Source: Tissierellia bacterium
GTDB lineage: Bacteria; Bacillota; Clostridia; Tissierellales; Sedimentibacteraceae
DNA length: 64,000 nucleotides
NCBI GenBank assembly: GCA_012520455.1
Contig: JAAYOE010000037.1
Span: forward strand, 6,027-70,026
Reading direction: 5' to 3'
Below, piece by piece: positions 1 to 64,000 of this stretch. Numbering within the stretch: position 1 is the first letter of the stretch; every line of letters starts with the position of its first letter. The position numbers and the translations under genes are program-made. The notes beneath the pieces are model-generated. The model was not told the origin of the DNA. It saw only the letters and a list, made by a program, of their open reading frames with translations, and searched no databases.

Positions 1-514
1 CCTCGGGAAGGCACAATACTATTTCATCCTCATAAAAATCTATGTATTCCAAGACTTCGGAATAATACTTTGCACCTACGATTCCGTAGTTCAGCTTTCC
101 TTCTAAAATAGAGTCAATTACCTTTCTTGAATCCTTATGGGTTACGGAGAATAAAACCTTGGGATATTTTTTTGAGAAATCTTTAATTACATAAGGCAAA
201 ATATACTCTTCCGGTATGGAGCTGGCGCATATTTCTATTACACCTTCAACCTTGCAGTCATGGTCTGCTATGGCAAACTTTGCCTTGTCCCTGATGTTAA
301 CAAGCTCGACGGCATACTTGTAAAAGAGCTTACCGGAATCAGTCAGGCTTATTGTTTTGCTGTTTCTGTCCAAAAGAGTAGTATTCAGTTCCTTTTCCAA
401 GTTCTTGATATTATTGCTTACCGTAGGCTGAGTTGTGTACAGTTCTTTTGCAGCCAAGGAAAAACTTTTAAATTTCACTACTTTTATAAAGCTCTCCAAT
501 TGATTGAATTCCAT
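1..514 (-). CDS. LysR-family transcriptional regulator (probably the selenium-metabolism-associated type); runs off the left edge
   Basis: Hand translation (absent from ORF track): MEFNQLESFIKVVKFKSFSLAAKELYTTQPTVSNNIKNLEKELNTTLLDR... is a classic LysR HTH; RBS AAGGAAGGT upstream; open frame to window edge. Confidence 0.9.
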   Translation of the reverse strand, partial: MEFNQLESFIKVVKFKSFSLAAKELYTTQPTVSNNIKNLEKELNTTLLDRNSKTISLTDSGKLFYKYAVELVNIRDKAKFAIADHDCKVEGVIEICASSIPEEYILPYVIKDFSKKYPKVLFSVTHKDSRKVIDSILEGKLNYGIVGAKYYSEVLEYIDFYEDEIVLCLPE

Positions 515-540
515 AACTACCTTCCTTTATGATAGGGGGA

Positions 541-1686
541 TTATTTAACAGCTGTTTTATAAATGCAATCTATTGTATAGTCAATATCTTCAATGCTTGT
601 AAAATGGCTCAGGGAAAAACGCACGGTTCCCTTGGGGAAGGTTCCCAATGTTTTATGGGCGGAAGGGGCGCAATGCATACCGCTTCTTGTCATGATGCCA
701 TATTCCTTGCTGAGCTCATATGAGACAAGACCGTTATCATTATTGATAAAGTCGATGGAAAATATGCCTGTCCTTCCTTCACAGGTGTTTTTGCCTATAA
801 GCTTAATATTTTTGATATCATTCAAACCCTCTAAAAATCTATTCATGAGAAGTATTTCCTTGTCCCGGATATCTTTAACCCCATAATTCAACAAATATTT
901 CAAGGAGGCATTAAGTCCGAAAATGCCCGGAATATTCAAGGTGCCGGCTTCAAACTTATCAGGCATATAGTCGGGCTGGATTTCGGCATCCGATAAGCTT
1001 CCCGTACCGCCTTCAATGAAGGTTGTCATTTGGCTGTTGATTCTGTCATTAATGATAAATCCGCCTATGCCCTGGGGACCCAGCAGACTCTTATGGCCGG
1101 TAAAACCAATGGCATCGGCATTTAAACCATGGAAGTCCATGTCCAAAAATCCAGCCGTTTGAGCGCTGTCGATTATGAAAAAGAGACCATGTTTTTTACA
1201 AACTTGTCCGACCTTCTCCAAATCTAAGATGGTACCGCAAACATTTGAAGCATGGGTCATGATTATGGCCTTAGTATTATCCCTTATGGCTTTTTCAACA
1301 TCTTCAATGGCCAGCTCCCCCGTATCGCTGCATAAGACCTTGGTGTATTCAACCTTATGGAGGGTATTCAAGGGTCTCATGACGGCATTGTGTTCCATTG
1401 AAGATACTATAAGGTGATCATTCTCTTTTAAAAAGGATTTTAGAATTATATTTAAACTTTCTGTAATATTTTTGGTAAAGACCACATTTTCCGGCTTGTC
1501 GAATGAGAAGAGTTCACATAAGAGTTCCCGGGTTTCATATACGGTATTTTCAGCTTTAAAAGACGAGCTGTAAGCTCCCCGGTTGACATTTGTTCCGATA
1601 TTTAAAAGATAATCCGACATCCTTTCCGCTACACCGGGGGCCTTCGGATATGAAGTGGCGCCATTGTCCATATAGACATATTTCAT
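541..1686 (-). CDS. Cysteine desulfurase / selenocysteine lyase-like class V PLP enzyme
   Basis: YMDNGATS, SSMEHNAV, DSAQTAG, PLP-lysine TGHKSLLGPQG, persulfide-Cys motif RSGMHCAP. Confidence 0.9.
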   Translation of the reverse strand: MKYVYMDNGATSYPKAPGVAERMSDYLLNIGTNVNRGAYSSSFKAENTVYETRELLCELFSFDKPENVVFTKNITESLNIILKSFLKENDHLIVSSMEHNAVMRPLNTLHKVEYTKVLCSDTGELAIEDVEKAIRDNTKAIIMTHASNVCGTILDLEKVGQVCKKHGLFFIIDSAQTAGFLDMDFHGLNADAIGFTGHKSLLGPQGIGGFIINDRINSQMTTFIEGGTGSLSDAEIQPDYMPDKFEAGTLNIPGIFGLNASLKYLLNYGVKDIRDKEILLMNRFLEGLNDIKNIKLIGKNTCEGRTGIFSIDFINNDNGLVSYELSKEYGIMTRSGMHCAPSAHKTLGTFPKGTVRFSLSHFTSIEDIDYTIDCIYKTAVK

Positions 1687-1862
1687 GATTTTGTCCTCCC
1701 AACAGGCTAAATAGAAAAATTCCGCATTTCAGGAATAATATTATTTTAACATATGATATATATTTATTCAATTATGATTTAAATAAACAAGGAAGAATGT
1801 TTTTTTGCAATAATTCTTAATTGTTGAAAACACTGAGCTTTATAATTAAAATAAGAATAATT

Positions 1863-1884
1863 AATAGTTGAAGCTTCAAGTATT
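1863..1884. promoter_or_regulatory. Palindromic candidate operator in the divergent intergenic region
   Basis: AATAG-TTGAAGCTTCAA-GTATT, perfect 12-bp core; upstream of TTGTTT-17-TATAAT (1902-1930). Confidence 0.4.
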
Positions 1885-1967
1885 GGAAAATTCTATAGGT
1901 CTTGTTTTAAATATTTTTACATAATATAATCTCCTTGTTAATAAATAAACTTGAAGGAGGTTTTCAA

Positions 1968-3056
1968 ATGAATGACAAAAAAGGAATTATAATTGCAGGG
2001 GGAGCGGTAGGAATAATAGCAGTACTTCTTGTTTATTTCGGTAATCCTGCAAACATGGGCTTCTGCATAGCTTGTTTCATAAGGGATATAGCAGGCGGGA
2101 TCGGCATGCACAGGGCAGAAGTTGTTCAGTACATAAGGCCTGAAGTCATAGGTCTGGTATTGGGAGCATTCTTGCTTTCATTAAAAAACAAAGAATTTCA
2201 AACCAAGGGCGGATCTTCCCCCTTCACCAGGTTCGTCTTAGGAATTGTTGTGATGATCGGAGCCTTGATATTCTTGGGCTGCCCCTTGAGAATGGTATTA
2301 AGGATAGCAGGTGGAGATTTAAATGCCTTGGTGGGATTAGCAGGCTTCGTGGCAGGAATTTATGTCGGAGTTATATTCCTCAACAAAGGATTCAACTTGA
2401 AAAGAAGCTACAATATCACTAAAATAGAAGGCTATATTTTCCCGGTTGTAAATGTGGGAGCTTTGGTTCTCCTTCTTCTTGCGCCTGCATTTATCTTTTT
2501 CTCCGAAAAGGGACCGGGCTCAATGCATGCCCCCCTATGGATGTCATTGGCCGCAGGACTGATAGTGGGTGCCTTGGCCCAGAAGACCAGGATGTGTACG
2601 GTTGGCGGAACACGTGACATGATTCTTTTCAAGGATATGTATCTCTTGTCAGGATTCATTGCCATAATAGTATTCTCTTTTATCGGAAACCTTGCCTTCG
2701 GATACTTTAAATTAGGGTTTGCCGACCAGCCTATAGCTCATACCGACGGTTTGTGGAATTTCTTGGGCATGGCTATTGTCGGATGGGGGTCGGTACTCTT
2801 GGGAGGATGTCCCCTGAGACAATTAATCCTGTCCGGAGAAGGCAATACGGACTCGGTTATAACCGTAATGGGTTTGTTGGTGGGAGCTGCTATTGCTCAT
2901 AATTTCGGATTAGCTTCAAGCGCTGCCGGAGTAACTGCAAACGGAAAAGTCGCCGCCTTGATATGCTTTGTATTTTTGGGCCTTATTTCTTACTTGAATT
3001 CGGAAGATTTGGTTAAGAAAGGCAGCCAAAGCTTATCGAAGGTAAATGTGGAATAG
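1968..3056 (+). CDS. YedE/YeeE-family putative selenium/sulfur transporter
   Basis: Multi-TM protein with GFCIACF, LGCPLR, RMCTVGG and GGCPLR Cys motifs; start moved to ATG 1968 after GGAGG. Confidence 0.85.
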   Translation: MNDKKGIIIAGGAVGIIAVLLVYFGNPANMGFCIACFIRDIAGGIGMHRAEVVQYIRPEVIGLVLGAFLLSLKNKEFQTKGGSSPFTRFVLGIVVMIGALIFLGCPLRMVLRIAGGDLNALVGLAGFVAGIYVGVIFLNKGFNLKRSYNITKIEGYIFPVVNVGALVLLLLAPAFIFFSEKGPGSMHAPLWMSLAAGLIVGALAQKTRMCTVGGTRDMILFKDMYLLSGFIAIIVFSFIGNLAFGYFKLGFADQPIAHTDGLWNFLGMAIVGWGSVLLGGCPLRQLILSGEGNTDSVITVMGLLVGAAIAHNFGLASSAAGVTANGKVAALICFVFLGLISYLNSEDLVKKGSQSLSKVNVE

Positions 3057-3064
3057 GAGGAAAT

Positions 3065-3274
3065 ATGATGAAAAAAATAGATACAAGCGGCATGAGCTGT
3101 CCTCAGCCGGTTTTAATGACAAAAAAATCATTGGAGGAGAATCCCGAAGGCCTGGACATAATTGTTGACAACAATACTGCCAGGGGAAATGTGGAAAGGT
3201 TCTTAAAGAACGCAGGCTATAGGGTTGCCATAAGTGAACAAGGGGATACCTTCCTGATAGAAGCAAGGAAGTAA
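3065..3274 (+). CDS. TusA/YedF-family sulfur (selenium) carrier protein
   Basis: IDTSGMSCPQPVL (CPxP motif), 69 aa, GGAGG RBS. Confidence 0.9.
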   Translation: MMKKIDTSGMSCPQPVLMTKKSLEENPEGLDIIVDNNTARGNVERFLKNAGYRVAISEQGDTFLIEARK

Positions 3275-3275
3275 G

Positions 3276-3509
3276 ATGGTATATCATGTATTGTTTTTTA
3301 CCCATTCGGGTGCTATAAAGTTTGACCGGAAATGCAAAAGAATGAATATACCATGTGAGCTCATGCCCGTACCCCGGGCCTTGAGTTCAAATTGCAGCGT
3401 TTCTGCCAAAATAGAATGGGATGATATCAAGAGCCTGATAGACGATGAAGTTGAGAAGATATTCTTGTCACAGAAGGATGAAAACATCCTGATATATGAA
3501 GCTGAATAG
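3276..3509 (+). CDS. DUF3343-like small protein
   Basis: FFTHSGAIK...LMPVPRALSSNCSVS pattern, 77 aa, directly after TusA-like gene. Confidence 0.75.
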   Translation: MVYHVLFFTHSGAIKFDRKCKRMNIPCELMPVPRALSSNCSVSAKIEWDDIKSLIDDEVEKIFLSQKDENILIYEAE

Positions 3510-3510
3510 A

Positions 3511-3544
3511 GGCTGCCCGGAACAAATAATTCCGGGCAGCCTTT
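3511..3544 (+). terminator. Intrinsic terminator
   Basis: 12-bp stem GGCTGCCCGGAA/TTCCGGGCAGCC followed by TTT. Confidence 0.75.
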
Positions 3545-3662
3545 ATATATAAACAAAAATAAGTGTAAACCATCCTTTTTTTATGGTATAATCAAACATG
3601 ACATATAAGATATACTATATTTATAAAATACAAAATATACAGAAAAAATCCGGAGGGTTGAT

Positions 3663-4190
3663 ATGGGATTTGATATGTCAAATTTAATTATGAAGAGAAG
3701 GTCCATAAGAAATTTTAAAGATGTAAAACTAACTGAAGAAGAAATACAAGAGTTAGTGAAAGCAGGCCTATTTGCACCTACTTCGAGAAGCAATAAAGGG
3801 GTTGAACTGATTGTAGTTGATGAAAAGGATTTAATCCTCAAGCTCAAGGATTGCAGAAACACGAGTACCAAGGGACTTGAAACCGCCCCCTGCGCTATAG
3901 TTGTTATCGGAGACAGAGAAAAAAGTGATGTATGGGTAGAAGACGGGGCAATTGCGGCTTCCTATATACAATTAAGGGCTGAGGACCTGGGCCTGGGGTC
4001 TGTCTGGATACAGATGAGAAATAGAGTAAGTGATAATGACAGTTCTGAAAATGAGGTGAGGAGGCTCTTAAGTATTCCCGAAAAGTATGGAGTACTATGT
4101 ATAATAGCCCTTGGCCATAAGAACGAAAACAAAGAGGCATACACGGAAAACGACCTTGATAGATTCAGGGTGCATTATAATAAATTTTAG
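3663..4190 (+). CDS. Nitroreductase family protein
   Basis: RRSIRNF, AGLFAPTS, AEDLGLGSVW motifs; promoter TGTAAA-17-TATAAT at 3564-3592. Confidence 0.9.
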   Translation: MGFDMSNLIMKRRSIRNFKDVKLTEEEIQELVKAGLFAPTSRSNKGVELIVVDEKDLILKLKDCRNTSTKGLETAPCAIVVIGDREKSDVWVEDGAIAASYIQLRAEDLGLGSVWIQMRNRVSDNDSSENEVRRLLSIPEKYGVLCIIALGHKNENKEAYTENDLDRFRVHYNKF

Positions 4191-4208
4191 TAATTCCGGA
4201 GACTGAGA

Positions 4209-5135
4209 ATGAGCTTAAAAGATTTGGATAATTATATTTTGGGAATAGAAGAAGAAATTGAAATTAAAGACTTAAATACAGGTGTTCATTTAACGGAGTT
4301 AAATGATGTCAAAAATGTATTAAGAAAAAGAAGCAGGAATTCCCATAAGGGGACCTACGGCAAGGTTGGCTTTGTCTCCGGCTCAAAGGGCATGGCGGGG
4401 GCTTGCGTATTAAACCTCAATGCGGCCCTCAGGTCCGGAAGCGGCCTTGTTAAAGCCTTCATACCCGATGAAATTTATCCGGTGGTTGAAGCTATGTCCC
4501 TGGAAGCTATTACATGTACATATGATGCCAAGGACAAGTTGTTTGACAAGCTTCAAAAAGAAATCATTGATTATTCAGATGCAGTAGCTACAGGTTCCGG
4601 ATGTACAAATATCGATTATTATGATGTCATATTGGACTATTTGTTGAAAAACTGCAAACAAGCCTTGGTTATAGATGCTGAAGGGATTAACAAGCTAAAT
4701 TTAAAAGATTTAAAGGGACATAAGGAGCCGGTTGTTTTAACTCCCCATTACGGGGAAATGGCCAAATTGACAGGGGTGGACACTGAATGGCTAAAAACCG
4801 ACATCATTGAAAAATCCAGGAGTTTTTCTACGGAATACCGGGTCTATTTGGTCTTGAAGGGACCAAGAACCCTTATTTCCTGTCCCGAGGGTCAGGTATT
4901 TATAAATACCACAGGAAATCCCGGAATGGCCACAGCCGGTAGCGGAGATGTTTTGACAGGGATAGTTGCATCCTTTATAGGCCAGGGAATTGAAATTAAA
5001 AGTGCTTTGAGAGCAGCAGTCTATATACATGGAGCAGCCGGCGATTTGGGGGCTGAGTCCATAGGCCGGCATTCCCTTAAAGCCGGGGACCTGGTAAACT
5101 GCCTGCCTTATGCCATAAAGACCATAACAGGATGA
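4209..5135 (+). CDS. nnrD: NAD(P)H-hydrate dehydratase (YjeF C-terminal domain, stand-alone)
   Basis: SHKGTYGKV..GS.GMAGA, VIDAEG, LTPHYGEM, LVLKG, GMATAGSGDVLTG. Confidence 0.85.
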   Translation: MSLKDLDNYILGIEEEIEIKDLNTGVHLTELNDVKNVLRKRSRNSHKGTYGKVGFVSGSKGMAGACVLNLNAALRSGSGLVKAFIPDEIYPVVEAMSLEAITCTYDAKDKLFDKLQKEIIDYSDAVATGSGCTNIDYYDVILDYLLKNCKQALVIDAEGINKLNLKDLKGHKEPVVLTPHYGEMAKLTGVDTEWLKTDIIEKSRSFSTEYRVYLVLKGPRTLISCPEGQVFINTTGNPGMATAGSGDVLTGIVASFIGQGIEIKSALRAAVYIHGAAGDLGAESIGRHSLKAGDLVNCLPYAIKTITG

Positions 5136-5186
5136 TTGAAGAATCACCGGCTCAAGAGCCTCCATGCCCCTAAGGATAAGACTTTT

Positions 5187-5861
5187 TCAGCAATCTGGCC
5201 TCCATCCGATTATGGAATAAGGGATGGTAAATTCTGCTATACCGCTGGAGTAAGGGGCAATGTCGTATTGTTGATAGTAAATTGTTATCCCCTCCGGTGA
5301 AAGATAAAAGCTGCTTTTGTCAAAATTTTTGATAATCAAGGGCTTATAGTCATCAAAATATATTTTTTGTCTTTCCTGTATCTGGTCTGCCTGCCTTATG
5401 ATTTCATCGGTCAAGATACGCTTGTAATCCGTACCCGGTTTGAAGAAACTTCCTAGGGGCAGGTGGTGTCCCAGGCATAATTCCCAGGTATCGGAAGCTC
5501 TCAGGGTGGAGCCGTGGGCTCCTCCGGTGAATTCATACTTATCGAAATATAAGCTTAAAAAACAGTTTTGGTTATATGTTATGAAGTATTCCAAAAAAGC
5601 CTCATATCCCCAAAAGTGGAAACCTTCATTCAGAGACCGGATGTAATCTTTTATTGCCTGTTTATATAAGTATTTGGCATACCTCTTATAATCATTTACC
5701 TCCATATTGATTTGAGAATTAATTTTATATTCTGCCTGTGAAGCATTTAAGCTGATTTGCGGATATATAATTGTCAGCTTCAGCATGTCTGTATTGTTAT
5801 AGGTGAATGTCTTTTTGTATTCATGCATACTTATTTCTGCATTATAGCAATGATTATTCAT
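5187..5861 (-). CDS. DUF4163/DUF3298 (RsiV/PdaC-like) protein
   Basis: YEFTGGAHG, FYLSPEGITIYYQQYDIAPYSSG motifs; start moved to ATG 5861 after AGGAGGG. Confidence 0.75.
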   Translation of the reverse strand: MNNHCYNAEISMHEYKKTFTYNNTDMLKLTIIYPQISLNASQAEYKINSQINMEVNDYKRYAKYLYKQAIKDYIRSLNEGFHFWGYEAFLEYFITYNQNCFLSLYFDKYEFTGGAHGSTLRASDTWELCLGHHLPLGSFFKPGTDYKRILTDEIIRQADQIQERQKIYFDDYKPLIIKNFDKSSFYLSPEGITIYYQQYDIAPYSSGIAEFTIPYSIIGWRPDC

Positions 5862-5929
5862 TTTACAACCCTCCTGAATCATAATATGATTCAGAAACCT
5901 GAAGGTTCATAAGGGTGGTGATATGATTA

Positions 5930-5958
5930 TTGCAATGGAAGAAGCTTTCCTGTATAAT
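5930..5958 (+). promoter_or_regulatory. Sigma-A promoter for addBA
   Basis: TTGCAA-17-TATAAT. Confidence 0.65.
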
Positions 5959-6026
5959 TTAGTTAAATAAACAGGACAAGCCTTATTTTTTTGTCGGGAA
6001 GATTCCTTAGGACCAAGGGGGTTATC

Positions 6027-9000
6027 ATGAGTTTAAGAATAATTGCAGGCAGGGCAAACACCGGGAAGTCATCATATATTTATGATGAAATCATAAGAGC
6101 AGCCGAGGAAACAAAAGACAAGCTATTGCTTCTTGTGCCTGAACTTATGACATATCAAGCCGAAAGCGAAATCATACAAAAGTATGACCTGGCGGGCATT
6201 ATAAAGGTGGAAGTATTAAGCTTTAAAAGGCTTGAAAACAAGGTATTGGAAGAAGTGGGGGGACTCAGGCTTCCTGACATGAGTGTTTTTGGAAAAATTA
6301 TGCTGCTTAAGCAGATATTTGAAGAGAACAAGGATAAACTCAAAATATTTGGCTCTTCATACAGGCAGACCGGGTTTTTAAAAGAATTTGGAGAATTGGT
6401 TGCTGAATTCAAGCAAAATTTGGTGGATGGTCCATCCTTAAATACAGCCGGAGCAAAGGTGGAAGATGAGCTCTTAAAGCGCAAAATTTCTGACATTGAA
6501 TTGATTTATTCCGAATTTGTCAAAAGAACTCAGGGCAAATATTTTGACGAGGAGGATAAAACCAATCTTTTTATTTCTTTAATTAAGGAATCAGCCTACA
6601 TAAGGAACTCAAAGATATGGATAGACGGATTTGAAAGCTTTAACCGCCAAAGACTGGGGGTTATAAAAGCCCTTTGTGATTTTTCCAAGTCCGTGACCCT
6701 TTCCTTAAATATTGACTCCTCATATTTGGATGAGCCGGAAGATAAGGATTACTACGAAGCCTTTAAAATAATCCATGACACCTATCTCAGGCTGAAAAAC
6801 CTGGATGAGGATATAGAAATTGTAGCCTTGAAACAAAACAAGTCTTCTTCACCGGAAATTAAGGCAATTGAAAAAAATATTTTTGCCTTGAATATTGAAG
6901 AATACAAGGATGACACGGATAATATTGCCATTTACTCTTCCTTGAATCCCTACACGGAAACCCAAAGAACAGCAGCCAAAATAATATCCCTGGTTCGGGA
7001 TAAGGGTTACAGGTGGAGAGATATAAAGGTTGCCGTCGGGAGTATGGATACCTATGAAAGGAATGTTAAAAGGGTATTTGCCCAATATGAAATACCCTGC
7101 TTCTTAGATGTAAAAAGGGATATTTTAAACAATCCGCTGAGCAAGTACATCCTTTCCATATTAGATATCTTTATTTGGAAATTTAAACACGACCATGTTT
7201 TTGAATATTTAAAAACAGGTTTTTCCCCTCTGAGTATCAACCAGGTCCATTGCTTGGAAAACTATGCCCTCCGTTACGGCATCGAGGGAGAAAAATGGTT
7301 TAAGGAATTCACAACAAATGAATATGATAATTACGATATTGAAGAATACAGAAGGTTATTTGCCGGTGATTTCGAAGCTGCCAGAAAAGAAGTCCACAAG
7401 CTTAAAACCGTCAATGAGATTACCAGACTAATATTTAAATTTTTAGACAGGCACAAGATAAAAGAAAAGATGGACAAGGCTGTCAAAGGCTTTAATGCCA
7501 TCCGCAAATTTGAGGAAGCCAGTGAGTATTCCCAGTGCTGGAACTATACCATGGAAATCTTTGAACAGCTTTTGTTGGTCGGCCAGGACACGGAGATTTC
7601 TATCAAAGAATACAGAAAGATCCTGGAAGCAGGCCTTGCTGAAGTTGAGATTAGCATAATTCCCCCTGCAATAGACAAGGTCGAAGTGGGGGAAATTGAC
7701 AGGATTGCTGTTACCAAGCCCAAGGCCCTCTTCTTATTAGGGGCAAATGCAGCAAATTTAGACTCTAAGAATACCGAGAAGGGTTTGCTTTTGAATGAAG
7801 AAAGAGACCTTCTCCTTAAAAATGATGTCAAGCTGACTAAAGGGGGAGACCACGAAACTTTTAAAGAAAAGCACATGCTTTACAAGCTCTTTTCATCCCC
7901 CGGCCACACTTTATCAGTATCCTATCCCTTAGGACTGGCAACAGGAGAAAGCTTGCAGCCATCCTTGTACCTTGACATATTGAAAAGGGTTTTCGTCAGG
8001 GTTAAGGAGGGCTCAGACCTGAGTATGGGGGATGAGTTGGAGTTTGTTTCAAACTGCGGGGGGACCTATGATTACTTAGTGGCAAGGATGAGGGATTACA
8101 TTGACGGTTATGAAACCGACAACCTTTGGAAGGATGTTTACGCATGGTATGAAAAGAATGACAGGGAAAATTTCAATATCATAAATAAAGCTTTGCAATA
8201 TAAGAATTCCGTGAAGGCCTTGGAGCCGGACATGGTAAAAACCATCTATGAAAACAATATGACAATGACGGTTTCAAAGCTTGAAACCTATGCTGAATGC
8301 GGCTTTAGATATTTTTTGGAAAATGTGTTAAGACCAAAGGAAAGGCCTGTTCAAAAAATAGAGTTTTACGATTTAGGCAATATATATCACTCGGTGGTGG
8401 AAAAATTCATTGATAAGGTAAAAGAAGAATACAAGGATATCAGCTTGATTGACGGGGCTAGGGCGGAAGAAGAAGCAGCAAAAATAACCGAAGATGTTTT
8501 ATCGGACCAGGCAGATAAAGTAACTGCCCTTGAGGCAAATCACAGGAATAAATACATGAAGGAAAAAATAAAAAGGGTTATGAAAAGAACCTGCCGGACC
8601 CTTGTAAGACAATTAAATTCAAGTGACTTCAGACCCGGGTACACGGAGCTTCAAATCGGCCCGGAGGATTTTAAGGACGAAAAGGCGGAAAAGGGCCTTT
8701 GTTTACCCCCCATCGAAATAGGGGTGGAAACCGATAAGATTAAGGAAGTATTAAAACTCAGGGGAAAAATAGACAGGGTAGATGTCTTTGAAAATAAGGG
8801 GAATATATATGTCAGCATAATAGATTATAAATCTTCACCCAAGGATCTTGATTTGGACGATGCCAAAGAGGGGATACAGGTTCAGTTGTTCATGTACCTG
8901 AAAGCTTTAATCGACAGGGGAGAAGTCTTGTTCGGCAAAAAACCCCATGTGGGGGGCTTGTTTTACTATTATATAAATGACCCCCTATATAAGGACGACA

Positions 9001-9440
9001 ATAAGGGAAAGGACCCGGAAGAAGAAATATTCAAGGAATTAAGACTCAAGGGCTATGTCTTAAAAGATAAGGAGCTAATAAAGTTTATGGATAAAAATAT
9101 AAGCTCCACATCAAGTGTCATACCTGCCGGGCTTAAAAAGGACGGGGAATTTTATGAAGCCAGGACCAAGGCCTTAAGTGAAGAAGCATTTAATGAATTG
9201 ATGGATATGGTTTATAAAAAATGCACAGAGATGACAAAGAGTATTTTGGAAGGGAATATAAACATTGAGCCATACAAAAAAACCGACGGCAAAACCCCCT
9301 GCACCTACTGCGAATATATTAGCATTTGCCAGTTTGACAGGTCCTTGGGAAACAGGTTCAGATTAATCGGAAAAGGGCCTCTATATTTTGAAGAGGGACA
9401 GGAACATTCAAGACCAGGGGAGGAAGGAGAGGCAAGATGA
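6027..9440 (+). CDS. addB: ATP-dependent helicase/nuclease subunit B
   Basis: GRANTGKS, VPELMTYQAE, nuclease GKIDRVD..IIDYKS, Fe-S cysteines YAECGF and PCTYCEYISIC; start at ATG 6027. Confidence 0.93.
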   Translation: MSLRIIAGRANTGKSSYIYDEIIRAAEETKDKLLLLVPELMTYQAESEIIQKYDLAGIIKVEVLSFKRLENKVLEEVGGLRLPDMSVFGKIMLLKQIFEENKDKLKIFGSSYRQTGFLKEFGELVAEFKQNLVDGPSLNTAGAKVEDELLKRKISDIELIYSEFVKRTQGKYFDEEDKTNLFISLIKESAYIRNSKIWIDGFESFNRQRLGVIKALCDFSKSVTLSLNIDSSYLDEPEDKDYYEAFKIIHDTYLRLKNLDEDIEIVALKQNKSSSPEIKAIEKNIFALNIEEYKDDTDNIAIYSSLNPYTETQRTAAKIISLVRDKGYRWRDIKVAVGSMDTYERNVKRVFAQYEIPCFLDVKRDILNNPLSKYILSILDIFIWKFKHDHVFEYLKTGFSPLSINQVHCLENYALRYGIEGEKWFKEFTTNEYDNYDIEEYRRLFAGDFEAARKEVHKLKTVNEITRLIFKFLDRHKIKEKMDKAVKGFNAIRKFEEASEYSQCWNYTMEIFEQLLLVGQDTEISIKEYRKILEAGLAEVEISIIPPAIDKVEVGEIDRIAVTKPKALFLLGANAANLDSKNTEKGLLLNEERDLLLKNDVKLTKGGDHETFKEKHMLYKLFSSPGHTLSVSYPLGLATGESLQPSLYLDILKRVFVRVKEGSDLSMGDELEFVSNCGGTYDYLVARMRDYIDGYETDNLWKDVYAWYEKNDRENFNIINKALQYKNSVKALEPDMVKTIYENNMTMTVSKLETYAECGFRYFLENVLRPKERPVQKIEFYDLGNIYHSVVEKFIDKVKEEYKDISLIDGARAEEEAAKITEDVLSDQADKVTALEANHRNKYMKEKIKRVMKRTCRTLVRQLNSSDFRPGYTELQIGPEDFKDEKAEKGLCLPPIEIGVETDKIKEVLKLRGKIDRVDVFENKGNIYVSIIDYKSSPKDLDLDDAKEGIQVQLFMYLKALIDRGEVLFGKKPHVGGLFYYYINDPLYKDDNKGKDPEEEIFKELRLKGYVLKDKELIKFMDKNISSTSSVIPAGLKKDGEFYEARTKALSEEAFNELMDMVYKKCTEMTKSILEGNINIEPYKKTDGKTPCTYCEYISICQFDRSLGNRFRLIGKGPLYFEEGQEHSRPGEEGEAR

Positions 9441-12400
9441 ACTGGACTGAAGAACAAAAGCAAATCATAGGTTTAAGGAATTCCAATATCTTGGTTTCAG
9501 CCGCGGCAGGCTCGGGGAAAACTGCCGTAATGGTGGAGAGGATAATTGAGCTTATAAAAAAGGGTGAAGACATAGATAAGTTTTTGGTTCTCACCTTCAC
9601 AAAGGCAGCAGCGGCTGGGATGAAGCAAAGGATACAAAAATCACTGATGAAGGCAGCTCAGGCCAAGGAAGGAAATGTAAATCATTTAAGAAGGCAATTA
9701 TCCCTCATAAACCGAGCAATGATCACTACGATTGACTCCTTCTGCATGGATCTTGTAAAGAAAAACTTCCATTTGGCCGATGTTGACCCGGATTTCAGGG
9801 TAGGGGACCAAAGCGAATTGACCATACTTTTGCAGGAAGCCATAGATGAAGCCTTAGAAGAAGAATATGAGAAAATCAATGATAATGATTCTTTCAGAAA
9901 ATTGGTTGAAGGGTTTACGGGGAACAGGGGGGATGAAGACCTCAGCCGGATTATTTTAACCCTTTACAGATTTATTTTAAGTTTTCCCGATCCTTTCCCC
10001 TGGCTCTGGGATAGTGTCGAGAAACTGAATATAAGGGGAGAAGAGCTTCAAAATTCAAACTGGCTTGATGAAATAAAAAGCTATTTTTTACTCTTGCTGG
10101 ATGGGGCCAAGGATTATATCCGAACAGCAATTGAAATATGTCTTGAACCTCACGGTCCCGGCCTTTATATGGAAACCCTGCAAAAGGATATGGACTTGGT
10201 TGACGGCCTCATAGGTCTTTTAGAGACCGATATGGGAGAATTCATGAGGGCCGTAAAGGAGTTTAAGGCACCAAAAGCCCCTCCTTTCAGAGAAAAGGAC
10301 CATCCGGAAGTGGATGTGGAAAAGCAAGTCGAAGTGGGGGGGTCAAAAAATAACAGGAGCCTAAGGATCAAATACAAGTCAATTATTGATTCAATCAAGA
10401 ATGATCTTCCTCATGACTTGGATTATGACAGGTATGCCCGGGAAATTAGAGAAATGTACGGCACCATGACCGCCTTGCGGGATTTAATAATCAAAACAGA
10501 TGAGTATTACAAGGAAAAAAAGAAGGAAAACTCCTTGGTTGATTTTAATGATTTGGAGCATTTGGCCTTAAAAATACTCAGAAATCCAGAAACTGCCTCA
10601 TACTACAGGAAGAAATACAAATACATATTCATAGACGAATACCAGGATTCCAACGGTCTGCAGGAAGCTATCATAAATCAAATCAAGAGAGAAGACAATT
10701 TGTTTATGGTGGGTGATGTCAAGCAGAGCATATACAGGTTCAGATTAGCAGACCCCGGCATATTTAATTCCAAGTATCGTGCCTTTAAGGAAGACATTGA
10801 AGCCCCCGGCGGAAAGAAAGCAAACAGGGCGATTGATTTGAACAAGAACTTCAGAAGCAGGGATGAAATATTAAAGGCTGTTAATTTCATATTCGGCAAG
10901 ATTATGACAAGGGAGTTGGGGGAAGTTGATTATGATGAAAAAGCTGCCTTGAATACGGGAAGCGATTTTCCGGGCTCTGTTCCGGTGGAATTGAATATCA
11001 TCCATAAAAATTCTCACCGGGAAGACCTTAATAGCAATAAGGATGAAGAGACAAGGGATGAAGATTTAAAAAGTGAGGCGGACCTGGAAATCGAATCCAT
11101 GGAGACGGCTGAACTTGAAGCCTTGTTTGCAGCACAGAGAATAAAGGACCTGGTGAAGGAAGAAATCTACACTTCCGGAAAAGGGGAGGCCAGGAAAACA
11201 GAATACAGGGATATTGTGATTTTGTTAAGGTCTGTTGCCGGCTGGGCAGGCATATTTGAAGATAGGTTTAACAGGGAAGGGATTCCATTTTATTACGACG
11301 GAGGCAAGGGATTCTATGAAACCTTAGAAGTAAAAATTATCCTGAATTTACTTAAACTCATCGACAACACCAGGCAGGATATACCCCTTTTAAGTGTTAT
11401 GAGATCTCCCTTAGGCAATTTTACAACGGAAGAATTATTGGAAATAAGGCTGAGTCATCCCGAAGAAAAATATTTCACACAAGCCCTGAATAAGTATATT
11501 CGCTCAGCCTGTGAAGGCGGGGAAGCTTCCGACTTGGCTCAAAGATTAAAAAGCTTCATGGATAAGATTTATGACTGGAATTACAGAAGCAGGTATATGC
11601 ACCTCAATGATTTAATATGGGATATATTGACGGAAACCAATTACTACAATTTTGCCGGAGCCCTCCCAAACGGGAAAGTAAGGCAGGCCAACCTGAGGAT
11701 GTTGGCCGATTTGGCCTCCGATTATGACAAGACATCAATGAGGGGTTTGTTTAAGTTCCTAAGGTACGTGGAAAAACTGGCCAAAGGCTCGGAAGACAGG
11801 GGACAAGCCAAAACCTTGGGGGAAAAGGACAATGTAGTGAGGCTGATGTCAATTCATAAGTCCAAGGGCTTGGAATTTCCCGTAGTTCTTATTTGCGGTC
11901 TCAACAAGCAGTTTAATCTTCAGGATACAAAAAATAAAATACTCCTTCACAAGGATTACGGAATTGCCCCTAAGTATGTCAATGTTGATGAAAGAACAGA
12001 AAGAGAAACATTGGCCCGAACTGCTATTAGGCTGAAAATTAAAAAAGAAAATATTTCTGAAGAGATGCGGGTTTTGTATGTTGCTATGACAAGACCCATA
12101 GACAGGTTAATTATGGCGGGGACAGTAAGCAAGTTAGAAAATAAGCACCCTAATTGGAGGAGGGGTTATTCCAAATATGCAGTCTACAAGGGCCTTTCAT
12201 ACATGGATTGGATTTGCGGCTGTCTGTTTGAAAGGACAAGCTTTGATAAATTCAATGAAATAATGAAAGAGGGCCGATGGAAAAACTGGAATTTGAATAT
12301 GATAAGGCCCTATGACTTAAGTTTAAACGCTAAGGAAGAAACAGACACAAAAATAAGCAAAATAGCAGGGATGAAGGATTTTAAAAAGAAAGAAAACAGC

Positions 12401-13144
12401 CCTCATTGCCGGGAGATAGACAGGCGGTTGAGCTTTAAATATCCTCATGGGGCTTCCGTGCACATACCTGCAAAGCTTTCCGTCACTGAGCTTAAGAATT
12501 TGGGAAGCAAGGAATTTACAAAATTGCGATATCATATTCCAACCTTGGTGGATGTTTTTAAATATGATGATAGGGACGAAAGATTTATTATAGATAAGGA
12601 CATCAAGGGGGCAGAAGTGGGAACCCTCCTCCACTTTGTAATGGAGCACCTGAATTTGAGGGGGGACTTGAAGAAACCATCCATAATAAAGACCATAAAT
12701 CAAATGAAAGAAAAGAAGCTCCTCACAGAAGCCGAGGCAGATATAGCCATTAACACCTATGCGGAAAAAATCGAAGATTTCTTCAAGAAGGACTTAGGCA
12801 GGAGAATTATCAATTCAAATTGTGTTTACAGGGAAGCTCCCTTTGTATTAAAAAAGCATGCCAAGGAAGTGATGGAGGCCCTTAGCGAAGAAGATTTGAT
12901 TCTCGTGCAGGGAATAATAGACTGCTATTTTATAGAGGACGGGGAAGCCGTAATCCTTGATTACAAAACTGACAGAATCGATGAAAGAGCTAATATATGC
13001 TCTCAAATCAACAAGCTTACGGAAGAATACCGGGACCAGGTGCTTTTGTACAGGGAAGCCGTGGAAAAACTCACCGGCTTAAGGGTTAAGGAAGCTTATT
13101 TATACTTTTTCTCAATAGGAAAAGAGGTTTTGGTGCCCTTTTAA
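9437..13144 (+). CDS. addA: ATP-dependent helicase/nuclease subunit A
   Basis: AAAGSGKT, LTFTKAAA, IDEYQD, VGDVKQSIYRFR, SIHKSKGLEF, LYVAMTR, nuclease QGIIDCYF..LDYKT; ATGA overlap with addB. Confidence 0.95.
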   Translation: MNWTEEQKQIIGLRNSNILVSAAAGSGKTAVMVERIIELIKKGEDIDKFLVLTFTKAAAAGMKQRIQKSLMKAAQAKEGNVNHLRRQLSLINRAMITTIDSFCMDLVKKNFHLADVDPDFRVGDQSELTILLQEAIDEALEEEYEKINDNDSFRKLVEGFTGNRGDEDLSRIILTLYRFILSFPDPFPWLWDSVEKLNIRGEELQNSNWLDEIKSYFLLLLDGAKDYIRTAIEICLEPHGPGLYMETLQKDMDLVDGLIGLLETDMGEFMRAVKEFKAPKAPPFREKDHPEVDVEKQVEVGGSKNNRSLRIKYKSIIDSIKNDLPHDLDYDRYAREIREMYGTMTALRDLIIKTDEYYKEKKKENSLVDFNDLEHLALKILRNPETASYYRKKYKYIFIDEYQDSNGLQEAIINQIKREDNLFMVGDVKQSIYRFRLADPGIFNSKYRAFKEDIEAPGGKKANRAIDLNKNFRSRDEILKAVNFIFGKIMTRELGEVDYDEKAALNTGSDFPGSVPVELNIIHKNSHREDLNSNKDEETRDEDLKSEADLEIESMETAELEALFAAQRIKDLVKEEIYTSGKGEARKTEYRDIVILLRSVAGWAGIFEDRFNREGIPFYYDGGKGFYETLEVKIILNLLKLIDNTRQDIPLLSVMRSPLGNFTTEELLEIRLSHPEEKYFTQALNKYIRSACEGGEASDLAQRLKSFMDKIYDWNYRSRYMHLNDLIWDILTETNYYNFAGALPNGKVRQANLRMLADLASDYDKTSMRGLFKFLRYVEKLAKGSEDRGQAKTLGEKDNVVRLMSIHKSKGLEFPVVLICGLNKQFNLQDTKNKILLHKDYGIAPKYVNVDERTERETLARTAIRLKIKKENISEEMRVLYVAMTRPIDRLIMAGTVSKLENKHPNWRRGYSKYAVYKGLSYMDWICGCLFERTSFDKFNEIMKEGRWKNWNLNMIRPYDLSLNAKEETDTKISKIAGMKDFKKKENSPHCREIDRRLSFKYPHGASVHIPAKLSVTELKNLGSKEFTKLRYHIPTLVDVFKYDDRDERFIIDKDIKGAEVGTLLHFVMEHLNLRGDLKKPSIIKTINQMKEKKLLTEAEADIAINTYAEKIEDFFKKDLGRRIINSNCVYREAPFVLKKHAKEVMEALSEEDLILVQGIIDCYFIEDGEAVILDYKTDRIDERANICSQINKLTEEYRDQVLLYREAVEKLTGLRVKEAYLYFFSIGKEVLVPF

Positions 13145-13169
13145 GACCTGGGGTGCCGAAGTTATTTAA

Positions 13170-13198
13170 TTGACGAATTACTGATTTTGTGCTAAACT
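13170..13198 (+). promoter_or_regulatory. Sigma-A promoter for deoC
   Basis: TTGACG-17-TAAACT. Confidence 0.6.
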
Positions 13199-13227
13199 TA
13201 TTCTATAAAAAAGTGATGGAGGCAGGT

Positions 13228-13878
13228 ATGGACCATTCGGAAATCTTGAAATATGTTGACCACACATTATTAAAACCCTATGCCACCTGGGAGGACATAG
13301 GTATCTTATGCGATGAAGCAATAAGGTATCAAACAGCATCCGTATGCATACCTCCCAATTACATAAAAAGAGTCCATGATACATATGGGGAAAGGGTAAA
13401 TATTTGTACTGTTGTGGGCTTTCCTTTAGGATATTCCACTTGCGGAGCAAAGCTAGAAGAATGCATATTAGCTTTAAAAGACGGTGCCAATGAAATTGAC
13501 ATGGTCATAAATATTACTGATGTTAAAAACAAAGATTATAAAAAAGTGGAAGATGAAATCCGCAAAATTAAAGAAACCATAGGAAATCATATATTAAAGG
13601 TCATAATTGAAACCTGTTATTTGACGACAGAAGAAAAAATCGAAATGTGTCATGCAGTGACAAATGCCGGTGCTGATTATATCAAGACTTCAACCGGTTT
13701 TGGGACCGGAGGGGCCACGATGGAGGATATTGACCTCTTCAAAAAACATTTAGGACCAAATGTGAAAATCAAAGCTTCCGGCGGAATTCGGACCATAGAG
13801 GATATGGAAGCTTTCATCGAAGCAGGCTGCTCAAGATTAGGAACCTCTTCGGCCGTAAAATTGATAAATAACGCTTAG
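13228..13878 (+). CDS. deoC: Deoxyribose-phosphate aldolase
   Basis: VDHTLLKP, VVGFPLG, EIDMVINI, YIKTSTGF, IKASGGIR; start at ATG 13228 after GGAGG. Confidence 0.95.
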   Translation: MDHSEILKYVDHTLLKPYATWEDIGILCDEAIRYQTASVCIPPNYIKRVHDTYGERVNICTVVGFPLGYSTCGAKLEECILALKDGANEIDMVINITDVKNKDYKKVEDEIRKIKETIGNHILKVIIETCYLTTEEKIEMCHAVTNAGADYIKTSTGFGTGGATMEDIDLFKKHLGPNVKIKASGGIRTIEDMEAFIEAGCSRLGTSSAVKLINNA

Positions 13879-13923
13879 CGTTTATTTATATAATATTATT
13901 AAAAAAATGGAGGAATTAATATC

Positions 13924-15099
13924 ATGAAACTATGGAGAAGGTTGGCTGTTGTTGTACTTGTTTTCCTGATGATTTTTGCTTTTTCGGCATGTGCAAAAAA
14001 TGAACCGGCACCACAGGAAGAACCGGAAACACCTGAAACGCCGGAAGAGCCTGAAACACCGGAAGAGCCTGCAGCTAATGTTTTTGAGTTAGCCTTGATC
14101 ACTGACGTTGGAACAATTGACGACAAATCATTTAACCAAGGCGCTTGGGAAGGCGTAGAAGCTTACGCTAAGGAAAATAACATTACATATAAATACTATC
14201 AGCCGGCTGAGCAATCGGACACTGCTTATCTTGACTCGATCGCTTTAGCGGTAAAAGCCGGAGCAAAGGTTATTGTATGCCCCGGATTCTTGTTTGAAGT
14301 GCCGATTCATACAGCACAAACAATGTATCCGGATGTAAAGTTTGTGATTCTTGACGGGGCACCCCATGCAGGTGACTACAATATTGAAATTGCCGACAAC
14401 ACCTATTCCATATTCTATGCTGAAGAAGAAGCAGGTTTCTTAGCAGGCTACAGCATAGTGAAAGAAGGTTATACCAAGTTAGGGTTTATGGGCGGTATGG
14501 CTGTTCCGGCAGTTGTTCGTTTCGGATACGGATTTGTTCAGGGTGCTGAATATGCAGCCCATGAAATTGGGTTGACAGATCCTGTACAGGTCAAATACAC
14601 CTATGTAGGAAACTTTAATGCTACTCCTGAAAACCAGGCAAAGGCTTCTTCATGGTACAATGAAGGTACCGAAGTTATATTTGCATGCGGCGGTGCCGTA
14701 GGTAACTCGGTTATGAAGGCAGCAGAAGCAGCAGGAACGAAGGTAATCGGTGTTGACGTTGACCAATCGGCAGAATCTGAGACAGTAATAACTTCATCAA
14801 TGAAGAACCTTTCAAAATCCGTGTATGATGCTTTAGCAGCATATTATGCAGGAAACTTCCCGGGAGGAACTTCGGTTTCATTGGATGCTACAGTTGAAGG
14901 TGTTCAATTACCTATGGAAAATTCAAGGTTCGAAAACTTCACACAAGCTGACTATGATGCAATCTACGCTAAAATAGTTGCAAAAGAAATAGAAATAATG
15001 AATGATTCAGATGTTGTTGAAGATGCAGGAAAACCCGCAGAAGAAGTAACAGCTGCAGATATTCCGGTAAGCAAGGTTGAGGTAGAAGTTATTAATTAG
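13924..15099 (+). CDS. BMP-family (nucleoside) ABC transporter substrate-binding lipoprotein
   Basis: Lipobox FSAC; DDKSFNQGAWEG, EVIFACGG, IGVDVDQS. Confidence 0.9.
   Translation: MKLWRRLAVVVLVFLMIFAFSACAKNEPAPQEEPETPETPEEPETPEEPAANVFELALITDVGTIDDKSFNQGAWEGVEAYAKENNITYKYYQPAEQSDTAYLDSIALAVKAGAKVIVCPGFLFEVPIHTAQTMYPDVKFVILDGAPHAGDYNIEIADNTYSIFYAEEEAGFLAGYSIVKEGYTKLGFMGGMAVPAVVRFGYGFVQGAEYAAHEIGLTDPVQVKYTYVGNFNATPENQAKASSWYNEGTEVIFACGGAVGNSVMKAAEAAGTKVIGVDVDQSAESETVITSSMKNLSKSVYDALAAYYAGNFPGGTSVSLDATVEGVQLPMENSRFENFTQADYDAIYAKIVAKEIEIMNDSDVVEDAGKPAEEVTAADIPVSKVEVEVIN
14011..14070 (+). repeat. In-frame Pro/Glu/Thr linker repeat (PQEEPETPETPEEPETPEEP)
   Basis: Short imperfect GAAACACC/GAAGAGCCT units after the lipobox. 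Confidence 0.8.
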
Positions 15100-15115
15100 G
15101 ATATTGTTTTGATTT

Positions 15116-15170
15116 GGGACACCCTCTTACTATCATAGGAAATCCTATATTAGAGGTGTGTCCCTGTTTT
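15116..15170 (+). terminator. Intercistronic stem-loop/attenuator after substrate-binding gene
   Basis: GGGACAC-CCTCT...AGAGG-TGTGTCCC then TGTTTT. Confidence 0.6.
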
Positions 15171-15196
15171 CCATATCAGTAGATGGCGGTGGTTAG

Positions 15197-16729
15197 ATGG
15201 AATACGTTGTTGAAATGAACAATATTACCAAAATATTCGGTAATTTTAAAGCTCTTGATGATGTAACCTTTAAGGTGAGAAAAGGGGAAGTTCATGCCCT
15301 CTTAGGAGAGAACGGAGCCGGCAAATCTACCTTGATGAGCATCTTGTTCGGTTTATATCAAGCAGAAAAGGGCAGTATAAGAATTAACGAAAAACCCGTT
15401 AAAATAAACAACCCCAATGATGCAAGCTCTTTGAAAATCGGCATGGTACACCAGCACTTCAAATTGGTTCATAATTTTACCGTGCTTGAAAGCATCATCT
15501 TAGGCAGGGAAACCGTAAAAATGGGTGTCATTAAGAAGGACGAGGCAAGAAAAAAAGTTATTGAACTCAGTGAGCGTTATAAGTTAAGAATAGACCCGGA
15601 TGCCTACATATCGGATATTACCGTTGGTATGCAGCAGAGGGTTGAAATACTCAAGATGCTGTATTCTGACAGCGAAATATTGATTTTTGATGAGCCTACG
15701 GCTGTTTTAACGCCACAGGAAATAGAAGAACTGATGAAGATAATGAAGGAATTGGTTAAGGAAGGAAAATCAATTATTTTCATCTCCCATAAATTAAATG
15801 AAATTAAAGCGGTAGCCGACAGGTGCACGGTTTTGAGAAAGGGAAAATACATCGGAACCGTTGACGTAGAAACAACCAGTAAAGAACAAATGTCAGAAAT
15901 GATGGTGGGACGAAAAATAAGTTTTAACATAGAGAAGAAAGATATCAAAACGGGGGAAGCGGTTTTAGAGGTTGAAAATCTTACAATAAAGGCCAAAAAT
16001 TCCAAGAAAAACATGGTAAATAACGTCTCCTTTGCCGTAAAAGGGGGAGAAATTCTCTGCATAGCCGGGATTGACGGCAATGGTCAATCCGAGCTGGTTT
16101 ACGGTATAACAGGACTAATGCCCATACAGGAAGGCCGAGTATTAATAAAGGGCAAGGATATAACCAGGGAATCGGTAAGGAAGAAAAGCCTGGACGGCAT
16201 GTCCCACATACCTGAGGACAGGCATAAACACGGGCTGGTTTTGGATTTTAACCTTCAACAAAACGCGGTTTTGCAAACCTATTTTGAGCCCCGTTTTCAA
16301 AATAAAGGATTTATAAAGTTTAATGCCGTAGCGGAATATGCCAGAAAGTTAATTAAACAATACGATATAAGAAGTCCCAGGGATGAAGATTCAATAGTGA
16401 GAAACATGTCCGGCGGAAACCAGCAAAAGCTTATAGTTGCCAGGGAGCTTGACAGGGATCCTGATATTGTAATTGCTGTTCAGCCCACCAGGGGATTGGA
16501 TATAGGAGCTACGGAATACATTCATAAGCAGCTGGTAGCTCAGAGGGACCAGGGAAAAGCGGTGCTTTTGGTATCCTTGGAGCTTGATGAGGTAATGGAT
16601 ATAAGCGATAGGATCTTGGTGATCTACGAGGGAGAAATTGTGGGAGATTTAAACCCAAAAGAAATTACGGTAGAAGAATTGGGCCTTTATATGGCCGGAT
16701 CAAAAAGGAGTGGTGGATATGAGAACTAA
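15197..16729 (+). CDS. Nucleoside/sugar ABC transporter ATP-binding protein (two ABC domains)
   Basis: GENGAGKST, IFDEPTAVL, MSGGNQQK, QPTRGLD. Confidence 0.92.
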   Translation: MEYVVEMNNITKIFGNFKALDDVTFKVRKGEVHALLGENGAGKSTLMSILFGLYQAEKGSIRINEKPVKINNPNDASSLKIGMVHQHFKLVHNFTVLESIILGRETVKMGVIKKDEARKKVIELSERYKLRIDPDAYISDITVGMQQRVEILKMLYSDSEILIFDEPTAVLTPQEIEELMKIMKELVKEGKSIIFISHKLNEIKAVADRCTVLRKGKYIGTVDVETTSKEQMSEMMVGRKISFNIEKKDIKTGEAVLEVENLTIKAKNSKKNMVNNVSFAVKGGEILCIAGIDGNGQSELVYGITGLMPIQEGRVLIKGKDITRESVRKKSLDGMSHIPEDRHKHGLVLDFNLQQNAVLQTYFEPRFQNKGFIKFNAVAEYARKLIKQYDIRSPRDEDSIVRNMSGGNQQKLIVARELDRDPDIVIAVQPTRGLDIGATEYIHKQLVAQRDQGKAVLLVSLELDEVMDISDRILVIYEGEIVGDLNPKEITVEELGLYMAGSKRSGGYEN

Positions 16730-17900
16730 ACTGTTTCAGTATGAAGGGATTACCTCTTTTTTATCATCCCTGTCAGCTATTGCCGCAGGACTCCTTGTTG
16801 GTCTGATCATATTGCTGGTGAGTAATTCACAAGATGCCTTTCCTGCTTTTGTAATGATATTAAAGGGAGGTTTTGAAGATGGGTCCAGGGGTTTGGCCCA
16901 GGTCATATATTTTGCCATACCCATAATAATGACCGGTTTATCCGTAGGCTTTGCTTTTAAAACGGGCCTGTTCAATATAGGAGCATCGGGTCAGTTCAAA
17001 ATGGGTGCTTTTGTTGCAATTTATATAGGGATCAAGTGGTCCTTCGTTCCCGAAGAGATACACTGGCTTGTTGCCTTGTTGGGTGCCATGGTCGCAGGAG
17101 CTGTCTGGGGCTCTGTACCCGGTATACTGAATGCTTTTTTCAATGTAAATGTAGTCATAACATCCATAATGATGAATTATATAGGGATGTACTTAGTTAA
17201 TATGGCCATAGTGAAGACAGTGTATGATTCTTTGAAAAACCAGACAAAACCTGTCTTAAAGAGCGCAGTCCTGCCCAAGGCAGGCATGGATAAACTTTTT
17301 AATACAAGCAATGTCAGCATCGGAATATTCATAGTAATCATAGCCGTAATAGCAATCTATATAATACTGCATAAAACTACCTTCGGATACGAATTAAAAG
17401 CCTGCGGAAGCAACAGGGAGGCCAGCAGGTATGCCGGAATCAACGAAAAGAAAAGCATAATATTGTCAATGGTAATAGCAGGTGCCCTGTCCGGTTTGGG
17501 GGGAGGACTCTTATATCTTTCGGGCTCAGGCAAATATATACATGTATTGGATGAATTAGCGCCGGAAGGATTCAGCGGTATTTCCGTAGCCCTCTTAGGC
17601 ATGTCCCACCCTATAGGGATTTTTCTTGCAGGTTTATTCATAGCCCATTTAGAGGTGGGGGGATTTAACATCCAGCTTTACAATTTCGTACCTGAAATCA
17701 TAGATATGATAATATCGGTAATTATTTACTGCGGAGCTTTTGCCTTATTATTTAAACAAATAATCAGCAGGTTTGTTACCAAGCCTGTTATAGATACTGA
17801 TACAAGCGGTATTGAACCGGCAATGATTTCTCAAGCTAATGACACCTCTGATATGGGTGGAGCGGAAGATAAAAGAGGCCATGGGGAGGATAAGATATGA
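16719..17900 (+). CDS. Nucleoside ABC transporter permease 1
   Basis: KTGLFNIGASGQ, T.FGYELKACGSN..ASRYAG, GFSGISVALLG. Confidence 0.88.
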   Translation: MRTKLFQYEGITSFLSSLSAIAAGLLVGLIILLVSNSQDAFPAFVMILKGGFEDGSRGLAQVIYFAIPIIMTGLSVGFAFKTGLFNIGASGQFKMGAFVAIYIGIKWSFVPEEIHWLVALLGAMVAGAVWGSVPGILNAFFNVNVVITSIMMNYIGMYLVNMAIVKTVYDSLKNQTKPVLKSAVLPKAGMDKLFNTSNVSIGIFIVIIAVIAIYIILHKTTFGYELKACGSNREASRYAGINEKKSIILSMVIAGALSGLGGGLLYLSGSGKYIHVLDELAPEGFSGISVALLGMSHPIGIFLAGLFIAHLEVGGFNIQLYNFVPEIIDMIISVIIYCGAFALLFKQIISRFVTKPVIDTDTSGIEPAMISQANDTSDMGGAEDKRGHGEDKI

Positions 17901-18850
17901 GTACGGTTTATTTTATAGCACAGCAAACAATGTATTTTGCAATTCCTCTTTTGGTAGTTGCTTTAGGCGGAATGTTCGCTGAAAGAAGCGGTGTTGTAAA
18001 CATTGCCCTGGAAGGAATAATGATAGTGGGGGCCTTCTTTGGAATCGGATTTATTAATATCTATCAGAATACAATGACCGGACAAGGCCTTTTAATTTTG
18101 GCTGTTTTGGTAGCAGCCTTGTCGGGTGCCTTATTTTCACTCTTTCATGCTTTTGCATCGATTAATTTAAAAGCAGACCAGACCATAAGCGGAACAGCCT
18201 TAAACATGTTTGCTCCTGCCTTTGCCATATATACGGCCAGAATGCTTCAGGGAGTTCAGCAAATTCAATTCATGGACACCTTTTATATAAGGAGTGTTCC
18301 TATATTAGGCGACATCCCCATATTAGGTCCCATTCTCTTTAAGAACGCTTACATCACCACCTATATAGGACTTTTTATCGCCCTGATTTCATGGTTTGTG
18401 ATTAACCATACCAGGTTCGGCTTGAGGCTCAGGGCCTGCGGGGAACATCCCCAGGCTGCAGATTCAGTGGGTATAAATGTTTACCGGATAAGGTATGCGG
18501 GCGTAATTATTTCAGGCATTTTAGCAGGAATAGGGGGGCTTACCTTTGTAGTGCCCACAAGTACAAACTTTAATGCAACTGTAGCCGGTTATGGTTTCTT
18601 GGCATTAGCAGTACTAATCTTCGGCCAATGGAGAACAAATAAGGTGTTTGCAGCAGCATTTTTCTTTGGGATAATGAAGACTTTTGCATCAGCTTACTCG
18701 GGGATTCCCTTCCTAAAGGGGCTGCCTATTTCAAACGAAGTCTATAAGATGATTCCATATATAGCAACCTTGATTGTGTTGACCTTCTCTTCTAAGAACT
18801 CACAGGCACCGAGAGCGGAAGGAATTCCATATGACAAAGGAAGCAGATAA
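17897..18850 (+). CDS. Nucleoside ABC transporter permease 2
   Basis: ERSGVVNIALEG, TRFGLRLRACGEHPQAADSVG, PYIATLIVL. Confidence 0.88.
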   Translation: MSTVYFIAQQTMYFAIPLLVVALGGMFAERSGVVNIALEGIMIVGAFFGIGFINIYQNTMTGQGLLILAVLVAALSGALFSLFHAFASINLKADQTISGTALNMFAPAFAIYTARMLQGVQQIQFMDTFYIRSVPILGDIPILGPILFKNAYITTYIGLFIALISWFVINHTRFGLRLRACGEHPQAADSVGINVYRIRYAGVIISGILAGIGGLTFVVPTSTNFNATVAGYGFLALAVLIFGQWRTNKVFAAAFFFGIMKTFASAYSGIPFLKGLPISNEVYKMIPYIATLIVLTFSSKNSQAPRAEGIPYDKGSR

Positions 18851-18871
18851 TATATAAAAGGGGAGAATAGG

Positions 18872-20437
18872 ATGTTTGCCGATAATAAAATTTGGATTGG
18901 TAAAAGTGACAAAAGGGTATATTTAGAGCCTAAGATGGCTAACAGGCACGGCCTGGTGGCAGGAGCCACAGGCACGGGAAAAACAATTACCTTAAAAGTA
19001 TTGTCCGAGTCTTTCAGCGATATGGGCGTTCCTGTTTTTATCGCCGATATCAAGGGAGACCTGGCAAGTATAGCTATTGCCGGTACTGATAATGAAAACA
19101 TGAGGGAAAGAATAGGACGTTTCGGAATAGAAAATTTTTCTTACAAGGGATTCCCCGTCCAGTTTTGGGATGTCTACGGGGAAGGCGGTATACCGGTAAG
19201 GACAACCGTTACTGAAATGGGACCCTTGATGCTTTCAAGAATATTAGATTTAAATGAAACCCAGGCAGGTGTCTTGAGCATTGTATTCAGGGTGGCGGAC
19301 GAAAAAGGGCTCTTGCTTTTGGACTTGAAGGATTTGCGGGCAATGGTTCGCTATGTGGGTGATAATGCCGGTGATTTCAGGATGAAATACGGCAACATAT
19401 CATCTCAAAGCATAGGTGCTATTCTAAGGAGCCTGCTGACCTTAGAAGACCAAGGGGGTGACTTTTTCTTCGGAGAGCCTGAACTTGATATCATGGACTG
19501 GATAAAAACAAGTTCTGACGGAAGAGGAATAATAAATGTTCTCCACTGTGCAAAATTATTCTTAAATCCCTTGTTATATTCTACATTTTTGTTATGGATG
19601 CTTTCGGAATTATATGAAAACCTTCCTGAAGAAGGAGATTTGGACAAGCCTAAAATGGTATTCTTCTTTGACGAAGCCCACCTTCTTTTCGAAGATGCTC
19701 CCAAACAGCTCCTTGATAAAATTGAATTGGTGGTTCGTTTAATTCGGTCCAAGGGAGTAGGGGTTTATTTCGTAACACAAAATCCGGCGGATGTGCCTAA
19801 TGATATTTTGGGCCAGTTAGGAAACAGGATTCAGCATGCCTTGAGGGCATATACACCTGCTGAAAGGAAAAAGGTGGTTACGGCAGCGGAAACCTTCCGC
19901 GAAAATCCTGAATTTGATACAGTGGAAGCAATAACCCAGCTTGGAACAGGTGAGGCTCTGATTTCATGCCTTGATGAAAAAGGCATACCCTCCGTGGTTG
20001 AACGGGCATTCATTCTTCCACCTCAGAGCCAGTTTGGAACAATAGACGATATGCTGAGAAATCAAATAATTGTAACCACTCCTGCCTATAAGAAATATTA
20101 CAAGGCCATTGACAGGGAATCAGCTTATGAGATGCTTACGGAAAGGGCTGAAAGAAAACGGGAGGAAGACCTCCTTGAACTTCAGAGATTAGAAGAAGAA
20201 AAACGCCTCAAGATGGAAGCCAAGGAAGAAGAAAAGAGGCTTAAGGAAGAGGAAAAAAGGCTTAAAGCGGAAGAAAGAGAGAGGGAAAGACAGCGAAAAG
20301 AGTTGGAAAAAACCATGAAAAAGTCAACCAACCGTTTGACCTCCGTGGAAAGGGTAACTAATTCGGCTATGAGTGCAATAGGGAGAGAAGTGGGACGGTC
20401 GCTTATAAGAGGAATCTTAGGCACCTTAAAGAAATAA
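18872..20437 (+). CDS. DUF853/YjgR-family HerA-like ATPase
   Basis: [15 protein letters not shown] Walker A, FFFDEAH Walker [18 protein letters not shown]; charged coiled-coil tail. Confidence 0.88.
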
Positions 20438-20452
20438 CTAAGTTCAGATACC

Positions 20453-20797
20453 ATGTATAATAAAAACAAAGGCTTTAAATATGAAAAAATCGCTGAAGAA
20501 TACTTGCTCGCCAAGGGATATAAAATATTGGAGGTAAACTTTGCAAGCAGGTTTGGAGAAATAGATATTATTGGCCAAAAAGACGGCAGGCTCCACTTCG
20601 TTGAGGTAAAGGGGCGGAAAAATACAGAGCACGGCTATCCCAGGGAAGCAGTGACTCCTGCCAAACAAAAAAAGCTGAGGAGTGCGGCCAAATACTATTT
20701 CATGCTCAAAGAAAAGGACGATTACCCCTGCCAGTTTGACGTCATTGAAATTATTTTGGATAGCAGGGAACTAAACCACATAGAAAATGCCTTTTAA
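20453..20797 (+). CDS. yraN: YraN-family protein (restriction-endonuclease-like fold)
   Basis: G..E..A..YL..KGY.IL..N...GEIDII...FVEVKGR. Confidence 0.9.
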   Translation: MYNKNKGFKYEKIAEEYLLAKGYKILEVNFASRFGEIDIIGQKDGRLHFVEVKGRKNTEHGYPREAVTPAKQKKLRSAAKYYFMLKEKDDYPCQFDVIEIILDSRELNHIENAF

Positions 20798-20826
20798 CAA
20801 GTTCAGACTTCTCTGAACTTGTTTTT
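20796..20826 (+). terminator. Intrinsic terminator
   Basis: AACAAGTTCAGA-CTTC-TCTGAACTTGTT plus T-tract. Confidence 0.8.
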
Positions 20827-20870
20827 ATGACAAGGGGATGACAAGGGGACGGGGGTAGTGTCATCTTTTT
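20827..20870 (+). repeat. REP-like repeat: partial copy (20827-20837) plus full 27-bp copy (20838-20864) with CTTTTT tail
   Basis: ATGACAAGGGG-ATGACAAGGGGACGGGGGTAGTGTCAT-CTTTTT, identical to copies at 23401 and 25950. Confidence 0.9.
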
Positions 20871-20886
20871 TCTCTTATTTTACAGG

Positions 20887-20915
20887 TTGACCTAATTATT
20901 TATCTGTGTTATTAT
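20887..20915 (+). promoter_or_regulatory. Sigma-A promoter for mtaB
   Basis: TTGACC-17-TATTAT with extended -10 TG. Confidence 0.6.
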
Positions 20916-20945
20916 CATCCAAGAAATTTACCTCAAGGAGCAACA

Positions 20946-22259
20946 ATGAATAAGGATACAAAAAAAGAATATACTGTTTCTTTCATCACCTTGGGCTGCA
21001 AGGTAAACCAGTACGAAACAGAAGCTATGACTGAAGTTTTGGAGGCTGAAGGATTTAAAGTTCTTCCTCCCGATGAAATCAGCGACATATATATCATCAA
21101 CACTTGTGCAGTCACCAAGGAAAGCGAAAGAAAATCCAGGCAGTTTATAAACAAGGCAAAAAGAATAAATCCTGATGCTTTAGTGGTTGCGGTAGGCTGC
21201 AGCGTCCAGTTGAATTCCGAAAAAATCAATAAAGAAACAGCAGCAGACATAATTATCGGGACAAAGCATAAAGGTAATATAGGAAGAATCATTAAAGATA
21301 AGCTTAATAACACTGAACAAACTTATGCTATCGAAGAATTTAAAAGCAGGGAAAGCTTCGAAGAGTTAAAGATAAGTACCCTTCATGATAAGACCCGGGC
21401 TAATATAAAGATTCAGGACGGCTGCAGTCAGTTTTGCTCCTACTGCATCATTCCTTATGTCAGAGGACCCGTAAGAAGCAGGAATCATGAAGATATCATA
21501 AAGGAAGTAACAAGAATAGCAAAAAGCGGCTATAAAGAAGTCGTACTGAACGGAATACACATATCCTCTTATGGAAAGGACCTTAAAGAAAAGTATTATC
21601 TCATTGATTTGATAGAAGATATAAATAAAATAGAAGGAATTGAAAGAATCAGGCTTGGGTCCATAGAGCCCAACCTGATAAATGAAGATTTCATGAAAAG
21701 ATATGCAGACTTGGACAAGACCTGCGACCATTTTCATCTATCCCTCCAAAGCGGCAGCGATAGTGTTTTAAAGAGGATGAACAGAAGATATACCGGGGAT
21801 GAATATAAAAACAAGGTGGATTTAATAAGAAAATTCATGCCTGGTGCGGGAATCACAACAGATATAATTGTGGGTTTTCCCGGAGAAAGCGACGAGGAAT
21901 TCAATGAGACCCTGGAATTTGTGAGACAAATAAAATTCTCCCGAATACATGTTTTCAAGTATTCTGTTCGGGAAGGCACCAAGGCTGCGGAAATAGAACC
22001 CAAAATAATAGATTCGGTAAAATCGGAAAGAAGCAAAATCCTTATTGATTTAGGCGAAAGAATCTCCCGTGAATTCATGAAGAAATTTATCGGCAGGAAC
22101 CTGTCGGTATTGATAGAAACCGAAAAAAATAATGACCGGTATGAGGGTTATACAACAAATTACTTGAAAGTTTTGTTAAAAAGTGATATAAATGTTAAAA
22201 ACGAAATAATTAACGTTCATATAAAGGGAATCAGGAACGATTATTTATTGGCTGAATAA
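20946..22259 (+). CDS. mtaB: tRNA t6A37 methylthiotransferase
   Basis: TLGCKVNQYETE, INTCAVT, radical-SAM GCSQFCSYC, TDIIVGFPGE, C-terminal TRAM. Confidence 0.92.
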   Translation: MNKDTKKEYTVSFITLGCKVNQYETEAMTEVLEAEGFKVLPPDEISDIYIINTCAVTKESERKSRQFINKAKRINPDALVVAVGCSVQLNSEKINKETAADIIIGTKHKGNIGRIIKDKLNNTEQTYAIEEFKSRESFEELKISTLHDKTRANIKIQDGCSQFCSYCIIPYVRGPVRSRNHEDIIKEVTRIAKSGYKEVVLNGIHISSYGKDLKEKYYLIDLIEDINKIEGIERIRLGSIEPNLINEDFMKRYADLDKTCDHFHLSLQSGSDSVLKRMNRRYTGDEYKNKVDLIRKFMPGAGITTDIIVGFPGESDEEFNETLEFVRQIKFSRIHVFKYSVREGTKAAEIEPKIIDSVKSERSKILIDLGERISREFMKKFIGRNLSVLIETEKNNDRYEGYTTNYLKVLLKSDINVKNEIINVHIKGIRNDYLLAE

Positions 22260-22280
22260 ATTGTGAAGTGAGGTGAAATA

Positions 22281-22622
22281 ATGGATTGTATTTTTTGCAA
22301 GATTGCAAACAAAGAAATTCCGTCTCAGTTGGTATTTGAAAATGAATACGTAGCAGCTTTCAGAGATTTGGCTCCCCAAGCTCCTGTGCATATATTAGTC
22401 GTGCCAAAGGTTCACATAGGTTCAATGAATGAAATCACTGAGGAAAACAGCCATTTGGTTGCAGAAATCTTTAAAGCAATCAATAAAATCGCCGAGTCAG
22501 AAGGTATTAAGGATACCGGCTACAGGGTGATCAGCAACTGCGGCAAAGACGCTTGTCAATCGGTGCAACATTTGCATTTTCATGTTTTAGGCGGAAAGAA
22601 ATTATCAGAATCATTAGCATAA
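22281..22622 (+). CDS. Histidine triad (HIT) nucleotide-binding protein
   Basis: DCIFCKI, HLHFHVLGG. Confidence 0.95.
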   Translation: MDCIFCKIANKEIPSQLVFENEYVAAFRDLAPQAPVHILVVPKVHIGSMNEITEENSHLVAEIFKAINKIAESEGIKDTGYRVISNCGKDACQSVQHLHFHVLGGKKLSESLA

Positions 22623-22627
22623 ATTAC

Positions 22628-22656
22628 TTGCATTTACTTATTCTATGTTATATAAT
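22628..22656 (+). promoter_or_regulatory. Sigma-A promoter for rpsU-yqeY
   Basis: TTGCAT-17-TATAAT. Confidence 0.7.
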
Positions 22657-22732
22657 AATAAATGCTATTTCAAACTCGCTGGTGTCTTAGGACAACTGGT
22701 AATTGAGGACGAGGGGAGGGTAGCAAGCAATA

Positions 22733-22918
22733 ATGACAGAGGTAAGAGTAAGAGAAAACGAGTCCATAGATAATGCTCTTAGAAGATTTAAAAGACAATG
22801 CGCACTTACCGGCGTGATGTCTGAAGTAAGAAAAAGAGAACATTATGAAAAGCCAAGCGTTAAGCGTAAAAAAAAGGCTGAAGCGGCTCGCAGGAAGAAG
22901 AATAAGAAAGCAAGATAA
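22733..22918 (+). CDS. rpsU: 30S ribosomal protein S21
   Basis: [36 protein letters not shown]. Confidence 0.97.
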
Positions 22919-22929
22919 GAGGTGAAAGC

Positions 22930-23373
22930 ATGCCTTTAAAAGAGAAACTCATGGAAGATTTAAAAGAATCCATGAAGTCTAAGAACAAAGTCAGAAAAGA
23001 TACCATTACAATGGTCAGAGCTGCAATTAAACAAAAAGAAGTTGACGAAAGAATCGAATTAACAGATGCTGAAATAGTAGATATAATAGCCAAGCAGGTT
23101 AAAAATAAAAAAGATTCGATATCTGACTTTCAAAAAGGCAATCGACAGGATCTTGTAGATCTAACCAACCAAGAAATCAAAATACTTTTAGAATATTTAC
23201 CGCCTCAACTGTCAGATGAAGACCTTGATGCAATTGTGAAAGAAGCAATCGAAGCAACAGGGGCCCAGTCCAAAAAAGATATGGGCAAGCTCATGGCCTT
23301 CATAATGCCCAAGGTAAAGGGCAAGGCTGACGGTAAACATGTAAATGAAATTGTGGCTAAATATATAAAGTAG
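22930..23373 (+). CDS. yqeY: GatB/YqeY domain protein
   Basis: LKEKLMEDLKESMK, YLPPQLS, MGKLM..KGKADG; follows rpsU. Confidence 0.93.
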   Translation: MPLKEKLMEDLKESMKSKNKVRKDTITMVRAAIKQKEVDERIELTDAEIVDIIAKQVKNKKDSISDFQKGNRQDLVDLTNQEIKILLEYLPPQLSDEDLDAIVKEAIEATGAQSKKDMGKLMAFIMPKVKGKADGKHVNEIVAKYIK

Positions 23374-23374
23374 T

Positions 23375-23399
23375 AAAAGAACCCCATGGGTTCTTTTTT
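23375..23399 (+). terminator. Intrinsic terminator of rpsU-yqeY
   Basis: AAAAGAACCC-CAT-GGGTTCTTTTTT. Confidence 0.8.
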
Positions 23400-23400
23400 A

Positions 23401-23462
23401 ATGACAAGGGGACGGGGGTAGTGTCATCTTTTTTTATCACGGGAAGACGTGGGCACTGTCAT
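23401..23462 (+). repeat. REP-like repeat tandem: perfect copy 23401-23427 and degenerate copy 23436-23462
   Basis: ATGACAAGGGGACGGGGGTAGTGTCAT then CTTTTTTT then ATCACGGGAAGACGTGGGCACTGTCAT (19/27). Confidence 0.85.
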
Positions 23463-23583
23463 AATTTATTATAAGTAAGCAAAGAATCACAAGCATATAG
23501 ATGATTATTTAGAATGTTTTCAACGGACTTTTTTGGGTAGATATATATTGATTAAGATAGAGAATATATGAAAGAGGGATTTT

Positions 23584-24360
23584 ATGAACCAAGTAAAAGA
23601 TATGCCGGTACTCTTCGTGGGACACGGCTCACCCATGAATGCCATAGAAGATAACAAGTTTGTCCGCGAATGGGAAGCTTTAGCGGATAAGATACCCAAA
23701 CCAAGAGCAATACTATCAATTTCAGCCCACTGGTTTACGAAGGGTACAAAAATTATGGATGAAGAATCACCTGAAACCATATACGATATGTATGGATTTC
23801 CGGATGACCTTTACAAAATAGTCTATGCTGCCAAAGGCTCTCCCGGCCTTGCTCATAAAACTGCTGAAATGATAAACCGTCCCGTTGAAATTGATAATTC
23901 ATGGGGTTATGACCACGGCACGTGGTCGGTACTCTGCAGAATATATCCAAAGGCTGACATTCCTCTTGTTCAACTCAGCATAGACCGCGATGCTTCAATG
24001 GAGGACCATTATAATATCGGCAAGGAGCTGATTAAACTTCGGGAAGAAGGTGTCCTGATCTTTGGAAGCGGGAATGTTACCCACAATTTAAGAAGACTTG
24101 ACTGGCACAATAAGGGGGGATATGATTGGGCTGAAGATTTTGACAAATACATCATTGAAAATGTAATAAAGGGAAACTTTGATAACGTTATTGACTATAG
24201 AAGGGCAGGACAGTCAGCGGATTACGCTGTACCGATTGCTGATCATTTTGCACCCCTCTTATATGTTTTAGGTGCCTTGAAAGGCGGAGAAAAGACGAGG
24301 GTCTTTAATGATGAGTGCATATTGGGTTCACTTTCCATGACAAGCTTTTTATTTGAATAA
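23584..24360 (+). CDS. 4,5-DOPA extradiol dioxygenase-like (YgiD/LigB family)
   Basis: LFVGHGSPMNA, SAHW, GYDHGTW, GSGNVTHNL, DHFAPL. Confidence 0.9.
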   Translation: MNQVKDMPVLFVGHGSPMNAIEDNKFVREWEALADKIPKPRAILSISAHWFTKGTKIMDEESPETIYDMYGFPDDLYKIVYAAKGSPGLAHKTAEMINRPVEIDNSWGYDHGTWSVLCRIYPKADIPLVQLSIDRDASMEDHYNIGKELIKLREEGVLIFGSGNVTHNLRRLDWHNKGGYDWAEDFDKYIIENVIKGNFDNVIDYRRAGQSADYAVPIADHFAPLLYVLGALKGGEKTRVFNDECILGSLSMTSFLFE

Positions 24361-24366
24361 AATGCA

Positions 24367-24393
24367 AAAAAAGAACTCAAGGGGTTCTTTTTT
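24367..24393 (+). terminator. Intrinsic terminator
   Basis: AAAAAAGAACTC-AAG-GGGTTCTTTTTT. Confidence 0.75.
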
Positions 24394-24400
24394 GATGCCT

Positions 24401-24460
24401 AAAAGATGACACTAAGCCCCGTCCCCTTGTCATATAACAAGGGGAGGAGGGTAGTGACAT
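24401..24460. repeat. Inverted pair of REP-like repeats (REPIN-like): minus copy 24406-24433 and plus copy 24434-24460
   Basis: ATGACACTAAGCCCCGTCCCCTTGTCAT abutting ATAACAAGGGGAGGAGGGTAGTGACAT (23/27). Confidence 0.85.
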
Positions 24461-24489
24461 TACTAAAGAATAATCGACAAAAACCTTGA

Positions 24490-24518
24490 TTGACAGGCTT
24501 TTTGCCCTATGGTATAAA
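24490..24518 (+). promoter_or_regulatory. Sigma-A promoter for the RAYT gene
   Basis: TTGACA-17-TATAAA with extended -10 TG. Confidence 0.75.
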
Positions 24519-24539
24519 TTACCAAAGGGGTGAGTATTC

Positions 24540-25304
24540 ATGCCAAGAACTTCGAGACTTAAAAGTGAAAGCGGAATATACCATATAATAATGAGGGGTA
24601 TTAACAGACAAAGGATATTTTTTGATGATGAAGATTGCAACAGGTTTATTCACACTTTAATGGAATATAAAGATGTGTGCGGTTTTAAAATCTATACCTA
24701 TTGCTTGATGGAAAATCATATGCATTTATTGTTGCACGAATGCAAGGAATTGTTGGGAACTATCATGAGAAGGATATGCAGCTCTTATGTTTTTTGGTAT
24801 AACAAAAAATATGACAGGATTGGATATTTGTTTCAAGATCGTTTTAAAAGCGAGCCTGTGGAGGATGATACATATTTTTTGACAGTATTGCGATACATAC
24901 TTCAAAATCCGGTAAAAGCAGGACTTGTCGATAAGATTGAAGATTATGAGTGGACAAACTATAATGATTATATTGGAATAAACAGGATGACGGATACTCA
25001 TTTTGTTTTGCAATTTTTTGATGAAATCGATAAGGTAAATGCATTGAAGCTATTTATTGAATATGTGAATAAAGAAAATGGCGATGAATGTATGGATGTA
25101 AACGAAAGAAGGCAGCCGGCTGACCATGAAGCAATAAGAATAATTAAAAACTGCTGTAAGATTAATGATGAGAAGGACTTGCTTAAACTTGGAAAGGATG
25201 TAAGGAACACATATTTAAGAGAATTGATAAAAAAACATAATTTGTCAATAAGACAAATTGAAAGATTGACAGGTATAGGGAGAGGGGTAATCCAGAAACT
25301 GTAG
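24540..25304 (+). mobile_element. REP-associated tyrosine transposase (RAYT; HUH/Y1, IS200/IS605 superfamily) with C-terminal HTH
   Basis: MPRTSR, YHIIMRGINRQRIF, HUH motif YCLMENHMHLLL, LFQDRFKS, LRYILQNPVKAGLV (catalytic Tyr), tail LSIRQIERLTGIGRGVI; intact 254-aa ORF. Confidence 0.88.
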
Positions 25305-25331
25305 ATGACATTACCCCCGTCCCCTTGTCAT
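25305..25331 (-). repeat. REP-like repeat starting at the base after the RAYT stop codon
   Basis: Reverse complement ATGACAAGGGGACGGGGGTAATGTCAT (26/27). Confidence 0.9.
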
Positions 25332-25349
25332 CTAAGTGAGGAGGAAATT

Positions 25350-25883
25350 ATGATAAAGGATATTGAAAAAATTGAAAAGGCAAGATTAATTATACAAAAG
25401 ATTGCAGACGGAACAAATCCGATTAACGGCCAGCCCGTAGAAGCTGACAGTTTTCTCCATGATTCAAGGATTATCAGGTGTTTTTATTTTATTTCAGAGG
25501 TATTGGAGGCCGTTGTTAAGGGTACATACAGCAATAAAAAGATTAATGATTTTGTAATTACCGATGAGCAAAAAAACAAGGTAGTTTTTACCGAGGGAAA
25601 TATAGGAGTTAATGAAGCTGCCAGGTGCATTAATCTGCAACTGAATCCCTTAATGAGCAAAAAAGTAACGGGAGCCCTATTGAATAAAGGATTAAAAAGA
25701 TTAGGCATACTTTCGGAAGCAGTAGAAGATGGGAAGAAAAGAACCGTCACAAATGAAATTTCAAAAGACTACGGTTTCTTCTCAGAGAAGAGAAGTTATG
25801 ACGGCAGAGAATATGATATGGTATTAATTAATAATGAAGGCAAAAAATATATTTTAGATAATATTGAAAAGATTATGGAATAA
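25350..25883 (+). CDS. Hypothetical protein (177 aa); C-terminal half resembles KilA-C/ANT-like DNA-binding domains
   Basis: RBS GAGGAGG, ATG 25350 (ORF-track ATG 25305 lies inside the repeat); LNKGLKRLGIL..RTVT..G..VLINNEGKKYI pattern judged by eye. Confidence 0.75.
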   Translation: MIKDIEKIEKARLIIQKIADGTNPINGQPVEADSFLHDSRIIRCFYFISEVLEAVVKGTYSNKKINDFVITDEQKNKVVFTEGNIGVNEAARCINLQLNPLMSKKVTGALLNKGLKRLGILSEAVEDGKKRTVTNEISKDYGFFSEKRSYDGREYDMVLINNEGKKYILDNIEKIME

Positions 25884-25890
25884 GGTGGGT

Positions 25891-25976
25891 ACCTCTTTCC
25901 TTGTCACGTAAAAAGATGACGCAACCCCCGTCCCCTTGTCATGAAAAAGATGACACTACCCCCGTCCCCTTGTCAT
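25891..25976 (-). repeat. Tandem REP-like repeats: perfect 25950-25976, variant 25916-25942, degenerate partial near 25891-25907
   Basis: Minus strand reads ATGACAAGGGGACGGGGGTAGTGTCAT-CTTTTTC-ATGACAAGGGGACGGGGGTTGCGTCAT-CTTTTTAC-GTGACAAGGAAAG; period 34-35 bp. Confidence 0.9.
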
Positions 25977-25977
25977 C

Positions 25978-26003
25978 AAAAGAGCCCTGAAAGGGGTCTT
26001 TTT
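25978..26003 (+). terminator. Intrinsic terminator at right end of island
   Basis: AAAAGAGCCC-TGAAA-GGGGTCTTTT. Confidence 0.65.
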
Positions 26004-26006
26004 ATT

Positions 26007-26036
26007 TTCATAGGAGGGTTGGTAACCGCATAATTT
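26007..26036 (+). promoter_or_regulatory. SigE-type promoter for yqfC-yqfD
   Basis: TCATA-16-CATAATTT, same spacing as the B. subtilis spoIID-type SigE consensus; yqfCD is SigE-controlled in B. subtilis. Confidence 0.65.
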
Positions 26037-26070
26037 GTAGTAAGACAAATAAATGACCGGGGAGGGGAAT

Positions 26071-26352
26071 ATGAGCAAGTTTAACGATTTTAGGAGCAAA
26101 TTGGCGGATGAACTTGAAATACCCAATGATGCTTTGTCGGATAATTTTGAGCTGAGTATGCACGGCAACAAAAAAGTGATAATAGAAAACCATTTAGGTT
26201 TAAGGGTTTATGAAGACAACCGGGTGACAGTAAAAACCAAAGACCAGGATATAACAATAAAAGGCTCCAAATTCAAGATAAAGGAAATAAATCAATATAA
26301 AGTTATAGTGAAGGGGAAAATTAAAGAAATAGTATTTAGTATGAAGGAGTAG
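26071..26352 (+). CDS. yqfC: YabP/YqfC-family sporulation protein
   Basis: LADELEIP, VIIENHLGL..Y, I.G..IKEI; precedes yqfD. Confidence 0.85.
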   Translation: MSKFNDFRSKLADELEIPNDALSDNFELSMHGNKKVIIENHLGLRVYEDNRVTVKTKDQDITIKGSKFKIKEINQYKVIVKGKIKEIVFSMKE

Positions 26353-26354
26353 AT

Positions 26355-27557
26355 ATGTTAATATTCAAGCTCATGCATTTAATAAGAGGATATGTGGTCA
26401 TCCGGTCGGATGCCATAAACTCGGAAAAAATCTTGAATATACTCCGAAGAAAAAACATCACGGTATGGGATGTGCAAAAGAAGGACAAAGGAACAAGGTT
26501 TAAAATTTCCTATGATGACTATATAAAAAACTATGATTTGCTCAAGGAAATCATAAAACCGGCGGCAAAGAGGGGAGCCTTAATAAAGCTAAAGAAGCTT
26601 AAATTAAGGAAGGGTTTTTCAATAGGAATCTTGATATTGATAATATCTCTTTATTTGCTTACTTCCTTGATATGGGAGGTGGAGGTTGTAGGAACCAATC
26701 AAAAAAACATAAATAATATTTTGGCCTTTTTGGAAGAGAATAAATTAAAAGTACCCTTTGCCATTTCAAAAACACAGGCAAAAAAATTAGAAACCATGAT
26801 TTATAATCACTTCGACTATAGATTTGTGGATGTTATCCAGGAAGGGTCAAAGTTAATCATAATAGTCAAGGAAAGAGAAGCTGAGCCGGCTGAAATAAAA
26901 AGCAATGAGCCATCCAGCATCATTGCTTCAAAAAATGCGATAGTAAGCAAGGTAATTGCCAAGAGCGGCCAGCCTGTCGTAAGGGAGGGAGACGTTGTAT
27001 ATGAAGGCCAAACCTTAATAATGGGCCTGGTCCGGAAGAAGAATTCCGATGAATTCATGATGGTCCCCTCTGACGGAATTGTTTACGGCAAGACTTATTA
27101 TAATTTTGAAATGAAGGAAGCTAAAGTCAGGAGCCTTAGCCTAGCCACAAATAAAAGCAAGTCTGTTTATTACTTGAAAATAAAAGGGAATAGTATTAAA
27201 ATAGTAGGTGACAAAGAACCCTATGAAAACTATAATTATAGGGAGAAGGTCATAAAAGTGCCTATTCTTTCAAATATAACCGATATCAGCCTCTTGAAGG
27301 GAACCTGGTATGAAGAAGTTTTAAAGGATATAGAAATTGATAAGAATACTGCCGAAAACAAAATGAAAATAAGCATGTATGATGAACTCTTAAAAAGATG
27401 CGATGATGACAGCAGGATTCTAAAATCAACAATTAACTTTTCGGAGGATGAGGAATTTTATTATTTGACAGCCCAGATAGAGGTAATTGAAGATATAGGA
27501 GAAAGGGTAAGAATTTATCCCCTAACCGAAGAGACAGAAGAAAAAATGGAGGAATAA
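26355..27557 (+). CDS. yqfD: Stage IV sporulation protein YqfD
   Basis: GYVVIR, EKILNIL, single TM, IIASKNAIV..SGQPVV.EGDVV..GQ.LI; position between yqfC and phoH. Confidence 0.82.
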   Translation: MLIFKLMHLIRGYVVIRSDAINSEKILNILRRKNITVWDVQKKDKGTRFKISYDDYIKNYDLLKEIIKPAAKRGALIKLKKLKLRKGFSIGILILIISLYLLTSLIWEVEVVGTNQKNINNILAFLEENKLKVPFAISKTQAKKLETMIYNHFDYRFVDVIQEGSKLIIIVKEREAEPAEIKSNEPSSIIASKNAIVSKVIAKSGQPVVREGDVVYEGQTLIMGLVRKKNSDEFMMVPSDGIVYGKTYYNFEMKEAKVRSLSLATNKSKSVYYLKIKGNSIKIVGDKEPYENYNYREKVIKVPILSNITDISLLKGTWYEEVLKDIEIDKNTAENKMKISMYDELLKRCDDDSRILKSTINFSEDEEFYYLTAQIEVIEDIGERVRIYPLTEETEEKMEE

Positions 27558-28519
27558 TGGATTTATTTGAGCAAAATGTCTTAATTACAAGTGAAGATGA
27601 ATTAATTAAACTATTGGGGATTCATGACAAGAACATAAAGATTATAAAAACCTATTATAATGTAAATATTTTAATGAGAAACGGGGCTGTAAAAGTAACG
27701 GGGGATAAAGAAAGCACCGAAACGGTTGCTAAGATCTTAAGGGACATTTTAAATACAATACGAACCGAAGGAGAAATAAGCGATCAAAAGGTTGTTTATT
27801 TAATAGAGGCAAATAAAAGAGATTCACAAATCGATTACAACCAGATTTTAAAGGAAGTAATAGTAACATCTGCATCAGGAAGGATAATCAAGCCTAAGAC
27901 GGTGGGCCAGAAAAGATATGTTGACATGATAAATTCCAGGGATGTAACCTTCGGAATCGGACCTGCGGGAACGGGCAAGACATATCTGGCTGTGGCTTGT
28001 GCCGTCAATGCATTCAGAAAAAAAGAGGTGGAGCGTATAGTCCTCACCCGTCCTGCCGTAGAAGCAGGGGAAAAGTTAGGGTTTTTGCCGGGGGATTTGC
28101 AGGATAAGGTGGACCCTTATTTAAGACCTCTCTATGATGCCCTTTTTGATATTATGGGAATTGAAACCTTCATGAAAAATGTTGAAAAACAGCTGATTGA
28201 AGTGGCCCCCTTGGCCTATATGAGGGGCCGTACCTTAGATTCTTCCTTCATTATTTTGGATGAAGCACAAAACACCACAAATGAGCAGATGAAGATGTTT
28301 TTGACCCGATTGGGCTACGGGTCCAAGGCTGTGATTACGGGTGATATAACTCAAATTGACCTGCCTGAAGGCAAAAAATCAGGGCTCAAGTCCGTAATTC
28401 ACATTCTGAGGGAAGTGGAGGGCATAGGTTTTATGTTTTTCAACACGACCGATGTGGTAAGGCATAAATTGGTTCAGGATATTGTAAAAGCATACGAAAA
28501 ACATGAGGTAAAAAAATGA
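27557..28519 (+). CDS. phoH: PhoH-like ATPase
   Basis: GPAGTGKTYLA, LTRPAVEAGE.LGFLPGD, APLAYMRGRTL, LDEAQN. Confidence 0.95.
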   Translation: MDLFEQNVLITSEDELIKLLGIHDKNIKIIKTYYNVNILMRNGAVKVTGDKESTETVAKILRDILNTIRTEGEISDQKVVYLIEANKRDSQIDYNQILKEVIVTSASGRIIKPKTVGQKRYVDMINSRDVTFGIGPAGTGKTYLAVACAVNAFRKKEVERIVLTRPAVEAGEKLGFLPGDLQDKVDPYLRPLYDALFDIMGIETFMKNVEKQLIEVAPLAYMRGRTLDSSFIILDEAQNTTNEQMKMFLTRLGYGSKAVITGDITQIDLPEGKKSGLKSVIHILREVEGIGFMFFNTTDVVRHKLVQDIVKAYEKHEVKK

Positions 28520-28962
28520 TAAGCGTATTGTATGATAACAGGCAGGATGCTATAGAAATCACCGCCGACAAGGAAGATGCCATAAAAAAGGCCATAGAAG
28601 CCGTCTTGATAAAAGAAGGCCTGAAGGGTGATTTTGAAGTGAGCGTTTCTTTTGTCACAAATGAAGAGATAAAAGACCTTAATAAGGAATACAGAAATGT
28701 AGACAGTGAAACAGATGTTTTATCCTTCCCCATGAATGAAGAATTTGATGGTGTCAACATTCTTGGGGATATTGTTATTTCAACTCAAAAAATAATTGAA
28801 CAAGCTGATGAGTACAAGCACAGCAAAGAAAGGGAAATGATATATCTGATTGTACACAGCATGCTGCATCTTTTGGGATATGACCATATGGACACGGATG
28901 AAAAAAGTGTCATGAGGGCAAAGGAAAAAGAAATAATGAAGGAATTGAATATATTCAAATAA
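28516..28962 (+). CDS. ybeY: rRNA maturation endoribonuclease YbeY
   Basis: TDVLSFP, LGDIVIS, HSMLHLLGYDH. Confidence 0.95.
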   Translation: MISVLYDNRQDAIEITADKEDAIKKAIEAVLIKEGLKGDFEVSVSFVTNEEIKDLNKEYRNVDSETDVLSFPMNEEFDGVNILGDIVISTQKIIEQADEYKHSKEREMIYLIVHSMLHLLGYDHMDTDEKSVMRAKEKEIMKELNIFK

Positions 28963-28981
28963 TTCATCCAAGGGGGAAGAC

Positions 28982-30040
28982 GTGAAAAGAAGACTGATAT
29001 TAATAATCCTATTGATGGTTTTCTTATGCGGATGTGCAAAAGAAACCATAAGACCCGAAGAAGAAGTCCCGGAAACAAATGAGCTTGAGGAGGAGAAGGA
29101 AACCGAGACTGAAGAAACAGAGGAAGAACCCGACCCAAATATGATAGTTTCACCCTTGGACGGATTGAGATACTACCCTGAGGACTTGTCCAAAAGACCG
29201 GTAGCATTGTCAATAGACAATCATCCTAAGGCAAGGTGGCAGGCCGGAATCAGCCAGGCCGAAATAGTATATGAAGTTGAAGTGGAGCACCCTTTTACCA
29301 GGTACCTGTGCATATTTTATGCAAAGGAGCCTGAGAGGATAGGACCTGTAAGAAGTGCCAGACCTTATCTTATTTATTATGCCCTCGAATATGACGGAAT
29401 TTTCGTTCATGTGGGAGGAAGCGATGATGCTTTTATAGAAATAAAAAGACTTGGGGTGGCCGAGGTTGACGGCTTATATTCGGGAGCCCTGTGGAGATAT
29501 TATGATACCGGAAAATATGCACCCCATAACGTTTATACGACTTTAGAGTCAATAAGAAAAGAGGCGGAAAATTACGGCTATAGGACGGACTTCAGCTTTG
29601 AGGGGTATTCATTCAATGAAAGGGATGAAAAATTATCGGATAATTATGAAGTAAATTCTGCAGTGAAAGTAAATATAATATACAATGCTTACAACACGAC
29701 GGATTATCTGTATGATGAAGATAATAATACATATTTAAGATTTAAAGATGAAGAAGAACACATAGATGAATTGGATAATAAACAGCTAAGGGCAAAAAAT
29801 ATTATTGCCATAGAAGCATCCAAAACAGTCTTAGACAATGAGGGAAGACTGTATTTAGGGACCATCGGCCAGGGAAAGGGTATATATATCACAAATGGCG
29901 AAAGCATACCCATAACTTGGGAAAAGGTCTCGGAAAAAGGCAGGCTTAAATTTTATGCCGGGGATGAAGAGTTGGTGCTGAATCCGGGAAACACCTGGAT
30001 ACAGGTTGTTAACAGCCTTGACAGGGTTTCCCTGGAATAA
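28982..30040 (+). CDS. DUF3048 (YerB-like) lipoprotein
   Basis: Lipobox LCGC, acidic linker, RPVALSIDNH..AR.QAG, GPVRSARPY, APHNVY, GNTWIQVV. Confidence 0.82.
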   Translation: MKRRLILIILLMVFLCGCAKETIRPEEEVPETNELEEEKETETEETEEEPDPNMIVSPLDGLRYYPEDLSKRPVALSIDNHPKARWQAGISQAEIVYEVEVEHPFTRYLCIFYAKEPERIGPVRSARPYLIYYALEYDGIFVHVGGSDDAFIEIKRLGVAEVDGLYSGALWRYYDTGKYAPHNVYTTLESIRKEAENYGYRTDFSFEGYSFNERDEKLSDNYEVNSAVKVNIIYNAYNTTDYLYDEDNNTYLRFKDEEEHIDELDNKQLRAKNIIAIEASKTVLDNEGRLYLGTIGQGKGIYITNGESIPITWEKVSEKGRLKFYAGDEELVLNPGNTWIQVVNSLDRVSLE

Positions 30041-30097
30041 ATGAATAGGTATTTACACACCTCTCTGTGAGGTAATCTCTGAGAGAAAGGGGAAAAA

Positions 30098-30490
30098 ATG
30101 GAGGATAAGCTATTAATAAAAATTGCCATGGAGGCAAGGGAAAAGTCATACAGCCCATATTCCAAATATAAGGTGGGAGCAGCTGTTTATACAAGGAGCG
30201 GCAAGGTATTTACAGGCTGCAACATAGAATCCGCATCCTACACTCCTACCATATGTGCCGAAAGGGTGGCTGTTTCAAAATGTATTTCGGAAGGATACAG
30301 GGACATAGAAAAGATTGCCGTTATTGGAAGTGAAATCAAAACTTCCTTCCCCTGCGGGGTTTGCAGGCAGTTTATGTCTGAATTCGGCAAGGACATAAGG
30401 GTGATATGTGCAAGAAGCTTGGATGCTTACGATGTTTATACCTTGGAGGAACTCCTGCCCAACAGTTTCGGACCGGATGACCTTGATTGA
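30098..30490 (+). CDS. cdd: Cytidine deaminase
   Basis: YSPYSKYKVGAA, CAERVA, PCGVCRQ. Confidence 0.95.
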   Translation: MEDKLLIKIAMEAREKSYSPYSKYKVGAAVYTRSGKVFTGCNIESASYTPTICAERVAVSKCISEGYRDIEKIAVIGSEIKTSFPCGVCRQFMSEFGKDIRVICARSLDAYDVYTLEELLPNSFGPDDLD

Positions 30491-30503
30491 AGAAAGGAAG
30501 ACT

Positions 30504-31391
30504 ATGTTTAAATCAGGATTCGTTACCATTATAGGAAGACCAAATGTAGGTAAATCAACCTTGATGAATAATATGCTGGGTGAAAAAATATCCATAATGT
30601 CAGATAAGCCCCAGACTACAAGAAACAAAATCATGACGGTATATACCGATGATGAGGCCCAGATAATATTTATTGATACACCGGGAATACACAGGCCTAA
30701 AAACAAGTTGGGCGAATTCATGAATACGGAAGTGGACTCTGCCTTAGAGGAAATGGATGTATTGATAATGATAACCGATGAGTATGACAAGGTGGGGCCG
30801 GGGGATGAATTCATCATTGATAAAATCAAAGACTTAAAATGTAAAAAAATCCTTATATTGAATAAGATTGATTTATTTGACAGGGATGCAGCCCTCAGGA
30901 TCGCATCCGAGTTTGAAAAGTACAAGGTCTTTGATGACATCCTGCCCATTTCCGCAATCAATATGGTTGGGGTTGATGCCTTAATTAAATTGATAATTAA
31001 ATATTTAAAGCCGGGGCCCATGTATTTTCCAGCAGATTATATAACCGACAGGCCTGAACGCTTCATTGTTTCCGAAATTATAAGAGAAAAAGCCCTTATG
31101 TATTTACAGGATGAGGTCCCTCACGGAATAGCGGTAGAAGTTGAAGAGATGAAAGAAAGAAAAAACCGTGATTTAGTAGACATAAGAGCCAATATTCTAT
31201 GCGAAAAGAAGTCCCACAAAAGCATAATAATCGGCAGGGAAGGCAGGAAGATAAAAGGCATAGGCAAGAGTGCCAGGGAAGACATAGAAAGGCTATTGGG
31301 GAGCCAGGTGAATCTCCAGCTCTTTGTAAAAGTTTCCGAAAACTGGCGGGATGATTTTTATAGGTTAAAAACATTAGGGTATTTTAAATGA
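30504..31391 (+). CDS. era: GTPase Era
   Basis: GRPNVGKST, QTTRN, DTPG, NKID, KH domain EVPH; start moved to ATG 30504. Confidence 0.95.
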   Translation: MFKSGFVTIIGRPNVGKSTLMNNMLGEKISIMSDKPQTTRNKIMTVYTDDEAQIIFIDTPGIHRPKNKLGEFMNTEVDSALEEMDVLIMITDEYDKVGPGDEFIIDKIKDLKCKKILILNKIDLFDRDAALRIASEFEKYKVFDDILPISAINMVGVDALIKLIIKYLKPGPMYFPADYITDRPERFIVSEIIREKALMYLQDEVPHGIAVEVEEMKERKNRDLVDIRANILCEKKSHKSIIIGREGRKIKGIGKSAREDIERLLGSQVNLQLFVKVSENWRDDFYRLKTLGYFK

Positions 31392-32101
31392 TATTAGACG
31401 AAATTCTCATTCTGAGAGAAATAAGCTATAAAGAAAACGATAAAATACTCCATGCCTTGTCTAAAAGCAGCGGGAAAATTCAGATTATTTCAAAGGGGTC
31501 CAAAAAAACCTCCTCACATTTAATAAATGCATCACAAATTTTTGCCTATTCAAAATCCACCCTGAATGTGTCAAGGGATATGTACATACTGACCTCTGCC
31601 CAGGTTTTGGATAATTTTTACGGCTTGAAAAATAACATGGATGCATATTACAGCGCCTCCTATATATTGGAGCTAATAAGCTATGTAGCCCAGGAAAACC
31701 AATATGATGAAAAAATATTCGACATGACGGTTTCTGTTCTTTCCCATCTCAGTAAAAGCACCCATGGACATGATAAATTAGTCGCTGCTTATGAAATAAA
31801 ATTAGCAGCCATGCTTGGCTACAAGCCGGATTTTCACCATTGTCTCTCCTGCGGCTCTTCCCTGAAGGGTGACGGCAGGTTTTCAATAAGAGAAGGAGGA
31901 GTTTTTTGCGCCTCTTGCGTAAATAATGGAAATGGAATAAATGTAACATATAATGAAATACTAACTATGGATAAAATATTGAAATCCAAATTTGAGGATT
32001 TAGGCTTAATAGAAGTACCCAAGCATATTATGGGCCTGATAAGAAAATTTTTGTTTTATTATATCGGGAGGGACAATTTTACAACACTAAAGCTATTATA
32101 A
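31388..32101 (+). CDS. recO: DNA repair protein RecO
   Basis: YKENDKIL..GKI..KG, zinc knuckle CLSCG..FCASC; follows era. Confidence 0.9.
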   Translation: MILDEILILREISYKENDKILHALSKSSGKIQIISKGSKKTSSHLINASQIFAYSKSTLNVSRDMYILTSAQVLDNFYGLKNNMDAYYSASYILELISYVAQENQYDEKIFDMTVSVLSHLSKSTHGHDKLVAAYEIKLAAMLGYKPDFHHCLSCGSSLKGDGRFSIREGGVFCASCVNNGNGINVTYNEILTMDKILKSKFEDLGLIEVPKHIMGLIRKFLFYYIGRDNFTTLKLL

Positions 32102-32116
32102 AGAAAGGATAGACTT

Positions 32117-32623
32117 ATGGAGAATGATACTTTACAAAAAATCGACGAAATTCTGAGACGGACAAATACAGACTACTCTACCGCAAAGGAAGCCTTGGAT
32201 GCTGCAAAGGGAGATGTGCTTGAAGCCATAATATTGATTGAAAATCAGCAAAAAGGAAAAACATCCGGTTTCAGCAGGGGAGAGCAGATAATGGACCAGC
32301 TGAAGGAAGTCATTGCAAAAGGCAATGCTACAAAGCTTACGATTAAGAAGGATAATGAAGTAATAATCAATATACCCATTACCGCAGGCCTGGTCAGCGC
32401 CCTGGTAGCGCCATTTTTGTCGGCAGCCGGTATCACCGTGGCCCTCCTTGCCAAATGCTCCGTGGAAATTACTCAAACAGACGGCAAGGTAATCGACCTT
32501 GGCAAGAAAGTCGACGAAGGAATGGACCAAGTAAAAGATGCTGTGAAGGATATCAGAGCCGGAGCTGAAAATATAGCTGAAAACATAAAGGATGACATCA
32601 AAAACATCAAAAGTAATTCTTGA
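32117..32623 (+). CDS. DUF4342 protein with N-terminal UBA-like helix bundle
   Basis: KIDEILRRT..AKEAL..GDVLEAII; LKEVIAKGNATKLTIKKD..INIP. Confidence 0.75.
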   Translation: MENDTLQKIDEILRRTNTDYSTAKEALDAAKGDVLEAIILIENQQKGKTSGFSRGEQIMDQLKEVIAKGNATKLTIKKDNEVIINIPITAGLVSALVAPFLSAAGITVALLAKCSVEITQTDGKVIDLGKKVDEGMDQVKDAVKDIRAGAENIAENIKDDIKNIKSNS

Positions 32624-32648
32624 CATAAAAAGATTATTTTGTTACATT
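32620..32648 (+). promoter_or_regulatory. Sigma-A promoter for the T-box leader
   Basis: TTGACA-17-TACATT. Confidence 0.65.
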
Positions 32649-32659
32649 ATAGTAAATTG

Positions 32660-32856
32660 AGACTGTGAGAAAGAAGAGTAGTCCGGACCTGAATTTACAG
32701 AGAGTCAGGCAAGGTGGAAGCTGATAAGGAAGGCCGGATGAAGGGAGCTTTTGAGTCTTTGCAATGAAGAGGGTAGGGCTAATGCCCTATCAAATAGGGT
32801 GGAACCGCGGAAGAATCATATCTTTCGTCCCTATGGGGATGAAAGATAATTTTTTA
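32660..32856 (+). ncRNA. T-box riboswitch (glycine)
   Basis: AGAGTAG, AGAGA and GGTGGAA stem I motifs, specifier loop GAAGGGAG, T-box AGGGTGGAACCGCG at 32796-32809, terminator 32820-32856. Confidence 0.92.
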
Positions 32857-32869
32857 TTTGGAGGAAATC

Positions 32870-34264
32870 ATGGCGAAAACAGAAAAAAACAGCTTAGAAA
32901 AAGTGGTAGCATTATGTAAATCAAGAGGTATAATTTTCCCCGGCTCCGAAATATACGGGGGCTTGGCCAACACATGGGATTATGGTCCCTTGGGAGTAGA
33001 AATCAAAAATAATATAAAGAGGGCCTGGTGGAAAAAATTCATACAGGAAAGCCCATACAATGTGGGATTGGATGCGGCTATACTAATGAATCCCATGACT
33101 TGGGTGGCTTCCGGCCACGTGGGAGGCTTTTCCGATCCCCTCATGGACTGCAAGGAATGCAAGGCCAGGTTCAGGGCAGATAAGCTTATTGAAGATTACA
33201 TGAAGGAAATAAAGGATGTAAAAATAGTTGACGGTTGGACAAACAGTGAAATGGAAGCCTACATAGCAGAAAACAAGATCAAGTGTCCTGAATGCAAAGC
33301 CCACAATTTCACCGGTATAAGAAAGTTCAACCTCATGTTTAAGACTTTTCAGGGGGTAACGGAAGATTCTCAATCCGAGCTTTTCTTAAGACCTGAAACG
33401 GCTCAGGGTATATTTGTCAACTTTAAAAATGTACAGCGGTCAATGCGGAAGAAACTCCCCTTTGGTATCGGCCAAATAGGAAAATCTTTCAGAAATGAAA
33501 TCACACCGGGGAACTTTACATTCAGGACCAGGGAATTTGAGCAGATGGAACTGGAGTTTTTCTGCAAGCCCGGAGAAGACATGGAATGGTTCTATTACTG
33601 GAAGGATTTTTGCATGAATTGGCTTTTGAGCCTTGGGGTGACAAAAGAAAAACTTCGCTTCAGGGATCATGAACAGGCTGAATTGTCACATTACAGCAAG
33701 GGGACGACAGACATTGAATACTTGTTCCATTTTGGCTGGGGAGAATTATGGGGAATTGCAAACAGGACGGATTTTGACCTGAAACAGCATATAGAGACCT
33801 CAGGAGAAGATTTATACTATCAAGACCCCGTGACCAATGAAAAATACATACCCTATTGCGTAGAGCCTTCCTTGGGAGCTGACCGCGTAATGCTGGCAAT
33901 CTTGGTTGATGCCTACAATGAAGAAAGCCTGGAAGACGGTACCGAAAGAGTTGTGCTGAAGCTTCATCCTGCCTTGGCACCCTTTAAGGCTGCAGTATTC
34001 CCCCTTACCAAAAAATTAAATGACCAGGCTGCAGAGGTCTACCAGATGCTTAACAAGCATTTCAATGTTGATTATGATGACGGAGGAAGCATAGGGAAAA
34101 GATACAGGAGACATGATGAAATAGGAACACCTTACTGCATTACCTTCGATTTTGATTCATTGGAAGACAATTCGGTTACCGTTAGGGACAGGGACACCAT
34201 GGACCAGGTAAGAATAAAAATTGATGACCTTTTAACCTTCATCAATGAGAAAATACAGTTTTAA
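32870..34264 (+). CDS. glyQS: Glycine--tRNA ligase (alpha2 type)
   Basis: [54 protein letters not shown]. Confidence 0.95.
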
Positions 34265-34328
34265 GCCGGCTTAGGCAAGTTTTCAAGCCATATGGAGTAA
34301 GCCGGTAAAGACCTGTGGAGGTGATCTG

Positions 34329-35330
34329 TTGACAATCAGGGAGAGATACGAACAATTTGAAATGGAACATTTATCGGACTATGCAGCAAAAGTCCTTCTT
34401 TCAAAGGGGAGAAGGGTCTATGAGCCCAAATGCGAAATAAGGACCGACTTCCAAAGGGACAGGGACAGGATACTGCATTCAAAAGCATTCAGGAGGCTTA
34501 AACACAAGACTCAGGTTTTCTTATCTCCGGAGGGAGACCACTACAGGACAAGGCTTACTCATACCTTAGAGGTGTCGCAGATATCAAGGACAATTGCGAG
34601 AAGTTTGAATTTAAACGAAGACTTAACGGAAGCAATTGCCTTGGGCCACGATTTAGGCCACACCCCCTTCGGCCACACAGGAGAAAGAATACTAAAAAAA
34701 CTGTGCCAGGGATTCAAGCACAATGAGCAAAGTTTAAGGGTGGTTGACATTTTGGAAATAAAAAATGACAGGCCGGGACTCAACCTTACCTTTGAGGTTA
34801 GGGACGGAATTTTAAACCACCCTTCAGGATATGAGCCTGCTACTTTGGAAGGGCAGGTTGTCAGCATTTCTGACAGGATTGCCTATATAAATCACGACAT
34901 TGATGATGCGGTCAGGGGCCATATTATCACCAAGATACCGGACAAGTTTATTAAAAAATTAGGTGCAGGCCACGGGGACAGGATCAATACAATGATAACG
35001 GACATTATTCAAAACTCTGAGGGCAGGAATAAAATCACCATGAGCGATGAAATTGCAGACCTTACCAATGAGCTTCGTGATTTTTTGTTCGAAAATGTAT
35101 ACTATAACAGGATTGCAAAAAGCGAAGAAGAAAAATCAATGTTCATAATTGAAAAGATATATGAATATTACACAAAAAACTTTGACCACCTTCCCGAGTT
35201 TTACCTTAATATTTATCACAACAACAACTTCAGCAGGGGAGAAATCATAAAGGATTATATAGCCGGGATGACAGACAGGTATGCAATGAAGGTATTCAAT
35301 GAATTGTACATACCAAAGCCCTGGATTTAA
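34329..35330 (+). CDS. dgt: Deoxyguanosinetriphosphate triphosphohydrolase (dGTPase-like)
   Basis: [47 protein letters not shown]; TTG start after GGAGGTG. Confidence 0.92.
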
Positions 35331-35376
35331 GCATAAATCAAAGTGCAAAAATTTTACGGCTTGTCAGGAAAAAATG

Positions 35377-35405
35377 TTGACAAGCTTATTTTCATATGTT
35401 ATACT
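35377..35405 (+). promoter_or_regulatory. Sigma-A promoter for dnaG-rpoD
   Basis: TTGACA-17-TATACT with extended -10 TG. Confidence 0.8.
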
Positions 35406-35436
35406 TTATTTTCAATGTAAGGATAATGGTGATATT

Positions 35437-37194
35437 ATGTCCTATAATTTGGATTCTGACATCATACAAAGAATCTTGGACCAAAACAATATAGTAGAAA
35501 TTATAGAAGAATATTTACCTTTGAAAAAAGCCGGTGCTAATTACAGCACCCTCTGTCCTTTTCATAAAGAAAAAACACCTTCATTTATTGTATCTCCAGA
35601 CAAGCAGATGTTTCATTGTTTTGGCTGCGGCGAAAGCGGCGACAGCATCAGTTTTTTGACAAAATACAAAAATTATACTTTTGTTGAAGCGGCCGAGTAT
35701 TTGGCCAAAAGAGCCGGTATTGTCCTGGAAGAAACAAACTCCTCAAAAGTAAACAAAAATAAACAAACAGCAGATATACTTTATAAAATTAACAGGGATG
35801 CTGCTGTATATTTTTATAAAAATTTGAAGAAGGCCCCCCATGTTTTAGCATATTTGAATTCAAGGAATATCAAAGCAGATGTAATAAAAATGTTCGGAAT
35901 TGGATATGCTATCGATGAATGGGATAATTTGCTAAATTATCTAAAAAATAAAGGCTACAAGGTCGAAGATATATTGAAGACGGGCCTGATTATCAGCAAG
36001 GAAAAAAACGGTACATATTACGATAGATTTAGAAACAGAGTAATTTTCCCCATATTTGATATAAAAAAAAGAATAATAGGCTTTGGAGGAAGGGTTTTGG
36101 ATGATTCATTGCCCAAATACCTGAATTCTCCGGAAAGCCTTATATTTAACAAGGGCTATAATTTGTACGGGATCCATATAGCGAAAGAAAAGGTAAGGAA
36201 CAAGAGCTTTATTTTGGTTGAAGGTTACATGGACGTAATCAAGATGCACGTTCACGGCTACGACACGGCAGTTGCGGCCTTGGGTACTTCATTTACCGAG
36301 AACCAGGTAAAGCTGTTAAAAAGGTATTCAAAAAACTATTACATAGCCTTTGATTCGGACGAGGCCGGTCAAAAGGCTGCTTTAAAGGCAATCAATATGT
36401 TCAAAAAGAACAACTTGAATGCAAGGGTTGTAATAATGGAAGATGCCAAGGACCCGGATGAATATTTAAATAAATATGGAAGGGGAAGTTTCGACAAATT
36501 AATAGAAAATTCATTGGATTATTATGACTTTTTAGAATTTCATTTTAAAGAAATCCTTGAAAATTCTAACAAAGTTGAATATATAAACAAAATTTTTGAC
36601 AATATAGTAAATGTATACAGCGAAATTGAAAGAGAATTAATTTTTGACAAATTATCGAGAAAAGTAGGTGTATCGAAAGAGTCTCTTATTAAAGAATACA
36701 ATAAGAAAAATATTAAGCAAAAAACCTTGATTAATACTGCAAAACCTGCGGTTAAACCCCAGGTTAAAAAAATTACTACATGCCACGAGGAAGAGCTTAT
36801 AAAACTGATACTAATAAACAATGATTTTGCATTCAAGCTGAGCGAGATAGTTAAGGAAGATACCTTTAAGGATTTAAGGTACTATAAAATTTTAAAAGAG
36901 CTGTATGAATGCAGAATTAAGGATATTAGTATTGACAGTGAAAGCTTAAAAAAAATTACAGGTGACAGCATGGATGTAAATTTGCAGATTGACAATGTTG
37001 ATTATGATAATTTAGAGGCCTTATTTAAAGATTGCATGAAAAGACTTAAATTAAAGTACTACGAAGAAAAAAGAAATATTTTGACTAACAGGTTAAGACA
37101 ATCCGATGATTCGTTTCAGAGTAAGGAAGAAATAATGAATGAAATTTACTGCCTCGCTAAAAAGATTAAATCAACTAAGGAGGAGGTCAATTGA
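35437..37194 (+). CDS. dnaG: DNA primase
   Basis: [40 protein letters not shown] and DSDEAG; start moved to ATG 35437. Confidence 0.95.
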
Positions 37195-38366
37195 CAATGG
37201 GTGAAAATAAAAACGTATCTGTGGTATCAGAGGAAGAGTATGCAAAGAATGCTGAAATGCTGCAAAAGATAGATTCCGTGAAAAATAAACTGATTGAAAA
37301 GGGTAAGAGAAACGGTTTTATTACATATAAGGAAGTTTTGAGATCATTTGAAAAACTTGATATAAATCCGGAATTCATAGATGATTTTTATAAGCAGGCC
37401 GAAGACAATGATCTTGAAATATTGGGCTTTCAAGATGACATGATACCTGAAAAGGTGGATGAAGATGATGAAGTCGATGTAAAGGATGATGCGGACTTTT
37501 TTGTGAGCCAGACAGATGATGACATCCTAAAGGGGGTAAATATCGATGACCCTGTGAGAATGTATCTTAAGGAAATCGGCAAGGTACCTTTATTGTCTGC
37601 AAACGAAGAAGTAGAATTGGCCAAAAGAATGGAAGCCGGGGACGAGGAAGCCAAGAAACAATTGGCTGAAGCAAATTTAAGATTAGTAGTAAGCATTGCA
37701 AAAAGATATGTGGGAAGGGGCATGCTGTTTCTTGATTTAATTCAGGAAGGCAATCTCGGACTCATAAAAGCAGTGGAAAAATTTGATTATACAAAAGGCT
37801 TTAAATTCAGCACCTATGCAACCTGGTGGATTCGCCAGGCAATAACGAGAGCGATTGCAGACCAGGCCAGGACCATAAGGATACCTGTGCATATGGTAGA
37901 AACCATCAACAAGTTAATCAGAATCAAAAGACAGCTTCTGCAGGAATTAGGAAGGGACCCGACACCTGAAGAAATAGCATTGGAAATGGAAATGGATCCT
38001 GACAAGGTAAGAGAGATACTGAAAATTGCCCAGGAGCCCGTATCCCTGGAAACCCCCATAGGGGAAGAAGAAGACAGCCATTTGGGGGACTTTATTCCCG
38101 ATGATGAGGTTCAAGCCCCTTCGGACGTCGCAACCTTTACCCTGTTGAGGGAGCAGTTATCCAATGTACTCCACACCTTAACAGACAGGGAGCAAAAGGT
38201 ACTCCGCCTTCGTTTCGGTTTAGACGACGGAAGAGCGAGAACCCTTGAAGAAGTGGGCAAGGAGTTTGACGTAACCAGGGAAAGAATACGTCAAATAGAA
38301 GCCAAGGCTCTGAGAAAGCTGAGGCATCCCAGCAGAAGCAAAAAATTAAAGGATTATCTGGAATAA
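37191..38366 (+). CDS. rpoD: RNA polymerase sigma factor SigA
   Basis: [61 protein letters not shown]. Confidence 0.97.
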
Positions 38367-38374
38367 AATATATT

Positions 38375-38439
38375 AAAAAACAGGACTTGTCATCCTGGGC
38401 TAAGGGAAGAATCTTGGTCCGGAATGACAATGTTTTTTT
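38375..38439 (+). terminator. Long hairpin/terminator after rpoD with TTGTCAT...ATGACAA ends
   Basis: AAAAAACA-GGAC-TTGTCATCCTGGGCTAAGGGAAGAATCTTGGTCCGGAATGACAA-TGTTTTTT. Confidence 0.6.
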
Positions 38440-38450
38440 AGGGGGTCAAT

Positions 38451-39125
38451 ATGAACAGGTTGGAATGCATTGTTTCCATGGTTGATAAATGCGGTACGGC
38501 AGCTGATATAGGCACGGACCACGGCTATGTGGCGGAGATGCTTTTAAAAGAAGGAAAATGTGATAAAGTTATAGCTACAGACTTAAACGAGGGTCCCTTA
38601 AAAAGAGCCCAAGACCATTTAAGAAAAGTTAACCTGAAGGATAAATGCGATTTCAGGCTTGGGAGCGGGCTTACGGTTTTAAAAGAAGGGGAAGCTGATG
38701 CAATTATTATTGCAGGAATGGGGGGCGACTTGATTTCCTACATACTTGAAAGCTCAAAAAACATAGCCTTGAATACAGACCAGCTCGTCCTCCAGCCTAT
38801 GACGGCAGCAGACAGCTTAAGACGCTGGCTTGAGGGAAACGGCTTTGAAATAAGAGATGAGAAGATTGTAAAGGAAGACCGCCACTTTTATTTTATCATA
38901 AAAGCAAAAAAGGGCATGATGAAATATGAAGACCCCTTATATTATGAAATCAGCAAGATCTTAACGGATAAAAAGGACCCCCTGATGGCTGAATATATAC
39001 ATAAGGTGCTGAATACAAACAAAAAAATTATCAGCAGCCTTGAAAAAACAGGAAATGTGGAATATAATGAAAAAATAGAGAAGCTGAGAATCAAAAATAA
39101 AAAAATCAAGGAATTAATTAAATGA
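38451..39125 (+). CDS. trmK: tRNA (adenine22-N1)-methyltransferase
   Basis: ADIGTDHGYV, RLGSGL, IAGMGG, LVLQP; after rpoD. Confidence 0.9.
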   Translation: MNRLECIVSMVDKCGTAADIGTDHGYVAEMLLKEGKCDKVIATDLNEGPLKRAQDHLRKVNLKDKCDFRLGSGLTVLKEGEADAIIIAGMGGDLISYILESSKNIALNTDQLVLQPMTAADSLRRWLEGNGFEIRDEKIVKEDRHFYFIIKAKKGMMKYEDPLYYEISKILTDKKDPLMAEYIHKVLNTNKKIISSLEKTGNVEYNEKIEKLRIKNKKIKELIK

Positions 39126-39895
39126 ACTTAGAATCCATTATCAATATATTGAATGATGAAGTAAAATTAAAGGAACATGAAAGCTGGGACAACTCCGGAC
39201 TCCAGGTCGGGTCAGATAAGGCTTGCATAAATAAAATCATGTTAACCATGGATTTGGGGAGGGAGGCATTAGACCTTGCCCTTCGAGAGAAGGTTGATTT
39301 AATAATTACCCACCACCCCTTTTTTTTCAGCCCCATAAAAAGAATTGACACCGATACCTACGACGGCCAAATAATAAAGATGCTCATCAAGGAAAATATT
39401 AACCTTTACAGCATACACACAAGCTATGACATGGCCGACAAGGGAGTCACCTCCAGTTTGGCAGAAAAACTGAACATAGTGAATTATCAAATCCTCCATC
39501 CTGTTAATGAGGATAAGAGCGGTTACGGGGGAATTGGAGATATTCCTCCCATAGATATTATCGAGTATGCACAATTTGTAAAAAAAGCACTTGAAGCAGA
39601 CTATGTACGCTTGTACTCTAAGGGCGGAGAAACAGTAAAAAGGGTTGCTTTCTGCGGGGGCAGCGGCGGTGAATTTATCGAGGATGCAATAAAACAAGGT
39701 GCAGATGTCTACATAACGGGAGATATTAAATACCACCAGGCCCAGGATGGGCTCAAGAATGATTTATGCATCATAGATGCAGGCCATTACGATACGGAAG
39801 CCCACTCAATGGACTTCCTGAAAGAGGTGCTTAAAAAAACAGGCCTAAAAGTAATAAGCTTTAAAAAAAATAAGGCTCAAGAAATAATAATATAG
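39122..39895 (+). CDS. Nif3-like dinuclear metal-centre protein
   Basis: WDNSGLQVG, IITHHPFFF, SIHTSYD, ITGDIKYH, DAGHYDTE. Confidence 0.92.
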   Translation: MNLESIINILNDEVKLKEHESWDNSGLQVGSDKACINKIMLTMDLGREALDLALREKVDLIITHHPFFFSPIKRIDTDTYDGQIIKMLIKENINLYSIHTSYDMADKGVTSSLAEKLNIVNYQILHPVNEDKSGYGGIGDIPPIDIIEYAQFVKKALEADYVRLYSKGGETVKRVAFCGGSGGEFIEDAIKQGADVYITGDIKYHQAQDGLKNDLCIIDAGHYDTEAHSMDFLKEVLKKTGLKVISFKKNKAQEIII

Positions 39896-39903
39896 AGGTA
39901 GCT

Positions 39904-41832
39904 ATGGATAAGGGTTTTGAATACATGAGAGTTGCATCGGCAGTGCCCTCCCTGAGGGTGGCAGATCCCTATTACAATGTTAAAGAGATTATAAAGATTT
40001 GTGTAAAAGCTTCAGACCAAGGGGTAAGGGTCTTGGTATTTCCCGAACTCTCCATGACAGGCTATACCTGCCAGGATTTATTCCAGCAAAAATCATTGAC
40101 AGACCGGTGCCAGGAAGCATTAAAGCTCTTGCTGGAAGAAACTAAATATTTAAATATGCTGATAGCTGCAGGAATGCCGGTAAGGGCAGACGGCCAGCTT
40201 TTTAACTGCGCCGTAATCCTGAAGGAAGGGAAGATACTTGGTCTTGTTCCAAAAACATATTTGCCCAACTACGGGGAATTCTACGAAATGAGGTGGTTTG
40301 CCCCTGCCTATAAAAGGATGTCGGAAACAATAACCCTTTGTGACCAGGAAGTGCCCTTCAATGAAAAGCTCTTGTTCAAGGATGACATATCTCCGCTTTG
40401 TGTGGGTGTTGAAATATGTGAAGACTTGTGGGCCCTCATCCCTCCAAGTTCTTATCATTCAGGATATGGTGCCAATTTAATCCTCAACCTGTCGGCAAGC
40501 AATGACTTGGCAGGCAAGGCTGATTACCGCAGAGAATTAGTCAAGCACCAATCCTCCAAGTGTATATCGGCATATGTTTATTCCTCTGCGGGAGAGGAAG
40601 AAAGCACTACGGACCTGGTGTATTCGGGACACTGCATGATTGCTGAAAACGGCATATTGTTGGAGGAAGATAAGGTATGGGACGGATTTATTTATACGGA
40701 TATCGATTTGGAGAAGTTGAATAACGAAAGGGTTAGGTCCAATACTTTTATTGACACAATCGGAAAAAGAGACTATAAATATGTTGCTTTCAATTTAGGA
40801 TGCAGCGAGAATTTGAAACTGAAAAGATTTGTGAATCCGAGGCCCTTTATTCCTTCAAGTCCGGAAGTCAGGGACAGGAGAATAAGTGACATAATAAACA
40901 TTCAAGCTGTAGGATTAGCCCAGAGGATGAAGAAGATAAATTCAAAAAAAGCTGTTATAGGCATATCGGGCGGGTTGGACAGTACATTAGCTTTGATTGT
41001 TATCATAGAAGCATTTAATAAATTAAAATTACCCCTTACAAATATAATAGCCGTCATAATGCCGGGATTCGGAACATCCGAAAGAACATACAAAAATGCA
41101 CATGCAATCGTCAGTGGATTAGGGACCGGTTTAAGGGAAATATCTATTGAGGATGCTTGCATTCAGCATTTTAAAGATATAGGCCACGACATTGATAATC
41201 ATGATGTGGTGTATGAAAACGCTCAGGCAAGGGAAAGAACACAAATTCTGATGGATATTGCCAACCAGGAAGGGGGAATAGTCGTAGGGACAGGGGATTT
41301 ATCCGAGCTGGCCTTAGGATGGTGCACTTACAACGCCGACCATATGTCAATGTACAGCGTAAATTCGGGAGTTCCCAAAACTTTAGTAAGATACATGGTA
41401 AAATGGTATGCTGATTACAAAACAGCGGGAAATTTGCAAAAAGTCCTCTTAGATGTATGGGAGACACCGGTAAGTCCTGAACTCCTTCCGCCGGACAAGG
41501 AAGGGAATATTCGCCAGTTTACGGAAAACTCCATAGGCTCATATGAGCTGAATGATTTTTTCTTGTACAATATGATGAGAAACGGCTATGGTCCGGAAAA
41601 AATATATTATTTGGCAAAAATAGCCTTCAAGGACGAGTATGACCGGGAAGTTATTCTTGAAACCTTAAAAAGTTTCTACAAGAGGTTTTTCACCCAGCAG
41701 TTTAAGCGGTCCTGCATGCCCGACGGGGTCAAGGTAGGGTCTGTATCCCTGTCGCCGAGAGGAGACTGGAAAATGCCCTCCGACGCATCCTATGAATTAT
41801 GGATGAAGCTTTGCGAAGAAATCGAGAAATAA
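39904..41832 (+). CDS. nadE: Glutamine-dependent NAD+ synthetase
   Basis: FPELSMTGY, EICEDLW, GISGGLDST, ENAQARER, GTGDLSE, FKRSCMPDG. Confidence 0.95.
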   Translation: MDKGFEYMRVASAVPSLRVADPYYNVKEIIKICVKASDQGVRVLVFPELSMTGYTCQDLFQQKSLTDRCQEALKLLLEETKYLNMLIAAGMPVRADGQLFNCAVILKEGKILGLVPKTYLPNYGEFYEMRWFAPAYKRMSETITLCDQEVPFNEKLLFKDDISPLCVGVEICEDLWALIPPSSYHSGYGANLILNLSASNDLAGKADYRRELVKHQSSKCISAYVYSSAGEEESTTDLVYSGHCMIAENGILLEEDKVWDGFIYTDIDLEKLNNERVRSNTFIDTIGKRDYKYVAFNLGCSENLKLKRFVNPRPFIPSSPEVRDRRISDIINIQAVGLAQRMKKINSKKAVIGISGGLDSTLALIVIIEAFNKLKLPLTNIIAVIMPGFGTSERTYKNAHAIVSGLGTGLREISIEDACIQHFKDIGHDIDNHDVVYENAQARERTQILMDIANQEGGIVVGTGDLSELALGWCTYNADHMSMYSVNSGVPKTLVRYMVKWYADYKTAGNLQKVLLDVWETPVSPELLPPDKEGNIRQFTENSIGSYELNDFFLYNMMRNGYGPEKIYYLAKIAFKDEYDREVILETLKSFYKRFFTQQFKRSCMPDGVKVGSVSLSPRGDWKMPSDASYELWMKLCEEIEK

Positions 41833-41853
41833 TTTTATTGGATAAATCTGCAT

Positions 41854-41882
41854 TTGACATCAAATTATATGTATTGTATACT
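41854..41882 (+). promoter_or_regulatory. Sigma-A promoter for rnpB
   Basis: TTGACA-17-TATACT. Confidence 0.8.
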
Positions 41883-41888
41883 GATGAT

Positions 41889-42225
41889 GAGTAAATTATA
41901 CAATCGCATGCCTAGCATGAGGAAAGTCCGAGCTCCATAGAGCAGGGTGCCGGGTAACCCCCGGTGAGGGTGACCTCAAGGACAGTGCAACAGAAAGAAA
42001 CCGCCCCGCACCCAAGGTGCGAGGTAAGGATGGAAAGGTGAGGTAAGAGCTCACCGGCAATCAGGCGACTGGTTGGCCATGTAAACCCCACCCGGAGCAA
42101 GACCAAAAAAGGACCTTGGAGTGGCTGCTCGTCACGGTCCAAATGGTAGGTCGCTTGAGTCTGCCGGCAACGGCAAACCTAGATAGATGATTGTTTAATA
42201 CAGAACTCGGCTTATGTATTTACTC
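41889..42225 (+). ncRNA. rnpB: RNase P RNA (type A)
   Basis: GAGGAAAGTCCGAGCTCC, AGTGCAACAGAAAG, GGTAAACCCC-like, ACAGAACTCGGCTTAT; P1 GAGTAAAT/ATTTACTC. Confidence 0.97.
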
Positions 42226-42233
42226 ACCAATTG

Positions 42234-42257
42234 AACTGCTTTTCAGGCAGTTTTTTT
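42234..42257 (+). terminator. Intrinsic terminator of rnpB
   Basis: AACTGC-loop-GCAGTT followed by T-tract. Confidence 0.7.
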
Positions 42258-42371
42258 ATGGACCAAAGATGAAAGACTTGGGGGCATGTCTCCAAGATAT
42301 GTCCACAAATTTGTAACATAATTGTTATCACCGAATAAAATATGTACAGGCAAAGAAAAAAGGGTGATGAT

Positions 42372-42488
42372 ATGTTTTGTAGAATCGTGCCATGGTTTTT
42401 ACTTGGCGTAGGTTTCGGAAAGTGCAGCGAAAGACGGGATATCTTAGGAGTTAGAGGAAGATTCGACTGCTGCAGGAGAAGAAGATAA
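42372..42488 (+). CDS. Small Cys/Arg-rich hypothetical protein (38 aa)
   Basis: MFCRIVPWFLLGVGFGKCSERRDILGVRGRFDCCRRRR; RBS AAGGGTGA; own downstream terminator; below ORF-track cutoff. Confidence 0.6.
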   Translation: MFCRIVPWFLLGVGFGKCSERRDILGVRGRFDCCRRRR

Positions 42489-42494
42489 AATAAC

Positions 42495-42519
42495 AAGGGA
42501 CCCTAAGGGGTCCCTTTTT
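42495..42519. terminator. Probable bidirectional terminator
   Basis: AAGGGACCC-TAAG-GGGTCCCTTTTT between the small ORF and the convergent MFS gene. Confidence 0.7.
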
Positions 42520-43750
42520 ACATCTTAACATTAGTCATAGGGTCCTTTTCGCCTGTAATAAATTTTTTCGCTATAAAAATTACTGTAATTAAAATCACGC
42601 TGCCTGCAATCATCCAAATTTGAGGTATGGACATAAATCTGATTAAAAGGCTGTACAATAATGAGCCTGCCAAGCCTCCGACCTGTATGGTAAATGATTT
42701 CACCGAAAGGACGGAAGCCCTTATTTCGTTGGGGGTTTCGGAATTAAGTATCACGTCTTCCGGTATCGTAGCCATGCCAAACATCAGATAAATTGAGGCA
42801 TAGGAGGCGATAAACAAGGGTACCTTGGTCTGGAGGGCAGTCGCAATCAAAAAAAGGGCGAGAAGACTTCTCGTGATAAGATACATTTTTCTTAAGCTTA
42901 ATTTATATTTGCTTATGGTTTTGTTTGAAAGAATGCTTCCTGCCATAGCTGCCCCCAAGTATAAAAATGCCATCAAGCCTAAGAGGCCGCCGGACCCTTC
43001 ATGGGGCAAGAGGGTTATAAAGTGGGGCTGCCAATAGGTTTCCAATGCGCTCAGGAAGAAGCCCGTGGAGAAAACGGAAATAAATATAAAAAGAATGGTG
43101 GTGTTTTTACCAATAGAATCCCGGCTGTTTTTTACATGCTGTCTGATAGGGGCATGTTCTTTTCCGTCTTCATGCTTATTTTCCGTAATAAAAAGAGCCG
43201 ATAGAATTATAAGGACACCGGTTATAAGAATTCTAACAAGTATATTTAAATCATAAGTTCCTATGGAAGGAAGAAGCCTGCTTGATATATCAGGGAAGAA
43301 GCCTCCCGACAAGGCACCTGTGGAAAGCCCTAAGGCATCTAATACCGAAAGTCTTGTTGTAATCTTATGCAATTTATCCTTGCCGAAATCATCAATGTAG
43401 TAGTCAATGAAAAGTGCATCAAAAGAGCCGGACCCCAAAGCCCTTCCAAACCCGTAAAGAATCATCGCGATACACAATGAAAAAAAGCCCTTGCTGTTAA
43501 ATAAGAGCAAAAAACTCAGGGTAATAGCTGTCAGGGATAAAAGAAAGGTTTTCTTTCGGCCGAAAACATCTGCCATCACTCCGGAAGGAACTTCAAGCAA
43601 GATGACCGAAAGGGCATAGAGGCCTAAAACAATTGATAAGTTACTCAAGGAGGCACCTTTATCAATCAAAGCTAAACTGAGGACTGGGGTTAACAATCCG
43701 GTCAAGTATGAATTGAGAAACATGATCAAAGAATAGATATGCAGCTTCAA
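42518..43750 (-). CDS. Major facilitator superfamily transporter
   Basis: About 12 hydrophobic segments; motif A SGVMADVFGRKK; GSGSFDAL; TTG start at 43750 after GGAGG. Confidence 0.88.
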   Translation of the reverse strand: MKLHIYSLIMFLNSYLTGLLTPVLSLALIDKGASLSNLSIVLGLYALSVILLEVPSGVMADVFGRKKTFLLSLTAITLSFLLLFNSKGFFSLCIAMILYGFGRALGSGSFDALFIDYYIDDFGKDKLHKITTRLSVLDALGLSTGALSGGFFPDISSRLLPSIGTYDLNILVRILITGVLIILSALFITENKHEDGKEHAPIRQHVKNSRDSIGKNTTILFIFISVFSTGFFLSALETYWQPHFITLLPHEGSGGLLGLMAFLYLGAAMAGSILSNKTISKYKLSLRKMYLITRSLLALFLIATALQTKVPLFIASYASIYLMFGMATIPEDVILNSETPNEIRASVLSVKSFTIQVGGLAGSLLYSLLIRFMSIPQIWMIAGSVILITVIFIAKKFITGEKDPMTNVKM

Positions 43751-43789
43751 ATTCTTACCTCCAAAGGCAACTAATGAAAGGGTAGGATA

Positions 43790-43855
43790 ATTATAATCCA
43801 AAAAAGTACCCGAGTCAAGTGCAATTAATGTATGTTTTACGTGTTTGGCGGTCAA
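43790..43855 (-). promoter_or_regulatory. Two tandem sigma-A promoters for the MFS gene
   Basis: TTGACC-17-TACATT (43855-43827) and TTGACT-17-TATAAT (43818-43790). Confidence 0.65.
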
Positions 43856-43884
43856 AATCCCCGGCTTTCCTATAAGATAAATTT

Positions 43885-43909
43885 AAAAAAGACGCATTTA
43901 TATGCGTCT
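43885..43909 (-). terminator. Intrinsic terminator of ribU
   Basis: AGACGCAT-ATAA-ATGCGTC-TTTTTT on minus strand. Confidence 0.75.
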
Positions 43910-43956
43910 AAGTCCTTTGATAATTATACTTTTTTTGACTGTCCGATAAATTTAAT

Positions 43957-44568
43957 CTATCTGTGAAGTATGGGTGAAAGCTTCTTGTAAATCAATATAA
44001 CTATAGCCGAAACTGCTATACCTTTCAAGAGGTTGAAGGGTACCACGGCATAGAGGACGAATGTTTTTAAATCTGTTATTGCCGGATTTAATGCATTACC
44101 CATATCTATGAAGGCTTGGATCGGATAGCCGTAGATTTTTGAGAATAAGGGAAGCAAGAGATAATAATTCAACAAGGCTCCCGCACCTGCTAAGGTGATT
44201 GTTCCTGCAACCAAGCCCAAGACAGCTGTCTTTAATGATTTATTCCTTTTATAAATATAGCCTGCAGGCACTATGAATGCGCATCCTATCAAAAAATTCG
44301 CGAATTCTCCCACGCCGCCGGTATCTGTTCCGTTAACCACAAAGTTAATTAAAATCTTAACCAATTCTATCATGGCACCTGCTGCCGGACCTAAGGCAAA
44401 AGCTCCCAACAATACCGGTACTTCACTGAAGTCCAGCTCATAAAAGTTAGGCGCGAACCACAGGGGAAACTCAAGCAGCATCAATACCGTTGCTACCGCT
44501 CCCAATATTCCTACCTTTGTTATAACCTTTGTGTTAACTTTTTGATTGATCGTTACATCACTTTTCAT
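43957..44568 (-). CDS. ribU: Riboflavin ECF transporter S component
   Basis: LEFPL, LDFSEVPVL, GVGEFANF, PFNLLKG; preceded by FMN riboswitch. Confidence 0.88.
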   Translation of the reverse strand: MKSDVTINQKVNTKVITKVGILGAVATVLMLLEFPLWFAPNFYELDFSEVPVLLGAFALGPAAGAMIELVKILINFVVNGTDTGGVGEFANFLIGCAFIVPAGYIYKRNKSLKTAVLGLVAGTITLAGAGALLNYYLLLPLFSKIYGYPIQAFIDMGNALNPAITDLKTFVLYAVVPFNLLKGIAVSAIVILIYKKLSPILHR

Positions 44569-44613
44569 ATTATCCTCCTTGTGTCAGCACAATTTTAAGA
44601 TTGTCAGAGGCAT

Positions 44614-44639
44614 AAAAAAACCTCTGAAATCTTCAGAGG
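44614..44639 (-). terminator. Riboswitch-controlled terminator
   Basis: CCTCTGAA-GAT-TTCAGAGG-TTTTTTT. Confidence 0.8.
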
Positions 44640-44675
44640 CATCGAAAGAATCTGCTTACAATTAGGCATGTAATC

Positions 44676-44783
44676 TCTTCTCTCATCCAGACTTTACTGT
44701 CGGTATTGGAATCTAACCAATTCAGCCTTACGGCTCGCGGACTTTACCGCCGGTCGGGAATTTCACCCTGCCCTGAAGATGTT
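44676..44783 (-). ncRNA. FMN riboswitch (RFN element)
   Basis: CTTCAGGGCAGGGTGAAATTCCCGACCGGCGGTAAAGTCCGCGAGCC...ACCGACAGTAAAGTCTGGATGAGAGAAG; promoter TTTACA-16-TATAAT at 44820-44793. Confidence 0.96.
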
Positions 44784-44886
44784 TACATGCCTATTATACC
44801 ACTAATTAAATATTTGTAAACCCCTATGTGTCATAAAATTATAAATTAATAATATTATAGATTAAGAGGACAAGGCAGGGGAACTT

Positions 44887-45810
44887 ATGGAAGTTTTATT
44901 AAATTATTTTAATCCAAAAATTAAAAATGACTATTTAAAAAAAAGCGGGTTTTCCGATGAAGTTCTTGAAATCCGGCTCAGGATAAACAGTCCCCTATTA
45001 GTCAAAACATTAAGGAGAGACTTGTTTTTGGATAAGTCAATCCTCATAACAAAAAAGGACATCGATGAAATAATAGGCAATTTAACCAAAAATTCAATAC
45101 ATGCCTTTGAAGATGAAATAAAAAAGGGTTATCTGACCATAGAAGGGGGCCACAGGGTGGGTATAGGCGGCGATTGCATCTATGAGGGGGACCGGATTAA
45201 AGGATTTAAGAATATTACTTCCCTCAATATCAGGATTGCCAGAGAATTCCGCGGCTGCTCGGACAAGGTTGTGAAGCACCTCATAAGCCCCCATAAAGAT
45301 GTCTACAACACCTTGGTTGTGGGACCGCCCCTTTCCGGAAAAACAACCCTGATAAGGGATGTGGCAAGAAACTTGAGTGATGGTTTCACTGCTCCCCCTT
45401 TTGAAGGGTGCGACCTTACCATAATAGATGAAAGAGGAGAAATCAGCGCAGTACATAAGGGTATTCCCCAAATGAACACGGGAAGAAGAACGGATGTCTT
45501 GGCATATTGCAGAAAAAGGGACGGTTTTTTCATGAGTATAAGGGCCCTTTCTCCAAGAGTGATAATTTCCGATGAATTAGGCACGGCAGATGATTTTGAA
45601 ATCATTCAATATGCCCTGAAAAGCGGGGTCAAAATCATAGCGACTGCCCATGGCTTCGGTATTGAAGATGTAAAAAGAAACATATATTTAAAAAACATAA
45701 TAGAGAATAATTTTTTCGAAAGGGCCCTCATTTTGAAAAAAAGCCCCTTAAAGATAAAAGAAGTATATGATTTTAAAAGCAAAAGGGTGGTTTACAATGA
45801 TATGGATTAA
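44887..45810 (+). CDS. spoIIIAA: Stage III sporulation protein AA
   Basis: EIRLRIN, GYLTIEGGHRVG, LNIRIARE, GPPLSGKTT, DERGEI, DELG. Confidence 0.92.
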   Translation: MEVLLNYFNPKIKNDYLKKSGFSDEVLEIRLRINSPLLVKTLRRDLFLDKSILITKKDIDEIIGNLTKNSIHAFEDEIKKGYLTIEGGHRVGIGGDCIYEGDRIKGFKNITSLNIRIAREFRGCSDKVVKHLISPHKDVYNTLVVGPPLSGKTTLIRDVARNLSDGFTAPPFEGCDLTIIDERGEISAVHKGIPQMNTGRRTDVLAYCRKRDGFFMSIRALSPRVIISDELGTADDFEIIQYALKSGVKIIATAHGFGIEDVKRNIYLKNIIENNFFERALILKKSPLKIKEVYDFKSKRVVYNDMD

Positions 45811-46300
45811 ATCTGCCTTGTTTGGAGGAACCATAGTTACCGTCAGGTATATATTCAGCCTGGTCAACAGTGACGGTGACCAAAAAATCAATAAAATGAA
45901 AGAAATAATAAATTTCACGGAATACTTAAGGATATATTCCTGTGAACTGAAGATGTCTCTGGAAGAAATCCTCCAAAAATACAATTTCAAAAGCCCTGAA
46001 ATCAGGATAATGATAAGGGCTATGATCGACTCTTTAAGGGATAAAAAGAATTCTGAGGAATTATTGGTTTACATGAATGAAATTATGTTAACCCCTGACC
46101 CCTTTAACAGGTTTTTTGCCGAAATTATTGATTATTACGGGTGTACCTATTCGGAACTGCTAAATAAGAAGTTGAGCTTTGCTGTCAGAGAAATGGAAAA
46201 GTATTTGGAAGAATACGCTCTGAAACACAATGAGAAAAAAACATTGAACAACAGGGTTTCATTTCTGGCAGGTTGTTTGGCCGCTATCATATTTGTTTAG
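45797..46300 (+). CDS. spoIIIAB: Stage III sporulation protein AB
   Basis: N- and C-terminal TM pattern; second position in the eight-gene operon. Confidence 0.7.
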   Translation: MIWIKSALFGGTIVTVRYIFSLVNSDGDQKINKMKEIINFTEYLRIYSCELKMSLEEILQKYNFKSPEIRIMIRAMIDSLRDKKNSEELLVYMNEIMLTPDPFNRFFAEIIDYYGCTYSELLNKKLSFAVREMEKYLEEYALKHNEKKTLNNRVSFLAGCLAAIIFV

Positions 46301-46308
46301 GAGGGAAC

Positions 46309-46506
46309 ATGGATATAGATATAATTTTGAAGGTTGGAGCAATAGGCATTGTAGTAGCAGTATTTAATCAAATTTTAACAAAGACGGGAAGAGATGAACA
46401 AGCCATGTTTGTCACCTTAGCCGGAGTAATTGTCGTAATGGCTCTCATAGTGAGTATGATGAACGACCTGTTCACGGAGGTAAAATCTGTTTTTAACTTA
46501 TATTGA
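46309..46506 (+). CDS. spoIIIAC: Stage III sporulation protein AC
   Basis: MDIDIILKVGAIGIVVAV..L.KTGRDEQA. Confidence 0.9.
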   Translation: MDIDIILKVGAIGIVVAVFNQILTKTGRDEQAMFVTLAGVIVVMALIVSMMNDLFTEVKSVFNLY

Positions 46507-46518
46507 CGAGGGAAAAAG

Positions 46519-46908
46519 ATGTTGCTTGGAAAAATTGTACTTATAGCCCTAATTACATTAATATTGGGCATAACCTTATCCAAATTTAATTCCGAATTCA
46601 AAGTTTATATAACGGTTATTTTCGGCCTCCTTGTAATATTTCTGCTCTTTGCCGAGCTTAAGACATACCTTGAAGAAATTGCCAATTTATTTGTCCGGTA
46701 TGAAATAAGAGCCGAATACTTCAGCACTATCCTAAAAATTGTTGCCATAGCATACATTTGTGATTTCATTTCACTCATATGCAAGGATTTGGATTATGAA
46801 TCTGTGGGGAAAAAGGTTGAAATGGCCGGAAAGCTGATAATACTAATTTATTCCGTGGATATTATCAAGGCCTTCCTGGACCAGGTTTTGGTTTTGGTTA
46901 ACGGGTGA
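46519..46908 (+). CDS. spoIIIAD: Stage III sporulation protein AD
   Basis: ILKIVAIAYIC..ICKD..G.KVEMAGK. Confidence 0.88.
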   Translation: MLLGKIVLIALITLILGITLSKFNSEFKVYITVIFGLLVIFLLFAELKTYLEEIANLFVRYEIRAEYFSTILKIVAIAYICDFISLICKDLDYESVGKKVEMAGKLIILIYSVDIIKAFLDQVLVLVNG

Positions 46909-46912
46909 TAAA

Positions 46913-48046
46913 ATGAAAAAAATAAGTCTTATAATAATTGCTTCTATCCTCTTATTTTTACAGACCAACCATGTTTCTGCCATGGAGGAAGCCATGGAAG
47001 AGATGCCAACAGAGACTTTTGAAGATTATATTTACGACAAAAATTCATATTTCAGGGAAAGAAACATTTTAATCCGGGATTTGATAAGGAATGCTTTTAC
47101 AGGAAATTTAGACATAAGCTTAAAGGATTATCTGTCTTACGAACTGAAAAACGAGCAGGGCTACTTCAAGGACATTTTAAAAACCGGAATCAATGTATTT
47201 GTTATCTGCATAGGCCTCACCATAATCAATTATTTTACGGATGACACAGAAGGCAAAAGCGTTTCGGATATTGTGGTTTTGGCCTCGGCACTAATAATTT
47301 TCACTATTGTCCTCAAGGATGTATTGAGGGTAAAGGCCATATTAAAAAACGATTTTAAGGATTTTAAGATCATAACGGAAGATATCAATGCTATATTTAT
47401 GGCAGCCATGCTGACTTTCGGAAAGCTGAGCCTGGTCCAGTTTTTTCAGTCCTCCCTAAATTACTCCATCGGCATTGCCACTCAGTTTATTTACGGCTTC
47501 ATTGATATCATGACCCTGATAATGACAGGGATTATATTAATCAACAACATGAACAAGTTTATAAATCTAAAGCTCATGTACAAGGCCTTAAAGAAAGGAA
47601 CCCTCTTAATTTTATCCGCCTTTATCATTATTGTAGTCATAAATTTTTCTGTACAAGGATATATATTATATAAAACAGACAATATTTTCATATCCTCCAT
47701 AAAGGCAATGTCCCCGACTTCCCTGCCTCTTGTGGGGAATGCGGTTTCATCATTTTTCGGCGTCTTTTTGAAAAGCTTGTTGATGATTAAGGATGTTTTG
47801 GGAATTGTTGTAATAATCTTTATTCTTTCGTCCTTTGGGGGCTCAATAATAAAGATTTCAATTGCTTTTATCGTATATAAGGTTTTAGGAGTAATGACAG
47901 AGCCTGTTAATGAAAATATATCCAAGCTCATTTATGAAATGGCCGATATTTTTTATATTTACCTCATATGTCTGATTACTCCCCTGATAATCGTGACGGT
48001 TTACTACTCCGTATTAATAAATTATATGAATAAGATATTGGTATAA
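46913..48046 (+). CDS. spoIIIAE: Stage III sporulation protein AE
   Basis: Signal peptide plus multi-TM; LPLVGNAVS; operon position. Confidence 0.8.
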   Translation: MKKISLIIIASILLFLQTNHVSAMEEAMEEMPTETFEDYIYDKNSYFRERNILIRDLIRNAFTGNLDISLKDYLSYELKNEQGYFKDILKTGINVFVICIGLTIINYFTDDTEGKSVSDIVVLASALIIFTIVLKDVLRVKAILKNDFKDFKIITEDINAIFMAAMLTFGKLSLVQFFQSSLNYSIGIATQFIYGFIDIMTLIMTGIILINNMNKFINLKLMYKALKKGTLLILSAFIIIVVINFSVQGYILYKTDNIFISSIKAMSPTSLPLVGNAVSSFFGVFLKSLLMIKDVLGIVVIIFILSSFGGSIIKISIAFIVYKVLGVMTEPVNENISKLIYEMADIFYIYLICLITPLIIVTVYYSVLINYMNKILV

Positions 48047-48048
48047 CT

Positions 48049-48489
48049 ATGAAGACGACCATTGTAAACACTATAGTCTTGATCCTGATTTTTAATTTGA
48101 TAATGATAGTTTTCCCTGAGGGCAAGACACAGAAATTTTGCAGAATTTCAATTAAACTTTTAATCATGATTTTCATTTTGGATAATATATTTCTTAATGG
48201 GAGCCTGAATGTAAACATCCTGGAAGACAGGAAAATTCCTGCTTATGAAAGAGAAATTAATTTAAACTCTCCTGAAATTATTGCTTATATAAACAGGGAA
48301 GTTTTCCGGGGAGAAGAAGTGGTTTCCGACATAATCCTTGGGTTCACCGAGGACATGGAGGTAAGTGCCTCTGTATACTTAAGCAGGATGGTCGGGAATG
48401 ATGAGAACAAGGATTTAAAAACAAAGATAGGTGAAATTTTTCGGGTAAAGACAGATAACATCCATATAAACGGGGGAAAATATGAATGA
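48049..48489 (+). CDS. spoIIIAF: Stage III sporulation protein AF
   Basis: Two N-terminal TMs with FPEGK..K; operon position. Confidence 0.72.
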   Translation: MKTTIVNTIVLILIFNLIMIVFPEGKTQKFCRISIKLLIMIFILDNIFLNGSLNVNILEDRKIPAYEREINLNSPEIIAYINREVFRGEEVVSDIILGFTEDMEVSASVYLSRMVGNDENKDLKTKIGEIFRVKTDNIHINGGKYE

Positions 48490-49021
48490 TTTTATTAAGA
48501 TGCTGAAAGAAAACAAGAAATTAAGCTATGCAGTCAATATATTCATATTATTGGTGATTATATCCATAATACTGAAGCTTGATTTTTCAAAGGTTACACA
48601 GGAACCTGAAGGTTATCGGGAAAAGGAAGGAGAAAGAGAAGACTATGTCTATAGCTTAGAAAAAAGAATGGAGGAAATACTTGGAAAGGTCGAAGGGGTA
48701 AATAGGGTGGATGTAATGATTTACACCAAAAAAACCCCTGTCTTGGAACCGGTTTTTGACGAAAACACAAGCAATGAAACAAATATCGAAACCTCCGGCG
48801 ACGGTAGCAAACGGGAGGTTAAGAGGGAGACGAAACAAAGCAAGGTTATCCTGGGAAGGGATAATTCGGTAGTTGAACGCTACTACCAATATCCTGAAAT
48901 ATCCGGTGTTCTCTTAGTGGTGGAATACAGCGGAAATAAAGATATCTACGGAATTCTTTTGAATTCTGTAAAAACCTTATTGGATATCAAATTGAATGAT
49001 ATTGAAATAATAGTATATTAA
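48482..49021 (+). CDS. spoIIIAG: Stage III sporulation protein AG
   Basis: LEKRMEEILGKVEGV..VDVMI, PEISGVLLV. Confidence 0.82.
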   Translation: MNDFIKMLKENKKLSYAVNIFILLVIISIILKLDFSKVTQEPEGYREKEGEREDYVYSLEKRMEEILGKVEGVNRVDVMIYTKKTPVLEPVFDENTSNETNIETSGDGSKREVKRETKQSKVILGRDNSVVERYYQYPEISGVLLVVEYSGNKDIYGILLNSVKTLLDIKLNDIEIIVY

Positions 49022-49035
49022 CTAAGGGGGTAATT

Positions 49036-49683
49036 ATGATAATGAGAAAAGAAACTTTGGTATTTTTAGCATCTCTGGCTATAATATTTATAATCGGGTA
49101 TATAAATATGAATTTGACGCCGGATAATGCATTTGATGATCTTGAAACAGGTCAGCTGGATACAGCCGATTCAGACGGGGATATAGCAGAAATAATCGAG
49201 GGCGGAGTAAATGAAGTAGATTATGCAGAAGTCCTGCCTGAGGAAGCAGACTATGAAATCTTAGGCGATATAACCGACATATCAGTTGCGGAGGAAGCTT
49301 CCTCGGGCGGGATTTTAGGTGTTCTGAATATTAGCTTTGCTAACTTCAAGCTGAACAAGGAAAAGGCCAATATGGATGTTTTGGATTATCTTGAAGAAAG
49401 CCTGAGCTCACCTGCAATATCTGATGATACCAAAGCACAGTTTGAGCAGATTTTACTTAAAAAGAATTCCTTTATCGAGGCCGAACAGGGAATTGAGCTG
49501 ATGCTGCAATCAAAGGGATATAATGAATCTGTTGCCATAGTGGACGAAAGCATGGTTAAGGTTATTACAAATGATACGATAGAACAGGCGGATGCAACAA
49601 TTATTTTAGATGTGGTGGTATCTGAAACAAATTATACACCTTCTCAAATAAAAATTGTTAAATTTGATAATATTGATTTGTAA
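49036..49683 (+). CDS. spoIIIAH: Stage III sporulation protein AH
   Basis: N-terminal TM, F.NFKL.KE, IELML.SKGY..VA; last gene of operon. Confidence 0.82.
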   Translation: MIMRKETLVFLASLAIIFIIGYINMNLTPDNAFDDLETGQLDTADSDGDIAEIIEGGVNEVDYAEVLPEEADYEILGDITDISVAEEASSGGILGVLNISFANFKLNKEKANMDVLDYLEESLSSPAISDDTKAQFEQILLKKNSFIEAEQGIELMLQSKGYNESVAIVDESMVKVITNDTIEQADATIILDVVVSETNYTPSQIKIVKFDNIDL

Positions 49684-49725
49684 TAATTTGCTACTTCTGC
49701 TATAATTATTTCAGGAGGTGCTATA

Positions 49726-50130
49726 ATGGATAACGAAAAATTTGAATTTGGCCAGGTAAAGATATCCGATGATGTTGTGATAATAATTGCAGGTATTGCA
49801 GCAAGCCAGGTTAAAGGAGTAAGTACTGCCCGTACGGGCGTAGCCGAAGGTATCACCAACTTATTTTCGAAAAATAATTATGCAAAGGGTATAAAAGTTG
49901 AAATAAACGAAGATACAGTAGTATTGGACATTTTTATCAATGTTGAATACGGCTATAGGATAAACCAGGTTGCCAAGGAAGTACAGCTTGCAATAAAGAA
50001 AGAGATAGAAACCATGACGGATTTGCAGGTGGCAGCCGTAAATGTCCATGTGCTCAATATTGTCCAGGATAAGGAAAAGGATAAAGACAAGGATAAGGAA
50101 AAAGAACCTGTAGACATAGCATTAGAATAA
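49726..50130 (+). CDS. Asp23/Gls24 family protein (YqhY-like)
   Basis: GQVKISDDVV..IAG.AA..V.GV, KGIKVE, VNVHV; promoter TTGTAA-17-TATAAT at 49678-49706. Confidence 0.9.
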   Translation: MDNEKFEFGQVKISDDVVIIIAGIAASQVKGVSTARTGVAEGITNLFSKNNYAKGIKVEINEDTVVLDIFINVEYGYRINQVAKEVQLAIKKEIETMTDLQVAAVNVHVLNIVQDKEKDKDKDKEKEPVDIALE

Positions 50131-50161
50131 GAATATATACTCAATAGATTAACAACAAATG

Positions 50162-50192
50162 CGGGGACACACCATGTGTGCCCCCGAGTTTT
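50162..50192 (+). terminator. GC-rich hairpin with short T-tract between asp23 and nusB
   Basis: CGGGG-A-CACAC-CAT-GTGTG-C-CCCCG-AGTTTT. Confidence 0.5.
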
Positions 50193-50225
50193 GATGTTAA
50201 TTTATCTATAGCCTTAGGAGAGAGA

Positions 50226-50630
50226 ATGAAACGTAAAGAAACCAGAGAAGAAGCAGTAAAAATAGCATACAGTATGGATGTGAACAAAGAGTTTAACAAG
50301 GATAATTTAGCGGGTTACCTGGACCACTTTGAGCTTGAAGACATGGACATGGATTATTTGATCAAAACAATTTTTGATATGGTTGACAACCTGGAAAAAA
50401 TAGACGAATACATCACAGATAATTCAAAGGACTGGAAGATTTCCCGCATTGCCAAGGTTGACCTTGCAGTATTAAGAATAGCTCTTTCCGAAATACTGTA
50501 CAATGAAACAATACCCCTAAGCGTATCAATTAACGAAGCAGTGGAAATAAGCAAGAAGTATTCAAATGAGGATTCCCATAAATTCATTAACGGAATATTA
50601 GGAACAGTGGCAAGGTACATAGAGAAATGA
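50226..50630 (+). CDS. nusB: Transcription antitermination factor NusB
   Basis: RIAKVDLAVLR, SINEAVEISKKY, FINGILG; start moved to ATG 50226. Confidence 0.93.
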   Translation: MKRKETREEAVKIAYSMDVNKEFNKDNLAGYLDHFELEDMDMDYLIKTIFDMVDNLEKIDEYITDNSKDWKISRIAKVDLAVLRIALSEILYNETIPLSVSINEAVEISKKYSNEDSHKFINGILGTVARYIEK

Positions 50631-51574
50631 AATACATTCTTGGAATCGATACAAGCGCATACACCACATCCATTGCCTTAGTAGACTCTAAAACCGGAAG
50701 AATCCTTGCTGATGAAAGAAAGGTCCTCGAAGTAAAAGAGGGACAAAAGGGATTAAGGCAGCAAGAGGCTGTTTTTCAGCATTTAAAAAATCTGCCGGAA
50801 CTTTACTCCAATATTAAAGAGGACTTATCCAAGGTCAGCCATGTTTCCGTCAGCTCAAGACCGCGAAATACCGAAGGCTCTTACATGCCTGTATTTGTTG
50901 CAGGCAGGAATTTCGGAAGGGTTATTTCCCACACCTTAAAGAGCGGATTTATTGAATATTCACATCAGGAAAACCATATCGGAGCTTCTTTAATCGATAA
51001 CTACAAAGGTATAGATGAATTCTTGGCTGTTCACATATCAGGAGGAACTACTGAATTCATATCCGCAAAAAAGATTGCAAAGGGTTTTGAAACAAGAATT
51101 GTGGGAGGGACTAAGGATATAACCTTTGGCCAGCTCATAGACAGGGTGGGCACCAAGATGGGCTTTCCCTTTCCCTGCGGCAGATACATGGAAGAGTACA
51201 TTCAGGGTAAAAGTGTAGAAAATCTACCTAGCCCGCCTGCAGGCAAGGGTCCCTTCATAAATTTATCCGGTATGGAAAACTTTTATGGAAATTTACTGAA
51301 TAAACATAATAAAGAAGAAATAATAACCTCTTTATTTGATTACACAGGCAGGTGCATTTTAAACATATTGAATACTTTATCAGGTCTTGGATACAAAACC
51401 GTGATAATTTCGGGGGGAGTCGCATCCAACAGCCACATAAGAAATAATATTCTAAAATCAACCGGGGAATATGAAATTATATTTCCGTCCCCTGATAATT
51501 CTTCCGACAATGCCTTAGGCCTTGCATACTTGCCTATTATTGACAGGTGGTACAATGAAAATAAAGCCGATTAA
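50627..51574 (+). CDS. TsaD/Kae1 (peptidase M22-like) paralogue
   Basis: LGIDTSAYTTS, SHQENH, ISGGTTE, SGGVASN, SSDNALG. Confidence 0.8.
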   Translation: MKYILGIDTSAYTTSIALVDSKTGRILADERKVLEVKEGQKGLRQQEAVFQHLKNLPELYSNIKEDLSKVSHVSVSSRPRNTEGSYMPVFVAGRNFGRVISHTLKSGFIEYSHQENHIGASLIDNYKGIDEFLAVHISGGTTEFISAKKIAKGFETRIVGGTKDITFGQLIDRVGTKMGFPFPCGRYMEEYIQGKSVENLPSPPAGKGPFINLSGMENFYGNLLNKHNKEEIITSLFDYTGRCILNILNTLSGLGYKTVIISGGVASNSHIRNNILKSTGEYEIIFPSPDNSSDNALGLAYLPIIDRWYNENKAD

Positions 51575-52736
51575 AGTTTCAGTGTTAAATCAATACATTA
51601 AAAAATACCTGATGGGAAATTCCATACTCAACAACTTAAGGGTGGAAGGCGAAATTTCCAATATAAGAATGAGTAAGACAGGTTATACCTATTTTTCCTT
51701 ATGCGACGAGAGCTCATGTATAAGCTGTGTCGCTTTTTTTGCTGATACAATATCAAAAAATGGAGACAAAATAATCGCGGAAGGAGAGCTTTCCGTTTAT
51801 GAAGCCAAAGGCACATACCAGCTCATTGTTCGTAATATCGAAAGGGTGGGATTGGGGAAAATTCTCCTGGATTTGGAATTATTAAAAGAAAAATTACGGT
51901 CTCAAGGATTATTTGACCGGAAGAGAGACCTTCCTCCATACCCCCATAAAATAGGCATAATCACATCAAAAACGGGAGCAGCCATCAAGGATATTTTAAA
52001 AACCTTTGAAAGCGTAAAAGCAAATTTAGACATAACCCTATATAACGCCTTAGTGCAGGGAGAAAGAGCCAAAGAAACCATAATTGAAGGATTAAGGTAT
52101 TTCAACGATAGGGAAACGGAAGTGGTTCTTATTTCAAGAGGCGGGGGGAGCTTTGAGGATTTAAACGTCTTTAATGACCTTGACTTAGCCATGGAAGTCT
52201 ATAAATCAAAGGCAGTGGTTGTTACCGGCATAGGCCACGAAACAGACAGGACCTTGACGGATTATGTTGCTGACGTTTATTGTCACACTCCCACGGCAGC
52301 GGCAGAAAGGATCATAAGAGGCTACAAGGATGTTGAAGAAAAGTTGACCAACCTGATATTTGCCTTAAAAACAGGGACAAGCAATGTCATATCCACAAAA
52401 AAGGCCGATTTATTATCGACGAAGTACATCCTAAGAAGCAGCCTGCCCTTGGAGGATATTTACAGGGCGGAAAATATGCTTAAGGAACATAAAAACCTGA
52501 TAAGGAATGCAGCCGAAAAGTATATAAATGAGTATTACATCAAGATAAAAATAATGGGTGAAAAATTAACTTCATATGATTACGAGAAACAGTTAAAAAG
52601 AGGTTTCGCTTTGGTTACCGACCGGGCAGGAAATTTAGTAAAAATCAAAAACCAGGTGCAGGCAAAAGATATTTTGCAGATAAGATTTGCGGATTTTAAA
52701 ATAGAAGCGGAAACCATGGATATAAAAGAGGTGTGA
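51555..52736 (+). CDS. xseA: Exodeoxyribonuclease VII large subunit
   Basis: VEGEISN, ITSKTGAAIKD, VQGE, RGGGSFEDL, GIGHETD, TPTAAAE. Confidence 0.95.
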   Translation: MKIKPIKVSVLNQYIKKYLMGNSILNNLRVEGEISNIRMSKTGYTYFSLCDESSCISCVAFFADTISKNGDKIIAEGELSVYEAKGTYQLIVRNIERVGLGKILLDLELLKEKLRSQGLFDRKRDLPPYPHKIGIITSKTGAAIKDILKTFESVKANLDITLYNALVQGERAKETIIEGLRYFNDRETEVVLISRGGGSFEDLNVFNDLDLAMEVYKSKAVVVTGIGHETDRTLTDYVADVYCHTPTAAAERIIRGYKDVEEKLTNLIFALKTGTSNVISTKKADLLSTKYILRSSLPLEDIYRAENMLKEHKNLIRNAAEKYINEYYIKIKIMGEKLTSYDYEKQLKRGFALVTDRAGNLVKIKNQVQAKDILQIRFADFKIEAETMDIKEV

Positions 52737-52737
52737 A

Positions 52738-52935
52738 ATGGAGTACGAAAGCTTTGAAAAGGCTTTAGAAGAATTGAAAAATATTGTCGAGACCTTTGAA
52801 AACAACAAGGAGCTAACCCTTGATGACCTCCTTGACAATTACGAAAAAGGAATGAAAGCCTATGTATATTGCATGAAAAAGTTAGACGACACACAAAAAA
52901 AGATAAAAATCATCGATGAAAACATGCCCCTGTGA
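52738..52935 (+). CDS. xseB: Exodeoxyribonuclease VII small subunit
   Basis: FEKALEELKNIV..E..LDD....YEKG..C.KKL. Confidence 0.9.
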   Translation: MEYESFEKALEELKNIVETFENNKELTLDDLLDNYEKGMKAYVYCMKKLDDTQKKIKIIDENMPL

Positions 52936-53126
52936 AAATCCTCCATATATTGGTTTGGTTGCCAAATAAAGGGGGATAGTTTGCCTGTGTTGATAATTAA
53001 TAAACATTTTTCTTATAATTATTAAAAATTCTAATTGATATAAAAGAAATACTATGCTATAATTTTACATGATTATCAAATAATTATATCAATATAAGAA
53101 TATTTATGTAATTAGCAAGGATTGAG

Positions 53127-53912
53127 ATGAAAAATTACAGGCTTGACGCATATCTCCACGACAAGGGCTATGTAACCAGCAGAGAAAGGTCAAAACAGCT
53201 TATTTTAGGCAAGTTTGTATATGTTGATGACAAATTAATAACAAAACCATCCTATCCTGTAAAGGATGGTGTCAAAATAGAAATCACCGGAAATCTATAT
53301 ATAAGCAGGGGTTATTTAAAAATTGAAAAGGCAGTCCGGGCATTCAATATAAGCCCCGAAAACAAAACAGCAGTCGATATAGGGGCTTCAACCGGCGGAT
53401 TCACGGAATATCTTTTAAAACATGGGGCAAAAAAGGTGTATGCAATTGATGTGGGCAGGGGTCAGCTCCATGACACCTTAAAAAATGATCCACGAGTCAT
53501 AAATTTGGAAAACACGAATTTCAGATATATGGACAGGTCAATAATTAAAGATCATATAGACCTTGTAACAGTTGATGTTTCATTTATTTCATTACAATAT
53601 ATTTTTCCTAAAATTGTCGAAATAAGTAATATTAACACGGATATTGTCGCATTAGTTAAACCACAATTTGAAGCCGGAAAGGAAAACATAGGGAAAAAAG
53701 GCATAGTTAAGGATAAAAAAGTTCATTTGGAGGTTCTAAAGAATCTAAGCAATTATTGTAAGTTAAATAATTTATGTTTGCTGAACATGGAGTATTCTCC
53801 CATAAAAGGAGGAGAAGGGAACATTGAATACCTTGCTCACTTAAAACTTAAGGGAAGTCCAAATGAAATTAATTTTAATGACTTAATTAACAAAGCCTTT
53901 GAAATATTATAA
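53127..53912 (+). CDS. tlyA: TlyA-family rRNA methyltransferase (S4 + FtsJ domains)
   Basis: RLDAYL, YISRGYLK, DIGASTGGFT, DVSFISL, LVKPQFE. Confidence 0.92.
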   Translation: MKNYRLDAYLHDKGYVTSRERSKQLILGKFVYVDDKLITKPSYPVKDGVKIEITGNLYISRGYLKIEKAVRAFNISPENKTAVDIGASTGGFTEYLLKHGAKKVYAIDVGRGQLHDTLKNDPRVINLENTNFRYMDRSIIKDHIDLVTVDVSFISLQYIFPKIVEISNINTDIVALVKPQFEAGKENIGKKGIVKDKKVHLEVLKNLSNYCKLNNLCLLNMEYSPIKGGEGNIEYLAHLKLKGSPNEINFNDLINKAFEIL

Positions 53913-53932
53913 TAATAATTAAGAGGTGGCGA

Positions 53933-54385
53933 ATGAAAAAGTACACGAGACAAACAAAAATTTTGGAATTGATTACAAAAAATGAAGTGGAAACCCAGGA
54001 GGAATTGGCAGAGGCTCTGAAGAATATGGGTATTGAAGTGACCCAGGCTACAATTTCAAGAGATATTAAAGAGCTGAGACTTGTTAAAGTCATGTCCAAG
54101 AGCGGCAAGTACAAATATGCCACTATCAGCCAAAGCCAGGAAGGAATAACGGACAGGCTGAATAAAATTTTCGAAAATTCTGTGGTTTCAATTGACAACG
54201 CAATGAACATGATAATAATAAAAACAATTCCCGGGGCTGCTCAAATATGTGCCTCAGCCATTGACTACATGGGAGTTGAAGAAATTGTAGGAACCTTAGC
54301 AGGTGACGACAATGTTTTTGTAGCAGTAAGAAATATAGAAGATGTGGACAGGGTCTTGCAGGAATTTAAGAAGCTTATAAGATAA
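53933..54385 (+). CDS. argR: Arginine repressor
   Basis: ETQEEL, TQATISRDIKEL, GTLAGDD. Confidence 0.95.
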   Translation: MKKYTRQTKILELITKNEVETQEELAEALKNMGIEVTQATISRDIKELRLVKVMSKSGKYKYATISQSQEGITDRLNKIFENSVVSIDNAMNMIIIKTIPGAAQICASAIDYMGVEEIVGTLAGDDNVFVAVRNIEDVDRVLQEFKKLIR

Positions 54386-54395
54386 CGGTGATAAT

Positions 54396-56054
54396 ATGCT
54401 GCTTAGTTTAAATATAAAGAATTTTGCAGTATTTGAAGATGTATCTGTTAACTTTGATGCCGGGTTCAATGTTTTCACGGGGGAGACAGGGTCCGGAAAA
54501 TCCGTGTTAATCAATGCTATACAGCTTCTATTGGGAGAGAGGGCATCGAGGGACCTGATAAGAAAGGGCAAAAAGTCTGCCTTGGTTGAAGGAGTTTTTG
54601 AAATCGGGGACAAGGAGAACTTTTTCGAGGCCTTAAATAATCTGAATATAGAGATTGATAATGAGGACTTCTTTATAATATCAAGAGAGGTCCTTGAAAA
54701 CGGAAAGACCATCAATAAGATTAATGGGAGAGCTGTACCTCTTAATGTCATCAAAGCATTAGGCAGCTCATTAATAGATATTTATGGTCAGTTCGGCCAC
54801 GAAAGCTTGTTTAAGAAGGAAAACCATATCAAACTCCTTGACAGTTTGATTGAGAAGGAATTATCAACCGACCTTCAAGCCTATTATGACCTTTATGAAA
54901 AGTACAACCGGCTTACTGAAGAAATAAAAGCCCTGAAAGAAAAACTCATAAATAAAGACAAAAAAATTGACCGGCTCAAATATGAAATAGATGAAATTGA
55001 TAGTGCCCGCTTAAAAGAATTTGAAGAAGATGACTTGTTAAAGAAAATTAAAAAGCTTTCAAATGTGCAGGAAATAAAGAAGTCACTCCATGAAGCTCTT
55101 TATATTCTCAACAGCGACAACCTAAACAGTGTCTATGCCATAATCAACAAAATTAAAAGTTACGACGAAAAACTTGAAGAATTCCTTTCCAGGCTGGATA
55201 TTCAATTGGAGGAATTGAAACTCTTAAGCTATGACTTAAGGGATTATTCAGACAATTTGGACCTGGATGAAAAAGAACTTGAAATTATTGAAAACAGAAT
55301 GTCTCTTATTAGCCGCTTAAAAAGAAAATACGGCTTTACTGTTGAAAAGATCAAGGAATACAGGAATGCATCCTTTGATGAATTTAACCTGCTTTTAGAA
55401 GCTGATTCAAAACTAAACTCATTAATCAGGGAAAAAGATGAAACATATAAAGAGTTGACGGAAAAAGCAGGGCTTATATCAAAGAAAAGGAAAGATGCCG
55501 CAGAACTTCTTGAAAAACAGATTTTAGGCGAATTAAGCGACTTGAACATGAAAAATATAGAGTTCAAAGTCAAAATAGACAAGAAGGATTTATCCGGGGA
55601 CGGGGCAGACAAGGTTGAGTTCTTAATTTCAACAAATGTGGGAAGCGACTTGAATTCCGTCCAGAAGATAGTTTCCGGAGGAGAAGCTTCAAGAATCATG
55701 CTGGCCTTTAAAAAAATAAAAAGCGATCCTGGTCAAACCATGGTCTTTGACGAAATAGACATAGGCATAAGCGGAAAAACAGCCCGGATGACCGGGGTAA
55801 AAATGAATTATATTGCTAAGAACAATCAAGTTATCTGTGTCACCCATTCTCCCCAGATAGCATCAATTTCTAAAAATCATTTTTTAATCGAAAAAAAGGT
55901 GATAGGCAGCGAAACATTAAGCACAGTGAAAAAATTGGACAGGGAAGATAAAATTCATGAGATTGCCAGATTGTTGAGCGGTATGAAGATCACCGACAAA
56001 TCAATAAACAATGCTGTGGAATTGATAGAAATTAACAGCAGAATAAGTGAATAG
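54396..56054 (+). CDS. recN: DNA repair protein RecN
   Basis: TGETGSGKS, SGGEASR, VFDEIDIGISG, VTHSPQIA. Confidence 0.95.
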   Translation: MLLSLNIKNFAVFEDVSVNFDAGFNVFTGETGSGKSVLINAIQLLLGERASRDLIRKGKKSALVEGVFEIGDKENFFEALNNLNIEIDNEDFFIISREVLENGKTINKINGRAVPLNVIKALGSSLIDIYGQFGHESLFKKENHIKLLDSLIEKELSTDLQAYYDLYEKYNRLTEEIKALKEKLINKDKKIDRLKYEIDEIDSARLKEFEEDDLLKKIKKLSNVQEIKKSLHEALYILNSDNLNSVYAIINKIKSYDEKLEEFLSRLDIQLEELKLLSYDLRDYSDNLDLDEKELEIIENRMSLISRLKRKYGFTVEKIKEYRNASFDEFNLLLEADSKLNSLIREKDETYKELTEKAGLISKKRKDAAELLEKQILGELSDLNMKNIEFKVKIDKKDLSGDGADKVEFLISTNVGSDLNSVQKIVSGGEASRIMLAFKKIKSDPGQTMVFDEIDIGISGKTARMTGVKMNYIAKNNQVICVTHSPQIASISKNHFLIEKKVIGSETLSTVKKLDREDKIHEIARLLSGMKITDKSINNAVELIEINSRISE

Positions 56055-56104
56055 AAGACTATTTATGTGGAAAAGTTAAGAATAAAACTATTTAGGAGAG
56101 TCAT

Positions 56105-57187
56105 ATGAAAGTTTTCTTAAAAAGAGTTTTATTCTTTGTTTTTTTTATTGCGGTATTAATGACTGCCGTTTTTTTTGGTTTCAACCTAAAAACCAATCCA
56201 TATAAATTTGCAAATCATGACCAGGTTATTGAAACAGAAGGGAAACATGTAATACCCGGGGGTCAGACGGTTGGTGTTGAATTGAAAACAGAAGGAGTCT
56301 TGGTTGTGGGTTTGGCTGATATAGCCAATGCCGACAACATTTCAACATCTCCTGCAAAAATCGCCGGAATTCAGATAGGAGACAAAATTTTGGAAATTGA
56401 TTCCCTAAACATGACTTCTACCGATGATATATTAAAATATACGGAAAATATGGGAATTAAAGTATATAAATTTAAAATAGAAAGAGCAGGGAAAATAATA
56501 TATTTGACAATTACCCCGGTTCAAAGATACGAGAGCCATGAAATAAAATTCGGATTTTGGGCAAGAGACAATATAGCCGGAATCGGAACAATAACCTTTG
56601 TAGACCCTAAAACCGGTACCTACAGCGCTATAGGACACGGCATATCAGACTCGGAAACAGGCAAGCTTATTGATATCGAGTCAGGTACGATATCCAAAGC
56701 AAATATTACCAATATCAAGCTTGGTAAAAAGGGTGAGCCCGGTGAAATCATAGGTTATATTTTAAAAGATGAAAAAAGTCTCGGAACGGTGTCAGACAAT
56801 ACAAATTTTGGAATTTACGGGAAGATTAACGAGGACTCCATGGGGTATTTCAGCGGTGATTTGATGGAAATAGGAAGAAAGGAAGAGTTAAAATTAGGGC
56901 CTGCCTATATAATTACTTGCGTTAACAATGAAATAAAAAAATACGGGATCGTAATATCAAGAATATTCTACCAGAACAAGCCTGATGAAAAAAGTTTTGT
57001 AATAAAGATAACGGATGAAGAATTGCTGCAAATGACCAACGGGATTATTCAGGGAATGAGCGGGAGCCCTGTAATACAAAACAACAAAATTGTCGGGGCT
57101 GTAACCCATGTTTTCATGAACGACCCTTCCAAGGGATATGGAATATACATTGAGTGGATTTTTGATCAAATAAAAGGAGGTGCTTAA
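56105..57187 (+). CDS. spoIVB: SpoIVB peptidase (S55) with PDZ domain
   Basis: VIPGGQTVG, AGIQIGD, AGIGTITF, AIGHGI, GIIQGMSGSP, GAVTHVF. Confidence 0.95.
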   Translation: MKVFLKRVLFFVFFIAVLMTAVFFGFNLKTNPYKFANHDQVIETEGKHVIPGGQTVGVELKTEGVLVVGLADIANADNISTSPAKIAGIQIGDKILEIDSLNMTSTDDILKYTENMGIKVYKFKIERAGKIIYLTITPVQRYESHEIKFGFWARDNIAGIGTITFVDPKTGTYSAIGHGISDSETGKLIDIESGTISKANITNIKLGKKGEPGEIIGYILKDEKSLGTVSDNTNFGIYGKINEDSMGYFSGDLMEIGRKEELKLGPAYIITCVNNEIKKYGIVISRIFYQNKPDEKSFVIKITDEELLQMTNGIIQGMSGSPVIQNNKIVGAVTHVFMNDPSKGYGIYIEWIFDQIKGGA

Positions 57188-57333
57188 AATTATACGGAAG
57201 CAAATGTTATTTAAAAACAAATAAATTTTATTTAATCGACAAAATTTTAGTATAAATATGGATTATTTATATATAATAGATATAAAAACCATTTAATTAC
57301 AATTTTTATAGGCAAATTTTTTTACCAAAAAAA

Positions 57334-57358
57334 AGGGTTTTTTGAGTATTTTGCGTAT
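57334..57358 (+). promoter_or_regulatory. Degenerate SigH-type promoter for spo0A
   Basis: AGGG-17-GTAT versus consensus AGGA-17-GAAT; correct spacing, two mismatches. Confidence 0.35.
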
Positions 57359-57403
57359 TATATTAGTAAAAAGAAATTAAGAATTATGAATTGGAGGTTT
57401 AAG

Positions 57404-58198
57404 ATGCAAAAAAAAGTAAAAGTTGTCATAGCTGATGATAATAAGGAATTCAGGATGATACTTAAAGATTTTCTCCTCAGCAAAAAAGTCTTCGATGTCG
57501 TGGATTTGGCGGAAGACGGTTTAAAGGCACTGGATTCTGTCGAAAAACATGAGCCTGACATTTTAATTTTAGACATAATTATGCCTCATCTTGACGGCTT
57601 GGGCGTATTGGAAAGGCTTCACAAGAAACAACCTGCGAAATTTCCCAAGGTGATAGTTTTATCTGCTGTAGGCCATGACAAGGTTACCCAGAGAGCTATT
57701 AATATGGGGGTTGATTATTATATCGTTAAGCCTTTCAATTTTGAATCCTTTGCCGAAAGACTTCTGCAAATATCGGAATTGGAAACATCCAAGGCCCAAA
57801 ATAAGAACAAGGAAATCGTTTATAAGGATAAAATGAACACGGAGCTGAGCTTAGAAGTCAAAATAACCGAAATCCTGCATGAGGTAGGCGTACCTGCCCA
57901 CATAAAAGGCTACCAGTACCTGCGGACATCCATAACGGATGTGGTAAAGAATATAGACCTCTTAGGTGCTATAACAAAGGAGCTCTATCCCATGATAGCA
58001 GCAAAATATTCAACCACTCCAAGCAGGGTTGAAAGAGCCATCCGCCATGCCATAGAGGTTGCGTGGACAAGAGGAAAAATTGAAACCATCAACAGTATTT
58101 TCGGTTATACCATACACAACAATAAGGGTAAACCCACCAATTCAGAGTTCATAGCAATGATTGCAGACAAACTCCGCCTGGAGCAAAAGGTTTCATAA
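57404..58198 (+). CDS. spo0A: Sporulation master regulator Spo0A
   Basis: Receiver [10 protein letters not shown]; [38 protein letters not shown]; start at ATG 57404. Confidence 0.97.
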
Positions 58199-58231
58199 AG
58201 CTTATATTGGGGTCATTTATACCTAAATGAC

Positions 58232-58260
58232 TTGACAAAAGCTTCTTATGTTATTAAAAT
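58232..58260 (+). promoter_or_regulatory. Sigma-A promoter for NUDIX gene
   Basis: TTGACA-17-TAAAAT. Confidence 0.75.
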
Positions 58261-58322
58261 AAGTCCAGCGATTAAAAATTGCAGACATTTAAATTGCAAT
58301 TGTTTAATTACGGGAGGAAATA

Positions 58323-58844
58323 TTGAATACGGAAATAACGGTAAAAAGCGAAAAAATATTCGAGGGTAAAATAGTTAATTTACGGATAGACACTGTAGAA
58401 CTGGAAAATCAAAAATACGCAAAAAGAGAAATCGTGGACCACAAGGCTGCCGTCTGTATTTTGGCTGTGAACAAGGATAAAATAATATTGGTAAGACAAT
58501 ACAGGAAAGCAGTTGAAGACTTTATATACGAATTGCCTGCCGGGATCCTGAATATTGCCGAGGAGCCCCGGGAGGGAGCTTTAAGAGAGTTAAAAGAAGA
58601 AACAGGCTATAGGGCAGGTACAATTAAACTATTATATGAGTTTTATACATCTCCGGGTTTTACCAATGAAAAGGTATATTTGTTCGAAGCCTCGGACCTG
58701 AAATTTGAAGGTACCGATTTAGATGAAGATGAATGCATTGAAACAATAGAAGTAGATACAGAAGAAGCAAAAAAAATGATTGAAACAGGCAGGATAGCTG
58801 ACAGCAAAACACTTATAGGATTGCTCCATTGGCTGAATTCATAA
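58323..58844 (+). CDS. nudF: NUDIX hydrolase (ADP-ribose pyrophosphatase-like)
   Basis: ELPAG..AEEPREGALRELKEETGY Nudix box; TTG start after GGGAGG. Confidence 0.88.
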   Translation: MNTEITVKSEKIFEGKIVNLRIDTVELENQKYAKREIVDHKAAVCILAVNKDKIILVRQYRKAVEDFIYELPAGILNIAEEPREGALRELKEETGYRAGTIKLLYEFYTSPGFTNEKVYLFEASDLKFEGTDLDEDECIETIEVDTEEAKKMIETGRIADSKTLIGLLHWLNS

Positions 58845-58861
58845 AAGAATACGGATAAAGA

Positions 58862-58890
58862 GCATTAAACCCCTTGTACAAGCATATATT
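58862..58890 (+). promoter_or_regulatory. SigE-type promoter for spoIIM
   Basis: GCATT-16-CATATATT. Confidence 0.55.
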
Positions 58891-58959
58891 ATAATAAGCT
58901 TAACAAGTGGTTTTTTTTATAAAAGGCCGGGTCCTTTTTAGTGGTTGGGAGGTTGTATT

Positions 58960-59541
58960 ATGAATAATACGGTCAAAAAACTGATACAATCCGAAAACAG
59001 GGTGTTTTTAACCATAATGGCGATTTTTACCGGTGCTTTGATTTTATCAGCACTTATTTATACACTGACCGGGAGGGGAACCATAGGGTCAATAAACTAT
59101 GAAGCTATAAGCCAAATGACCTTAATGCAGATATTCTTCATGACCTTGAAAAGGAATATCATTTATTTTTTGGCAGTCATTCTTTTAACCTGGCTGGGAC
59201 AGGGAAGACTAACCAGGGTCCTCTTTGGTTTAATATCGGTGTATTACGGCCTGTCCGTCATTTATGCCGTTAGGACTTTAGGATTTGAATTCAAATATTT
59301 TTTGCTTACCTTTACCGACTACCTCATTTTTTTTCCGATTTTACTTTATTTTACATATATTTCTGCTTCAATATGTAAATATACCAAAAAAGCAAAAAAC
59401 ATTGAGACTATTTCTCGTAAATTTGATATAATAATAAGCGGGTACATGCAAATATCTTTATATTATTTGCTGGTTGCTGCGGCTTATTCTCTTTTTTACA
59501 GTATATATATATTAGCATTGAGCAGGATGATGGTGAGATAA
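58960..59541 (+). CDS. spoIIM: Stage II sporulation protein M-like membrane protein
   Basis: About 5 TMs; position between nudF and xerD and SigE-type promoter; weak sequence recognition. Confidence 0.6.
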   Translation: MNNTVKKLIQSENRVFLTIMAIFTGALILSALIYTLTGRGTIGSINYEAISQMTLMQIFFMTLKRNIIYFLAVILLTWLGQGRLTRVLFGLISVYYGLSVIYAVRTLGFEFKYFLLTFTDYLIFFPILLYFTYISASICKYTKKAKNIETISRKFDIIISGYMQISLYYLLVAAAYSLFYSIYILALSRMMVR

Positions 59542-60410
59542 TGGATATGATGATTTATAAGGAATACCTGGCCGGGAGAAATTTGAGCGAAAACACAGTC
59601 GACTCATATGTTTATGATGTTGAAAACTTTGCAGCCTACCTTCGTGATGAGTATGGCCTTGAAATCCTTAAAACTAAAAAGGCTCATATTTTGACATATC
59701 TTGTAGCCCTGCAAAAAGACGGAAAAAGCTCATCCACCATCTCAAGGACCGTCTCATCCTTGAGAAAATTCTTTGATTTTTTGAATAAAGAAGACCTCAT
59801 TTCGGACAACCCTGCCGTCAACATCCGAAATCCCAAACAGATGAAAAGGAAACCCGCCATTCTGACTGAAGAAGAGATAGGTGAGCTTATGCTTCTGCCG
59901 GACAGAAATACCTTTAAAGGAATAAGGGATTCAGCAATGTTAGAATTGATGTATTCTTCGGGAATAAATGTTTCCGAGCTCATAAGCATAAGGGTGGGCC
60001 AAGTTAACCTAAGCGCTAGAATAATTTATATCAAGGGAGATAAGGACAGAATAATTCCTATGAGCAAGTATGCAAGGGATGCAATTGAAATATATTTAAA
60101 AGATTTCAGAAGGCCTGAAACAACTCGGGATGAGGATTACCTGTTCGTAAATGTTTACGGCGAGCCCATATCAAGGCAGGGTATATGGAAAATGCTCAAG
60201 TCCTATAAGAGTAAAATGAATTTGAAGAAGGAATTGTCTCCCATGGTCTTAAGAAATTCATTTGCCGTACATATGCTGTCTCACGGTGCCGATTTTGGAA
60301 CCCTTAAGGAATTAATGGGGCTCAGCAGCGCGGGAGCCGCACAAAACTATTTAAACACCCTGGAGTACAAGTCGTTGGAAGTATTTAAAAAGGCATTTCC
60401 GAGAGAATAG
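59541..60410 (+). CDS. XerD-like tyrosine recombinase with degenerate active site
   Basis: LSENTVDSY..D, S.STISR.VSSLR.FF, RDSAMLELMYSSG; catalytic boxes read GINVSEL, SPMVLRNS, LMGL, QNY. Confidence 0.85.
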   Translation: MDMMIYKEYLAGRNLSENTVDSYVYDVENFAAYLRDEYGLEILKTKKAHILTYLVALQKDGKSSSTISRTVSSLRKFFDFLNKEDLISDNPAVNIRNPKQMKRKPAILTEEEIGELMLLPDRNTFKGIRDSAMLELMYSSGINVSELISIRVGQVNLSARIIYIKGDKDRIIPMSKYARDAIEIYLKDFRRPETTRDEDYLFVNVYGEPISRQGIWKMLKSYKSKMNLKKELSPMVLRNSFAVHMLSHGADFGTLKELMGLSSAGAAQNYLNTLEYKSLEVFKKAFPRE

Positions 60411-60554
60411 TATGCCGGTTGCCGCCATAATTTAAAGAAAAGTCCGGGGAAAAAAACCGGTGTTTGAAAGAGAGTCATTATTGGTATAATAAGAATATAT
60501 GAATAAGGAGAGGGATTATATATCCCTCAATTTGATGTGTTGAAGGAGAGACCA

Positions 60555-61745
60555 ATGATAAAGAGAATAGTTCTTATGGTATTAGACAGCGTTGGGGTGG
60601 GTGAACTCCCTGATGCAGCCCTTTACGGGGATGAAGGCAGCAATACCTTTAAAAATATCTACAAACATGCAACAAATTTTTCACTGCCCAATTTAGAAAG
60701 GTTAGGGATTTTAAATATCAAGGGATTTGAAGACCTAAAAGGTTCTGATACCTTTTTGGGTTCCGTGGCCAAGTGCAGTGAAAAGTCAAAGGGTAAGGAT
60801 ACAACAACCGGTCACTGGGAAATCGCAGGATTGATTTTAGACAAGCCCTTCCCTGTTTATCCCGAGGGGTTTCCGGATGACCTGATAAGAGAATTCGAGA
60901 AAAGGGCAGGAAGAAAGGTCATAGGCAACTATCCTGCTTCCGGTACTGAGATAATTAAGGAATTAGGCAAGAAGCATATGGAAACGGGAGATTTAATAGT
61001 ATATACATCTGCCGACAGCGTATTTCAAATAGCAGCCCATGAAGAAGTTATCCCTTTAAAAGAGCTTTATGATATATGCAGGATTGCAAGGGAAATGCTC
61101 AGGGGTGACCACGGGGTGGGCAGGGTTATCGCAAGGCCTTTCACAGGCGCAGAAGGCAATTTCACAAGGACATCCAACAGGAAGGATTTTTCCTTGGAGC
61201 CCTACAGGGAAACCATGCTTGATTTCGTAAAAAACAGCGGCAGGGAAGTTTTTGCCATTGGAAAAATAGAAGATATATTCGCCAACAAAGGCATAACAAA
61301 ATCAAAACATACCGCAACCAATGACGAAGGAATTAAAGAAACCATCCTGGCCATGAAAGAAGACTTCAGCGGCTTGATTTTTACGAATCTTGTGGATTTT
61401 GACATGGTTTACGGCCACAGGAACAACATCCGGGGATATGCCGATGCCCTTATGAGCTTTGATATGATGCTTCCGGAGATAATAGGTGCCCTTAAAGAAG
61501 ATGATCTTTTGATAATTACGGCAGACCACGGCTGCGACCCTACAACCTCCAGCACCGACCATTCAAGGGAATACATTCCTTTGATCTTCTATGGAAAAAC
61601 TATTAAGGAAAACAATAATTTAGGCATACTTGACACTTTTGCATCCATAGGAAAGACCGTATTGGACATTTTTGAAATTAAAAATGACCTTGAGGGAAAG
61701 AGCGTAAAAAACCAAATATTAAAAACCGGGCAAGAGGCTGAATAA
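60555..61745 (+). CDS. deoB: Phosphopentomutase
   Basis: [51 protein letters not shown]. Confidence 0.96.
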
Positions 61746-61771
61746 GAGGTTTTCACTTAGAGCATTTCAAT

Positions 61772-61800
61772 GTATGAATCTACAAAATATGGTTATTCTA
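61772..61800 (+). promoter_or_regulatory. SigF/SigG-type promoter for dacF
   Basis: GTATG-14-GGTTATTCTA, same spacing as the B. subtilis dacF promoter type. Confidence 0.55.
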
Positions 61801-61820
61801 CATAAAAAGGAGGTACTTTT

Positions 61821-62975
61821 ATGAAGAAAATTACAACCATATTTTTTGTGTTTATATTATTGAATATGTCGGTTTTTCCTGCCTATGGAATTGAACCGGA
61901 GGACTTGCAGTCCCGGTCTGCTATCTTAATCAATGCGGATGACGGCCGGGTTTTGTTTGAAAAAAATGCAAATGATAAGATGCAGCCTGCAAGCATAACG
62001 AAGATAATGCTCATGGTCTTAATTTCGGAAAGAATGAGAGACGGTCTGATAACCCCGGACCAGGAAATGACCATATCGGAGAATGCCGCAGGCATGGGGG
62101 GAAGCCAAATATATCTGGAAGCATATGAAGTACAGACCGTAGAAAACATGCTTAAAGCCATATCAATGAGGTCAGCTAACGATGCTTCGGTTGCCATGGC
62201 CGAGTTTATGTACGGGTCGGAAGAAAGCTGTGTCAAAGCAATGAATGAAAAGGCCAAGGAATTGGGCATGAATGATACCGTTTTTACTAATGTTACGGGT
62301 CTGCCGGACCCCAACCACCTGACTACCGCCAATGATATAGCCATAATGACCCGGGAGCTGTTAAAATATGATTACATGAATGAATACATGCTTACCTGGA
62401 TGGATTCGGTTTATGTAGGAAAAGAAAAGGATTCAGAGCAGGTATTGGTAAACACAAACAGGCTGATAAATAATTACGAGGGGCTTTTGGCCGGCAAGAC
62501 AGGTTATACCACCGAAGCAAAATATTGCTTGTCGGCAGCGGCAAGAAGAAATGACACTACCCTGATTGCCGTGGTCTTAGGCTGCGATAACACCAAGATT
62601 CGCTTTAACGAGGTTTCAAAGCTGTTGAACGAAGGGTTTGCCAATTATAAAAACTTTGTTTTCCACAAGGCCGGAGAGGTAATAACCAATGCCCCGGTCT
62701 ACTGCGGAAAGGCAGATACTGTTAACTTAGTATCGAAAGAAAACATCAACTATTTTACAGAAAGTAATTGCAAGCTTGAGGATTTTAATTTAGAATATGT
62801 AATAGATGATAATCTTAAAGCTCCCTTAAGCCTTGACACAAAAATAGGAAGAGCCATATTGTCAAAGGATGGTCAAGTTTTGGGAGAATTTGAGCTGTAT
62901 CCGGAATCAGATTTGGAAAAGGAAAATTTATTTAAATTTTTCATCAAAAATGTTTTGGAGACCACCATAAGATAA
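61821..62975 (+). CDS. dacF: D-alanyl-D-alanine carboxypeptidase (DacF-like)
   Basis: SxxK PASITK, SxN SAND, KTG GKTGYT; signal peptide. Confidence 0.85.
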   Translation: MKKITTIFFVFILLNMSVFPAYGIEPEDLQSRSAILINADDGRVLFEKNANDKMQPASITKIMLMVLISERMRDGLITPDQEMTISENAAGMGGSQIYLEAYEVQTVENMLKAISMRSANDASVAMAEFMYGSEESCVKAMNEKAKELGMNDTVFTNVTGLPDPNHLTTANDIAIMTRELLKYDYMNEYMLTWMDSVYVGKEKDSEQVLVNTNRLINNYEGLLAGKTGYTTEAKYCLSAAARRNDTTLIAVVLGCDNTKIRFNEVSKLLNEGFANYKNFVFHKAGEVITNAPVYCGKADTVNLVSKENINYFTESNCKLEDFNLEYVIDDNLKAPLSLDTKIGRAILSKDGQVLGEFELYPESDLEKENLFKFFIKNVLETTIR

Positions 62976-62988
62976 GGAAGATTTTAGA

Positions 62989-63717
62989 ATGGATTATTCC
63001 GTAAACATAAACGTATTTCAGGGACCCTTTGAACTCTTGTATCATCTTATAGAAAAAAAAGAAATAGACATCTACGATATACCCATATCGGAAATAACGG
63101 ACCAATACTTGGAGTACCTGGAAGAAATGATGCAATTCAATATGAATGTGGCCAGCGAATTCATATTGATGGCAGCAAGCCTCATTGAAATAAAATCTCA
63201 AATGCTTTTGCCCCAAAAGGAAAAAGAAGAAGACCCGAGACAGGAATTAGTTGCTCAATTGTTGGAATACAAGATATTTAAAGATTTGTCGGAAGAACTG
63301 AAAAAATATGAGGAAGAAACCACCTACTATATTACCAAACCCAGGGAAGAAATGGCCTTGACTTCTGATTCTAAGACAGAGCAGCTTTTTTTAAATGAGA
63401 TTAACGTATATGAGCTTTACAATGTTTACTTGTCTTTACTTAAAAAACAAAACTTTAAAATTGCCCAAAAAGAAAAGGATAAAATCTATAGGGAGAACTA
63501 CCGGGTCAGGGACTGCATGGAAGAAGTGTTAAAAAAAATAAAAAAATCCGGCAAGGTTTCCTTGTTTGATACATTCAAAGAAAAGCCATACATATCAAAA
63601 GAATATGTCATAACTTTATTTTTGGCCCTATTGGAACTGACTAACAACAGAGGAATGAAAATTTACCAGGATAAGCTGTATGGAGATATAATAATTAGTC
63701 CGGGGGAGAAAATATGA
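62989..63717 (+). CDS. scpA: Segregation and condensation protein A
   Basis: FQGPFELL.HLI.K.EIDIYDIPI, SEFILMAA.L.EIKS, FLALLEL. Confidence 0.93.
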   Translation: MDYSVNINVFQGPFELLYHLIEKKEIDIYDIPISEITDQYLEYLEEMMQFNMNVASEFILMAASLIEIKSQMLLPQKEKEEDPRQELVAQLLEYKIFKDLSEELKKYEEETTYYITKPREEMALTSDSKTEQLFLNEINVYELYNVYLSLLKKQNFKIAQKEKDKIYRENYRVRDCMEEVLKKIKKSGKVSLFDTFKEKPYISKEYVITLFLALLELTNNRGMKIYQDKLYGDIIISPGEKI

Positions 63718-64000
63718 ATCTGAAAAGTGTTTTGGAAAGCCTGATGTTCGCTTGGGGGGAGCCCTTAAGCATCAATGAAATGTCAAAAATATTAGAAATA
63801 CCTGTAAAGAGCTTAGCAGCCGTCCTGGACGAAATGATAAGCGAATTCCGTGACAATGAAGACAGGGGTCTTCTCATTCAAAGGTTCGGGAATTCCTACC
63901 AGCTTACTACCAAGAGAGAAAATTACGAATATATCCAGAGTCTTTTAGAAAATACCGTAAATAAAAGCTTATCAACCGCAGCAATGGAAACACTGTCAAT
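63714..64000 (+). CDS. scpB: Segregation and condensation protein B (partial, runs off right edge)
   Basis: Hand translation MNLKSVLESLMFAWGEPLS..RGLLIQRFGNSYQLTTK..LSTAAMETLS; ATGA overlap with scpA. Confidence 0.92.
   Translation, partial: MNLKSVLESLMFAWGEPLSINEMSKILEIPVKSLAAVLDEMISEFRDNEDRGLLIQRFGNSYQLTTKRENYEYIQSLLENTVNKSLSTAAMETLS

Follow-up and report, generated by a model that had tools for sequence, protein, structure and literature searches.

A dispersed G-rich stem-loop repeat and its probable TIRYT-type transposase partner in a Tissierellia genome

The window analysed here, a 64,000-nucleotide stretch of a contig from a Tissierellia bacterium, carries copies of a 27-bp G-rich repeat, which raises the question of what class of element the repeat belongs to and which enzyme acts on it. 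A preliminary description took it for a REP-like family carrying both GTAG and TGTC/CGTC tags. We consider it probable that the unit is a REP-like single-stranded DNA hairpin and the cognate substrate of a TIRYT-type HUH/Y1 transposase (TnpA_REP subclass 2.1) encoded at 24540-25304. The identity of the repeat family is well supported; we infer its mechanism by analogy.

The repeat itself is real. The exact 27-mer ATGACAAGGGGACGGGGGTAGTGTCAT occurs at 20838-20864 (+), 23401-23427 (+) and 25950-25976 (-), with near-consensus copies at 25305-25331 (-, one change) and 25916-25942 (-, two changes, GTTGCGTCAT), all where they were first described, and dinucleotide-preserving shuffles gave no match to the consensus. 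The 6-bp terminal inverted repeats ATGACA/TGTCAT had been correctly recognised, as had the variant copies: a 28-nt unit with a 1-nt insertion (...GGGGCTTAGTGTCAT) at 24406-24433 (-), a unit with four changes at 24434-24460 (+), a degenerate unit at 23436-23462 (+) that is 19/27 identical, and a decayed or partial copy, originally placed at 25891, that retains only the 5' GTGACAAGG (25899-25907, -). A decayed remnant at 529-540 (+; ATGATAGGGGGA) was absent from the original list; its orthologous site holds a full unit, ATGACAAGGGGACGGGGGTACTGTCAC, in two genomes that are ~80% identical. The tail CTTTT(T) lies directly 3' of five of the seven good copies. For example, the unit with its CTTTTT tail at 20838-20870, which folds into a 6-7 bp stem with a 15-nt loop, is located between a UPF0102 gene and a MiaB-like gene and is abutted by a 3'-truncated 11-nt half-unit (20827-20837, +; ATGACAAGGGG, 5' arm plus loop start) that was not on that list either, an arrangement that recurs in many other loci. 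The unit and CTTTTT tail at 23401-23433 directly follow the terminator of a yqeY-like gene, and the orthologue of this unit in the homologous locus L080 is the lone unit that precedes the transposase gene. An intrinsic terminator (25984-26005) lies past the 25950 unit on the + strand; this unit is in tandem with 25916.

The repeat is not confined to these copies, as an exact 18-mer of it is present at no fewer than 79 loci among genome contigs; among the matches listed, 24 lie in one 2.5-Mb Sedimentibacter MAG and 12 in each of two other MAGs. Units are dispersed and extragenic across many Sedimentibacter, Tissierellia and Clostridia genomes, in keeping with the label of a dispersed, extragenic, multi-copy REP-like family. 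In four independent metagenomes, depth at the 23401 unit spikes to 65-124 times that of its flanks, from which we estimate roughly 10^2 copies (about 60-120), intergenic and mostly single, although this figure derives from metagenome contig depths and possibly includes other species. Among 120 family members the unit borders are sharp and the flanks unconserved, and only 18 units lie inside long ORFs, though ORFs cover 84% of the sequence. Single units occupy 63 of 71 sites in related genomes, and tail-to-tail doublets are found at only five. Orientation showed no bias relative to GC skew (35:25) or gene direction (35:39). A stop codon is abutted within -4 to +1 nt by 34 of 87 units (~39%), compared with 7.5 expected. 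Orthologous units share 93.5% identity and their flanks 69.7%; no target-site duplications were detected around units, and a search for a clean pair of filled and empty sites found the orthologous sites occupied or decayed in all comparisons. The copies may be old and no longer moved by the enzyme.

Within each unit, 6-bp arms (ATGACA/TGTCAT) enclose a 15-nt G-rich loop, AGGGGACGGGGGTNN. Each of the 83 distinct 5' arms is matched by a complementary 3' arm. Covariation was assessed in an ungapped alignment of 109 sequences anchored only on GGGAC: pairing was observed in 74.6% of arm cells, compared with 46.4% in shuffles (a level reached by 0/500) and 30-46% in slid controls, and double-change cells numbered 263 versus 106. 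The arms therefore vary yet stay complementary, while the loop motif GGGGACGG is conserved and its variant follows the protein clade, with GGGACGGGG in all 11 loci at ≥52% transposase identity and GGGACGGTTC in 38 of 57 loci below 52%. Together, the covarying arms and the conserved, clade-matched loop argue that the unit is a stem-loop with a protein-recognised loop.

The proposed association with a RAYT was borne out, as a tyrosine transposase gene sits in the middle of the interval spanned by the claimed copies. This HUH/Y1 gene of RAYT/TIRYT type (24540-25304, +) was identified by Pfam, NCBIfam, BLASTP and structure matches and encodes 254 aa, with the HUH motif at H60-M-H62 and the catalytic Y119 within RYILQNPVKAGLV; it keeps all residues invariant in 20 homologues, HUH and Tyr included. 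Pfam Y1_Tnp is matched with E 1.4e-13, and 4ER8 is the best PDB match both by sequence profile and by fold. BLASTP against four published TIRYTs gave E ~1e-34, compared with 1e-5 to 1e-9 for RAYTs of GTAG REPs (1e-5 for the E. coli RAYT); IS200/IS605 fold matches ranged from 3e-4 to 1e-2 (Foldseek). The C-terminal domain, which ends in LSIRQIERLTGIGRGVIQKL, is predicted with confidence to be helical (pLDDT 80-90) and matches HTH domains weakly; similarity to Bac_DnaA_C was not detected in it, a point of difference from described TIRYTs. The protein is probably a member of the Group 1 RAYTs of Bertels.

The transposase gene is bracketed by two inverted units, the layout termed a "TIRtron". The left terminal unit (24434-24460) lies 79 nt before the ATG with its G-rich strand on the coding strand, and the right terminal unit (25305-25331), inverted relative to it, directly abuts the TAG stop codon (0 nt between). 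The left unit also forms a head-to-head inverted pair with 24406-24433, which could fold as one long hairpin (-16.2 kcal/mol as DNA, z -6.0). A promoter-like site read from the sequence at 24490-24518 (+; TTGACA at 24490-24495, 17 nt, then TGgTATAAA with the -10 at 24513-24518) is followed by the ribosome-binding site AAAGGGGTGA; it is conserved in three homologous loci and is missing from the promoter scan output because its -10 ends in A. In many distant homologues the TTGACA box is the 3' arm of the hairpin itself. Other genomes show the same association: a + unit precedes the gene and a - unit lies at its stop codon in 6/6 closer homologue loci (the upstream geometry of 24434 being the same in five loci), and inverted GGGAC[GA]G motifs are present on both flanks in 41/60 distant loci, where composition predicts ~0.03 per flank.

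In L080 and a second homologous locus, L082, the transposase gene likewise occupies the yqeY...yabP-yqfD-phoH locus, and its identities (76% and 65%, respectively) are similar to those of the neighbouring genes. Transposase is encoded at only one of the 79 repeat loci among the matches listed. On these grounds we regard the gene as single-copy, vertically inherited and "domesticated". It is uncertain whether a 177-aa ORF (25350-25883, +), located between the 25305 unit and units 25916/25950, belongs to the system; it is kept beside the transposase gene in two related loci (80% aa identity), is absent from the more distant homologue loci, and has no match in Pfam, NCBIfam, PHROGs or PADLOC.

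If it behaves like the IS200/IS605 enzymes and E. coli TnpA_REP, the transposase would bind the G-strand hairpin that folds when the DNA is transiently single-stranded, recognise it mainly through the loop, nick the hairpin foot and join strands, and such reactions would spread, homogenise or maintain the units. A candidate site of cleavage is the C-T commonly found after the 3' arm. The transposase gene is probably autoregulated through binding of the enzyme to the left unit, whose counterpart in many relatives overlaps the -35 box. Stacks of 3'-truncated half-units sit 5' of full units and always start at unit position 1; 5' half-units were counted upstream 34 times, versus 11-12 for 3' halves. 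These stacks may have been left by nicking at the 5' foot, short extension and religation; alternatively, they could serve as half-sites at which the C-terminal domain binds double-stranded DNA. Some observations run against a transposase substrate: units around the gene are inverted, which places the G-loop hairpins on opposite strands, unlike IS608 ends; there is no strand or orientation bias, whereas IS200/IS605 elements show a lagging-strand bias; on its own the hairpin has little stability (-2.1 kcal/mol as DNA); and the NCBIfam REP_Tyr_transpos match (76.8 bits) falls just under the cut-off of 80.

It is unlikely that the units are instead double-stranded, operator- or iteron-like sites for the C-terminal HTH domain or another regulator, the protein being a DNA-binding or nucleoid factor and not a nuclease. 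The conserved core AAGGGGACGG, half-units (arm plus core) in direct arrays by the gene, the overlap with the -35 box, the helical C-terminal domain and the excess of unit over flank conservation would suit such sites, but the compensatory arm changes point to a folded single strand, the invariant HUH and Tyr residues of diverse homologues argue that catalysis is kept, and ~39% of units are located at gene 3' ends, not promoters. Duplex binding can nevertheless be reconciled with the hairpin-substrate reading through autoregulation.

An RNA-level 3'-end element (a terminator, mRNA-stabilising hairpin or modulator of translation termination) or a DNA or RNA G-quadruplex, with an incidental link to the transposase, is distinctly improbable. 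The excess of stop-abutting units and the C+T5 tails or neighbouring terminators of several window copies are consistent with it, and the two G4-5 tracts per unit suggest that an adjacent pair could form a quadruplex. However, units occur equally in both orientations (21:18 among those abutting stops), so that the RNA loop would be G-rich or C-rich; the stem is weak, mostly single units lack four G-tracts, no Rfam family matches, and the tight, clade-matched transposase association is left unexplained.

Little credence is left for a classical GTAG-tagged or dual GTAG/CGTC REP, in which GTAG is the guide beside an inter-unit hairpin, a proposal that is now largely refuted. The window consensus does have GTAG followed by TGTCAT, the enzyme is a RAYT relative, and the hairpin TGTCAT-CTTTTTC-ATGACA does follow GTAG in the tandem pair 25950/25916, but within the window only there, and the 63 single sites cannot form it. 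The tetranucleotide falls inside the loop, and among 120 members 60% have A at position 20 and only 16% have G at position 21, the commonest natural variants being GTAC/GTAT; TGTCAT, as the 3' arm, pairs with ATGACA and changes with the 5' arm in other lineages. Covariation favours an intra-unit stem. Furthermore, characterised REPs carry the GTAG guide 5' of the palindrome (PMC8266576), CGTC-type REPs lack a transposase of their own (PMC3733652), and the protein is far nearer to TIRYTs. Very unlikely, too, is a MITE derived from a DDE transposon or a pair of ends belonging to an autonomous IS200/IS605-type element that still jumps as a whole. The inverted repeats, the many dispersed copies and the transposase gene between two units would fit, but target-site duplications are absent, 27 nt is below the size of a MITE, the gene is present once and keeps its synteny across species, and IS200/IS605 ends are not inverted repeats.

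Among known systems, IS200/IS605 elements (IS608, ISDra2) share the HUH/Y1 fold, recognition of single-stranded DNA hairpins (here predicted) and the absence of target duplications, but here the ends are inverted, the gene is not multi-copy, there is no strand bias, and no target tetranucleotide is conserved 5' of the 120 units. REPs and REPtrons with their RAYTs (TnpA_REP groups 2 and 3; E. coli, Stenotrophomonas, Marinomonas; PMC3333891, PMC3479197, PMC8266576) are likewise short, high-copy extragenic hairpin repeats with a single-copy, vertically inherited HUH/Y1 gene between inverted copies, enzyme-repeat co-evolution, no target duplication and, in 4ER8, the best structural relative. In contrast, our units lack a conserved 5' GTAG, combine a short A/T-rich stem with a large (11-17 nt), conserved G-rich loop where the stem of classical REPs is GC-rich and their loop 3-5 nt long, and are mostly single and not in BIME or doublet arrays; the purine-rich core, as first noted, differs from classical REPs, and the window protein is ~90 aa longer, with its C-terminal helical domain. 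REPINs (Bertels and Rainey 2011, PMC3116915) and Group 1 RAYTs (Bertels et al. 2017, PMC5581495) resemble the present system in the domesticated, vertically inherited RAYT and in repeats that persist at orthologous sites between species. Replicative REPINs are inverted doublets, unlike the predominantly single units here, and Group 1 RAYTs are reported from Clostridia with moderately repeated flanking 16-mers (PMC5581495), at ~12 occurrences, well below the copy number estimated here.

The closest described class is the TIR of the TIRtron (motif GGGGWSAS), and not the GTAG or CGTC REPs. TIRtrons and TIRYTs were described by Di Nocera et al. 2013 (PMC3733652), and Quentin et al. 2018 (PMC6006769) equated TIRYT with TnpA_REP subclass 2.1. 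Shared features are a RAYT-like Y1/HUH gene between inverted repeats with a GGGG-A-C-purine-G core, a right repeat that overlaps or abuts the stop codon, repeats elsewhere as singles, dimers and groups, and the close BLASTP matches to published TIRYTs. Neither this host clade (Tissierellia/Clostridia of anaerobic digesters) nor the repeat sequence turned up in the searchable literature. The family differs from described TIRtrons in that its motif, GGGGACGG, agrees with GGGGWSAS at 7 of 8 positions, and in that every repeat forms a stem-loop of its own, with covarying arms and a conserved loop, and is dispersed at ~10^2 copies.

The 27-nt units of the window (6-bp arms ATGACA/TGTCAT around a 15-nt loop) are best explained as a family of hairpin repeats whose cognate enzyme is a vertically inherited HUH transposase of the TIRYT type, an identity that we hold with high confidence; how the enzyme may bind, nick and spread these hairpins is argued by analogy and from their anatomy. 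The exact 27-mer ATGACAAGGGGACGGGGGTAGTGTCAT occurs at 20838 (+), 23401 (+) and 25950 (-), with copies bearing one change at 25305 (-) and two changes at 25916 (-), and 0 matches to it are expected in dinucleotide-preserving shuffles. Variants could be read from the sequence at 24434-24460 (+) and at 24406-24433 (-), the latter extended to 28 nt by a one-base insertion, together with a degenerate unit (23436-23462, 19/27) and a stub (25899-25907, -). Sequence reading and shuffles confirm every copy listed in the preliminary description, to which we add an 11-nt half-unit (20827-20837) that abuts the 20838 copy. CTTTT(T) directly follows five of the seven good copies. Outside 20.8-26.0 kb no further copies were found in the window apart from a decayed remnant, ATGATAGGGGGA (529-540), just upstream of the ribosome-binding site of a minus-strand gene ending at approximately 514; a full, intact and identical unit occupies this site in the related-genome loci L052 and L033.

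The 18-mer ATGACAAGGGGACGGGGG, searched for in one genome per species, matched at least 79 loci outside the window, so that the repeat is dispersed and present in high copy. Among the matches listed, 24 loci belong to a Sedimentibacter MAG (on five contigs, 2.5 Mb in all) and 12 each to a Tissierellia MAG and an uncultured Clostridia MAG; the other hosts include a second Sedimentibacter MAG, Oscillospiraceae, Firmicutes UBA1065, Herbinix, Anaerocolumna, Butyrivibrio and Acetivibrio. The few single matches in GC-rich phyla look like chance, approximately 17 being expected by our own estimate. The window DNA is about 80% identical to parts of Sedimentibacter and Clostridia MAGs, which makes its source a Sedimentibacter relative. 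When 120 units are profiled with GGGGACGGGG as anchor, the edges are sharp at positions 1 and 27, positions 20-21 vary and the flanks are unconserved. The units are extragenic: ORFs of at least 120 aa cover 84% of the sampled DNA yet hold 18 of the 120 units, several of which represent chance matches or over-extended ORFs.

Copy number was also approached through public metagenomes. A 2.8-kb stretch is present whole, with full word share, in 20 runs from biogas, digester, sludge and landfill samples, and in four of these the depth of the unit core, summed over contigs at 97% likeness or better, is 65-124 times that of the flanks; across the depth-tested runs the organism itself has absolute depths of 32-373. 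Once the overlap between 31-mer unitigs is taken into account, these ratios point to approximately 60-110 near-exact units that scale with the organism, an estimate to which other species may contribute. Assemblies of four runs (X3, X8, X9 and X19) break inside units (window 20844-20856, 23405-23430 and 25952-25973), and many short, high-depth unitigs pile up at these points, a behaviour that matters for the binning of digester metagenomes from short reads. Joints in metagenome contigs that resemble inter-unit deletions are best explained by other unit-bearing loci of the same genome, and no excision events were counted.

The ORF at 24540-25304 (+) matches Pfam Y1_Tnp (E 1.4e-13) and scores 76.8 bits against the NCBIfam model 'REP-associated tyrosine transposase', below its cut-off of 80. 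The HUH residues H60 and H62 and the catalytic Y119, within RYILQNPVKAGLV, are all kept, as is every residue invariant among 20 homologues of 57-76% identity. A phmmer search of the PDB with the single sequence gave no match, while a homologue profile found E. coli TnpA_REP (4ER8) as its sole significant match among solved structures. This structure is likewise the best Foldseek match, followed by the IS200, ISDra2 and IS608 transposases, of an AlphaFold model that is modest overall (pLDDT 65) and reaches 80-90 in the helical C-terminal domain. That domain has only sub-threshold matches to HTH_19/HTH_3 (E 0.007-0.009); it has no likeness to Bac_DnaA_C by hmmscan, and no similarity to E. coli DnaA domain IV by hhalign with an approximate query. 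In BLASTP against the published set of Di Nocera et al. 2013 (PMC3733652, Additional file 5), the protein matches the TIRYTs gbm2474, dau2153, pca3049 and sml4509 at E 1e-33 to 1e-34, but the RAYTs of E. coli (b228) and S. maltophilia 2816 (sml2816) at 1e-5 and 1e-9, respectively, and on these sequence scores it groups with the TIRYTs and not with the REP-associated RAYTs. Rfam holds no family for the unit, and the one match returned, archaeal snoRNA sR17 at 25130-25188 inside the transposase coding sequence (22.9 bits, gathering threshold 36, E 0.05), is almost certainly due to chance.

The units and the gene are closely associated. In the window the + unit at 24434-24460 stands 79 nt upstream of the transposase gene and the - unit at 25305-25331 directly adjoins its TAG stop codon (0 nt apart). 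The protein family comprises 4386 members at E 1e-20 or better. We compared the contexts of homologues of 61-76% identity plus L058, which among the matches listed is the one repeat locus of 79 to encode the transposase; each of these closer loci has at least one + unit ahead of the start, at 40-100 nt, and a - unit past the stop, at 0-2 nt, in lineage-specific variants. A metagenome scan yielded 80 further homologue loci (L086-L165) at 31-64% identity, 60 of them with adequate flanks. The motif GGGAC[GA]G is present upstream on the gene strand (within 260 nt) in 47 of the 60, downstream on the opposite strand (within 200 nt) in 45 and on both flanks in 41, against approximately 0.03 expected per flank by our own arithmetic. 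Flank-versus-flank local alignment revealed inverted repeats of 20-45 nt in most of the distant loci, the right one usually -6 to +10 nt from the stop. Inverted flanking repeats with the downstream copy at or over the stop are found at L058, L080, L082, L083, L085 and most of L086-L165. The syntenic place yqeY / yabP-yqfD-phoH is common to the window, L080 (76% identity) and L082 (65%). Neighbouring genes are 73-91% identical at L080 and 62-82% at L082, and since the transposase at this shared locus has diverged to a similar degree, the pattern is one of vertical inheritance. Such inheritance has been described for domesticated RAYTs (PMC5581495).

The arms of the unit behave as a base-paired stem. 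Arm pairs differ widely across the homologue loci (atgaca/tgtcat, tgtcaa/ttgaca, ggagaca/tgtctcc, gcaggcaa/ttgcctgc, ccgaaacc/ggtttcgg and tggatca/tgatcca) with complementarity kept, 119 instances having stems of at least 5 bp with 83 distinct 5' arms. Covariation was assessed for a 7-bp stem (columns 6-12 with 26-32) in an ungapped alignment of 109 distinct sequences, which was anchored on GGGAC alone and hence not fitted to any structure. Paired cells amount to 74.6% versus 46.4% in shuffles (0 of 500 reach 74.6%) and fall to 30-46% when the partner columns are slid; double-sided changes occupy 263 cells versus 106 in shuffles, with compensatory types at all seven pairs. The conserved loop reads (N)GGGGACGG and continues with GGGT(N) or TTCT(N). 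Loop GGGACGGGG is present in all 11 loci with at least 52% identity to the window protein and loop GGGACGGTTC in 38 of the 57 loci below that level; in this sample, loop type tracks the protein. As DNA, the window unit should form a 6-bp A/T-rich stem with a 15-nt loop, at a predicted -2.1 kcal/mol, or -4.3 kcal/mol with the flanking G-C pair, and a long hairpin is predicted for the inverted pair 24406/24434 (-16.2 kcal/mol, z -6.0). A G-quadruplex element is disfavoured because most units are single.

Two variations on this arrangement were observed in related genomes. A 25-nt variant, ATGACAAGGGGACGGGGGTTTGTCAA, in L055 (115-169), L009, L019, L025 and L064 (Oscillospiraceae MAG) keeps the pairing with a loop shortened by two bases and a stem (TGACAA/TTGTCA) displaced by one position. 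A second hairpin family, with loop GGGGACGGTTCT (complement ...GAGAACCGTCCCC...), often adjoins the 27-mer, sometimes in tandem (L021 2716-2745, L026 1440-1516, L060 5629-5690, L014, L038, L047, L076 and L077). This family is absent from the window and has the loop type found beside more distant transposase homologues, and the genomes that carry it probably harbour two enzyme/repeat pairs and mixed clusters.

The preliminary description had regarded the unit as a REP-like, RAYT-linked family, and on both counts it is borne out: the repeat is high-copy and extragenic, it forms the inverted flanks of a single-copy gene of RAYT type, and inverted units stand beside the gene in the window, in the closer homologues and in most of the distant ones. 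Its assignment of GTAG and TGTC/CGTC tags does not hold. GTAG lies inside the loop, at unit positions 18-21, where position 20 is A in 60% and position 21 is G in 16% of the 120 units, and GTAC, GTAT, GTGC and GTGT are elsewhere at least as common; the motif is an accident of the window sub-variant. The GTAG of characterised systems stands before the palindrome and has a part in choosing the CT/CA cleavage sites (PMC8266576). The supposed TGTC tag belongs to the 3' arm TGTCAT, whose sequence changes in step with that of the 5' arm (80% of the 120 units have T at position 22), and the cognate transposase is present, unlike the situation in CGTC-type repeats, which lack a dedicated one (PMC3733652). 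The proposed substrate, GTAG followed by an inter-unit hairpin, is found in one tandem pair of the window but not generally, as 63 of 71 sites in related genomes are single units, the remainder being five tail-to-tail dimers and three tandems.

We found no sign of target-site duplication, flanks identical over 2-8 nt being no commoner than at a control offset, which fits HUH/Y1 elements and sets the units apart from DDE MITEs. All-against-all comparison of flanks from the 85 related loci and the window revealed orthologous sites that were occupied, rearranged or decayed and no empty one, so that no target or insertion junction can be defined, and the 120-unit profile has no target motif in the 5' flank. 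C at position 28 (50% of the 120 units) and T at position 29 (47%) may mark a candidate cleavage site by analogy with enzymes of characterised REPs, which cut CT/CA 5' or 3' of the hairpin. Unit orientation shows no significant replication-strand bias by local GC skew (35:25) and no bias relative to gene direction (35:39). Between species, units at orthologous sites are 93.5% identical and their 45-nt flanks 69.7%, a difference that is partly ascertainment, although the L080-window pairs are unaffected; some orthologous units have decayed or switched between single and double. Together these features indicate that the copies are old and either constrained or homogenised.

Half-units truncated at the 3' end, comprising the 5' arm and part of the loop and most commonly 14 nt long (ATGACAAGGGGACG), are stacked directly 5' of full units with differing stems in many loci (among them window 20827, L015, L042, L049, L060, L072, L083, L085, L128 and L162). 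There are 34 such 5' halves upstream and 18 downstream of units, and 12 and 11 3' halves, respectively, the latter counts being at the level we would expect from tandem full units. We infer that the fixed left and variable right boundary would result if the enzyme nicked the hairpin at its 5' foot and the 3' end was extended a little before the enzyme-linked 5' end was religated. Alternatively, the half-units may be duplex half-sites instead of nick scars.

Units also abut stop codons (e.g. window 25302-25331, L022, L043, L054, L001 and L040). Considering incoming ORFs of at least 100 codons in L001-L085 and the window, 34 of 87 units (approximately 39%) lie -4 to +1 nt from the stop, versus 7.5 expected from uniform placement in the intergenic gap (binomial p ~1e-14). 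Three registers are used: the TGA within ATGACA is the stop (-4), the first base of the unit completes TAA or TGA (-1), or the stop lies immediately before the unit (0). Both orientations are represented. Unit ends without an incoming ORF show no excess of stop-like trinucleotides, which argues against a simple sequence target. Selection alone might explain the abutment if insertions were tolerated solely in the short spacer between stop and terminator.

At many homologue loci (among them L086, L087, L090, L093, L100, L110, L123 and L162), the 3' arm of the left hairpin upstream of the homologue gene forms a -35 box (TTGACA or TTGCCT) 15-18 nt before a TGnTATAAT-like -10; an enzyme that bound its own left end would therefore occlude the promoter, which suggests autoregulation of the transposase. 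The window and its nearest relatives have instead a separate promoter 30-50 nt downstream of the left hairpin, in the window a near-consensus TTGACA-17-TGgTATAAA (24490-24518) between the left unit and the ATG.

Gene-sized DNA seems, from comparison of loci, to have been gained or lost at units beside the transposase gene. The window segment 23428-24433 holds a LigB-type extradiol dioxygenase gene (23584-24360) with its terminator, as well as one degenerate and one inverted unit. It is absent at the orthologous place in L080 (233-259), where a single unit matches window 23401 by its left flank and 24434 by its right flank, and in L082 (1912-2898) an ArsR-like HTH_5 gene stands between two units at this place. 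A 177-aa ORF with a good ribosome-binding site (ORF177, 25350-25883) lies between the unit at 25305 and those at 25916 and 25950; it is kept (80% aa identity) directly downstream of the transposase gene in L080 and L081, is absent at more distant loci and has no match in Pfam, NCBIfam, PHROGs or PADLOC.

Domesticated transposases of the RAYT type, together with the repeats paired with them, serve as a model of genomic 'replicators' that are long-lived and passed down vertically. To our knowledge, the biochemistry to date comes entirely from proteobacterial GTAG REPs. According to the literature, subclass 2.1 (the TIRYTs) is the second largest subclass, with no defined substrate and no REP-like structure found. 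We tentatively propose a joint reading, to which as a whole we would give slightly less than an even chance, whereby the TIRs of TIRYTs form a distinct kind of REP. The subclass 2.1 TIR would be a short covarying stem topped by a conserved G-rich loop of 11-17 nt, and this loop (GGGGACGG plus a clade-specific tail) would determine specificity. The Clostridia/Tissierellia system would have produced some 100 dispersed, long-lived single hairpins, nicking at the 5' foot would leave stacks of 3'-truncated half-units, and hairpins would be retained or placed by preference right at stop codons; those close to the master gene would bracket gene-sized insertions (LigB, ORF177 and the ArsR-like gene of a relative). 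If true, this would unite TIRYTs and RAYTs mechanistically and provide the first defined substrate for a subclass without biochemistry. The window and its relatives offer a synthesisable candidate in the 27-nt hairpin, of which half-units and variants of arm and loop occur naturally. The matching enzyme, of 254 aa, comes from an organism common in anaerobic digesters, and the pair makes loop-based recognition, cleavage site and autoregulation directly testable. In the searchable literature we found neither this unit sequence family, host clade and copy number, nor a TIR described as a covarying stem-loop with clade-matched loop, nor half-unit stacks and stop-codon abutment, any of which figures or non-open papers may show.

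Among known systems, DDE-transposon MITEs have a target-site duplication around their TIRs, which this family lacks. Autonomous IS200/IS605 elements occur as several near-identical whole elements with non-inverted ends and a conserved target tetranucleotide; in contrast, the present ends are inverted, the 5' flank is unconserved, and one of the 79 listed repeat loci encodes the protein, the gene being syntenic in three species. CGTC-tagged REPs carry CGTC at one palindrome end and have no dedicated transposase, and the units differ on both counts. In REPINs the inverted doublet is the predominant replicating unit, whereas these units are mostly single. GTAG-tagged REPs (RAYT groups 2/3) are similarly high-copy extragenic repeats, inverted around a single-copy RAYT gene, but they have GTAG directly 5' of a stable GC-rich palindrome with a short loop, whereas the unit has an unconserved 5' flank, a weak A/T-rich stem and a 15-nt loop. 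The closest likeness is to the RAYT-like genes flanked by TIRs that Di Nocera et al. 2013 termed 'TIRtrons' and 'TIRYT' (PMC3733652) and that Quentin et al. 2018 (PMC6006769) equated with TnpA_REP subclass 2.1. These encode a Y1/HUH protein with RAYT motifs, as does the window, whose protein is closest to TIRYTs, and in both the gene lies between terminal inverted repeats with the downstream one at or over the stop. TIRYTs have a C-terminal HTH extension (Bac_DnaA_C, HTH_23 or HTH_28), where the window protein has a helical domain with sub-threshold HTH_19/HTH_3 matches. Many TIRtron TIRs share GGGGWSAS, and some families are moderately abundant as singles, dimers and groups (PMC3733652); the window sequence GGGGACGG agrees at 7/8 positions, with G where A is expected, and GGGGACAG, which fits, is present in some related loci (L092 and L149). 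Group 1 RAYTs were reported in Clostridia with flanking 16-mers repeated approximately 12 times (Bertels et al. 2017, PMC5581495). These published descriptions place the unit family within a known kind.

Follow-up and report, generated by a model that had tools for sequence, protein, structure and literature searches.

The intergenic site between yqeY and yqfC in an uncultured Tissierellia/Sedimentibacter-like Firmicute of anaerobic digesters probably carries a REPtron (the TIRtron of Di Nocera). That is, it holds an apparently single-copy RAYT gene with inverted cognate repeats, at a site probably shaped by repeat-mediated deletion and hotspot exchange. The REPtron/TIRtron is an already known kind of element, and this would be a Firmicute case of it. 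The island spans positions 23401–25976 of the window (the whole 64,000 nt stretch analysed) and separates two housekeeping genes that are normally adjacent. The flanking gene order is mtaB-hit-rpsU-yqeY on the left and yqfC-yqfD-phoH on the right. Within the island, 8–9 copies of a 27-nt repeat, ATGACAAGGGGACGGGGGTAGTGTCAT, enclose three genes, which code for a 4,5-DOPA dioxygenase, a RAYT-like HUH/Y1 protein and orf177; all three gene calls are confirmed. The repeat layout and the perfect 33-bp inverted repeat are at the positions given in the original prediction. The features are as follows.

20838–20864, plus strand: perfect repeat copy beyond the island, between yraN and mtaB
23375–23399, plus strand: T1, the yqeY terminator hairpin, with related copies T' (in the island) and T2 (right end)
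23401–23433, plus strand: left arm of the perfect 33-bp inverted repeat
23401–23427, plus strand: R+, perfect repeat copy within the left arm
23436–23462, plus strand: R+', degenerate repeat copy (19/27)
23584–24360, plus strand: 4,5-DOPA extradiol dioxygenase (LigB family), variable cargo; NCBIfam NF007914, 281 bits
24367–24391, plus strand: T', terminator 3' of the dioxygenase gene, a diverged copy of the yqeY terminator region
24406–24460, no strand assigned: inverted repeat doublet with abutting halves, R- then R+
24406–24433, minus strand: R-, repeat copy with a 1-nt insertion, half of the doublet
24434–24460, plus strand: R+, repeat copy (23/27), half of the doublet
24490–24518, plus strand: promoter-like site of the RAYT gene, TTGACA (24490–24495), 17-nt spacer, TGgTATAAA (24510–24518)
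24540–25304, plus strand: RAYT, probably TIRYT-type, HUH Y1 protein of 254 aa; Pfam Y1_Tnp, 1.4e-13
25305–25331, minus strand: R-, repeat copy (26/27), first base directly 3' of the RAYT stop codon
25350–25883, plus strand: orf177, a conserved partner of RAYT in some lineages
25885–25976, minus strand: right-hand repeat cluster, one partial copy and two R-
about 25885–25907, minus strand: partial R-, of which only the half-site CCTTGTCAC remains
25916–25942, minus strand: R-, repeat copy (25/27)
25944–25976, minus strand: right arm of the perfect 33-bp inverted repeat
25950–25976, minus strand: R-, perfect repeat copy
25977–26002, plus strand: T2, terminator hairpin, abutting ATTTTCATAG, the conserved left edge of the yqfC upstream region

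Matches to the repeat with three or fewer mismatches number five in the window, against 0.00 in 100 shuffles. A single repeat folds weakly, with a 6–9 bp stem, a 15-nt loop and -2.5 to -5.7 kcal/mol. The stem shows covariation (90 complementary versus 37 not), and the conserved portion is the G-rich 15-nt loop, AAGGGGACGGGGKT. A palindrome with the GTAG or CGTC foot of classical REPs was not found in the repeat. The doublet at 24406–24460 forms a single-stranded DNA hairpin of -16.2 kcal/mol, and its R+ half is the ortholog of a single R+ in the related locus L003 (relatives are given here by L numbers). The R- that follows RAYT lies within the 45-nt spacer between RAYT and orf177. A copy occupies the equivalent position in L003, L126, L007, L131 and L134; L123 has a diverged variant there. 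The window, L003, L007, L019, L025, L027, L126 and L137 share the order R+, promoter, RAYT, R-. The original prediction is corrected by the additional copy outside the island at 20838–20864, which is directly 3' of the T-run of the yraN terminator and is preceded by a partial half-site (20827–20837).

Of 141 copies surveyed, 95 are singles and 37 are in inverted doublets; about one-third have an extra upstream half-site. Bins containing the repeat have 10–34 times the baseline depth in four metagenomes (119–264 contigs per run), and their depth scales with host abundance across a 25-fold range. The host copy number, roughly estimated from contig depth, is in the tens. The repeat core is present in more than 112 stretches of diverse Firmicute genomes, with a RAYT gene nearby in only about 16. 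It occurs across many lineages as singles, as hairpin doublets and at RAYT flanks, and other genomes have several repeat loci each, mostly without an adjacent RAYT.

The RAYT protein has an intact HUH motif and catalytic Tyr (H60-x-H62, Y119, N123-P124), and H60, H62, Y119, N123 and P124 are invariant among 40 homologs. The AF2 model has a pLDDT of 85, and its top fold matches are without exception Y1 transposases. The best PDB match is 4ER8, TnpAREP with a REP hairpin (E 1.8e-6, TM 0.75 on the target, 156 columns), which ranks above the TnpA proteins of ISDra2, IS608 and IS200. The sequence alignment with TnpAREP spans HUH and Y..NPVK.G.V and is marginal (E 0.46). The score for NCBIfam REP_Tyr_transpos is 76.8, just below the cut-off of 80. 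A well conserved C-terminal helical/HTH extension of about 110 residues (approximately 140–254) has invariant residues S236, R238, Q239, T244, G245 and R248. Residues 226–254 give weak matches to HTH_19/HTH_3 (E 0.01–0.02), and the profiles named in PMC6006769 (Bac_DnaA_C, HTH_23, HTH_28) do not match the protein. The assignment to a Firmicute REP/RAYT system agrees with the intact active site and with the best fold match.

The RAYT promoter of the original prediction also holds. The promoter-like site is conserved in L003, L126 and L115, as read directly from the sequence. A consensus promoter scan omitted the site because its -10 hexamer ends in A. RNA begins near 23576, just ahead of the dioxygenase gene. 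RNA contigs cover 23576–25973 and end at T2, with a depth like that of the neighbouring hit and phoH, and yqfC-yqfD is near zero. The dioxygenase-RAYT-orf177 stretch is transcribed in situ.

RAYT is vertically inherited, is found in a single context and is under purifying selection. The exact protein has one genomic context across the 24 contigs examined, its dN/dS is 0.125–0.17, and its dS is similar to that of flanking genes. Orthologs with 84, 76, 67 and 64% identity occupy the same yqeY site, the 64% one being from Sedimentibacter. The 2.6-kb block could be read as a recently inserted autonomous IS200/IS605-like composite transposon with the dioxygenase and orf177 as passengers. This is very improbable. 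The perfect 33-bp terminal inverted repeats, the Y1 domain and the lack of a visible short target duplication at the island ends would fit, as would the RAYT-orf177 pair at another genomic site in Natronincolaceae. However, RAYT and orf177 diverge in step with the flanking housekeeping genes in L137, L003 and L126, and the site is already occupied in Sedimentibacter. The repeat is dispersed without the gene, the fold is nearest to the domesticated TnpAREP, and no close homolog was found on plasmids (36% identity or less) and no close relative on phages. An ordinary multicopy IS200/IS605 element, which the original prediction named among the outcomes that would overturn it, was rejected on the single context, the lack of close plasmid or phage relatives and the identical inverted ends; known IS200/IS605 elements differ in having distinct left and right subterminal hairpins, and the window has one copy.

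The two genes that accompany RAYT have different distributions. The dioxygenase gene has its own conserved upstream region (ATGTTTTCAA..TTTTGGGTA) and terminator. It is present in L143 and L115 and absent from L003 and L137. Its homologs with 75–78% identity are at unrelated, REP-free loci and have the same upstream motif. Orf177 matches no family, and none of its fold matches is significant. It is adjacent to RAYT in L003, L137 and L126, and also in L123 in a different genomic context.

The segments mtaB-hit-rpsU-yqeY and yqfC-yqfD-phoH are syntenic in all relatives (phoH 90–95%, rpsU 97–100%), and yqeY and yqfC are directly adjacent in five related species. The island does interrupt conserved synteny, as proposed. 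The suggested comparison of relatives for empty sites and variable cargo reveals at least ten interval states, empty sites included. Outgroups have an empty site, and the repeat-carrying clade has a hypervariable one. The terminators record part of this history. The motif shared by T1, T' and T2 has no other match in the 64 kb. The 41-nt stretch at 24357–24397 has 78% identity to 23363–23403. Empty-site relatives L139, L142, L144 and L151 have one terminator; L132 retains two, and the right flank of T', GATGCCTAAAAG, persists there as a scar. The original prediction saw no target-site duplication. This is correct for a short duplication, but two related copies of the yqeY terminator flank the island.

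Three losses have left sequence scars, and their deletion endpoints are in repeats or terminator-repeat duplicates (L138, L132, L143). One of them is polymorphic within a species: of the pair L137 and L138, one carries the RAYT segment, bounded by perfect 51-bp direct repeats, and the other lacks it; flank identity is 99.95% on the left and 98.4% on the right. Gene gain at the site has also happened. Most variable modules, but not all, end at repeats or duplicated terminator-repeat junctions. The proposal of repeat-bounded cargo holds for these and fails for L130, where the cargo is without any repeats; many genes in L007 are not repeat-bracketed. The dioxygenase gene is bracketed by direct R+..R+ in L115 and the window, and direct R-..R- surrounds the VTC-CotH-RR-HK block in L126 and modules in L135. 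The modules follow a consistent order (hydrogenase, dioxygenase, RAYT-orf177, VTC block). They have promoters and terminators of their own, and a ParE/Phd toxin-antitoxin module in L135 is on the opposite strand. Apart from RAYT, the islands contain neither an integrase nor a different recombinase.

One alternative is an ordinary transfer hotspot, where alleles are swapped by homologous recombination via the flanks and the repeats and RAYT are mere passengers. The highly conserved flanks favour such exchange, and the difference between the two flank identities of L137 and L138 hints at recombination. The sisters L136 and L003, with states mapped on the tree, have wholly different interval content, and the repeat-free cargo of L130 is in keeping with it. 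We consider the passenger role improbable, since the deletion endpoints are in repeats or terminator-repeat duplicates, module boundaries are at repeats far more often than random intergenic placement suggests, and the repeat-free outgroups are all empty at this site.

The original prediction favoured a further alternative, in which RAYT catalyses repeat-by-repeat recombination of single-stranded DNA and integrates or excises modules beside its own gene as an integron-like HUH platform. Brackets of repeats in direct orientation are what Campbell-type integration at a repeat should leave behind. At one site in a shallow clade, several unrelated modules have been gained, and three repeat-free outgroup lineages are empty. 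The dioxygenase gene has arrived from elsewhere with its native upstream region, and the only recombinase-like gene is an expressed RAYT. Duplications of flank plus repeat (51 bp in L137, a tandem RAYT 3' end with repeat in L134, a 143-nt copy in L007) suggest joining at repeats. Against this, no excision or integration junction was seen in metagenome contigs. Apparent contig joints were rejected as excision products, as their sides are only 25–30 nt and represent other repeat loci. The modules are self-sufficient and not uniform in orientation, L130 and L007 have unbracketed genes, and the consistent module order is compatible with the differential loss of modules from a larger island in an ancestor. 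The three events that could be reconstructed are all deletions between direct repeats. A repeat also stands at the yraN-mtaB intergenic site in L136 and L138; the repeat at this site is kept in three lineages and is cargo-free. Catalysed capture and shuffling is for these reasons unlikely, if not negligibly so. A related proposal, that RAYT/TIRYT, possibly with orf177, integrates and excises whole modules and leaves terminator-repeat duplications such as the 51-bp one in L137 as integration footprints, is improbable. A capture platform is not shown; repeat-mediated deletion with ordinary hotspot exchange explains the data, as it does at the E. coli REPtron.

Under the REPtron explanation, RAYT would be the cause of the repeats, and catalysis of gene capture is not demonstrated. 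By analogy with E. coli TnpAREP and the IS200/IS605 TnpA proteins, RAYT may bind the repeat as a short hairpin on single-stranded DNA and may cut and rejoin repeat DNA via Tyr119. This cutting and rejoining would spread and maintain the repeat family. Clustered direct repeats would be deletion substrates for host recombination or replication slippage. New modules would arrive through ordinary horizontal exchange, aided by the highly conserved flanking genes. Several observations count against the REPtron explanation. Neither the 51-bp duplication in L137 nor the duplicated terminators would arise by ordinary deletion. The repeated independent gains, with RAYT the sole recombinase-like gene, would be compatible with active participation of the enzyme. 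The REP_Tyr_transpos score below cut-off, the weak hairpin without a GTAG foot and the copy number estimated from contig depth are also counted against it.

Among the closest known systems is the E. coli REPtron (tnpAREP/yafM with REP/BIMEs; Ton-Hoang et al. 2012, PMC3333891; structure 4ER8). Both have a vertically inherited HUH Y1 gene at one fixed chromosomal site, and inverted flanking repeats with further copies scattered through the genome. Both vary in how many repeats lie on the 3' side, and the locus is lost, or replaced by other genes, in some lineages; in E. coli it is lost by excision or replaced by a hicAB toxin-antitoxin pair (PMC3333891). The window differs in the conserved C-terminal extension of its 254-aa protein and in a repeat with a 6-bp stem, a conserved 15-nt G-rich loop and no GTAG foot. 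Its copies number tens and not hundreds, many Firmicute lineages share the repeat core, which is not species-specific, and there are far more interval states (at least ten) in a shallow clade.

TIRtrons and their TIRYTs (Di Nocera et al. 2013, PMC3733652) have TIRs that share GGGGWSAS. TIRYTs have been equated with TnpA_Y1 subclass 2.1, which has a C-terminal HTH (Quentin et al. 2018, PMC6006769). The window is similar in its longer RAYT homolog with a C-terminal HTH-like domain, its terminal inverted repeats with a shared G-rich motif, and moderately abundant repeats in singles, dimers and clusters. The motif GGGGACGG agrees with GGGGWSAS at 7 of 8 positions, and the diverged Natronincolaceae variant GGGGACAC is a full match. 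The window RAYT is likely TIRYT-type, a likeness drawn from described features. Quentin et al. report no REP-like sequences near subclass 2.1 genes (PMC6006769), whereas the window has a dispersed flanking repeat that forms REPIN-like doublets. The main texts of PMC3733652 and PMC6006769 name no Firmicute example of a TIRtron or of subclass 2.1.

REPIN-RAYT systems of Pseudomonas and Neisseria (Bertels and Rainey 2011, PMC3116915; Bertels et al. 2017, PMC5581495) also have a single-copy, vertically inherited RAYT, repeats that flank the gene and inverted doublets that make long hairpins. They differ from the window family, where most copies are single, copy number is moderate, the extra upstream half-site occurs, and RAYT has the C-terminal HTH domain and the linked orf177. 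Group 1 RAYTs have been found in Clostridia as well, with a low abundance of flanking 16-mers, about 12 occurrences (Bertels et al. 2017, PMC5581495).

The likeness to integrons is one of outcome only, i.e., a fixed site by a recombinase-like gene with variable genes between recurring repeats. The window locus lacks an IntI tyrosine recombinase as well as attI/Pc. Integron attC cassettes are promoterless and share one orientation; at this site the modules are ordinary operons of mixed orientation, no cassette circles are evident, and the chemistry would be HUH/single-stranded DNA. An integron identity was rejected on the lack of IntI, the dioxygenase gene's own upstream region and terminator, and the reversed module in L135, and the integron comparison of the original prediction is not sustained.

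To our knowledge, REP/RAYT biology is known almost wholly from Proteobacteria. The locus represents a probable subclass 2.1/TIRYT-type RAYT in Firmicutes with a clear dispersed cognate repeat and REPIN-like doublets, a type of RAYT that has been reported without REP-like partners. The repeat core is kept across Firmicute lineages, and the content of a single intergenic site has been turned over many times. The relatives form a natural series of empty site, scar, RAYT alone, and RAYT with one to three modules. With this series it can be asked whether domesticated HUH nucleases and their repeats litter genomes or drive local gene flux. Should RAYT drive the flux, genes would be captured here by a new route; otherwise the locus stands as a well-documented counterpart, in Firmicutes, of the E. 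coli REPtron.

The original prediction described the block between yqeY and yqfC as a repeat-bracketed island around a RAYT gene, and the repeats, the perfect 33 bp inverted repeat (arms 23401–23433 and 25944–25976) and the gene calls are all confirmed. The repeat unit is 27 nt (ATGACAAGGGGACGGGGGTAGTGTCAT). The features are as follows:

20838–20864, perfect repeat outside the island, directly 3' of the yraN terminator
22930–23373, yqeY, preceded by rpsU, left of the island
23375–23399, terminator hairpin T1
23401–23427, + strand, perfect repeat
23436–23462, + strand, repeat R+' (19/27)
23584–24360, 4,5-DOPA extradiol dioxygenase, LigB family
24367–24391, terminator hairpin T'
24406–24433, - strand, repeat with a 1 nt insertion
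24434–24460, + strand, repeat (23/27)
24490–24518, near-consensus RAYT promoter (TTGACA, 17 nt, TGgTATAAA)
24540–25304, Y1_Tnp protein (RAYT)
25305–25331, - strand, repeat (26/27)
25350–25883, orf177, without family match
~25885–25907, - strand, repeat half-site only
25916–25942, - strand, repeat (25/27)
25950–25976, - strand, perfect repeat
25977–26002, terminator hairpin T2
yqfC/YabP, yqfD, phoH and ybeY, right of the island

Beyond the island copies and the one at 20838–20864, no further repeat is present in the 64 kb window, and a shuffled-sequence control gives 0.00 matches. T1, T' and T2 are the sole matches to their common motif in the whole window. An Rfam scan of positions 20000–27000 reveals nothing relevant, with one sub-threshold snoRNA match.

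The RAYT protein is 254 aa and has an HUH motif (H60, H62) and Y119-x3-N123-P124, residues that do not vary among 40 aligned homologs. The closest fold to its AF2 model (pLDDT 85) is that of E. coli TnpAREP with a REP hairpin (4ER8; E 1.8e-6, TM 0.75 on target), followed by the ISDra2, IS608 and IS200 transposases. By sequence, similarity to TnpAREP is marginal, but the HUH and Y..NPVK.G.V motifs do align; the NCBIfam model REP_Tyr_transpos gives 76.8 bits vs. a cut-off of 80. Residues 140–254 form a conserved helical extension with an HTH-like motif at its end. The family has >4,300 matches, mostly ~253 aa with 57–65% identity; named sources include Sedimentibacter, Geosporobacter, Natronincolaceae, Mobilitalea and Thermacetogeniaceae. 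No close plasmid relatives were found, the best plasmid match being ≤36% identical. Geosporobacter ferrireducens has at least two full-length paralogs (P0045 and P0059). Degraded RAYT remnants with repeats still on both sides are seen in several genomes: L049 (6844–7241, G. ferrireducens), L100, L105 and L115 (3760–3880). RAYT copy number and decay therefore differ among lineages.

In the Tissierellia-like clade, orf177 is directly 3' of the RAYT gene with one repeat in the spacer. It has no annotation in PHROGs, NCBIfam or Pfam. The AF2 model is confident (pLDDT 89) and displays weak winged-helix hints, with no significant PDB match (best E 0.14). The family is small (31 matches). The RAYT-orf177 pair is found at another genomic site in Natronincolaceae (L123, homolog at 8001–8537), and a 53% homolog in L129 (8001–8573) is without RAYT, among ParE and HepT/MNT toxin-antitoxin genes.

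The sequence collection has the exact RAYT protein in 280 blocks, and its context is one and the same in 24 of the 24 contigs read. Orthologs of 84, 76, 67 and 64% identity are at the same yqeY-proximal site. The dN/dS values are low (0.125–0.17 for RAYT, 0.08–0.10 for orf177) and the dS of both genes is similar to that of flanking genes, which indicates that the pair is inherited vertically under purifying selection.

Four biogas metatranscriptomes show a single RNA contig that extends from 23576/23617 to 25839–25973 and stops at the right-hand repeat cluster and T2. Its depth is about that of the neighbours hit and phoH (60–240 for the island and phoH; 700–14,000 for rpsU-yqeY). Dioxygenase, RAYT and orf177 are thus transcribed in situ, contig depth being only a rough gauge of expression. 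RNA depth is near zero over the sporulation genes yqfC and yqfD (26071–27557), beside the island RNA (23576–25973), which rules out DNA carry-over. At the DNA level, the island contig (23405–25973) is 1–17% shallower than flanking contigs in four metagenomes, e.g., 373 vs. 405 and 412. The difference may be due to a minor subpopulation or related strains that lack the island, or to flanks common to relatives.

The repeat is also a dispersed family. An exact scan with the core TGWCAAGGGGACGGGGKT, one genome per species, finds it in more than 112 stretches, which is a lower bound, as are the counts per genome. Matches are in Sedimentibacter, Geosporobacter, Syntrophomonas, Pelotomaculum, Desulfotomaculum, Sporomusa and other Negativicutes, Syntrophaceticus, Herbinix, Acetivibrio, Oscillospiraceae, Dethiobacter and others, and several genomes have multiple loci. 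Only ~16 of the loci listed have a RAYT homolog nearby, within a fetched stretch of at most 8 kb. The proposal of a REP/RAYT system is supported. In four digester metagenomes (Logan contigs; 119–264 contigs per run) assembly contigs end at the repeat, and repeat-containing bins have 10–34x the baseline depth. The excess tracks host abundance over a 25-fold range; as a rough estimate from contig depth, the host genome carries some tens of copies.

The consensus of 141 copies is G-TGWCAAGGGGACGGGGKT-GTTGWCAC. Its two W positions covary (90 complementary pairs vs. 37 non-complementary), which supports a predicted stem of 5–6 bp around a conserved 15 nt G-rich loop. Predicted ssDNA folds are weak for single copies (-2.5 to -5.7 kcal/mol) and reach -16.2 kcal/mol for the doublet at 24398–24466. 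An inverted copy is present ≤60 nt downstream in 37 of the 141 copies, and these doublets are REPIN-like hairpins. About one third of full copies (L011–L122, 141–171 copies) have a partial copy of the 5' half 0–4 nt upstream, TGWCAAGGG and reaching at most GACGG (20827–20837 in the window). The partial copy could serve the HTH domain as a binding half-site or have arisen by slippage. A fixed point of RAYT cleavage was rejected: truncation is variable, with a prefix of 9–14 nt and a gap of 0–4 nt, so no single cleavage site emerges. The Natronincolaceae RAYT has a diverged flanking repeat, e.g., (T)GCGTCAAGGGGACGCTTTGTTTGCC (L123, 6900–7060 and 7934–7965), which suggests that repeat and enzyme may co-evolve. 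One upstream copy in L123 contains GGGGACAC, an exact fit to the published TIRYT motif GGGGWSAS. The window repeat contains CGTC within CCCCGTCCCC; however, CGTC-tagged REPs have 8–9 bp stems with 4–5 nt loops and lack an associated transposase (PMC3733652), which led to rejection of this identity. A full-text literature search by the core sequence returned no relevant paper.

Relatives for a comparison of the yqeY–yqfC interval, which the original prediction put forward as a check, were fetched through RAYT, orf177 and yqfD. All loci of sufficient length keep the segments mtaB-hit-rpsU-yqeY and yqfC-yqfD-phoH in synteny, and the interval content differs, from empty sites to variable cargo. 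The block does interrupt conserved synteny, as proposed.

States of the yqeY–yqfC interval
Empty, single terminator: L139, L142, L144, L151
Empty, two terminators and T' flank GATGCCTTAAAA: L132
15 nt half-repeat only: L138
Dioxygenase only, with 8 nt repeat remnant: L143
RAYT and orf177: L003, L137
Dioxygenase, RAYT and orf177: window
RAYT, no orf177: L131, L134
RAYT, orf177 and VTC-DUF4956-CotH-response regulator-kinase: L126–128; L028 (only the kinase-repeat-yqfC end visible)
2Fe-2S protein and Fe-hydrogenase-like gene: L136
2Fe-2S/Fe-hydrogenase-like pair, dioxygenase and RAYT remnant: L115
Hydrogenase-like gene (cut by contig end) and 680 aa gene, no repeats: L130
Repeat-separated ParE/Phd, then 187 aa and UPF0047, then RR-HK-ABC-FtsX, no RAYT: L135
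Island >12 kb, repeats around RAYT only: L007 (Sedimentibacter)

In a neighbour-joining tree of yqfC+yqfD+phoH, the scarless empty loci L144, L151 and L142 fall outside, and the remaining states interleave inside one clade with 100% support.

Several boundaries can be located by comparison (R+ and R- are repeat copies on the + and - strand). A single R+ in L003 adjoins both the yqeY terminator and the RAYT promoter region, two junctions that are parted in the window by R+'-dioxygenase-T'-R-, so the difference is a module plus one repeat. Two R+ copies enclose the dioxygenase in L115. L126 has a 5.6 kb VTC block between two R- copies, where the window and L003 have tandem R-. L137 and L138, with flanks 99.95% and 98.4% identical, give the clearest case. 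In L137 a 1580 bp segment (R+ RAYT orf177 R-) is between two perfect 51 bp direct repeats (1961–2011 and 3592–3642), and L138 has one copy (9543–9593). The 51-mer is made up of the final 11 nt of yqeY with its stop codon, the terminator and the first 15 nt of the repeat. With this copy and the deletion scars in L132 and L143, three losses can be reconstructed, all of them deletions at repeats or duplicated terminator-repeat junctions. A deletion between the 51 bp repeats readily accounts for the loss of RAYT-orf177, but ordinary deletion would produce neither the 51 bp duplication nor the older T1/T'/T2 triplication. Two further duplications of flank plus repeat are seen: in L134 (~60–230) the 3'-terminal 17 nt of the RAYT gene are duplicated in tandem together with the repeat, and in L007 a 143 nt copy (99%) of repeat, RAYT promoter and first 16 nt of RAYT (7874–8016 and 9577–9719), 1.7 kb downstream and ahead of a 69 aa ORF.

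The original prediction proposed a platform loosely like an integron, with HUH-driven capture of cargo by RAYT. Cargo does vary and repeats are at most module boundaries, and this part of the claim stands, but capture itself is quite unlikely. The module order is consistent (hydrogenase, dioxygenase, RAYT-orf177, VTC block), as differential loss predicts. Promoters and terminators come with the modules, one of which is on the opposite strand; the L130 cargo is without repeats, and the yraN|mtaB repeat is kept, with no cargo, in three lineages. Metagenome contigs placed on the locus show no excision junction. Contig joints were rejected as excision products: contigs break at the repeat and the joint sides are just 25–30 nt, so they represent other repeat loci.

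The next-closest homologs of the dioxygenase (78% and 75%) are at unrelated loci without repeats, and a repeat-bounded mobile cassette elsewhere was rejected on that ground. They share the upstream motif ATGTTTTCAA..TTTTGGGTA with the window and L115, so the gene moved to the yqeY–yqfC site along with its regulatory region. The site also gained several other unrelated modules. Every island version examined is free of integrases and other recombinases, RAYT being the only recombinase-like gene. In the best-supported mechanism, a domesticated RAYT would maintain the dispersed repeat family, deletion would occur between clustered repeats, and modules would be gained by ordinary exchange, the site being a hotspot that lies between highly conserved genes.

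The arrangement of the locus is that of a REPtron (PMC3333891). E. coli tnpAREP is at one locus, vertically inherited, with variable repeat number on the 3' side; some strains have lost it by precise excision and others carry hicAB in its place (PMC3333891). The length of the protein and its C-terminal HTH, and terminal inverted repeats that are rich in G and occur as singles, dimers and clusters, match the TIRtrons/TIRYTs described by Di Nocera et al. (PMC3733652). Quentin et al. equate TIRtrons/TIRYTs with TnpA_Y1 subclass 2.1 and found no REP-like sequences near subclass 2.1 genes (PMC6006769). Group 1 RAYTs occur in Clostridia too, according to Bertels et al. (PMC5581495). On the REPtron arrangement and the TIRtron-like protein and repeats, the system is best assigned as a Firmicute member of the known REPtron/TIRtron kind. 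Three features appear to be undescribed: a repeat core conserved in many Firmicute lineages, the RAYT-linked orf177 and the unusually rich series of yqeY–yqfC interval states.
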